Virus record (IMG/VR): IMGVR_UViG_3300046518_000157
Span: 1-24,397 of that record
Length of the DNA stretch: 24,397 nucleotides
Reading direction: 5' to 3' (one strand)
Origin: a virus
Taxonomy: Duplodnaviria; Heunggongvirae; Uroviricota; Caudoviricetes
Below, one piece after another: positions 1 through 24,397 of this stretch (its first letter is position 1; every line of letters begins with the position of its first letter). The notes beneath the pieces were generated by a model that had not been told where the DNA came from, did not search any database, and saw only the letters and a program-made list of their open reading frames with translations. Both the position numbers and the translations under genes were made by a program.

Positions 1-1
1 C

Positions 2-1090
2 GGTCGTCAGCCTATTATGATGAACGTTTCTGGCTACATTTTTGATAGCCAAGATAACTCATGGTTCACTGAATTTCTAAGCATGTATGGTCAAGTTCTT
101 CGAGGCACAGAACTAGCTCGTAACTACGAGTTGGTTAAGCTCGTCCTGCCTAACATGTACGTGATTGGGTCATTTACTCACGTTGATTGGGGTCAGAATT
201 CAAGCCGTGATACTGACATTCAGTTTTCATTCCAGTTTCTTGTCAAACAACTTGTACCTATTGCTATTCGTGTACCCGGCGTACCCACATCTAGTGACAG
301 TGGTCTAATCAACTTTGATGCTATTCCTAACTTCGTTAGTCAGGCAGGTATTAACACGGTTAAGAACAGCATGTCTAGTCTACAGAGTTTGATTCAAGAT
401 CCTACGTCTACCTCAGGTCAAATTGCAGCAGGCATTACTGGCATTGGATCTGGATTAAGCGCCGGTATCTCTGATCTTGGAAATACATTCGGCGTTGGGT
501 CTAACACATTTGGCTTTACAACTGATGGATCTGGATCAAGCGCAAGCTCATCTATAGGATCTGCTTTAAGCAGCGCTGGTGACACTATTTCAGGCATCTT
601 CTCAAGCGTAAGCGCTAACTTGACTGGACTACGTGCAAGTCTGTTTTCACCTATATATGGTGTGCTTTCATCACTGACTAAGCTTGTTAAAAATGCAGCG
701 GGCTCTATAAACTCGATATTCAATGCCCTTACAAGTCCTGTACGTGATATAATCCGTGCTGTTTCAGATATCAGTAACCAAGCTGTAGGCATTGTTAATC
801 TCGTTAATCACACGATTCAAGGCCTGACCGGCCAAGTTACATCGATTGATAATCAAGTACGTATTGCACTTGGAGGTCTTAAGAACGCAGCGGGAGTTAT
901 TACCAATGCTCCTAAGACAATATCTCAGTCAATCGGTGAGCTAGTCAACTCTGGAAGACTACCTATTACTACTGGATATCTACAGAACAAACCGATGGCA
1001 AGCTTATCTTCATCGGGGACTACTCCATCGAAACTAGCATTGCTAAATTCCGGTAAGAAATACACAGCACAATCAGGCGCATCACTATGA
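2..1090 (+). CDS. Baseplate/tail-tube-like structural protein with a long Ser/Gly/Ala-rich C-terminal region; probably 5'-truncated by the window edge
   Basis: The frame is open from base 2 (GRQPI) into the called ORF 17..1090. The N-terminal part (FTHVDWGQ...DIQFSFQFLVKQ) resembles myophage tube/baseplate beta-fold proteins. It heads the baseplate cluster and has an ATGA overlap with the next gene. Confidence 0.55.
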   Translation, partial: GRQPIMMNVSGYIFDSQDNSWFTEFLSMYGQVLRGTELARNYELVKLVLPNMYVIGSFTHVDWGQNSSRDTDIQFSFQFLVKQLVPIAIRVPGVPTSSDSGLINFDAIPNFVSQAGINTVKNSMSSLQSLIQDPTSTSGQIAAGITGIGSGLSAGISDLGNTFGVGSNTFGFTTDGSGSSASSSIGSALSSAGDTISGIFSSVSANLTGLRASLFSPIYGVLSSLTKLVKNAAGSINSIFNALTSPVRDIIRAVSDISNQAVGIVNLVNHTIQGLTGQVTSIDNQVRIALGGLKNAAGVITNAPKTISQSIGELVNSGRLPITTGYLQNKPMASLSSSGTTPSKLALLNSGKKYTAQSGASL

Positions 1091-1938
1091 GAAGCTATTC
1101 AAGCCTTTTAGTTTTTGAAGACATTTACGACTTCGTACCCAATCAGAATAAAGATGTAACTAGCCTGGCTAGTATGATCTTTACTCCGAATGTTCCTATT
1201 GTAGAAACGAATTGCAATACTACGCTTGGACTTTTTCAAACCGTCAACTACGAACTAGAAGGTGCTGTAGAGCTAGCTACAGGACAGATTATTAGTCGAG
1301 ATAGAATCGACAATCTTCTGTTTCAAGGTATTTACTTAATAGCTACACGTACCCTCTCTACCTGTATTTCAAAAGGTGGAGTGTGCCAAGCATGCTATCA
1401 TGCAAGCAATCAACGTTTAGATGTTCCTGCAATTGGAACACGAGTAATCATTCAGCCAGAGTACATTTCTTCTACCGACGTTATTAAGGCATCGGCTGGT
1501 GAAAACACATGGCCACTCAGCGCTCCTGATAACACTTATCAGTTCACATCTATTTATGTAGATGGTGTAGCTCAGGATGCCAGTACCTATACTGTTGCCA
1601 ATCAGGTTCTTACGTTTAATACTCCGCTTGCTACTGATGATAACGTAGTTGTGCACTTCTCAAGCTACAATAGAGCACCTTATCTTGTTTACTTAGCAAA
1701 GACATATTCCGGTTCTCTACTGGGAATGAAACCGCTTCCTTCACAGTTACTTCCTATCCGATCACTTCTGTTGGGTAGCTTAATTCCTCAGAATAAGCTA
1801 GAATTAATTGTAGAGTATACAAAGGAAGTAGACATAATCCCACAAGAGTACAGGGATTATATAGATACAGTTAACGATACGCTTGAAAGAGCGCTTTACG
1901 TTCTTGCTATCAATTGTATCTATGCTAACGTGAACTAA
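1087..1938 (+). CDS. Chimeric protein: RNA polymerase beta' (RpoC)-like Cys4 zinc module, virion-type beta domain and helical C-terminus
   Basis: NVPIVETNC43NTTLG ... IATRTLSTC93ISKGGVC100QAC103Y matches the RpoC pattern DVIIRETDCGT..G ... IRS..TC....GVC..CY. aa131-190 resemble the beta domain at the N-terminus of the 13707 fibre. No NADFDGD catalytic motif. Confidence 0.7.
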   Translation: MRSYSSLLVFEDIYDFVPNQNKDVTSLASMIFTPNVPIVETNCNTTLGLFQTVNYELEGAVELATGQIISRDRIDNLLFQGIYLIATRTLSTCISKGGVCQACYHASNQRLDVPAIGTRVIIQPEYISSTDVIKASAGENTWPLSAPDNTYQFTSIYVDGVAQDASTYTVANQVLTFNTPLATDDNVVVHFSSYNRAPYLVYLAKTYSGSLLGMKPLPSQLLPIRSLLLGSLIPQNKLELIVEYTKEVDIIPQEYRDYIDTVNDTLERALYVLAINCIYANVN

Positions 1939-1940
1939 TA

Positions 1941-4900
1941 ATGTCTTTATTCGACGCAATCAAAAATGTAACCATTAACACAGTGATGTCCCAGAACAAG
2001 GGATTATCAAAAATTACGAGCACGACGTTCTCACAGGCTGGGACGTCGATTAATTCAATTCGTAATCAAACACTGGGTTCGGTTAACGCCTCTCTTGGTA
2101 ACACAGACTATAGCAGTCAGCTATACAATCCTGTTACCCAGATGAGCAACTTCGCCCTATCTCAAGCCACGGGGCCAGGACAGCAAGATGCAATCGCAAC
2201 AGCTACCAACAATGCGTATGCTGCGGTTGACTCTAGTTTTAACGCTGCTTTCCCTTCCGGCACTAGCGTAACTCTTTTTGATATTCAAACAGCCTCGACT
2301 CAGGCAATTTCTAGTGGTGTTAGCAATTTAGCTAACTCCTTTTCAGCTATTGACGGAAGTTTCGTATCACCTGCTCTAAGTATTGGTAATGCTGCTCTTG
2401 TAGGTGCAGGTAACACTGCTGATGCATTAGTCACGTCTGTATTTAACACAGCTACAAACACAGTCAATTCAGCGGTCTCTGCTGTGAACAGTACAGTAGC
2501 AAGTGTAGTTGCAGCTAAGAATGCTATTTCCTCTGCTGCGAACTCAGCTATTGATCTAGTCTCTGGAGCCACTAGTGCAGATTCAGCCGCAGCTAGTGTA
2601 TTTGGCGGTGCAGGTGTTTCAGCAGTTGATGAGGGCAAGGTTGACGGCACAGTTAATAACACCGATATTATCTATCAAGACGTCAAGCTTTACATCGAAG
2701 GCGTACAAGTTCCCTTCGAGGCTATTTCTATTTCACAAGGCATTGGTTCACTGCCTACGGCAAGTATTCAGATTCCGCCACAGCCAGGTCTGCTTGACAT
2801 CGCTCGTTACTACCAACCCAAAGTACATATCTTTTACTCAGATAAGAACTACGGGGGAGATCGTCTCCTATTCTGGGGACACATCCTAGTCGGTAACTAC
2901 TCTAAGTCAAGACAGAATAGTAGCTCAAGCATTACGTTCCATTGTGAACACAAGAACTCCTTGCTCTCTACTGTGACTCTGGAGTTTTCAGGCTATGCTT
3001 CAAACGCTACTACTATCCTGAATGACCAGAATCCAGACCAAGCTACAGCTAAGGTAAACAACCTGAATTCAACCTTGGCAATTATTAAGGCTTTGCAGGG
3101 CATTACAGGCCTCCAGAGCGATTCCAAAGACTTGCTTGACCCAAGTAACACAACTGTCTCTCAAGCCGATGTATCGAAGCTTAGCAAGCGTTTCCAGAAC
3201 TTTGAAAAAAGACTGATAGGCATGCCTTCAGCTATAATGAACTTCTGGAATCAACTGAAGAAGGAATGCTACGCGGATATTACGCTTAATACTATTATGG
3301 CTGACATGTACATCCCTCTCGTTGAGGATGGGCTTGGTTTCTTTGACCGCATGGCAGGACACACAATAATCGAAAATCTTATCGATACTAGCAAGCAGGA
3401 CTATTGTCCAGGCGGAGTCACGCCTTCATCTACTGCTAAGCCAGTGATGGTCCCTCCTGCGTACAGACTTAATAGCATTTCAGCAATCAAGTCTTCACTC
3501 GCAGTTAGCACCATCGGTAACATGCTTGGCTTCTCAGGGGAGTTGACAACGTTTCTACAGATGTTCTCTGATTTCTACTCAGCAGTAGAGTATGAGATTC
3601 TGACTCTGGCGAGCCCTGCAGAAGTTCCAGTAGATCCAGATGCTAACGTAGGTAACATGGATATTCCATCGACATATGCGTCGGTTGACAAAATGGCTAT
3701 TGAGACAATCATTAAGCCACAGATTCCGTTTTACTACAGCCCTATTTGTAACGTACTGTTTCCTAAGATGTATGGAACTATCAACGTTACTCAAGATGAG
3801 TCGCAGATTCCTAGCCGTCTGTCAGCTTTCTCAGACATTATTCCAGGAAGTCAAGGCCAGATTGGTAGTCAGTATCGTGCTCCGAATTCTATCCGTGAAG
3901 CCGTAGCATACGGTGCAGCTATGTCAAATGCTGCGAAAGGCACAAACCTGCAAGTAAACCTTCAAGGTACTACTGGTCAGTCCTTTAATGTGCCTGGTAA
4001 ATATGAAGTAGGCCGTGGTGTTCGTCATAAACGTATAACCCTGCCTAACTGGCTGGCACAGTTGCTAAAGGGTAAGATTCAGGACATTGGTTCACCCAAT
4101 AACGAAACGTGGCCTGACAAAACTGATCCGGACTATAAAGCTCTTTGCGATCTTCATGCAGCTTGGATTGATCGATATGGTTTCGACGTTACAGTCTTTG
4201 ATGACGGCACGTCAGAAGATACACGTAACACAGATAAGGATTCACTAGACCCATACTCACAGAAGTCTGATATCCATCCGTTTCAACGTCTACTCTTTGC
4301 TACGGCAGATTATGAGTATACGAAAGCTGTTGTGGCTTCACGTATGGGTAACGTTGATGGCATTTTCAATCCGTATATTGTCCCAGGTTACCCAATGGAG
4401 ATTTTGGATGATTCACCTAATGCGCCAAGCTTCCATGCAATGTGCTCATCAGTGACTCACTCATTTACTTCACGTGGTATTTCGACAAGCATTGGCTTCG
4501 TTGCAGCGTGTACATATACTGAGATGGTTAACTATTACATGCAGCCACTTCATCCTTGGCTTCAGACGGCTCTTGCCATTGTTAATACTGAACCTGGTCA
4601 ATCAGGCAAGTCTTCAACAGATGGTGATGGCTATGGTAATCCTCCGGATGATCTGCAAGTAAACAGCACGATTCTATTTAATGAAGCAGCTAAGTTTGCA
4701 GCCGATGAATTCTACAAGAGTGTACTTGGTGTAAGCGCAGTTGCTATCGATGATCTATACGATTTTGAAATGGGTCGAGTTATCCCTGTTAAACGCTCAT
4801 CTGGATTGTTAGTTGAAAGCACGGAAACATCAAAGCCTACTGCTAATGGCGGTGAGGCTAATGACTTCTTGACAGCAGTGGGTAATCTACGTCTTGTTAT

Positions 4901-5156
4901 GAGACCGATTGAAGGTAAGAAAAGTATTCAAACCAAGTTTGGTATTACATTTATTGATTTGACACCTACTAACTACAATCCAACATCAATCAGTTATCAG
5001 AACCCTGCATTGGATTCTGCAACATTGCTTGAACCAGGTGCTAGCCTGTTCTTGGATTATCAGGAAGTTGCTGACTTCATTAATAACTCTGTTGCAACAG
5101 CTAAAACAGAAGATACGACATCCAGCTCATCTGAAGTTGGTGGTCACGTAGCTTAA
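1941..5156 (+). CDS. Large baseplate hub-like protein (gp27/gpD/VgrG-like) with an Ala/Ser-rich N-terminal extension
   Basis: 1071 aa. YQDVKLYIEGVQVPFEAISISQG begins the globular part, and FNPYIVPGYPMEILD...SSVTHSFTSRG resembles late hub motifs. Baseplate context. Confidence 0.6.
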   Translation: MSLFDAIKNVTINTVMSQNKGLSKITSTTFSQAGTSINSIRNQTLGSVNASLGNTDYSSQLYNPVTQMSNFALSQATGPGQQDAIATATNNAYAAVDSSFNAAFPSGTSVTLFDIQTASTQAISSGVSNLANSFSAIDGSFVSPALSIGNAALVGAGNTADALVTSVFNTATNTVNSAVSAVNSTVASVVAAKNAISSAANSAIDLVSGATSADSAAASVFGGAGVSAVDEGKVDGTVNNTDIIYQDVKLYIEGVQVPFEAISISQGIGSLPTASIQIPPQPGLLDIARYYQPKVHIFYSDKNYGGDRLLFWGHILVGNYSKSRQNSSSSITFHCEHKNSLLSTVTLEFSGYASNATTILNDQNPDQATAKVNNLNSTLAIIKALQGITGLQSDSKDLLDPSNTTVSQADVSKLSKRFQNFEKRLIGMPSAIMNFWNQLKKECYADITLNTIMADMYIPLVEDGLGFFDRMAGHTIIENLIDTSKQDYCPGGVTPSSTAKPVMVPPAYRLNSISAIKSSLAVSTIGNMLGFSGELTTFLQMFSDFYSAVEYEILTLASPAEVPVDPDANVGNMDIPSTYASVDKMAIETIIKPQIPFYYSPICNVLFPKMYGTINVTQDESQIPSRLSAFSDIIPGSQGQIGSQYRAPNSIREAVAYGAAMSNAAKGTNLQVNLQGTTGQSFNVPGKYEVGRGVRHKRITLPNWLAQLLKGKIQDIGSPNNETWPDKTDPDYKALCDLHAAWIDRYGFDVTVFDDGTSEDTRNTDKDSLDPYSQKSDIHPFQRLLFATADYEYTKAVVASRMGNVDGIFNPYIVPGYPMEILDDSPNAPSFHAMCSSVTHSFTSRGISTSIGFVAACTYTEMVNYYMQPLHPWLQTALAIVNTEPGQSGKSSTDGDGYGNPPDDLQVNSTILFNEAAKFAADEFYKSVLGVSAVAIDDLYDFEMGRVIPVKRSSGLLVESTETSKPTANGGEANDFLTAVGNLRLVMRPIEGKKSIQTKFGITFIDLTPTNYNPTSISYQNPALDSATLLEPGASLFLDYQEVADFINNSVATAKTEDTTSSSSEVGGHVA

Positions 5157-5172
5157 GGAGTAAAATAACACT

Positions 5173-5400
5173 ATGTCAATCGCATCAACTATCACAGACG
5201 GATTCGCAGCCCTTGGAGAAGTTAAAGGCGGGCTGCCTAGAAGCGTTAATATCCCGACTAACATTTACCAATCAGGTATGTTGTCTGACACCTCATGGGC
5301 AGACGACTGCTTTGTCTATCAGAAGTTTTCTGCTAGGCTTCAGGCCTATATGATTGGTTACGTTAACAGCGTTTACTCTAACTACAGCGTTTATCTATAA
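5173..5400 (+). CDS. Hypothetical protein (75 aa)
   Basis: AGGAG at 5156-5160 upstream. Its stop overlaps the sigma start (TAATG). Confidence 0.6.
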   Translation: MSIASTITDGFAALGEVKGGLPRSVNIPTNIYQSGMLSDTSWADDCFVYQKFSARLQAYMIGYVNSVYSNYSVYL

Positions 5401-6113
5401 TGGAAGAAACAGAAAAGCCCGCATGGATCGATTATCGATCAAAAGACCAAGAGCTATACGACCAGTGGAAAAAGACTGGGAGTAAAACTCATCTTGGCGC
5501 TCTAGTTAATCAGCTTAGCGGCGTTATTTACCAAGAAGTGAATCGTCAATCAGGTAGCTTGCCTAGTGCTGCTTTAAGTGCGGAAGCTAAGAAGTGGGCT
5601 ATTAAAGCTATTCACAGCTACGACCCTGCAAAGGGTACACAGCTCTCTACTCACGTTACGAATTATCTTCAGCGCGTACGCCGTCTTAATTACAAGTATC
5701 AAAATGCAGTGCGTCTTCCCGAGAATATGCAACTCTTGTACAGAGATTGGAACTCTGCAAATCAGGAGCTAGCAGATCAGCTTAATCGTGATCCTACTGA
5801 GGAAGAACTTGCTAAAGCGTTGGGTTGGTCAAAGCCTCAAGTTATCAAGTACAAGAACTCTCTTTACTCGGACTTGGTTGAATCAGCATCCGACAAACCA
5901 GCAGAATTCACTCAGTACAACGAGAATGCTGAGCTTATGGCATATCTTATGAGTCAGCTATCTTCTGATGAAAAATTTATTTTCGACAACGTTAAAGAAA
6001 TGCCTGCACCGAAGATCGCAGAAAAGCTAGGTGTGAACATCAATCGCTATAATTACATCAAGAAACAGTTGATTAACAAAATCGAAAAAACCAAACGAGA
6101 AATCGGACTATAA
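5400..6113 (+). CDS. Phage-encoded sigma-70-family (FliA/WhiG/SigF-like) sigma factor
   Basis: Region 2-like AIHSYDPAKGTQLSTHV, region 3-like ELADQLNRDPTEEELAKALGWS, region 4 HTH LSSDEKFIF...KIAEKLGVNINRYNYIKKQLINKI. Confidence 0.85.
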   Translation: MEETEKPAWIDYRSKDQELYDQWKKTGSKTHLGALVNQLSGVIYQEVNRQSGSLPSAALSAEAKKWAIKAIHSYDPAKGTQLSTHVTNYLQRVRRLNYKYQNAVRLPENMQLLYRDWNSANQELADQLNRDPTEEELAKALGWSKPQVIKYKNSLYSDLVESASDKPAEFTQYNENAELMAYLMSQLSSDEKFIFDNVKEMPAPKIAEKLGVNINRYNYIKKQLINKIEKTKREIGL

Positions 6114-6505
6114 TGGCAATCGACGCTAATTCGGCAGTAGGCCAAGCACAAAATATCTACAATAGCTTGGCTAAATACTTTTCTGACATGACTACATATC
6201 TTGGCAGTGGAGGCGCTTGTCCGGATTTCAACGATTATGTTGGTACGATTGATTTTTCAGAGCTTCACCGAGTAACAGCTATGGCTCAATCAGGCAGCTC
6301 CAATTATCCAAACGGTGCTGCTATTGAGAGTATTCATCACATCACTTCTGTTCTGCGCGAGTTTGCACTTCGTACAAAGAACAAGGCTCAATACTATGGT
6401 GATGGTCAAGGTGAAGCTACTGACGAATCTAATTACTACGCTACGCTTAAGACTTCTACCGTAAGTACGTTAAGCGGGATCGTAACACCTGGAGGTACAA
6501 TGTAA
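6113..6505 (+). CDS. Hypothetical protein (130 aa)
   Basis: TAATG-coupled on both sides. No recognisable family. Confidence 0.65.
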   Translation: MAIDANSAVGQAQNIYNSLAKYFSDMTTYLGSGGACPDFNDYVGTIDFSELHRVTAMAQSGSSNYPNGAAIESIHHITSVLREFALRTKNKAQYYGDGQGEATDESNYYATLKTSTVSTLSGIVTPGGTM

Positions 6506-7038
6506 TGGCTGGTTTAAACTTTAACTTTAACCAACGTATCGGTACGACCTCCAACCTGCCACAAGGCGGGACTTATGACTTGCTATTTATTTCGTTTCCA
6601 GGTGGCTTCCCACAGAGCCAACTTATATTCGAAATTGCTGATACTCCGCGTAAAGTAACAGGTCTCCAGAAAGTAGCTCAGATGTTCCTGAAACTTCTCT
6701 TTACTCGTAAAGGTAGCAATGTTATCATCCCGGCTCAGGGTACGTTCTTCTCAGACTTCGTAATTAATGCAAATCGTGTTGAAGATACTGACACTACTTT
6801 GATCGCTGATCTAACTGAGCAGATTACCGATGCGCAAGGTCAGTGTCAGTACATTATGAATACCACCGATTCTGACGTTGCAAGTCAATTAAAGACTGTG
6901 CAAATGCTCGGTATTGACGTAACCAAAGAATCAATTGTTATCTATCTGCGTATTCTGACCAATGCCGGAGCTATGGCTTCTATCGCCGTACCGTTCCCAC
7001 AATTGGATCTTCCTCTTTCAGATCAAATGTCTAAGTAA
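6505..7038 (+). CDS. Baseplate wedge subunit, gp25-like
   Basis: KVTGLQKVAQMFLKLLFTRKGS...P..GT motif typical of gp25/gpW-like proteins. Lies immediately upstream of baseplate J. Confidence 0.7.
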   Translation: MAGLNFNFNQRIGTTSNLPQGGTYDLLFISFPGGFPQSQLIFEIADTPRKVTGLQKVAQMFLKLLFTRKGSNVIIPAQGTFFSDFVINANRVEDTDTTLIADLTEQITDAQGQCQYIMNTTDSDVASQLKTVQMLGIDVTKESIVIYLRILTNAGAMASIAVPFPQLDLPLSDQMSK

Positions 7039-7051
7039 TAGGGCTGGTGCG

Positions 7052-7085
7052 TTGCATGTAGAAGGATTAAACTACTACAAGTAAC
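7052..7085 (+). promoter_or_regulatory. Candidate promoter TTGCAT-N18-TACAAGTAAC upstream of baseplate J
   Basis: Lies in a 63-nt intergenic gap, with the same geometry as the motif at 18843-18876. Confidence 0.35.
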
Positions 7086-7101
7086 GTACTGACCTATAAC
7101 T

Positions 7102-9498
7102 ATGGCAAATTTCTACTCTGTTCTACCTGGCCTTCAACCCTCAGCGCAAGATATTCTTGAAGCCGAGCTTCTAGCCAAGCAAATTCTTGAAGCACAATAT
7201 CCAGACCTAGACCTCCGAGAAGGTACAGGGCTTCGTGATATGGTTCTGCGACCATCTGCTATGCTACTGGCACTGGTTCGTCTTGGTATCGATTACTACT
7301 TTGCTCAGAACACTATTGCTGGAGTAAATGATACTACTCCTACTAGCATCGTTGATAACATTCTTTCAAACTGGTTTATTAACCGTAACCTTGGTACTCG
7401 TGCTGTTATTAGCGCACGTCTATTCTTTGCCAAGCAAAAGAACGTATCTCTAACGACTGATATCTTTTTCTCAACCGATAACATCTCTAAGTTCTTCCCT
7501 CAGGCTGCAGTTACATTCAGCTCAGGCACGCTTACATATGATGCTTTCCAAAACGAATACTATGTTGACGTTGACCTAGTTGCAGAAGCAGAAGGAACAC
7601 AGTACAACATCGGTTCAGGCTCACTTCTTTACTTCTCTAACTTTGATCCGTACTTCCTTCACGCAGAAATTAACTTCCTGAAGGATACTTCAGTATCATC
7701 AGAGACTAACGAAGAGTTTATTACACGTGCTCAGAACGCTATTTCTACACGTAATCTGATTAACGATCCATCAATCAGTTCAAACCTGCAGAATACCTTT
7801 AACTTTCTGGATAAGATCGTTTCAATCGGTATGGGAGATCCTGAAATGATTCGAGATCAGATTCAGGCTGTATTCACAGGTCAGCTAGCACAGCTCATTA
7901 CTCAGCTTACCAGCTCAGGTACTACTGCGACTGCTACCTTGGCTAATCACGGCTACAACTCAGGCCAAACTGTAACCATTGCAGGTGGTGCTCCGACGAC
8001 ATACAACGGTTCATATACGATTACCGTAGTTGATACTTCGCACTTCACGTATCAGATGGCTACGGCTGCAACTAACGTAACAGTTCTTCCTACTGTTCAG
8101 GCTGTGAACTCACCATTGCTTATCCATAACGGCGGCATGGTTGACGTGTACTGTGGCAACACCATTGCTACGTCAATCGTACAGGTTACAACAGACGATT
8201 TTGGTGATGCTGACTTGACTGGCGCAATCTACAACTTCACACGTAGCTCTGTAAGCGGTGGAAGCTCAGACGATACTATTCCTTTTCTAGCCACGATCTC
8301 TGCTTCAAGCACGACGGTTGCAGCTAATCTAGGTCTTGTTCACGTTGCTTCAACTAGCCACGGACTATCAACTGGCCAAATGGTTACAGTGTCAGGTCTT
8401 GTTGAAACGTTGCCTATTACTTCGATTTCATGCTCGGCAATTACTGTAACTGTAGTTTCTGCTAACCACGGTCTGACAAGTGGTACGTCTGTAACCATTC
8501 AAGGCGTAACACCGATTCAGTACAATGGTACGTTCCCGATTAACGTAGTTGATGCTAATACTTTCAACTACATCGTATCATTTAACATTGCAACGCCCGG
8601 TTCTGGCTCATCAATGCTTATTGCCAACCCATCGCTTACAGGACAGTTTTCTGTAAACGTGCTAAGTGCAAATGCGTTTGACATTGTAATGCCTGGCCTT
8701 TGGACAAATGCTACCGTCACTAACAACATCGTTATTAACTATGCTGTACCATTTACCTTTAAAAACAAAAATACGCAAAGCCAAGCTATTACTGCGCTTA
8801 CTTGCACAGGTACTACTGTTACCGTAACAATTCCTAACCACGGAATTACTGAGAACCGCTATGTGACAATTCGTGGTGCAACTCCATCCGATTACAACGG
8901 TACATGGCTAGTAACTAACGCTCTTAATAAAGATCAGTTCCAATTCACAGTTCCAGTAACTATCGGAAGTCCTGGTTCAAATGCAGTATGTGATTCTGTT
9001 ATTCCTTGGTTCGATTATGGTTTTAGCTCCCGTCAAGACTTGGTTGTAAGCTTTGGTTCACTCTATGCTAATCAAACAGCAAGTTTCCAAATCAGCTTCT
9101 TTGATAACGTTGATAGCGTACAGTCATATCTAGAGAACTCAACAAACCGTGTACTGTGTGGAGATTTGCTTGCTCGTGGATTTAACTTCTACTTGATCGA
9201 TCTGTCAGTAACTGGCTATAATGGCGTGTCCCCAGATGCGACCGTAATTACTGAAACTACAAAGAATTTCTTCAGTAATATGAATCCAGGTGATACCTTG
9301 ATTCTTTCAGATCTTATGGCTCAGCTTTCACTAGCCGGTATTACGAATATCAAGACTCCGCTTGGCGTAGCTTACACTCATTACACTCGTGACTTGATTC
9401 CTGCAACCACAGGTATGATCACTGACTATCTAGATCCAGCAGATAGAACTAACATCTTTATACTGAACACTGTAACAACGAATAACCAAACAGTTTAA
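7102..9498 (+). CDS. Baseplate J-like (gp6-like) wedge protein with four inserted beta-rich NHG repeats
   Basis: N-terminal LDLREGTGLRDMVLRP and ETNEEFITRAQNAISTRNL are baseplate-J-like. The central xxNHGxxxGxxVTIxGxxPxxYNGxxxIxVxDxxxFxY repeats resemble the E1 FCCH-like domain seen in phage virion proteins. Confidence 0.8.
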   Translation: MANFYSVLPGLQPSAQDILEAELLAKQILEAQYPDLDLREGTGLRDMVLRPSAMLLALVRLGIDYYFAQNTIAGVNDTTPTSIVDNILSNWFINRNLGTRAVISARLFFAKQKNVSLTTDIFFSTDNISKFFPQAAVTFSSGTLTYDAFQNEYYVDVDLVAEAEGTQYNIGSGSLLYFSNFDPYFLHAEINFLKDTSVSSETNEEFITRAQNAISTRNLINDPSISSNLQNTFNFLDKIVSIGMGDPEMIRDQIQAVFTGQLAQLITQLTSSGTTATATLANHGYNSGQTVTIAGGAPTTYNGSYTITVVDTSHFTYQMATAATNVTVLPTVQAVNSPLLIHNGGMVDVYCGNTIATSIVQVTTDDFGDADLTGAIYNFTRSSVSGGSSDDTIPFLATISASSTTVAANLGLVHVASTSHGLSTGQMVTVSGLVETLPITSISCSAITVTVVSANHGLTSGTSVTIQGVTPIQYNGTFPINVVDANTFNYIVSFNIATPGSGSSMLIANPSLTGQFSVNVLSANAFDIVMPGLWTNATVTNNIVINYAVPFTFKNKNTQSQAITALTCTGTTVTVTIPNHGITENRYVTIRGATPSDYNGTWLVTNALNKDQFQFTVPVTIGSPGSNAVCDSVIPWFDYGFSSRQDLVVSFGSLYANQTASFQISFFDNVDSVQSYLENSTNRVLCGDLLARGFNFYLIDLSVTGYNGVSPDATVITETTKNFFSNMNPGDTLILSDLMAQLSLAGITNIKTPLGVAYTHYTRDLIPATTGMITDYLDPADRTNIFILNTVTTNNQTV

Positions 9499-9500
9499 CT

Positions 9501-11702
9501 ATGACTCGTGCTAACTTCACTGAAAACGGCCTGAACATCGGGCAGAACCTAACGAATATGACGTACCTATATGGTATTTCAGATTTCTTCACGGTTCTGT
9601 TCGAGGATACAGACCGTATGAACCTTATCCTTGAAGCTGGCACAGAAGGGGCTGCAGAAACTTACAGCAAGTTCTTGCAGCTTACCTCGTCAATTAGTCT
9701 TGCAACGATTCAGGAAACTATTGGCTCATCTATTGAGCTTGTTATTCTTCCTGCATCCAACGCAGTGCAAGGCCAAGTAAACACGTACAAGGTCGGCAAG
9801 GCAATTACCTCAAGTCGATACATTGCTAACCGTCCATTTCTTCCCACGGTAATTCTTGAGGAAGACGTTGACTATCATCTAGAAACAGCACTTGACGGAA
9901 CTATGAATGTTCGCTTTGCTGCTGACATTTCAGATAAGGGCTTTTCATCTAACACAGATGTCAATGGCGTTCGTCAGTATGCAATGTGGTTCGTAGATGC
10001 AACAATCGATGAAAACCTTATCTCAACGATGTTCGGTGATTTGATTGGCGTTGATCCTGAGAGTTCAACTGATGCATTCTACAACTTCGTTTACGGCCTA
10101 TACTACGTATACGTTAATGGCCCTACTCTTGATTTAGTTCGCAAGGGATTAAACCTTGTTCTTGGCATGCCTTTGGCTCGTGCAAATGAGACTGTTCTTG
10201 ATGTTCGTAACTATCTTGAGACTGACCAGTACATCGTTATTACTGACCAGAACCAATATCTAATTCCTTTCGGGGTTGTTCCTAACGTTGTACCGGGAGA
10301 TAGCATCGTCACAGGTCAAGAGTTAGCTCAATGGGTTGAGATTCAGGATTACCTGAGTGATGGAGAGTGGTGGCTTAATTTACAGATTCCAGCTTCAATC
10401 ATTCCTGAACTACCGGCTGGTCAGAAGGATAGATTTGCAACTGAAGGTAGTCACTTCGACTATCTAATGCGCAACTACCTAAAGAAACACACGTTTCTAG
10501 TAAACGTGAAGGTAGACTCGTTTAAAAATATTCAAACGTTCCAGCAGCTATCGGACATTATTAACAAAGTAAAACCTACGTACACTCAGCCGATTTACGT
10601 TTGGTCTATTACTGCGATGACAGAAGAGCTTACTCTAAGCGATGATCTGTCTACGTACCGTGTTGATCCTAGCCGTTGTGAAAAGATTCAATATCCTATC
10701 GCTCGTATGCGCAGGGATAATACTGATGACCCTATTAAGCGTGGTTGCCCTACGTTCATTCGCTCTAACGTACCAATGTGGGTCACAAAGATTCTAGGTA
10801 CTGACGAGCTTATCAACGGAAATCAGACTACTGTTAATGGCGGTTCACTATCAGGGTTTATCAACCCTCAGGCTCAATTCCGTGCAAATACAACACAGGA
10901 AACATCTTGGCTTACTGCTATGTTCCAACGTGGACATGACCAGACTCAGATTCGCCGTGACAAAGTAGCGTTCAACCGTAGTCGTGGTGACTTGACAGTT
11001 GCTAATGGCAAAGCCGTAACTTGGTACGACATCCCTGCCGGTATGAAGGTTGTTCCGCTTTACATTACCAAGCAATACGACATTGCTGCTAAATGCTTAT
11101 CTGTAGGCACAGACGTTCCGCCTACTGGTCAGTGGGTGTTTTCCATTTTCAACCCTTCTAATTCTGGCCTTGCAATTAACGTGGCGGCGATTAATGATAG
11201 CGGATCGTCTTTTACAATAAACCCGCTTGTAACGTTTTTTAACACTTTGTTTTTCCGTGGCACTAACGTAGGTTATCTGGGAGCATTGATTCCTGATCTT
11301 GGAATGCAAGCAACGTATGCGCCTACTCCAGCAGACATTGGATTAGCAGACTATTTGATGGGCGTTCGTATTCTAGAAGATACAGTTGGAATTTACTGGG
11401 TCACAGAGAATGCTTCTATTGAATCTCCTCAGTACTTCCCAGTAGAAGAAATGGATAGAGCTGTTATTAGTTATGATATGCCGTTGACTCGTGGACACCA
11501 AGCAATTGGAACTCCGCATTATACTTTGCGCGGCTCAGATCTTAACTATACTGGTGATTCGAGCATTGACGGCACTGCGATTAATGAAGAATCCGGCTAT
11601 AATAACTCTATAACTCCGAACACTTATTCGGACAAATATAACTCGTCAGTTACAATTACCAGAGGTGGTGCAGTTATCACCCATGCCCAAGAACTTAGTT
11701 AA
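9501..11702 (+). CDS. Baseplate wedge protein (gpI/gp7-like), 733 aa
   Basis: Follows baseplate J. FGDLIGVD...FVYGLYYVYVNGPTLDLVRKGLNLVLG and IINKVKPTYT resemble tail protein I-like wedge segments. Confidence 0.6.
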   Translation: MTRANFTENGLNIGQNLTNMTYLYGISDFFTVLFEDTDRMNLILEAGTEGAAETYSKFLQLTSSISLATIQETIGSSIELVILPASNAVQGQVNTYKVGKAITSSRYIANRPFLPTVILEEDVDYHLETALDGTMNVRFAADISDKGFSSNTDVNGVRQYAMWFVDATIDENLISTMFGDLIGVDPESSTDAFYNFVYGLYYVYVNGPTLDLVRKGLNLVLGMPLARANETVLDVRNYLETDQYIVITDQNQYLIPFGVVPNVVPGDSIVTGQELAQWVEIQDYLSDGEWWLNLQIPASIIPELPAGQKDRFATEGSHFDYLMRNYLKKHTFLVNVKVDSFKNIQTFQQLSDIINKVKPTYTQPIYVWSITAMTEELTLSDDLSTYRVDPSRCEKIQYPIARMRRDNTDDPIKRGCPTFIRSNVPMWVTKILGTDELINGNQTTVNGGSLSGFINPQAQFRANTTQETSWLTAMFQRGHDQTQIRRDKVAFNRSRGDLTVANGKAVTWYDIPAGMKVVPLYITKQYDIAAKCLSVGTDVPPTGQWVFSIFNPSNSGLAINVAAINDSGSSFTINPLVTFFNTLFFRGTNVGYLGALIPDLGMQATYAPTPADIGLADYLMGVRILEDTVGIYWVTENASIESPQYFPVEEMDRAVISYDMPLTRGHQAIGTPHYTLRGSDLNYTGDSSIDGTAINEESGYNNSITPNTYSDKYNSSVTITRGGAVITHAQELS

Positions 11703-11703
11703 C

Positions 11704-12216
11704 ATGAAAGAACTTATTAATCGCTTCGTTAAACGCTTTCTCAAGATGGTCAATCTTATTCCGCTTGAAGGCGTTTTAAGAGTAGAGAAGTGGTATCCTG
11801 ATGGCCGTAAAGAACTGGCTTTTGAAAAGAAAAACCTTATCGTACTTACGGCTAAGCAAGTTCTTCTGAGTAGCCTGTACGTAGCCAACCAGGTGTCTGA
11901 TCCAATCATTAATCTGAAGATCGGCACCGGTGGCTGTATCGACCCACAAGGCCTGTTCCCTAAGCCTATCAGCCAAGCTATGTCTTCGCTATTCACGCCT
12001 CTCCTTGACGTTGCTACATCGTTTACTATTAACAATGCGGCGCCTTCGGTTACGTTCATTGCTGACGTTGACCAAGGTACGGCTAACGGTCAATTGATCA
12101 CAGAAGCAGGTCTGTATAAGGCCAGTGCAACGATGTTTAATATCAAGACATTTCCTGGTATCCCGAAGACTAGCGAGTTCTCAATCCACTTCGAGTGGAC
12201 CATCCAGATGTCTTAA
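11704..12216 (+). CDS. Tail-collar / fibre attachment protein
   Basis: KNLIV...IGTGG...LITEAGLY...KTFPGIPKT.EF.I.FEWTI is the typical collar pattern. Start moved from 11665 to the ATG at 11704, just after the upstream stop; the ATG at 11746 is also possible. Confidence 0.7.
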   Translation: MKELINRFVKRFLKMVNLIPLEGVLRVEKWYPDGRKELAFEKKNLIVLTAKQVLLSSLYVANQVSDPIINLKIGTGGCIDPQGLFPKPISQAMSSLFTPLLDVATSFTINNAAPSVTFIADVDQGTANGQLITEAGLYKASATMFNIKTFPGIPKTSEFSIHFEWTIQMS

Positions 12217-12219
12217 GCT

Positions 12220-12591
12220 ATGCCAACGACTACTTCACAGCTTCAAGTAACCACTCAACTAGAAGGTGACAAGATTACTGTCACCGCTCTTATTCTTCCA
12301 AACGGTTTCTTGCCACAAAATATTTTCCTGTATAAAAACACTGGGACAAATGCGCTTGGAGATTACTACGGCGTAGCTAATGTCGAAGAAATGACACGTT
12401 TCCAGATTTTCACTGGAACTGCTATTCCTAAGTTCGGAAATGCATTCGTCAGGTTCAATCAGGCTAAAATTACACTGAGCGTCAACGATGATTCAGCCTC
12501 TGTTATTGCAGCGATTACGCAAGGCGTAACAAACCTAAGCGCAGCGATGAAGCTAGCAGCTAGCACCACTAAAGTTATTACAATTTCATGA
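12220..12591 (+). CDS. Hypothetical structural protein (123 aa)
   Basis: Tightly packed in the structural operon, with an ATGA overlap with the next gene. Confidence 0.6.
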   Translation: MPTTTSQLQVTTQLEGDKITVTALILPNGFLPQNIFLYKNTGTNALGDYYGVANVEEMTRFQIFTGTAIPKFGNAFVRFNQAKITLSVNDDSASVIAAITQGVTNLSAAMKLAASTTKVITIS

Positions 12592-13364
12592 CAACTTCAA
12601 CGCGACTTTACGCAAATAATGCGAAAACAACTCTTGCGTCTTCAGTTCAGCCTGGCGACACAACAATTCAAGTAGCGAATGCTTCGCTGTTTCCACAGCC
12701 TACTGCTGGTCAACACTTCTTAGCAACCATCGATACCGGATCAACTCAAGAAGTTATTCAGGTAAATGGCGTAAGCGGAAATAGCTTTATTAACTGCGTT
12801 CGTGGTTTTGAAGGGGTAGCAGGCACATACCAGGCCGGTACTCGTATTGAAAACCGTGCAACTGCCGGTACTTACGAGTCGTTTGCACGTCTCCAAGACC
12901 GTGTTGCACCTATCACTAACCTTGACTCCTTGTCAGCTCCCGGAGCTTCTGACTCGAACAGCTACATCACTCAGAGTACTGATGACGGTGGTAACTACAT
13001 ACTAGCATATTCAGGAAGTGCAAGCGGTGTATGGAGTTTTACGAATTACCCTACCGTTCTTACTTCAGGTACTCTAGCAGGCGTTGGAACTACTATTTCA
13101 ATTTCAGTTACGAACGCCGCAACTATTATACCTCTACCGTTTGCAGGAAAGTACATTATTCAGTTCATGACTGGTCAGAATAAAGGCTTGGTCAGGGCTA
13201 TTACTTCGATTTCAGGCAACACTATAAACTGGGCTACGGCTCTCCCATTTGCACCGGCTGCATCTGATAGCTACCAAGTCTATCAAAGTGAAGTTTCTAA
13301 TTTGAACGCACTGAATATAGCTGCAAATAATGGTCTTATCTATGCAATCCTTCTTGGTTCTTAA
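12588..13364 (+). CDS. Tail fibre-associated / proximal fibre protein
   Basis: NNAKTTLASS...TTIQV...FP...CVRGFEG...GTRIENR.TAG is a common phage tail beta domain. Thr/Gly-rich. Confidence 0.6.
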   Translation: MTTSTRLYANNAKTTLASSVQPGDTTIQVANASLFPQPTAGQHFLATIDTGSTQEVIQVNGVSGNSFINCVRGFEGVAGTYQAGTRIENRATAGTYESFARLQDRVAPITNLDSLSAPGASDSNSYITQSTDDGGNYILAYSGSASGVWSFTNYPTVLTSGTLAGVGTTISISVTNAATIIPLPFAGKYIIQFMTGQNKGLVRAITSISGNTINWATALPFAPAASDSYQVYQSEVSNLNALNIAANNGLIYAILLGS

Positions 13365-13368
13365 TTAA

Positions 13369-13698
13369 ATGGCACAGAATTTTAAACACTCTACAAACGG
13401 TCTTACACTAGGCACTTCAAACACGCTTATTTACGGACCAGTTCCAGCTGGCACTACAGCTATTGTATTCAGCGGTACATTTCCCAATCTGGATGCAACC
13501 AATAAGCTAATGCACTATTTGACACTGTTCAAATATGATGGCGTTACGTTCAACTATGAACTAAATAGTGTTCCTATTCCGTACGGTAGTGCTTCCAAGT
13601 CACCTAAAATTGTAATGAACGCTGGCGAGTCACTATATGCTACTGCTGATACAGCAGCAATGATTGGTGTAAGTCTTAGCGTACTAGAACTTTCATAA
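13369..13698 (+). CDS. Small virion beta-sandwich protein (109 aa)
   Basis: MAQNFK...LIY.PVPAGTTAIV...KIVMNAGESLYA pattern seen in small tail-associated proteins; fibre context. Confidence 0.55.
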   Translation: MAQNFKHSTNGLTLGTSNTLIYGPVPAGTTAIVFSGTFPNLDATNKLMHYLTLFKYDGVTFNYELNSVPIPYGSASKSPKIVMNAGESLYATADTAAMIGVSLSVLELS

Positions 13699-13706
13699 GG
13701 TAAACA

Positions 13707-14960
13707 ATGGCAGTCGATTTAGAATATTTCGGTGTACCACCGGCAGACTACAGAGAGCAAGAGCTTCGCACTCGGCTTACTGCAACTGTTGGTCAAACTA
13801 CATTTTCAGCCCCGTATTCTCCAGGCAACGTTGACGTTTTCTACAACGGGGCTAAACTCGACCCTTTTTCTGAGTTTACCGGCACTGATGGAGCAAACAT
13901 TGTACTTGCTAGTGGCGCATTCGCTACTGGTGATATCGTTGAAGTTATCTCACGTTCACAAGTACAAGTATCAAACATTTACACGAAGCAGCAAGTAGAT
14001 AACCTTGCTGGTAACTTCTATGGTATCGCAACCGGTACAGGTAACGCTCAAGTCGTAACTACAGTTCCTACTTTTGCAGCGTATCTGGATGGCATGGAAA
14101 TCAAGGTTCGTGCAGTTGCAGCTAACTCTTCTGCTACGCCTACTATTGCTATTAATGGTATTACTGCTAAGACTATTGTTTCTAACAATGCTGCAGCGGC
14201 TCTGTTCACTAACGACTGGGTAGCTGGTTCAGAGATTACGCTTCGCTACAATCAGACTCTGGATAAACTGGTACTTCTTGAGGGAGCTACTACGATAGCT
14301 ACCCCTGCTCAGTTTGCTAACAATAATCAGGTTCCGAGTACTTTGTTTGTTCAAAGAGCTTTGGGAAATAGAAGTACATCAGTTAACGCTAATACAACAA
14401 GAACTTTAACTACTTCACAGGTTGGAAGTTTAATTTCTACATTTGGAGCTACTGGGCCAATCACATTGACACTTCCTGACGTTAGTGCTTTTACTGCTGG
14501 TACCGGTCAATCGTATCTGATTACTAACCCATCATTATTTCCAATTACTCTGACGTCTACGTCATTTTTCTCTCAACCTTGGGGGCCATCCGGAGGACAA
14601 AATAATTTTGTGCTACAATCGGGAGTATCAGTAGAATGTATTTCAGATGGAGGTAGTTGGAATCTTGTAGGTGGTGGCGGTTCATCTTCTCTACTCACCA
14701 ATGGCCTTCAAAGACTTCCAAGTGGAATGATAATGCAGTGGGGTACAACAACTTCCATAACAACAGGAACAAGTATAACTGTAACCCTTCCTGTAGCCAT
14801 GCCTGCAAACATTCTACAAGTAATGATTACATCTCAGTCTTCTGCAAACGGTACAGTTCCGTTTAGTGGAGGTTGGCAAGCAATTAACAACGCTACATTT
14901 ACACTAAGAAATAACTCCACGCTAACTGGACAGTATTCTTGGATGGCAATCGGTTATTAA
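13707..14960 (+). CDS. Tail fibre protein (paralog 1)
   Basis: N-terminal GQTTF...VDVFYNG domain, PAQF...FVQRALG motif, and a C-terminal GLQRLPSGMIMQWG fibre-tip domain. Confidence 0.85.
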   Translation: MAVDLEYFGVPPADYREQELRTRLTATVGQTTFSAPYSPGNVDVFYNGAKLDPFSEFTGTDGANIVLASGAFATGDIVEVISRSQVQVSNIYTKQQVDNLAGNFYGIATGTGNAQVVTTVPTFAAYLDGMEIKVRAVAANSSATPTIAINGITAKTIVSNNAAAALFTNDWVAGSEITLRYNQTLDKLVLLEGATTIATPAQFANNNQVPSTLFVQRALGNRSTSVNANTTRTLTTSQVGSLISTFGATGPITLTLPDVSAFTAGTGQSYLITNPSLFPITLTSTSFFSQPWGPSGGQNNFVLQSGVSVECISDGGSWNLVGGGGSSSLLTNGLQRLPSGMIMQWGTTTSITTGTSITVTLPVAMPANILQVMITSQSSANGTVPFSGGWQAINNATFTLRNNSTLTGQYSWMAIGY

Positions 14961-14996
14961 GAATTAAAATCACATAGTAATTAACAAGGCAAACAA

Positions 14997-15593
14997 ATGG
15001 CACTTTTTTATTCAAAGTCAACTGGTGGATTCTACGATGATTCAATCCACACGGCTGCACAAATTCCTTCAGACGCAGTAGCGATTACTGAAGTACAACA
15101 TCAAGCGCTGCTTACAGGTCAATCTGCAGGCAAGCTAATTACGGCTGATGCTAATGGCAACCCTATTCTTACAGATCCTCCTGCACCTCCACTTGCTGAT
15201 GTTCAAGCACGCTCACTAGCAGCTCTTGACGACGCTGCAGAAGTGCTTCGTGGAAAGTTCATCACGGCTAACTCAGGTCAAGTAGCTACGTATCTGCTCA
15301 AGCAAAACCAAGCTGCAGCATTCAAGGCTGCTAACTACACCGGTACAGTTCCAGGCCTAGTACAAGCTGAAGCAGATGCTACTGGTGATACTGCTAAAGT
15401 TTCATGTGACACGATTCTTGCTCAGTATGATCTGTGGTGCACTCTTGCAGCATCAATTGAGACCGCACGTCGTACAGCTAAGGTTGCAGTGAGCGCAGCA
15501 ACTACGGTAGATGCTGTCAACTCAGCTGTAAGCTCGGCCCAAGCTGCATTTGCACAAATTGAAACACAAGCAGGTTCAGGTTCGGTCGAATAA
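14997..15593 (+). CDS. Tail fibre assembly chaperone (Tfa-like)
   Basis: FYSKSTGGFYDDSIH...IPSDAVAITE..HQALL.GQS.GK.I..DANG.P.L.DPP is a classic Tfa N-terminus. Directly follows the fibre gene. Confidence 0.85.
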   Translation: MALFYSKSTGGFYDDSIHTAAQIPSDAVAITEVQHQALLTGQSAGKLITADANGNPILTDPPAPPLADVQARSLAALDDAAEVLRGKFITANSGQVATYLLKQNQAAAFKAANYTGTVPGLVQAEADATGDTAKVSCDTILAQYDLWCTLAASIETARRTAKVAVSAATTVDAVNSAVSSAQAAFAQIETQAGSGSVE

Positions 15594-15605
15594 CCGGAGT
15601 TTTAA

Positions 15606-16121
15606 ATGAAGTACGATGATGTACGCAATTCTATCAAGACTGGCGATCTTATCGCTGTAAGAAATAAGAAATTCCAGTTCTTGCCCATTGCGACCCGAAT
15701 TGTAACGAATAGCCCGTACACACATACGGGCATTGCAATTTGGGCAGGTGGTCGTTTGCTGTTAGCTCAGACAAACGCTGGAGGCTGCAACGTCGTTCCC
15801 CTTTCACAAGAAGCGGAATACGACTTTGATGTTTTTGAGTGTCCAGTTGACCGTGACAAGTGCGAGGCTGTAATTTGGTCCGAGCTTGGTTCAAGAATCC
15901 CTTATGGTTTTATTGATTTAGCTCGTATCTTTGGTTACAAAGTGTTCGGCATCCCTCTCCCACAATCTGATGGAGCCGACCTAGTCTGCAGCGCACTATC
16001 AGCGACCATATATAAACTATGTGGTTGGAACCCAGTAGGGTTACCATCTATTCCTTGGCCAGGCGCTGTTACAGACCAGTTACAAAATGCAAAGAAATTC
16101 GAAGTAGAAGCTTCGACATAA
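15606..16121 (+). CDS. Permuted papain-like (YaeF/YiiX-type NlpC/P60) amidase/peptidase
   Basis: IKTGDLI, YTHTGI (His) and LVCSAL (Cys) occur in the permuted His-before-Cys order. Confidence 0.8.
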   Translation: MKYDDVRNSIKTGDLIAVRNKKFQFLPIATRIVTNSPYTHTGIAIWAGGRLLLAQTNAGGCNVVPLSQEAEYDFDVFECPVDRDKCEAVIWSELGSRIPYGFIDLARIFGYKVFGIPLPQSDGADLVCSALSATIYKLCGWNPVGLPSIPWPGAVTDQLQNAKKFEVEAST

Positions 16122-16146
16122 TACTAAATTAATAGGGGAATATTCT

Positions 16147-16596
16147 ATGGCTGAGCCAGTCACTACATCTGCCGGGGCAATCTTTACTATTGCTAAAGCA
16201 TGGTCCATCCTTGCGGGGGTATCTGGCTCTGTCGTTCCTATTCTTGCATTAAGTGATCAAAACAAGACTAGTTTCAAGAACGCTTTATTCATGGCGATAG
16301 TAGGTTCATCCTTTGCTATTTTCATGGGTCCTTGGATTGCAGATAACGCTAACGTTCATTCAACAGAGGGTGTAGTTGCTCTCTCTTGGGCTTTGGGCGC
16401 TGTTGGTGTTTATGTAATCAGAGCAGTTCTAAGATGGATCGACAAACGAGGCGAAGACGCAGTAGATCAAATCGTAAACAGAGTAATCGGCGGTGATTCA
16501 CGCGACGATGAAAAGCAAGTTATCCGTGAGACTATAGTCATTGAAGATCGCCGGTCTCTTCCTTCTCAAGGTGGGCCATTTGAGGAAAACAAATGA
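16147..16596 (+). CDS. Holin-like membrane protein (about 3 TM, charged C-tail)
   Basis: Three hydrophobic segments, an MAEP N-terminus and a highly charged C-terminus. Confidence 0.55.
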   Translation: MAEPVTTSAGAIFTIAKAWSILAGVSGSVVPILALSDQNKTSFKNALFMAIVGSSFAIFMGPWIADNANVHSTEGVVALSWALGAVGVYVIRAVLRWIDKRGEDAVDQIVNRVIGGDSRDDEKQVIRETIVIEDRRSLPSQGGPFEENK

Positions 16597-16979
16597 TCTC
16601 GACTTTTTTAAACCTGCTTGCTGATGTAAATATACCGCTTGTTCTTAATTTCCTTATTTCAATAGGGATGGGTTTCTGTGGTTTCTTTTTTGCGTTTGTA
16701 ATTAAGAACAAGAATATCAAGAACAAGTGGTTCACGTCTCTTCGATACATTCTAATACTTCTCTCCATCTCAGCTTTCAGCAATGCTTACTGTTTAGGTA
16801 TTCTGGGCTACAAAGTGGTTCAGCCGAGCGAGTTACTTCTCCATCTATCAGTTTTAGTATTCATGCTTTGGGGAACAGCTTACTATCTATTCAATATAGT
16901 TGGCTCAGGCACAAGTCTAACTCAAGAGAAAGTATTAAAATTCATTGAGAAAGAACATTCAACTACGAGTACACAATGA
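16593..16979 (+). CDS. Second holin-like membrane protein (about 3 TM)
   Basis: Three hydrophobic segments with a Lys-rich loop (KNKNIKNK). ATGA-coupled to the previous gene. Confidence 0.5.
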   Translation: MISTFLNLLADVNIPLVLNFLISIGMGFCGFFFAFVIKNKNIKNKWFTSLRYILILLSISAFSNAYCLGILGYKVVQPSELLLHLSVLVFMLWGTAYYLFNIVGSGTSLTQEKVLKFIEKEHSTTSTQ

Positions 16980-17014
16980 TTGCTCGTAGTTTTTAGAAAC
17001 TATAAACTATGAGC
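16961..17014 (+). promoter_or_regulatory. Alternative-hairpin element over the start codon of fibre paralog 2, with mini-ORF MIARSF (16976-16996)
   Basis: 16961-16969 AACTACGAG is the exact reverse complement of 16983-16991. 16982-16992 GCTCGTAGTTT also pairs with 17004-17014 AAACTATGAGC (one G-U), which contains the ATG. Confidence 0.55.
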
Positions 17015-18049
17015 TATTTTGGTCTACCTCTTTACCCAGTATCTCCTCCTAATCAGCAAGCAGTAGTCACAATCGTCGGGAACACTACCCTTGGCGTTGG
17101 TGCAGCTACGTATGACAAACAGTTCATGATTACTGGTGCTGGCGGTTATACAATCACGCTTCCTTCACTTGATGGTGTGAATTTCCCATCCAAGTCATAC
17201 AGCATTTTCAATAGTAGCTCTGCTCTTTGCACAGTAAACTGCGCTGGTTCAGACACTGCACTTCTGCTTGGTTCAAGCTTTACTTCATTTTCTATTCTTC
17301 CCGGTGAACGTATTCTTGTTCAAAACATGGTTACGTCATGGATTGTAGCATTGGAGAGCGCTTCTAGAACTACGACTGCACCTCAATTTGATAGTACTAT
17401 TCGTAATGCAAGTACAGCTTGGGTTAGACAGTTTGGATTACAATACTCCGCAAATTTTGGAGTTTCTTCTAACGCTACTCTAACTGCAGCCCAAGTTGCT
17501 GGAGCGATTTGCAACATTCAAGGCAATAACATAACCGTAACTCTGCCCTTAACTTCTACAGCAGTTATTGGTACTAGAGTAGAATTTGTTAGTGGCGGAG
17601 GTACTAACACTATTCAACGGCAGGGCTCAGACGTTATTTCTACGAACTTTTCAAATAACGTTAACTCTATCGTTTTAAACGCTGGAGATTCAGCAACTTT
17701 GGTGTACATGGGTACTGGGCAATGGTACGTTGTAGGTGGATCAGTTCAGATTGGTTTATCTGGTTCGTTTCTGCCAAATTTTTCAAACAACGGTTTCCAA
17801 AAACTTCCTAGTGGATTGATAATGCAGTGGGGTTATAGCGCAGCAGTAGCGTTTAATACTACCACAATAGTAACCTTTCCTATTTCTTTTCCAACGCAAT
17901 GTATCGGAGTAACTGCTACTGCGTTTGGCGCGGCTGGAAATTATGCATCTCCTGAAGTTTTTAATAAGTCAACTACCAACTGTACCGTAGGTAACCCTAC
18001 TACTGGAAGTACCGCTACTGCTTACTTCGTTGTTGCAATTGGTAATTAA
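17009..18049 (+). CDS. Tail fibre / receptor-binding protein (paralog 2)
   Basis: Two tandem TITLP...GE/D...W.V domains, TTAPQFD...TAWVRQ, and a GFQKLPSGLIMQWG tip. Confidence 0.8.
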   Translation: MSYFGLPLYPVSPPNQQAVVTIVGNTTLGVGAATYDKQFMITGAGGYTITLPSLDGVNFPSKSYSIFNSSSALCTVNCAGSDTALLLGSSFTSFSILPGERILVQNMVTSWIVALESASRTTTAPQFDSTIRNASTAWVRQFGLQYSANFGVSSNATLTAAQVAGAICNIQGNNITVTLPLTSTAVIGTRVEFVSGGGTNTIQRQGSDVISTNFSNNVNSIVLNAGDSATLVYMGTGQWYVVGGSVQIGLSGSFLPNFSNNGFQKLPSGLIMQWGYSAAVAFNTTTIVTFPISFPTQCIGVTATAFGAAGNYASPEVFNKSTTNCTVGNPTTGSTATAYFVVAIGN

Positions 18050-18062
18050 GGAATAAATAAAA

Positions 18063-18821
18063 ATGGCACGTACAAGAAATTTAGGTAATTTGACTGATCT
18101 GCTTACTGCAGGGTCAACTTACGTCACAACAACTACTCCTCCGCAGTTTGACAATGGTACAAATTTGTCAACAACGGGTTTTGTGCAACGAGCACTTGGA
18201 AATTTTTCAGGGTATTTGAGCTTAGGGGTAAATACAGCGCTTACTGCGGCCCATGCCGGTTTTTTCATTACATGCGCTGGAACTACATTAACAATTACTT
18301 TGCCACAAGTTAGTACAATGGTAATTGGCTCTCAGATCACTATTTCTGCTGCAGGTGGTGCTACTGCATTGACTGTAGCAACGTTTGCTGGCGATACCTT
18401 AGTAGGAGCTAATAATCCTAATACAAGTATCTTGATGGGCGTGGACGAGTATTTAACTGCTATCGTTGTAGGTCCAACTTCATGGGTTGTAATTGGAAAT
18501 ACTCCTCGTATTTTGAGTCAAAATGCTATGTTTAGTACCTCACTTTTGTCAACAGCTGGCTTTCAAAAATTACCAAGTGGAGTTATTTTACAATGGGGAA
18601 ATGGAAACTATACCGCCCAGACAACTACAACTAGCAATTTTGCGATGACGTTTCCAAATAGCTGTTTGGCTACTTATGCAAGCTTGGGTTTTAACCTTTC
18701 ACTTACAACGAATAGCGTTGGTATAGGTATCCAGGCTATCAGCACTTCCCAATTTAAATTAACGGTACCTTCTGCAGGTGCCGGTACGACAGGGTGCTCC
18801 TGGCTTGCAATTGGTGTATAA
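18063..18821 (+). CDS. Short tail fibre / receptor-binding protein (paralog 3)
   Basis: TPPQFDNGTNLSTTGFVQRALG and GFQKLPSGVILQWG motifs. GGA upstream as a possible RBS. Confidence 0.8.
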   Translation: MARTRNLGNLTDLLTAGSTYVTTTTPPQFDNGTNLSTTGFVQRALGNFSGYLSLGVNTALTAAHAGFFITCAGTTLTITLPQVSTMVIGSQITISAAGGATALTVATFAGDTLVGANNPNTSILMGVDEYLTAIVVGPTSWVVIGNTPRILSQNAMFSTSLLSTAGFQKLPSGVILQWGNGNYTAQTTTTSNFAMTFPNSCLATYASLGFNLSLTTNSVGIGIQAISTSQFKLTVPSAGAGTTGCSWLAIGV

Positions 18822-18842
18822 CACTTTGTAACATTTCTCCTA

Positions 18843-18876
18843 TTGACGTTTCATCTAAAATCACCGTATAGGCAAC
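18843..18876 (+). promoter_or_regulatory. Candidate promoter TTGACG-N18-TATAGGCAAC upstream of the endolysin
   Basis: Near-consensus -35. The -10-like element lies inside the hairpin. Same geometry as 7052-7085. Confidence 0.4.
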
Positions 18877-18892
18877 TAGCGGTGATTTTTTT
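18857..18892 (+). terminator. Intrinsic terminator-like hairpin that also covers the endolysin RBS
   Basis: AAAATCACCG (18857-66) pairs with CGGTGATTTT (18880-89). Inner TAG-GCAA-CTA has a GNRA loop. A T7 run ends at the base before the ATG. Confidence 0.75.
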
Positions 18893-19432
18893 ATGATACT
18901 TACACAAGCACAACTCAAAACAATCGCTCCGACGATGAATCAAACTCGTCTGGACACGTTCACAGATCCAATCAATGAAACGTTGATTAAATACGGCATT
19001 ACTGAAATGCCAATCGTTGCTATGTTCATCGCTCAAGTCATGCATGAGAGCTGTGGATGTATCTATACGACAGAACTCGCTTCAGGACAAGCCTATGAAG
19101 GGCGTAAGGATCTAGGAAATACTCAGAAGGGTGACGGTGTGCTGTATAAGGGTCGAGGTCTAATCCAGGTTACAGGCAGATCTAATTACGCTGCAATGAC
19201 AATGGCTCTTGACCACGATTTTCTGTCTCACCCCACTGACTTAGCTTTGCCTGAATGGGCCGCACTATCAGCAGGACAATTCTGGAAGGATAAAAATCTT
19301 TCAGACTTGGCTCAGCCTAATACTGATGACGCCTTTTTAAAAGTAACCAAGCGAATTAATGGCGGCACTAATGGTCTGGCCGACAGACAAGCCTACTGGG
19401 CCCGTGCCAAGAAAGTCCTAGGAGTTAACTAA
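18893..19432 (+). CDS. Endolysin, glycoside hydrolase family 19 (chitinase-like lysozyme)
   Basis: AMFIAQVMHES, YEGRKDLGN...GDG..YKGRGLIQVTGRSNY and VTKRINGGTNGLADR. Confidence 0.95.
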   Translation: MILTQAQLKTIAPTMNQTRLDTFTDPINETLIKYGITEMPIVAMFIAQVMHESCGCIYTTELASGQAYEGRKDLGNTQKGDGVLYKGRGLIQVTGRSNYAAMTMALDHDFLSHPTDLALPEWAALSAGQFWKDKNLSDLAQPNTDDAFLKVTKRINGGTNGLADRQAYWARAKKVLGVN

Positions 19433-19435
19433 ACC

Positions 19436-19699
19436 ATGTTCTCAATCAAACAATTTCTTAAAGATCTAATCACAGAAAACGACGGCGTAAGCTTCTGTCC
19501 AGTCCGTATTCTATCAATGGGCCTCAGCGTTCCCACAGTAGTAATGTTCATTGCTGGCTACGCTGCAAGTATTTTCCAGGGTCATTTCGATGGCCAAAAC
19601 ATGGCACTTGCTTTCACTACCCTTTGTGGAGGCTTTGCAGCTATCGGTGCTGGTGTTGCTGCCAAGGCACTTACCGACACCGATATCACTAAGAAGTAA
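19436..19699 (+). CDS. Putative holin (2 TM)
   Basis: 87 aa with two hydrophobic segments and a basic C-terminus, between endolysin and spanins. Confidence 0.6.
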   Translation: MFSIKQFLKDLITENDGVSFCPVRILSMGLSVPTVVMFIAGYAASIFQGHFDGQNMALAFTTLCGGFAAIGAGVAAKALTDTDITKK

Positions 19700-19728
19700 T
19701 TGACAGCCGGGCCAGTGTGGAATAGACT
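19700..19728 (+). promoter_or_regulatory. Sigma70-type promoter TTGACA-N17-TAGACT upstream of the spanins
   Basis: Perfect -35 (19700-05), 17-nt spacer, and -10 with the conserved T-A-x-x-x-T (19723-28). Confidence 0.6.
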
Positions 19729-19751
19729 TCTCTTAATCAAGGGACAAACAT

Positions 19752-20168
19752 ATGTTTACATCATTTGCACTTATTAAGGCTTTCTTTTCGCACTGGCTTG
19801 GTATCACCATCGGCGTACTAGTACTAGTCTTGGCACTATTCTGCACCGTAGAGTATTTCCACATCAAGACGCTCAACACAACCATTGCTTCTCTAAATCA
19901 GAAGATTGGTTCCTCACAGGCTACTGCTGCTCAATTCGAATCTGCAGCCAGTGATTGTAGCGCCAACACAGACGCTCTAGCACAAGCTGAAGCTACTGCC
20001 ACTGCATCCGCTGCCGTTGCAGTAAGCGAAGCTACTGTCAAGGCTAAGACATTCACAAGCCACGCCAAAACGATTCTTGCTCAAAAGCCTACTGGTACAG
20101 ACGATTATGCCAATAGTAAAGCATTGATGGATCAATTAATCGATAATCGTCAAGCTAATCAACCGTAA
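19752..20168 (+). CDS. i-spanin (Rz-like)
   Basis: Single N-terminal TM followed by an Ala-rich coiled-coil region with a Cys; lysis cassette context. Confidence 0.8.
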   Translation: MFTSFALIKAFFSHWLGITIGVLVLVLALFCTVEYFHIKTLNTTIASLNQKIGSSQATAAQFESAASDCSANTDALAQAEATATASAAVAVSEATVKAKTFTSHAKTILAQKPTGTDDYANSKALMDQLIDNRQANQP

Positions 20169-20176
20169 GAGTCATC

Positions 20177-20455
20177 ATGAAAAAGTTAATCCTCATCGCA
20201 GCCATGCTCTTGTCTGGCTGTACCGTGTTTGGCGCTGCTCAACCCGAAGTCCAGTACGTTACCAAAGAAGTGAAAGTTCCTGTGACCATTAAGTGTGAGA
20301 AGCAAAATATCACTAAGCCTAAATATGTGTTTACACAGGCTAAAAAAGGCGACTTGCTTTATACCAACTTGGCCCTACTCGCTGCTGAGAACGACTACTT
20401 GATCGCATATACGGCTAAACTAGAAGCAGCGCTTAATGCTTGCACTAAACCATGA
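20177..20455 (+). CDS. o-spanin (Rz1-like outer-membrane lipoprotein), separate gene
   Basis: Signal peptide with lipobox LSGC (Cys15), two further Cys; follows the i-spanin after an 8-nt gap. Confidence 0.85.
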   Translation: MKKLILIAAMLLSGCTVFGAAQPEVQYVTKEVKVPVTIKCEKQNITKPKYVFTQAKKGDLLYTNLALLAAENDYLIAYTAKLEAALNACTKP

Positions 20456-20826
20456 CAAGAAACGTTACTCACTTTGAAATAACTGAAGGGACTGATTTTA
20501 CTCAGTCCTTTTTATATGTTGATCTCTCAACAGGCTTACCCATCGATCTGACTGACTACACAGCAGATATGAAGCTTAAGGAAAACATGAATGGCACTTA
20601 TGATGGCTATGCTAATGGTGCGTTCGTACTTGAGCTTTCAACTACGCTTGGCGGTATTACTCTTGGTGGAGATACTGGCCTAGTCACAGTTACGTTCACT
20701 GCTGAACAGACGACTAACGTTCTTTGGAACCGCGCTGTATATAACCTTGTTTTGACTTCTCCTCAGGGCAAACGTACTCCTTTCATGAACGGATTTGTAA
20801 CAATTCTTTCTGATACGGTGGCGTAA
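20452..20826 (+). CDS. Small beta-sandwich virion protein (BppU N-terminal-like)
   Basis: EITEGTDF...PIDLTDYTA.M..K...G.V.VT.TAEQT...YNLVLT pattern common in phage baseplate/fibre adaptors. Confidence 0.6.
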   Translation: MTRNVTHFEITEGTDFTQSFLYVDLSTGLPIDLTDYTADMKLKENMNGTYDGYANGAFVLELSTTLGGITLGGDTGLVTVTFTAEQTTNVLWNRAVYNLVLTSPQGKRTPFMNGFVTILSDTVA

Positions 20827-21146
20827 TGGCCCAAAAGCCAGTCTGCCGTATTGGAGATCAAGGCCAAGGAATCTGTCACCTCCATGCTTCTCCTACTCCC
20901 TACACTACTACTTTCATTAGTAATCCAGGCACTACTGTTACTGCTGATGGATTAGTCGTTTGCACAATCGGCGCTATTGGCAACGCTACGTGCGGACACC
21001 AAACAATTGCTACGACTGGCTCTGGGCTTAGTCAAGACATTAACGGCAATGCTTTCCACCGTGTCGGAGACCAAGGACATATTATTGGTGATGCCGCTGG
21101 AATTTACACTGCAACTACTGGCTCGGGCATAGTTAGTTCCGAGTAA
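20826..21146 (+). CDS. PAAR-like spike-tip protein
   Basis: Three repeats (VCRIGD, VCTIGA, FHRVGD) with CHLH and CGH metal-ligand candidates; 106 aa. Confidence 0.75.
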   Translation: MAQKPVCRIGDQGQGICHLHASPTPYTTTFISNPGTTVTADGLVVCTIGAIGNATCGHQTIATTGSGLSQDINGNAFHRVGDQGHIIGDAAGIYTATTGSGIVSSE

Positions 21147-21150
21147 AATA

Positions 21151-21173
21151 GAGGTATCTTTCCAGGATACCTC
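21151..21173 (+). promoter_or_regulatory. Perfect 8-bp hairpin ending 3 nt before the ATG at 21177
   Basis: GAGGTATC (21151-58) pairs with GATACCTC (21166-73). No U-tract. AGGA at 21164-67 lies in the loop and 3' arm. Confidence 0.55.
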
Positions 21174-21176
21174 ATC

Positions 21177-21398
21177 ATGGCTTTTACATCAGCTTCTACC
21201 GACGCAACCATTGAGTTAGTATTTGACTCAACTGGTTCTCAACTAATCAGTCCGTCTTCTCTAGCTCATACATACGGCTACGACGGCTCAAACAATCTTA
21301 TCACAGACACCATTACAGACGGTGTCAACACTTGGGTCAAGACCTATACTTATACCGGCAGTAACTTGACTGGCGAAAGCGCTTGGGTGAAGCAATGA
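21177..21398 (+). CDS. YD/RHS-repeat-like microprotein (73 aa)
   Basis: HTYGYDGSNNLITDT...KTYTYTGSNLTGES. ATGA-coupled to the SGNH gene. Confidence 0.6.
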   Translation: MAFTSASTDATIELVFDSTGSQLISPSSLAHTYGYDGSNNLITDTITDGVNTWVKTYTYTGSNLTGESAWVKQ

Positions 21399-22678
21399 GT
21401 CTAGGTCTAGGCGAATTTAAAAAGCTTCTTAAGCTTGCTGGAGTTGGTAGTTCTTCAGGTGGTGGCTCTACTACACCTCCGGGGCAAACAGTTCGTAACA
21501 TTGCAACTCGTTGCCGTCAGAACTATCAAACCGTAGCTTCTGTTCAAGCTATGAAGTCAAAATCACAGCATACTAATATGGGCGACCATATTCTTGCAGC
21601 CGATGGCGTTCAAATCGTAGTTGGTAACTGGTACGCTAATAACACTGGTGAGTTTTCTGGCCCGGCTACATCAACTGAGATGATCTCTATTGAGTACCCT
21701 CAAGGCGTATACAAACTAGCAACATTTGGCGGAAATCAATCAACAACATGTGCTGCTGGATCTAATGTAACAACCGACGCTATTAAACTAGCTATTCCAA
21801 AGGGTGCTACATTCTGGGTTCACCGTTGGCAGACATTTCCATCAGCAGTGAGTATTCCTGTTTCAGCAAACGCTGTTACTATTTCTACCTTTGATGTTGC
21901 AACTCAATACAGCGCTGCGCAATTAGCTGCACTTACTGTTGATCCTCGTTCATTCCTAACTGGTATGACTGCAAGTGGTGGCACAGCGGGCGGTGCATGG
22001 ACTATGTATCCTCTGGCCGTCCTTGGTAAGTCTTCAGTGCCTAGCGTAATCGGATATGGGGATAGCCGTATGTCTGGTCGTTCAGATGCTCAAAGTACTC
22101 TGACTACAGCTGCAGACTTTGGCTATTTCGGTATGGGGGAAGTGTTCCGCTCTATTGGCCACTTATTGCCGTATACTAACTGTGGCTGTGAAACAGATAC
22201 GATTCAACAGTTCAATGCATTTCCTACATTCCGTAGTAATTTGGCTCAATACCACACCCACGTTCATTTCGAATATGGTGTTAACGATCTTACAGCAGGC
22301 CGTACAGCCGCAGTTATTCAAGCAGCGCTTCAGGCTGGGTACGCATTGTTTCCGACTAAGAAGATTTCTCAGTCAACGATTCCTCCTGTAACTGCCAGTA
22401 CAGATACTTGGCTTACCCTAGCTAACCAGACTACAGCAGGTACTAATCCACAACGTGTTATTCTAAATAACTGGATTCGTACTAAACCAAGTCCACTCTG
22501 GGCTTACTTTGAAGTAGCAGATGCTGTAGAATCAGCTCGTGATAGTGGGTTGTGGAAAGCCCCTACTGGATCAACAGGTATCTATAGCCCTGTTACTGGC
22601 GACGGTACACACGAAACTCCATACGGATATAGCCTTATTCAGCTTTCGAACGCCATCGATCCAACACTCTTCGTCTAA
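21395..22678 (+). CDS. SGNH/GDSL esterase, probably virion-associated
   Basis: Block I GYGDS, block III YGVNDL, block V DGTH. Start moved from TTG 21383 to the ATG at 21395 (ATGA overlap). Confidence 0.85.
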   Translation: MSLGLGEFKKLLKLAGVGSSSGGGSTTPPGQTVRNIATRCRQNYQTVASVQAMKSKSQHTNMGDHILAADGVQIVVGNWYANNTGEFSGPATSTEMISIEYPQGVYKLATFGGNQSTTCAAGSNVTTDAIKLAIPKGATFWVHRWQTFPSAVSIPVSANAVTISTFDVATQYSAAQLAALTVDPRSFLTGMTASGGTAGGAWTMYPLAVLGKSSVPSVIGYGDSRMSGRSDAQSTLTTAADFGYFGMGEVFRSIGHLLPYTNCGCETDTIQQFNAFPTFRSNLAQYHTHVHFEYGVNDLTAGRTAAVIQAALQAGYALFPTKKISQSTIPPVTASTDTWLTLANQTTAGTNPQRVILNNWIRTKPSPLWAYFEVADAVESARDSGLWKAPTGSTGIYSPVTGDGTHETPYGYSLIQLSNAIDPTLFV

Positions 22679-22687
22679 AGGACAAAC

Positions 22688-23191
22688 ATGTTTCTCATTC
22701 TGTACCCGTTCTACGCAATTGCATCGCTTCTGTTTGTAGTTGTTACGATGATCTTTGCACCGCTTATCGCTAAGTTCGTAGATGCTGAAGGCAATCTTCC
22801 TAAATGGCTCTCATGGTTTCAAACCTTTGATGCAACGTTATTTGAAGGTCGTCAGCCTCAGTATGGATTTACGGGTACTGATGAGGAAGTAGCTACGAAA
22901 TGGCTACGTCGTAATCCTGGCTACACGTTTGATTACGAGCCTCTTGGCGTAGCCTGGGATAAGACTCAGTGGACTGCAACGTTTGTAAAGACTCAAGACG
23001 GGACTACGCGTTTTTTCGCTAAAGGCCCTAACGGTCAATTCAACTATGAATACGGCGGTAAGCATCTTCAAGTTAAGCTAGGCTGGAAAGCGTTTAATCT
23101 GTACAATGCTGATACTGGCACTTACAGAGATGGCAATTGGGGCCCTCTACCTAGAATCCCAGTTTGCTTCACGATCAAGCCAGTGCTGTAA
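22688..23191 (+). CDS. Phage hypothetical protein with an N-terminal TM segment
   Basis: AAGGA RBS, hydrophobic aa1-27, and LPKWLSWFQT.D and KWLRRNPGY motifs recalled from phage hypotheticals. Confidence 0.6.
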   Translation: MFLILYPFYAIASLLFVVVTMIFAPLIAKFVDAEGNLPKWLSWFQTFDATLFEGRQPQYGFTGTDEEVATKWLRRNPGYTFDYEPLGVAWDKTQWTATFVKTQDGTTRFFAKGPNGQFNYEYGGKHLQVKLGWKAFNLYNADTGTYRDGNWGPLPRIPVCFTIKPVL

Positions 23192-23217
23192 AATAAAAAC
23201 ACAACTTTAGAAGAATT

Positions 23218-23667
23218 ATGAGCTTAGTAACCTTTAACACTGTTAGATTCTACACCCAGGACGATGTGTACCACTACACGGCAGATAATCGTCCCCTCCA
23301 AGACTTAGCGTCTAATGATACTTTGCTCCAAGAGGCTATTGATACTGTAAATGATTCCGTTTCTAACTTGGCTACAGTAGTAGTTTCTCCTGGCGATGTC
23401 AATGTCGTAGTAGTAGAAGCGCCTAACACTTTGGTCTATTACACTACTGCTATAACGGCAACTCGTACGGTCACTATGCCGAACATCACAGATAGCAATG
23501 TTTGTACTGTTAGGGTTACGAGGGCTTCAACGTCTACTGGCTCATTTTCTATCAGTATCAAACAGCCTGGCGGTGCCAACATTAAAAGCCTTTCCTCAGC
23601 AGGGACTTGGGCTGATTTCATGTATACAGGTTCAGCGTGGATTCAAACAGCAGCAGGAAGTCTATAA
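23218..23667 (+). CDS. Hypothetical structural protein (149 aa)
   Basis: RFYTQDDVYHYTADNRPLQDL N-terminus followed by a fibre-like TAITATRTVTMP...W domain. Last gene before the terminator. Confidence 0.55.
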   Translation: MSLVTFNTVRFYTQDDVYHYTADNRPLQDLASNDTLLQEAIDTVNDSVSNLATVVVSPGDVNVVVVEAPNTLVYYTTAITATRTVTMPNITDSNVCTVRVTRASTSTGSFSISIKQPGGANIKSLSSAGTWADFMYTGSAWIQTAAGSL

Positions 23668-23682
23668 CAGCTTTGATAAGCT

Positions 23683-23717
23683 AAAAAAAGCCACGCTAGA
23701 AACGTGGCTTTTTCTTT
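23683..23717. terminator. Bidirectional intrinsic terminator between convergent genes
   Basis: AAAAAGCCACG (23685-95), 7-nt loop, CGTGGCTTTTT (23703-13), with A and T tracts on both sides. Confidence 0.9.
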
Positions 23718-23718
23718 G

Positions 23719-24291
23719 TTACTTACCTGTCTTTTTTCTCATCGCTTTGAACTTCGGCACTAGCTTGTGCCAGATATCTGTCAACTCAGCTACATCATTC
23801 ATGATGGATACGACTGGATGATCTTCAATAGAGATGTTCTTCTTAGGCTCGACCGTGACTCTGACGTCTACCTCTTGAGGCTTACTCTGAGTAATAGGCC
23901 CGTCAGGTTCGAACTTCAATACAGGCTTTGGCTTGTTTTCTTCTGGTACAGGGAATGGCTTGTAAAAGTTCTGATATGTATTCTGGACAAGCTTAGGCGG
24001 ATCTTCTCTAACCGGCTCTGGTTCTGGCTCAATCTCAGGTTCTTCATCACTAATACAATCCATCTCGTATTCGTCTAATGCATCTTCAGCCTGTTCAAGG
24101 TTATCTACATCAAACGTCAACTGCCCGTCCATATCCGGATGGCATAAAACGATTTGATGAGTGTTATGTTTTGATACATCAGCCATGACTTCTAATTCGA
24201 TCATGACCTTGACACGTTTAAGGTGCAGAGGAAAGAGTTCTTTCTCTTCCTCCTTATCTTCATAATATCGTTGATGCCAATCGTCGTGCAT
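23719..24291 (-). CDS. Hypothetical protein (190 aa), acidic with a Pro/Glu-rich linker
   Basis: Long ORF on the - strand, TAAATG-coupled to the upstream partial gene, ending next to the terminator. Confidence 0.7.
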   Translation of the reverse strand: MHDDWHQRYYEDKEEEKELFPLHLKRVKVMIELEVMADVSKHNTHQIVLCHPDMDGQLTFDVDNLEQAEDALDEYEMDCISDEEPEIEPEPEPVREDPPKLVQNTYQNFYKPFPVPEENKPKPVLKFEPDGPITQSKPQEVDVRVTVEPKKNISIEDHPVVSIMNDVAELTDIWHKLVPKFKAMRKKTGK

Positions 24292-24396
24292 TTACTTGCC
24301 TTTTAGTACTGGATCCCAAACTGCGTCATAGACTTGCTTGTACTTCTCATCTAAGAGACTCTCAAGCTCTGCTTTAAAAGTGTCGCTTGCAGGATT
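24292..24396 (-). CDS. 3' end of a gene that starts beyond the window
   Basis: Manual translation gives NPASDTFKAELESLLDEKYKQVYDAVWDPVLKGK*, open to the window edge. Its stop abuts the next ATG. Confidence 0.6.
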   Translation of the reverse strand, partial: NPASDTFKAELESLLDEKYKQVYDAVWDPVLKGK

Positions 24397-24397
24397 A

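Follow-up and report, generated by a model that had tools for sequence, protein, structure and literature searches.

The virion RNA polymerases of the phiKZ-like and AR9/PBS1-like phages are composed of bacterial-related beta and beta' subunits, with a split beta' and with neither alpha nor omega. Their genes lie among the late genes, and the enzymes are carried in the particles and thought to transcribe the early genes after injection. These phages possess two full polymerase sets and no sigma-70 homolog, and the specificity subunits phiKZ gp68 and AR9 gp226 bear no sequence similarity to sigma factors (PMC7824862, PMC13282480). T4 (gp55), SPO1 (gp28 and gp33/34) and phiEco32 (gp36), by contrast, encode sigma-70-family proteins with altered promoter-contact residues that recognize phage-specific motifs; these factors are made before their target genes, are unreported in virions and work with the host core enzyme. 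According to reviews published up to 2026, the multisubunit polymerases of phages come without sigma homologs, and large phages that encode sigma factors have no polymerase and borrow that of the host (PMC7824862, PMC13282480). The phage group studied here possesses both a polymerase and sigma factors and fits neither statement.

Some of this has been published: a sigma factor of this group, Gp10 of Salmonella phage Arash, was detected in virions and named RpoS, in a study without promoter, synteny or sigma-pairing analysis (PMC10585845). Neither the two-sigma, one-core scheme nor the promoter classes described below were found in the literature searched.

The sigma gene belongs to a conserved baseplate unit

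We analyzed a window of 24,397 nucleotides, which corresponds to bases 84223–108619 of a viral contig of 181,435 bp that has direct repeats at its ends. At about 181 kb, the genome is just below the 200-kb mark, and the label of jumbo phage given in the preliminary description does not apply. Four plus-strand open reading frames (ORFs), the second of which encodes the sigma factor that we call sigma_f, are chained by TAATG stop/start overlaps (Table 1), the other two overlaps being located at 6111–6115 and 6503–6507, as first described. The accompanying claim that there is no room for a separate promoter or ribosome-binding site holds between the four genes, with no Shine-Dalgarno sequence visible before the overlap at 5398–5402, but fails upstream of the first of them, where a TAAAATA motif sits in the 16-bp gap before the 75-aa ORF. 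Since the sigma start lacks its own Shine-Dalgarno sequence, sigma_f is likely translated by coupling to the 75-aa ORF. A TATAAT sequence at 5396–5401 was considered as a host promoter and rejected, as it is created by the stop/start overlap.

Table 1 Features of the sigma gene unit and its surroundings (positions in the window).
Feature	Position	Strand	Evidence or remark
Tail hub / cell-wall-hydrolase-like structural protein, 1071 aa	1941..5156	+	ORF; directly upstream of the unit
TAAAATA, late-type (class 2) -10-like motif	5161..5167	+	12 nt before the ATG at 5173
75-aa conserved ORF, no assigned function, precedes the sigma gene	5173..5400	+	Conservation
TAATG overlap, 75-aa ORF / sigma gene	5398..5402	+	Sequence
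sigma_f, sigma-70-family factor, 237 aa, domains sigma2/sigma3/sigma4	5400..6113	+	Pfam, PHROG, HMMER, AF2/Foldseek
Region 2.3/2.4 segment STHVTNYLQ (sigma-70: STYATWWIR)	5646..5672 (aa 83–91)	+	HMMER alignment to SigA
Region 3.0 segment AVRLPENM (sigma-70: TIRIPVHM)	5706..5729	+	SigA alignment
Region 4.2 recognition-helix start INRYNY (sigma-70: RERIRQ)	6039..6056 (aa 214–219)	+	AF2 helix 214–235
130-aa ORF, no assigned function, TAATG overlaps at both ends	6113..6505	+	ORF, sequence
Baseplate wedge protein, gp25 fold, 177 aa	6505..7038	+	AF2 and Foldseek

The last gene of the chain had been called gp25-like, and its 177-aa product indeed matches T4 gp25 (5iw9) with a Foldseek probability of 1.0 and a TM score of 0.64 by target, the AF2 model itself having a pLDDT of only 60. 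Further matches are 2ia7 and baseplate proteins of type VI secretion and contractile injection systems, and the protein corresponds to the Arash virion protein gp12 (PMC10585845). The 1071-aa protein matches by tblastn Arash gp8, annotated as "cell wall hydrolase, structural protein" and detected in virions with 44 unique peptides (PMC10585845). Further upstream lies a tape-measure-like protein, and downstream of the unit there are proteins with gp53-like tail-fibre domains. Because of the gp25 fold and of these flanking tape-measure-like, hydrolase-like and tail-fibre proteins, the baseplate setting of the sigma gene is real.

The two other members of the unit gave no lead in Pfam, PHROG and Protein Atlas, neither to a family nor, for the 130-aa ORF, to a fold. 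The 130-aa ORF corresponds to Arash gp11 (tblastn E 9e-10), whose product is present in virions (PMC10585845). The 75-aa ORF precedes the sigma gene in 20 of the 21 loci checked; in an alignment of nine sequences, the other copies are 44–97% identical to that of the window and 14 columns are invariant. Its junction with the sigma gene is an overlap or a 1-nt gap in most relatives and a gap of about 20–30 nt in one clade. Complex prediction for sigma_f with the 75-aa ORF product gave a score of 0.00, which is uninformative in either direction.

The order small ORF, sigma, ORF of about 130 aa and gp25-like gene is observed in 19 IMG/VR loci (55–100% identity), in Arash (43.5%) and in the Vibrio phages D69, D181 and D148 (35.5%), with junctions that mostly overlap or are 1 nt apart. 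The synteny comparison proposed at the outset thus shows a conserved unit, with the sigma gene embedded, as described, among late structural genes. The sigma_f family is large: a word-indexed search yielded 334 proteins at E ≤ 1e-3, and a profile search at E ≤ 1e-30 yielded 108 clusters at 50% identity. The baseplate position is also kept among distant family members (profile E from 1e-44 to 1e-47); two such proteins (5e-47 and 4e-44) are encoded between very large co-directional genes, one of them adjoining the gene of a VanY cell-wall peptidase. N-terminal extensions are attached to the sigma_f-like domains of far relatives and led to no virion-related family.

sigma_f is a divergent three-domain sigma factor

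The analysis confirmed the product of 5400–6113 as a real but divergent three-domain protein of the sigma-70 family. PHROG 351, "RNA polymerase sigma factor", covers residues 34–231 (E 2.9e-13), and the AF2 model (pLDDT 77.5) superimposes over its full length in Foldseek on SigD, SigA, RpoS and WhiG with a probability of 1.0. The sigma2 domain, which comprises region 2.2 for core binding and regions 2.3/2.4 for reading the -10 element, is recognized by Foldseek and by the HMMER alignment of residues 62–179 to SigA residues 311–432, spanning regions 2.2–3.1 (E 2.3e-6). The sigma3 domain (regions 3.0–3.1) is detected by Pfam Sigma70_r3 (E 2.3e-7, 31.3 bits vs a cut-off of 25.3), and the region 4.2 helix-turn-helix of sigma4 by the alignment of residues 119–227 to FliA regions 3–4 (HMMER E 2.7e-4), by the reach of PHROG 351 and by three modelled helices (189–197, 203–210 and 214–235). 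Pfam Sigma70_r2 and Sigma70_r4 did not match sigma_f.

In its size, its three domains, its lack of region 1.1 and the absence of the WW pair of region 2.3, sigma_f resembles the group 3 sigma factors (FliA/WhiG/SigD; SigB/F/G); its best full-length sequence match is the FliA/WhiG model (residues 13–207) and its top fold match the B. subtilis SigD model. It differs from this group by scores that are far under every curated subfamily cut-off, with 34.8 vs 189.6 bits for TIGR02479 and 36.8 vs 234.35 bits for TIGR02980, and for that reason belongs to no named sigma subgroup.

The residue comparisons made in the preliminary description, STHVTNYLQ for STYATWWIR and INRYNY for RERIRQ, are correct, the former in the SigA alignment and the latter in the AF2 model, where INRYNY forms the beginning of the final helix in the C-terminal helix-turn-helix. 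Within the first segment, T84 and H85 are invariant across the family. Region 3.0 is the part of sigma that reads the extended -10 element, and A103, R105, P107 and E108 of the corresponding segment are invariant. At the recognition helix, N213, R216 and Y219 are invariant, except for R216, replaced by Q in Arash alone, and the pattern N-x-N-[R/K/Q]-x-N-Y is retained in Arash and D69.

The phage encodes a polymerase core and a second sigma factor

The genome encodes a beta subunit (genome positions 20895–24296, 1133 aa, Rpb2_6 E 2e-63) in one operon with the portal gene, and a beta' split into two proteins. The N-terminal part (27234–28403, 389 aa) matches E. coli beta' residues 180–515 at 8e-48 and carries the DFDGD motif and the clamp coiled-coil, and the C-terminal part (36187–38013, 608 aa), which aligns with B. 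subtilis beta' at 1e-41, includes a second zinc site of its own. As this site is already present in beta'C, a 283-aa protein considered as a missing beta' piece was rejected. In Arash, beta and beta'N are in one annotated reading frame. Neither alpha nor omega was detected in the genome.

The second sigma factor (P0121, genome positions 1102–1884) is RpoS-like over its full length (TIGR02394, 4.7e-24) and retains region 1.2, the NLR of region 2.1 and the Y..WW..Q of regions 2.3/2.4. Its BLASTP match with sigma_f spans just 22 residues, and recent paralogy of the two was therefore rejected. All related genomes of sufficient length for this check encode both sigma factors and the polymerase.

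This set shares with the phiKZ-like and AR9/PBS1-like enzymes its bacterial-related beta and beta', its split beta' and the absence of alpha and omega. It differs from them by comprising one core set and two sigma-70-family proteins, one of these encoded in the baseplate operon, and by a core that is far closer to the bacterial enzymes (E 1e-41 to 1e-63). Since the genome encodes its own beta, split beta' and second sigma, the host core RNA polymerase, which the preliminary description took as the partner of sigma_f, need not be that partner.

Two strand-specific promoter classes

The genome has two strand-specific phage promoter classes. The class 1 motif, TGGTATAAG, occurs in 39 copies on the minus strand and none on the plus strand, for about 2 expected, and GGTATAAG is found within 100 nt upstream of 18 of the 153 minus-strand genes vs 0 of the 107 plus-strand genes. 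The minus-strand genes behind TGGTATAAG are non-structural (replication, nucleotide metabolism and tRNAs). A -35-like TCAA is observed about 21 nt upstream of 43 of 169 class 1 sites vs 6 of 169 in a control window, giving the extended form (TCAAt-N17/18-)TGGTATAAG; it is found in the genomes G000, G001 and G002 and in D69, and is absent in Arash. In its geometry, class 1 corresponds to an extended -10 element that has G at -7. An extended -10 geometry would fit an RpoS-like sigma as well, which counts against the sigma assignment proposed below.

The class 2 motif, TAAAATA, has the opposite orientation, with 22 copies on the plus strand and 3 on the minus strand genome-wide, where about 17 are expected on the minus strand. 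It is located within 100 nt upstream of 18 of the 107 plus-strand genes vs 1 of the 153 minus-strand genes (Fisher p 6e-7), and 16 of the 22 plus-strand copies touch intergenic DNA, which represents 8% of the genome. No upstream element was found at 110 TAAAATA sites. The bare 7-mer is not above chance in the window, a point that also counts against the model presented below, and the case for this class rests on strand, position and conservation. TAAAATA motifs lie before tail genes, beta'C and the operon of portal and beta, as well as before an isolated endolysin gene in Arash. An endolysin gene is a typical late gene, and the motif, by the content of the genes that it precedes, would thus mark late genes. 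The T4 late promoter is TATAAATA, which TAAAATA resembles in that both are -10-only elements. All polymerase genes and sigma_f are on the structural strand, behind TAAAATA motifs.

Both motifs recur in the genomes G001–G005 and in Arash; D69 has TAAAATA and, replacing TGGTATAAG, TG(T/C)TATAAG. A search for covariation between promoter hexamers and sigma residues in eight genomes gave nothing, since neither TATAAG nor TAAAATA varies in any of them, the variation being confined to the bases at -13 to -15 and to the -35 element. The genome does use non-host motifs, as had been predicted for sigma_f, whose own pairing with one of them is argued below. The second sigma gene has, in seven genomes, a sigma-70-like promoter, TTGnnn-N16/17-TAcnnT (class 0), and sites of this type are rare elsewhere in this genome. 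Such a host-type promoter would fit a classical cascade, from the host polymerase through the second sigma to early and middle genes, and in this respect runs counter to our model.

Within 4900–5400, where an independent promoter for the sigma gene had been envisaged, the late-type TAAAATA at 5161–5167 is present, while a scan of window positions 1–12000 for sigma-70-type promoters and terminators remained at or below chance (16 found vs 23 expected). This TAAAATA before the 75-aa ORF is kept in the clade with 81–100% identity and in a clade whose sigma is 56% identical, and in D69 a TAAAATA is placed 69 nt upstream of the small ORF-sigma pair. Just upstream of this pair, G001 and G002 have no motif of either class, their nearest TAAAATA being 9 kb upstream, and no class 1 motif is present in G000, G001, G002 and G003. 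Same-strand class 1 copies within 14 kb upstream are single sites, at 3.2 kb in G001, 6.2 kb in G003 and 5.6 kb in D69, two of them without a following ORF start. In G000, no GGTATAAG precedes sigma_f on its own strand, so that the promoter of a preceding class, as for T4 gp55 and SPO1 gp34, was not found there. In Arash, the only same-strand GGTATAAG is located directly before gp9-gp10, where the phage of the window has TAAAATA. This arrangement would fit middle promoters that switch on a late sigma, a further point against our model. As a constant feature before sigma_f, a same-strand class 1 motif was rejected, being true in Arash only.

The sigma_f ortholog was detected in Arash particles

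Arash particles were purified on a sucrose gradient, pelleted and analyzed by mass spectrometry (PMC10585845). Gp10, the sigma_f ortholog, which shares 43.5% identity with it and is encoded in the same succession of genes (small ORF, sigma, small ORF, gp25-like), was detected with 100% coverage, 24 unique peptides and 467 spectra (PMC10585845). The top protein of the particles is beta, Gp206, with 128 unique peptides and 3516 spectra, and beta'C, Gp216, gave 40 unique peptides and 1210 spectra (PMC10585845). From these counts, we calculated about 2.0, 2.3 and 2.0 spectra per residue for Gp10, Gp206 and Gp216, respectively. The neighbours Gp7, Gp8 and Gp11–17 were found in the particles too, whereas the second sigma, Gp196, and Gp9 are absent from the virion table and from the whole paper (PMC10585845). 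Typical enzymes of this table have 2–11 unique peptides vs 24 for Gp10 (PMC10585845). The table contains 116 proteins, including ribonucleotide reductase and kinases; the authors allow for carry-over and mention early transcription as one possibility (PMC10585845). With a list of this length, the proteins may have co-purified, another observation that runs counter to our model. Arash also differs from the phage of the window in having GGTATAAG rather than TAAAATA at the equivalent spot, and its beta and beta'N in one frame.

A proposed packaged sigma factor and a second sigma on the same core

We propose, at about one chance in two, that late-made sigma_f is incorporated into the particles along with the phage polymerase and, once injected, recognizes the TGGTATAAG promoters, while the RpoS-like sigma reads TAAAATA. 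In this model, sigma_f would be made with the baseplate proteins, from the long tail operon and from the TAAAATA promoter before the 75-aa ORF, its translation probably being coupled to that ORF. It would then be packaged together with the phage beta and split beta' and enter the next cell with the DNA, where it would direct the first phage-specific transcription, from (TCAAt-N17/18-)TGGTATAAG, of the non-structural genes on the opposite strand. The RpoS-like sigma, made from its sigma-70-type promoter, would switch transcription to the TAAAATA promoters of the structural genes, the polymerase genes and sigma_f itself.

Packaging was one of the options of the preliminary description, and the published virion proteomics of the Arash ortholog (PMC10585845) supports it directly. 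For the phage of the window, packaging is extrapolated from this ortholog, 43.5% identical, and injection and pairing with the phage rather than the host core are likewise proposals. The detection of Gp10 together with beta/beta' in Arash particles is the one indirect sign that the protein may bind a polymerase core. sigma_f stands apart from T4 gp55 and the SPO1 and phiEco32 factors, which it resembles in its altered promoter-contact residues, by its place in the baseplate operon, its ortholog in Arash particles and its co-occurrence with a phage core.

The assignment of each sigma to a promoter class is suggested by the logic of the contact residues and by two covariations, each in a single lineage. 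T-12, A-11 and T-7 are all present in TAAAAT and in the TTGnnn-N16/17-TAcnnT promoter of the second sigma gene; as the second sigma keeps the residues that read them, it would suit both TAAAAT and its own promoter. In sigma_f, the canonical residues are changed, and it would for this reason suit TATAAG with G at -7. Class 1 sites carry a -35-like element and class 2 sites no upstream element; the region 4.2 helix of sigma_f is conserved in all five phages compared, and that of the second sigma is not conserved in Arash or D69. The two covariations involve sigma_f and class 1. Arash alone has R216Q in sigma_f and is the one phage whose class 1 sites lack TCAA. In D69, where the class 1 motif TGnTATAAG differs at -13, one residue is substituted and others are inserted in sigma_f directly behind region 3.0, while the second sigma keeps an invariant QQ at the matching place. 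The proteomics and the placement of the gene among virion genes point the same way, to a pairing of sigma_f with class 1.

More generally, these phages of about 180 kb might well inject a complete holoenzyme of their own, made of beta, split beta' and a co-assembled, baseplate-encoded sigma, and then use a second sigma on the same core; we put this forward tentatively. If true, sigma_f would be the first packaged sigma factor, and the group, with two sigma factors on one core, would be the counterpart of phiKZ and AR9 with their two polymerases. It would illustrate a simple route to host-independent transcription, with one core, one carried sigma and one post-entry sigma, and would make available a holoenzyme of bacterial type whose two kinds of promoter are short and well defined. 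Arash being a cultured member of the group, on Salmonella, the model is testable now.

Alternative explanations

A self-reinforcing late sigma, close to the positive-feedback late switch of the preliminary description, is the main alternative, and one that we consider unlikely. The host polymerase would make the RpoS-like sigma, which would read the TGGTATAAG promoters of early and middle genes, and sigma_f would then read the TAAAATA late promoters, including its own, the virion polymerase and sigma_f being carry-over or having no role after injection. This reading accounts for the conserved sigma-70-like promoter at the second sigma gene in seven genomes, for the exact extended -10 geometry of TGGTATAAG, which suits a group 1/2-like sigma, and for the TAAAATA before the sigma_f unit in the G000 clade, G003 and D69; the one same-strand GGTATAAG of Arash at this place looks as if an earlier class turned on the late sigma, and the Arash virion list is long. 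It meets, however, a bootstrapping problem, as there is no class 1 motif just upstream of the sigma_f pair in G000–G003 and all core polymerase genes are behind TAAAATA, and it leaves unexplained why beta tops the list of proteins detected in gradient-purified particles and why Gp10 has 24 unique peptides where typical enzymes have 2–11. In addition, the region 4.2 helix of sigma_f is conserved although TAAAATA sites are without upstream element, and G at -7 is a poor fit for a sigma with canonical residues. A positive-feedback switch may operate, but fits the promoter and residue comparisons less well.

A second alternative, in which sigma_f, injected or newly made, uses the host core, as classical phage sigma factors do, and the other sigma or some further factor is the sole partner of the phage beta/beta', appears quite improbable. 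The bacterial-like region 2.2 and three-domain architecture of sigma_f would allow it, and phage-encoded sigma factors are said in reviews to use the host core generally (PMC7824862, PMC13282480). Yet the phage polymerase accompanies sigma_f in all examined relatives whose contigs are of sufficient length, Gp10 and beta/beta' have similar numbers of spectra per residue in Arash particles, and the phage beta'N keeps the clamp coiled-coil, the part that binds sigma region 2.

Finally, the re-use of the sigma fold as a structural or assembly part of the baseplate, devoid of any role in transcription, would agree with a gene fixed between the hub and gp25 genes and joined to structural genes by overlaps, with the presence of the ortholog in virions and with regions 2 and 4 missed by Pfam, but is very improbable in view of invariant residues that are DNA- or core-facing (T84, H85, R95 through E108, N213, R216 and Y219) and of the coexistence of exactly two phage-specific promoter classes with two sigma factors.

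Promoter motifs and transcript starts

In the genome of Salmonella phage Arash, the class 1 (TATAAG-type, non-structural strand) and class 2 (TAAAATA, late-type, structural strand) motifs adjoin back to back, CTTATACC being followed directly by CTAAAATA. These abutting motifs are predicted to form compact divergent promoter pairs, one of which precedes the gene of beta'C, a part of the phage-encoded RNA polymerase.

The start codon of five genes in this genome, two in the related genome G001 and one in G002 lies exactly 12 nt after the first base of TAAAATA, often with no Shine-Dalgarno sequence in between. The position 6 nt past the TAAAAT hexamer is then the A of the ATG, and since a transcript starting there would begin with the start codon itself, the mRNAs of these genes may be leaderless. 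A TATAAT (window 5396–5401), with TTTACT 18 nt upstream, arises where the 75-aa ORF overlaps the gene of sigma_f, the 237-aa sigma-70-family protein. Overall, this region holds fewer matches to host-type promoters than expected by chance, so the resemblance is probably incidental.

Coordinates of the features
Feature	Position	Locus	Remark
Abutting class 1/class 2 motifs	Arash 137622–137638 and 139398–139414	L014	
TAAAATA 12 nt before ATG	window 5161–5175; genome 44477, 53454, 80413, 83589		latter four outside the window
Portal and beta operon	genome 18673–24296	L007	TAAAATA at head; outside the window
283-aa protein	window 1087–1938		tail operon; ortholog of the Arash virion protein gp7
Split second sigma	G001 8605–8961 and 9186–9596; G006 16863–17854		
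Arash gp196	Arash 120656–121693	L042	345 aa as annotated

RNA polymerase genes

The beta gene shares its TAAAATA-headed operon with the portal gene, a 632-aa ORF with 45% identity to the Arash portal protein gp204. A single annotated reading frame of 1525 aa holds both beta and beta'N in Arash, whereas in this genome they are separated by about 3 kb and several ORFs.

The 283-aa protein is similar to the second zinc module of beta': its match to beta' chains of the PDB has an E value of 0.011, and tblastn gives 1e-5 for the Arash beta'C gene and 3e-5 for that of Vibrio phage D69. Because beta'C carries its own zinc site, the 283-aa protein is an additional copy of this module and not a missing piece of beta'.

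Sigma factor relatives

Far relatives of sigma_f (P0152, P0158, P0168, P0156, P0260, and others) carry N-terminal extensions of 100–450 aa. One extension family recurs among them at 35–48% identity, with an FR47-like acetyltransferase match in one member, and other extensions contain NUDIX or DNA-ligase domains; some extensions may be gene-calling fusions.

The RpoS-like second sigma (genome 1102–1884 in this phage) consists of two open frames in the related genomes G001 and G006, with about 225 nt between them; the gene could be truly split or interrupted by an element. For the second sigma of Arash, gp196, the annotated start is probably placed too far upstream: homology begins at Arash position 120833, and the ATG there directly follows a Shine-Dalgarno sequence and a promoter of the form TTGACT-N17-TACTAT.

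Follow-up and report, generated by a model that had tools for sequence, protein, structure and literature searches.

A candidate three-part RNA element between a membrane-protein gene and a tail-fibre gene in the late operon of a 181-kb phage

The gene for tail-fibre paralog 2 of the phage studied here starts 29 nt behind a membrane-protein gene on the same strand, and its start codon can be drawn into a hairpin. This raises the question of how ribosomes gain access to the fibre start, and whether this access depends on translation of the preceding gene, as had been proposed in a first-pass annotation that described an attenuator-like RNA switch with a short open reading frame (mini-ORF) at this place. 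The whole stretch of DNA that was analysed (hereafter, the window) has a length of 24,397 nt, and positions are those of the window unless stated otherwise. It originates from a 181,435-bp IMG/VR phage record with terminal repeats and a G+C content of 44%, which we take to represent an uncultivated phage from a little-known group with genomes of ~180 kb. A megablast search with the region 16000-18200 gave zero matches among the GenBank phages.

The late-gene cluster and the junction element

A cluster of late genes on the + strand spans the region, and the operon is tightly packed. All in + orientation, the genes are those for fibre paralog 1 (13707-14960), a Tfa-like chaperone (14997-15593), a 171-aa protein encoded between the chaperone and the holin-like gene, a holin-like protein (16147-16596) that matches the PHROG holin family phrog_2359, a membrane protein of 128 aa (16593-16979 in the list of open reading frames, with the stop codon TGA at 16977-16979), fibre paralog 2 (17009-18049; 346 aa with a Gp53-like C-terminal domain), fibre paralog 3 (18063-18821) and an endolysin (18893-19432). 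The ATG of the membrane-protein gene overlaps with the stop codon of the holin-like gene in an ATGA sequence (16593-16596). The 128-aa protein gave zero matches in PHROG and Pfam and, judged from its hydrophobic stretches, resembles a membrane protein having three helices and a charged tail at the C-terminus; 29 homologues were collected, which share the tail ...GTSLTQEKVLKFIEKEH. The N-terminus of fibre paralog 2 (MSYFG.P.YP) is conserved from the first codon, and hence its start is placed correctly. The order of the genes is unusual in that lysis and fibre functions are interleaved: the lysis-type membrane genes lie between fibre paralog 1 with the chaperone and fibre paralogs 2 and 3, and the endolysin gene and a spanin-like gene lie 3' of the fibres.

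The element at the junction of the membrane-protein gene and fibre paralog 2 is a well-delimited 55 nt and has three segments, all on the + strand. Segment 1, the "anti-sequestor" (16961-16971, AACTACGAGTA), is formed by the last codons of the membrane-protein gene (ACT ACG AGT A). Segment 2, the "sequestor" (16981-16992, TGCTCGTAGTTT), begins 2 nt past the stop codon and is the arm shared by two pairings. Segment 3 (17004-17014, AAACTATGAGC) consists of AAACT, the ATG of fibre paralog 2 (17009-17011) and AGC. In the upstream hairpin (1:2), segment 1 pairs with 16981-16991 through nine Watson-Crick pairs plus a U-G and an A-U pair, enclosing a 9-nt loop (16972-16980, CACAATGAT) that contains both the stop codon and the ATG of the mini-ORF (16976-16978). 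In the downstream hairpin (2:3), 16982-16992 pair with segment 3 through 11 bp, one of which is G-U. The choice of segment 2 between these two partners had been claimed beforehand, and its coordinates and pairings proved correct. The same holds for the observation that the ATGA at the membrane-gene stop opens a six-codon ORF on the + strand (16976-16996; ATG ATT GCT CGT AGT TTT TAG, MIARSF*) in frame with the fibre ATG at 17009, and for the lack of an obvious Shine-Dalgarno sequence of the fibre gene: a GGAG-like sequence is absent from the 25 nt 5' of the ATG. Among 236 starts of the genome, positions -5 to -1 are A-rich and G is weakly enriched at -11 to -8; on this sequence evidence, Shine-Dalgarno pairing seems to contribute little to initiation in this combination of phage and host.

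Double hairpins with a shared arm, helices of at least 10 bp and at most one G-U pair occur once per strand in the 181-kb genome, and zero were found in 100 dinucleotide-shuffled genomes. With a looser threshold (9 bp, at most two G-U pairs), about one shared-arm pair per strand is expected by chance, and the significance of the element therefore rests on the length of its helices. The window contains four copies of the 9-mer AACTAYGAG, where 0.4 would be expected, and a stretch of 55 nt holds three of them. The one other shared-arm double hairpin of the genome (50536-50665, outside the window) is located between convergent or adjacent genes and was considered as a relative of the element; this was rejected, as it is an ordinary strong bidirectional terminator with A- and T-runs, having the sequence AAAAAGCCCAG...CTGGGCTTTTTTT followed by a second GC-rich hairpin. 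Rfam gave zero matches for 16500-17500 at E <= 1, and a second copy of the 141-nt block was not found in the genome.

Several promoter-like motifs were noted in the genome and around the junction. The most enriched 7/8-mer in the upstream intergenic regions genome-wide is (T)TAAAATA (13.9-fold, in 12 regions), which is reminiscent of the T4 late-promoter element TATAAATA. It is present almost only on the + strand, 13-94 nt 5' of + strand ATGs and often right after a terminator, making it a candidate late-promoter element of the phage. In the window it is found at 14964 (TTAAAATC), 33 nt 5' of the ATG of the Tfa-like gene at 14997. In three cases (genome positions 27220, 53453 and 80412) it lies only 5-6 nt before an ATG, which would imply leaderless or near-leaderless mRNAs. 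In a genome-wide k-mer count, TTGGTATAAG-like words, present in 17 upstream intergenic regions with an 8-10-fold enrichment, are probably the sign of a second class of promoters, one with an extended -10-like element. Matches to sigma-70-like promoters near the junction are at chance level only. Directly 5' of segment 1, the stretch 16927-16956 (GAGAAAGTATTAAAATTCATTGAGAAAGAACA) constitutes the most conserved 30 nt of a 1.5-kb region compared among seven relatives, with a mean identity of 0.95 versus about 0.65 around it. It encodes the invariant tail EKVLKFIEKEH and contains, at 16935, the variant motif TTAAAATT, by which an internal transcript start near 16950 is hinted at.

Predicted folding of the junction and masking of the fibre start

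The two hairpins are of similar stability: the calculated energy of 1:2 is -13.0 kcal/mol, and that of 2:3 is -13.6 kcal/mol for its core and -15.8 kcal/mol for an extended form that takes in the stop codon of the membrane-protein gene. For the 81 nt of 16950-17030, the minimum free energy structure is the 2:3 hairpin (-19.3 kcal/mol, z = -3.55). The two pairings exclude each other in silico, as had been proposed, and at equilibrium the probability of 2:3 is about 0.9-1.0 in three sequence contexts, which bears out the claim that the downstream pairing buries the fibre ATG. When the growing transcript was folded, 1:2 was the sole structure until position 17014 had been made, after which 2:3 mostly prevailed. 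The barrier along the direct path between 1:2 and 2:3 is about 10-11 kcal/mol, for which a rough Arrhenius estimate, rather than a computation, gives a time of seconds or longer.

The accessibility of the start was compared with that of the other genes by folding the region from -60 to +40 around each of 236 crudely called gene starts. With a mean unpaired probability of 0.027 between -5 and +5, compared to a median of 0.51, the start of fibre paralog 2 is the least accessible (rank 1 of 236), and values of 0.25 or lower are found for just 8% of the starts in the genome. The cost of opening this start is less extreme (6.3 kcal/mol, compared to a genome mean of 3.7 +/- 2.4 kcal/mol), because segment 2 pairs again with segment 1 once it is released from the start. 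According to the folding model, this fallback of segment 2 onto segment 1 would be the behaviour expected of a switch.

The effect of ribosomes was modelled by placing a 27-nt footprint along the end of the membrane-protein gene. A footprint on segment 1 brings the probability of 2:3 to 1. When the stop codon occupies the A site, nucleotides up to about 16988 are covered by the footprint, and the probability of 2:3 drops to 0. Thus, the footprint model agrees with the earlier proposal that a ribosome finishing the membrane-protein gene would sit on segment 2 and unmask the fibre ATG.

Variation of the element among relatives

Protein-guided searches yielded 14 distinct junction variants (designated here by L numbers); scans of IMG/VR and JGI data contributed nine distinct loci, and look-ups of exact proteins gave eight more loci with DNA. 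Nine variants retain hairpin 1:2, and in each of them the loop contains the stop codon; RNAalifold also selects this hairpin as the family consensus. Its helix shows three double changes, namely G-C to A-U (L027), U-A to C-G (L031 and L033) and A-U to U-A (L028), the last of which was read by eye as the MAFFT alignment is wrong there. The 1:2 helix also has nine G-U cells among the variants; on the other strand, or in a DNA palindrome, they would be A-C mismatches, which argues for a function as RNA of + sense. In a covariation shuffle control with nine sequences, 1:2 was not separated from the null, and the case for this hairpin is therefore based on the three double changes and the G-U pairs rather than on a statistic. 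Hence, we regard the covariation evidence for 1:2 as suggestive.

The situation for 2:3 is different. It is kept, with 10-11 bp, in the window group and in L004, L006, L007, L026, L031 and L036, and is confined to the nearer subclade. Double changes or covariation in 2:3 were not found among the variants: every change is a wobble-compatible transition in segment 2, segment 3 is not free to vary in the half that consists of ATG AGC, and TAAACT-ATG is invariant in the nearer subclade. In L027, L028, L030, L032 and L033, 2:3 is weak or gone while both genes are intact, apart from an ATT instead of the ATG in L032. Thus, the covariation that had been suggested as a check is indicated for 1:2 by three compensatory double changes, and is not seen for 2:3, which is moreover not universal. 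In L006, 2:3 is the weaker of the two helices, and about half of the start is open. L033 has the upstream sequence of L031, and 2:3 is lost where its fibre N-terminus departs from the second codon onwards. The natural variants therefore shift the balance between the two states, as can be seen by comparing the window with L006 and with L027 or L033.

Masking of the fibre start extends to a variant that does not have 1:2. L029 contains two GC-rich, terminator-like hairpins in a 46-nt insert in the gap, and its start is masked by another sequence, AGUUCGUAAG, which includes the stop codon and pairs across the insert with UUUAUGAGCU. Including L029, the unpaired probability between -5 and +5 is 0.25 or lower in 7 of the 14 junction variants, compared to 8% of the genes in the genome, although it should be noted that the variants are related and that this count is not independent. 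Some features of individual loci were observed as well. L031 (1705-1780) and L033 (1861-1936) are near-identical through the end of the membrane-protein gene and the intergenic region up to the fibre ATG, and their fibre N-termini (MSYFG... and MSEYG...) differ from the second codon; this looks like a breakpoint of module exchange exactly at the fibre start. The membrane-protein gene of L029 (about 1830-1890) has one extra G (GGGGACAAG versus GGCACAAG), by which the called protein is cut to 118 aa, and L032 (about 890-900) has ATT where all others have the fibre ATG. From their sequences, these two changes would be either assembly errors or signs of decaying copies.

The variants also bear on the mini-ORF, which according to the first-pass annotation controls the fibre start. 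Its ATG arises incidentally from CAA-TGA and is confined to loci with TGA as the stop codon: it is absent in L026, L027 and L028, whose stop codon is TAA, and is TTG in L031. The peptides (MIARSF, MTARSWFL, MMARSLF and MIKLVV) vary in sequence and length, and the frame of the mini-ORF relative to segment 2 varies too. MIARSF is not known to contain an arrest motif, and a Shine-Dalgarno sequence of the mini-ORF's own is absent. Consequently, the mini-ORF is real as a sequence but is probably not a functional part of the element, and the claim that it controls the fibre start was not upheld. The mini-ORF could serve ribosomes that re-initiate there as a stepping stone to the fibre ATG, although nothing requires this. 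It is in this light that a translational attenuation of the ermC type has to be judged, in which translation of, or stalling on, the mini-ORF would shift the balance between 1:2 and 2:3 and induce fibre paralog 2. The mini-ORF does traverse segment 2, the ATGA overlap at which it begins could allow ribosomes to re-initiate, and L006, L007 and L036 also have mini-ORFs that end 7-13 nt before the fibre ATG. Besides the variability just described, there are three segments rather than four, a leader ORF ahead of segment 1 and an inducer logic are lacking, and the ORF is located on the sequestor itself, so that any ribosome there would open the start without stalling. We therefore abandoned the ermC label, and consider this mechanism highly improbable. 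Two other possibilities for ribosomes at this site were rejected. Readthrough from the mini-ORF into the fibre gene is precluded by the intervening in-frame stop codons TAG at 16994 and TAA at 17003. Ribosome hopping of the gene-60 type, from ACT at 16962 in the membrane-protein frame to ACT at 17006 in the fibre frame, was dismissed because no stop or slow codon follows the take-off site and the match is lost in L027, L029 and L030.

Possible functions and comparison with known systems

What follows builds on the observed pairings, with their energies, their rarity and a conservation that is partial. The reading that we favour, tentatively, is that anti-sequestor, sequestor and start codon form a three-part element that would couple translation of fibre paralog 2 to that of the membrane-protein gene by RNA unfolding; as a model it could quite well be correct. 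The element would sit on a late polycistronic mRNA which, when left alone, would relax into 2:3 and bury the Shine-Dalgarno-less AUG of fibre paralog 2. A ribosome at the stop codon of the membrane-protein gene, 2 nt 5' of segment 2, would occupy or unwind segment 2 and thereby free the AUG, such that translation of the two genes would be coupled. Hairpin 1:2, which would form first during transcription and compete for segment 2, would set how much and for how long the AUG is open. The mini-ORF would not be needed for any of these steps. We infer that ribosomes drive the opening, and that the opening matters for the output of fibre paralog 2. Since the pairings are exclusive, the ATG is hidden and a terminating ribosome is predicted to cover segment 2, the dependence of fibre translation on ribosomes finishing the upstream gene, as had been put forward earlier, appears to be the best available reading. 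It is supported further by the fit of the stop codon to segment 2, the lack of a Shine-Dalgarno sequence, the packed operon, the recurrence of masking in relatives, the compensatory changes in 1:2 and the fact that this class of mechanism is established. Several points weaken the proposed coupling. The changes in 2:3 also follow automatically from compensatory evolution of 1:2, and 2:3 is weak or absent in the five variants named above, with the start of L006 being half open. The gain in opening energy is modest. In addition, published library data tie structure just past the stop codon to poorer coupling (PMC12548453, citing Chemla 2020). Our confidence is not higher because no pairing is needed to account for the sequence of segment 3: its ATG AGC is coding and ancestral, and the AACT found at -4 to -1 is the joint commonest start context (9 of the 236 starts versus about 1.3 expected, i.e., about seven times). 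Moreover, segment 1 (ACT ACG AGY, Thr-Thr-Ser) resembles segment 3, so that partial pairing with the fibre start is to be expected of any arm that has evolved as a partner of segment 1.

This resemblance underlies the main rival explanation, which we consider possible but rather doubtful, namely that only 1:2 has been selected, as an element at the end of the gene, and that 2:3 is a by-product arising as AACT-ATG-AGC happens to resemble the codons ACT-ACG-AGY. Hairpin 1:2 would then be a weak terminator, a stabiliser of the 3' end, a processing site or an insulator between the lysis-type genes and fibre paralog 2. This would fit with 1:2 being the family consensus and the sole helix with compensatory changes, with the significance of the stop-in-loop hairpin in 9 of 13 variants, with the GC-rich hairpins and U-rich tails that L029 and L032 have at the same place, with the U-run following 1:2 in the window, L006 and L007, and with the facts that AACT is generally favoured and that ATG AGC is ancestral even without 2:3. 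However, the U-tract is not kept in L026, L031 and L033, and the AU-rich stem and 9-nt loop do not resemble the clear terminators of the genome. In the window, 1:2 is followed by U5, three U of which lie beyond the stem, making it weakly terminator-like, and only 4 of its 11 pairs are G-C; it lacks the features of an intrinsic terminator and is a poor one. Furthermore, a second helix of 11 bp on a shared arm is unexpected by chance (zero in the 100 shuffles), the start is the most occluded one in the genome, and L029 masks its start with a different sequence. Termination might instead involve the other hairpin, as in attenuation of the trp type, in which 2:3 followed by UAUUUUGG would be a terminator at the start of fibre paralog 2 and 1:2 the anti-terminator, the choice being made by the position of the ribosome at the end of the membrane-protein gene. 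The order of folding, with 1:2 first, and the modelled effects of ribosomes, which favour 2:3 when on segment 1 and abolish it when at the stop codon, agree with this, and the base of 2:3 is GC-rich and adjoins a tail with 5 U in 8 nt. On the other hand, this tail is coding (Tyr-Phe-Gly) and its synonymous U/C sites are not richer in U in variants with 2:3 than in those without, the 11-nt loop and AU-rich stem differ from the real terminators of the genome, and a terminator scan did not report 2:3. We consider this mechanism quite unlikely.

Other alternatives retain the masked start but change what opens it. A transcript starting just 5' of segment 1 could behave as a delayed-folding timer in the style of the MS2 maturation gene, where 1:2 would leave the AUG open for seconds before 2:3 silences it, without an upstream ribosome. 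The layout matches the metastable hairpin, upstream complementary sequence and ribosome-binding site of MS2 (PMC4615214), the barrier of about 10-11 kcal/mol is appropriate, and the conserved stretch just 5' of segment 1 contains TTAAAATT, a one-base variant of TAAAATA. This variant lacks the final A of the enriched motif, however, and is not itself enriched in intergenic DNA, and the invariant peptide EKVLKFIEKEH may explain the conservation of the stretch; we regard such a transcript-borne timer as very unlikely. A ribosome-reset two-state timer in place of simple coupling is unlikely. In that case, a ribosome on segment 1 would force the closed state and at the stop codon would open it, after which the RNA would choose again between two near-isoenergetic hairpins separated by a barrier of about 10 kcal/mol; this three-step action would follow from the anti-sequestor hairpin having the stop codon in its loop. 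If true, the output of fibre paralog 2 would be non-linear in upstream ribosome traffic or mRNA age and could be set at a low, fixed ratio of the alternative receptor-binding fibre, and a large dsDNA phage would possess a delayed-folding device in the style of MS2. Finally, the three copies of AACTAYGAG within 55 bp (two direct, one inverted, with centres 22 bp apart) may suggest a DNA-level element bound by a regulatory or recombination protein. Their spacing is not constant among the relatives (22-25 and 22-24 bp), the motif does not recur in the rest of the genome, and the nine G-U cells would be A-C mismatches in DNA, which makes this explanation scarcely tenable.

How does the coupling proposed here relate to known systems? 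The late genes e, soc and 49 of T4 have a late promoter inside the hairpin, giving transcripts without the 5' arm. As here, a hairpin occludes the initiation site of a late phage gene on long read-through transcripts. Control of the gene e type was nevertheless rejected for the junction, as a TAAAATA-like motif is absent from 16981-17009 and the nearest variant lies 5' of segment 1. As in ermC and ermB, alternative hairpins would set the exposure of the initiation site and a ribosome would shift them (PMC5118997). However, the erm systems have a leader peptide with its own Shine-Dalgarno sequence, drug-dependent stalling, and four segments with the leader ORF on segment 1 (PMC5118997), which were not found here. 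With the maturation gene of MS2, the initiation site is sequestered only after the upstream complementary sequence has first been held by a metastable hairpin (PMC4615214; van Meerten 2001 cited there). The three-part logic is shared, as is a barrier that provides a time window for translation (PMC4615214), and in silico 1:2 likewise forms first and holds segment 2 behind a sizeable barrier. The differences are that MS2 masks a Shine-Dalgarno sequence through a long-distance interaction in the 5' UTR of an RNA genome (PMC4615214), whereas at the junction a local hairpin within the polycistronic mRNA of a dsDNA phage would hide the AUG itself, and that the first arm is coding sequence here and will thus be swept by ribosomes.

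The closest likeness is with coupling by RNA unfolding, for which genes VII-IX of f1, the coat-lysis and coat-replicase pairs of MS2, and rpmI-rplT and atpH-atpA of E. coli are examples (PMC12548453). In these cases too, the end of the upstream ORF supplies one arm of a helix that buries the downstream start, the helix is opened by a translating or terminating ribosome, and the downstream start is weak or has no Shine-Dalgarno sequence (PMC12548453). Correspondingly, the in silico structure at the junction covers the downstream start and the partner arm is within reach of upstream ribosomes. Here, by contrast, the masking arm can also pair with an upstream partner that is almost as strong, the loop of the competing hairpin contains the stop codon, and the pair of genes is unusual, a lysis-type membrane protein followed by a tail-fibre paralog. 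Structure-mediated coupling and delayed-folding devices are already known, and the element does not define a new class of mechanism. What is uncommon is a sequestor with two nearly isoenergetic partners together with a stop codon in the competing loop, which could make the output of fibre paralog 2 depend on ribosome traffic in a non-trivial manner. If the proposed coupling holds, the synthesis of a second receptor-binding fibre would be set at the level of translation by the preceding gene, and the junction would provide a clean natural case of a masked, Shine-Dalgarno-less start with a competing anti-sequestor, as well as a test case for how ribosome traffic and the kinetics of RNA refolding together set protein ratios in an operon.
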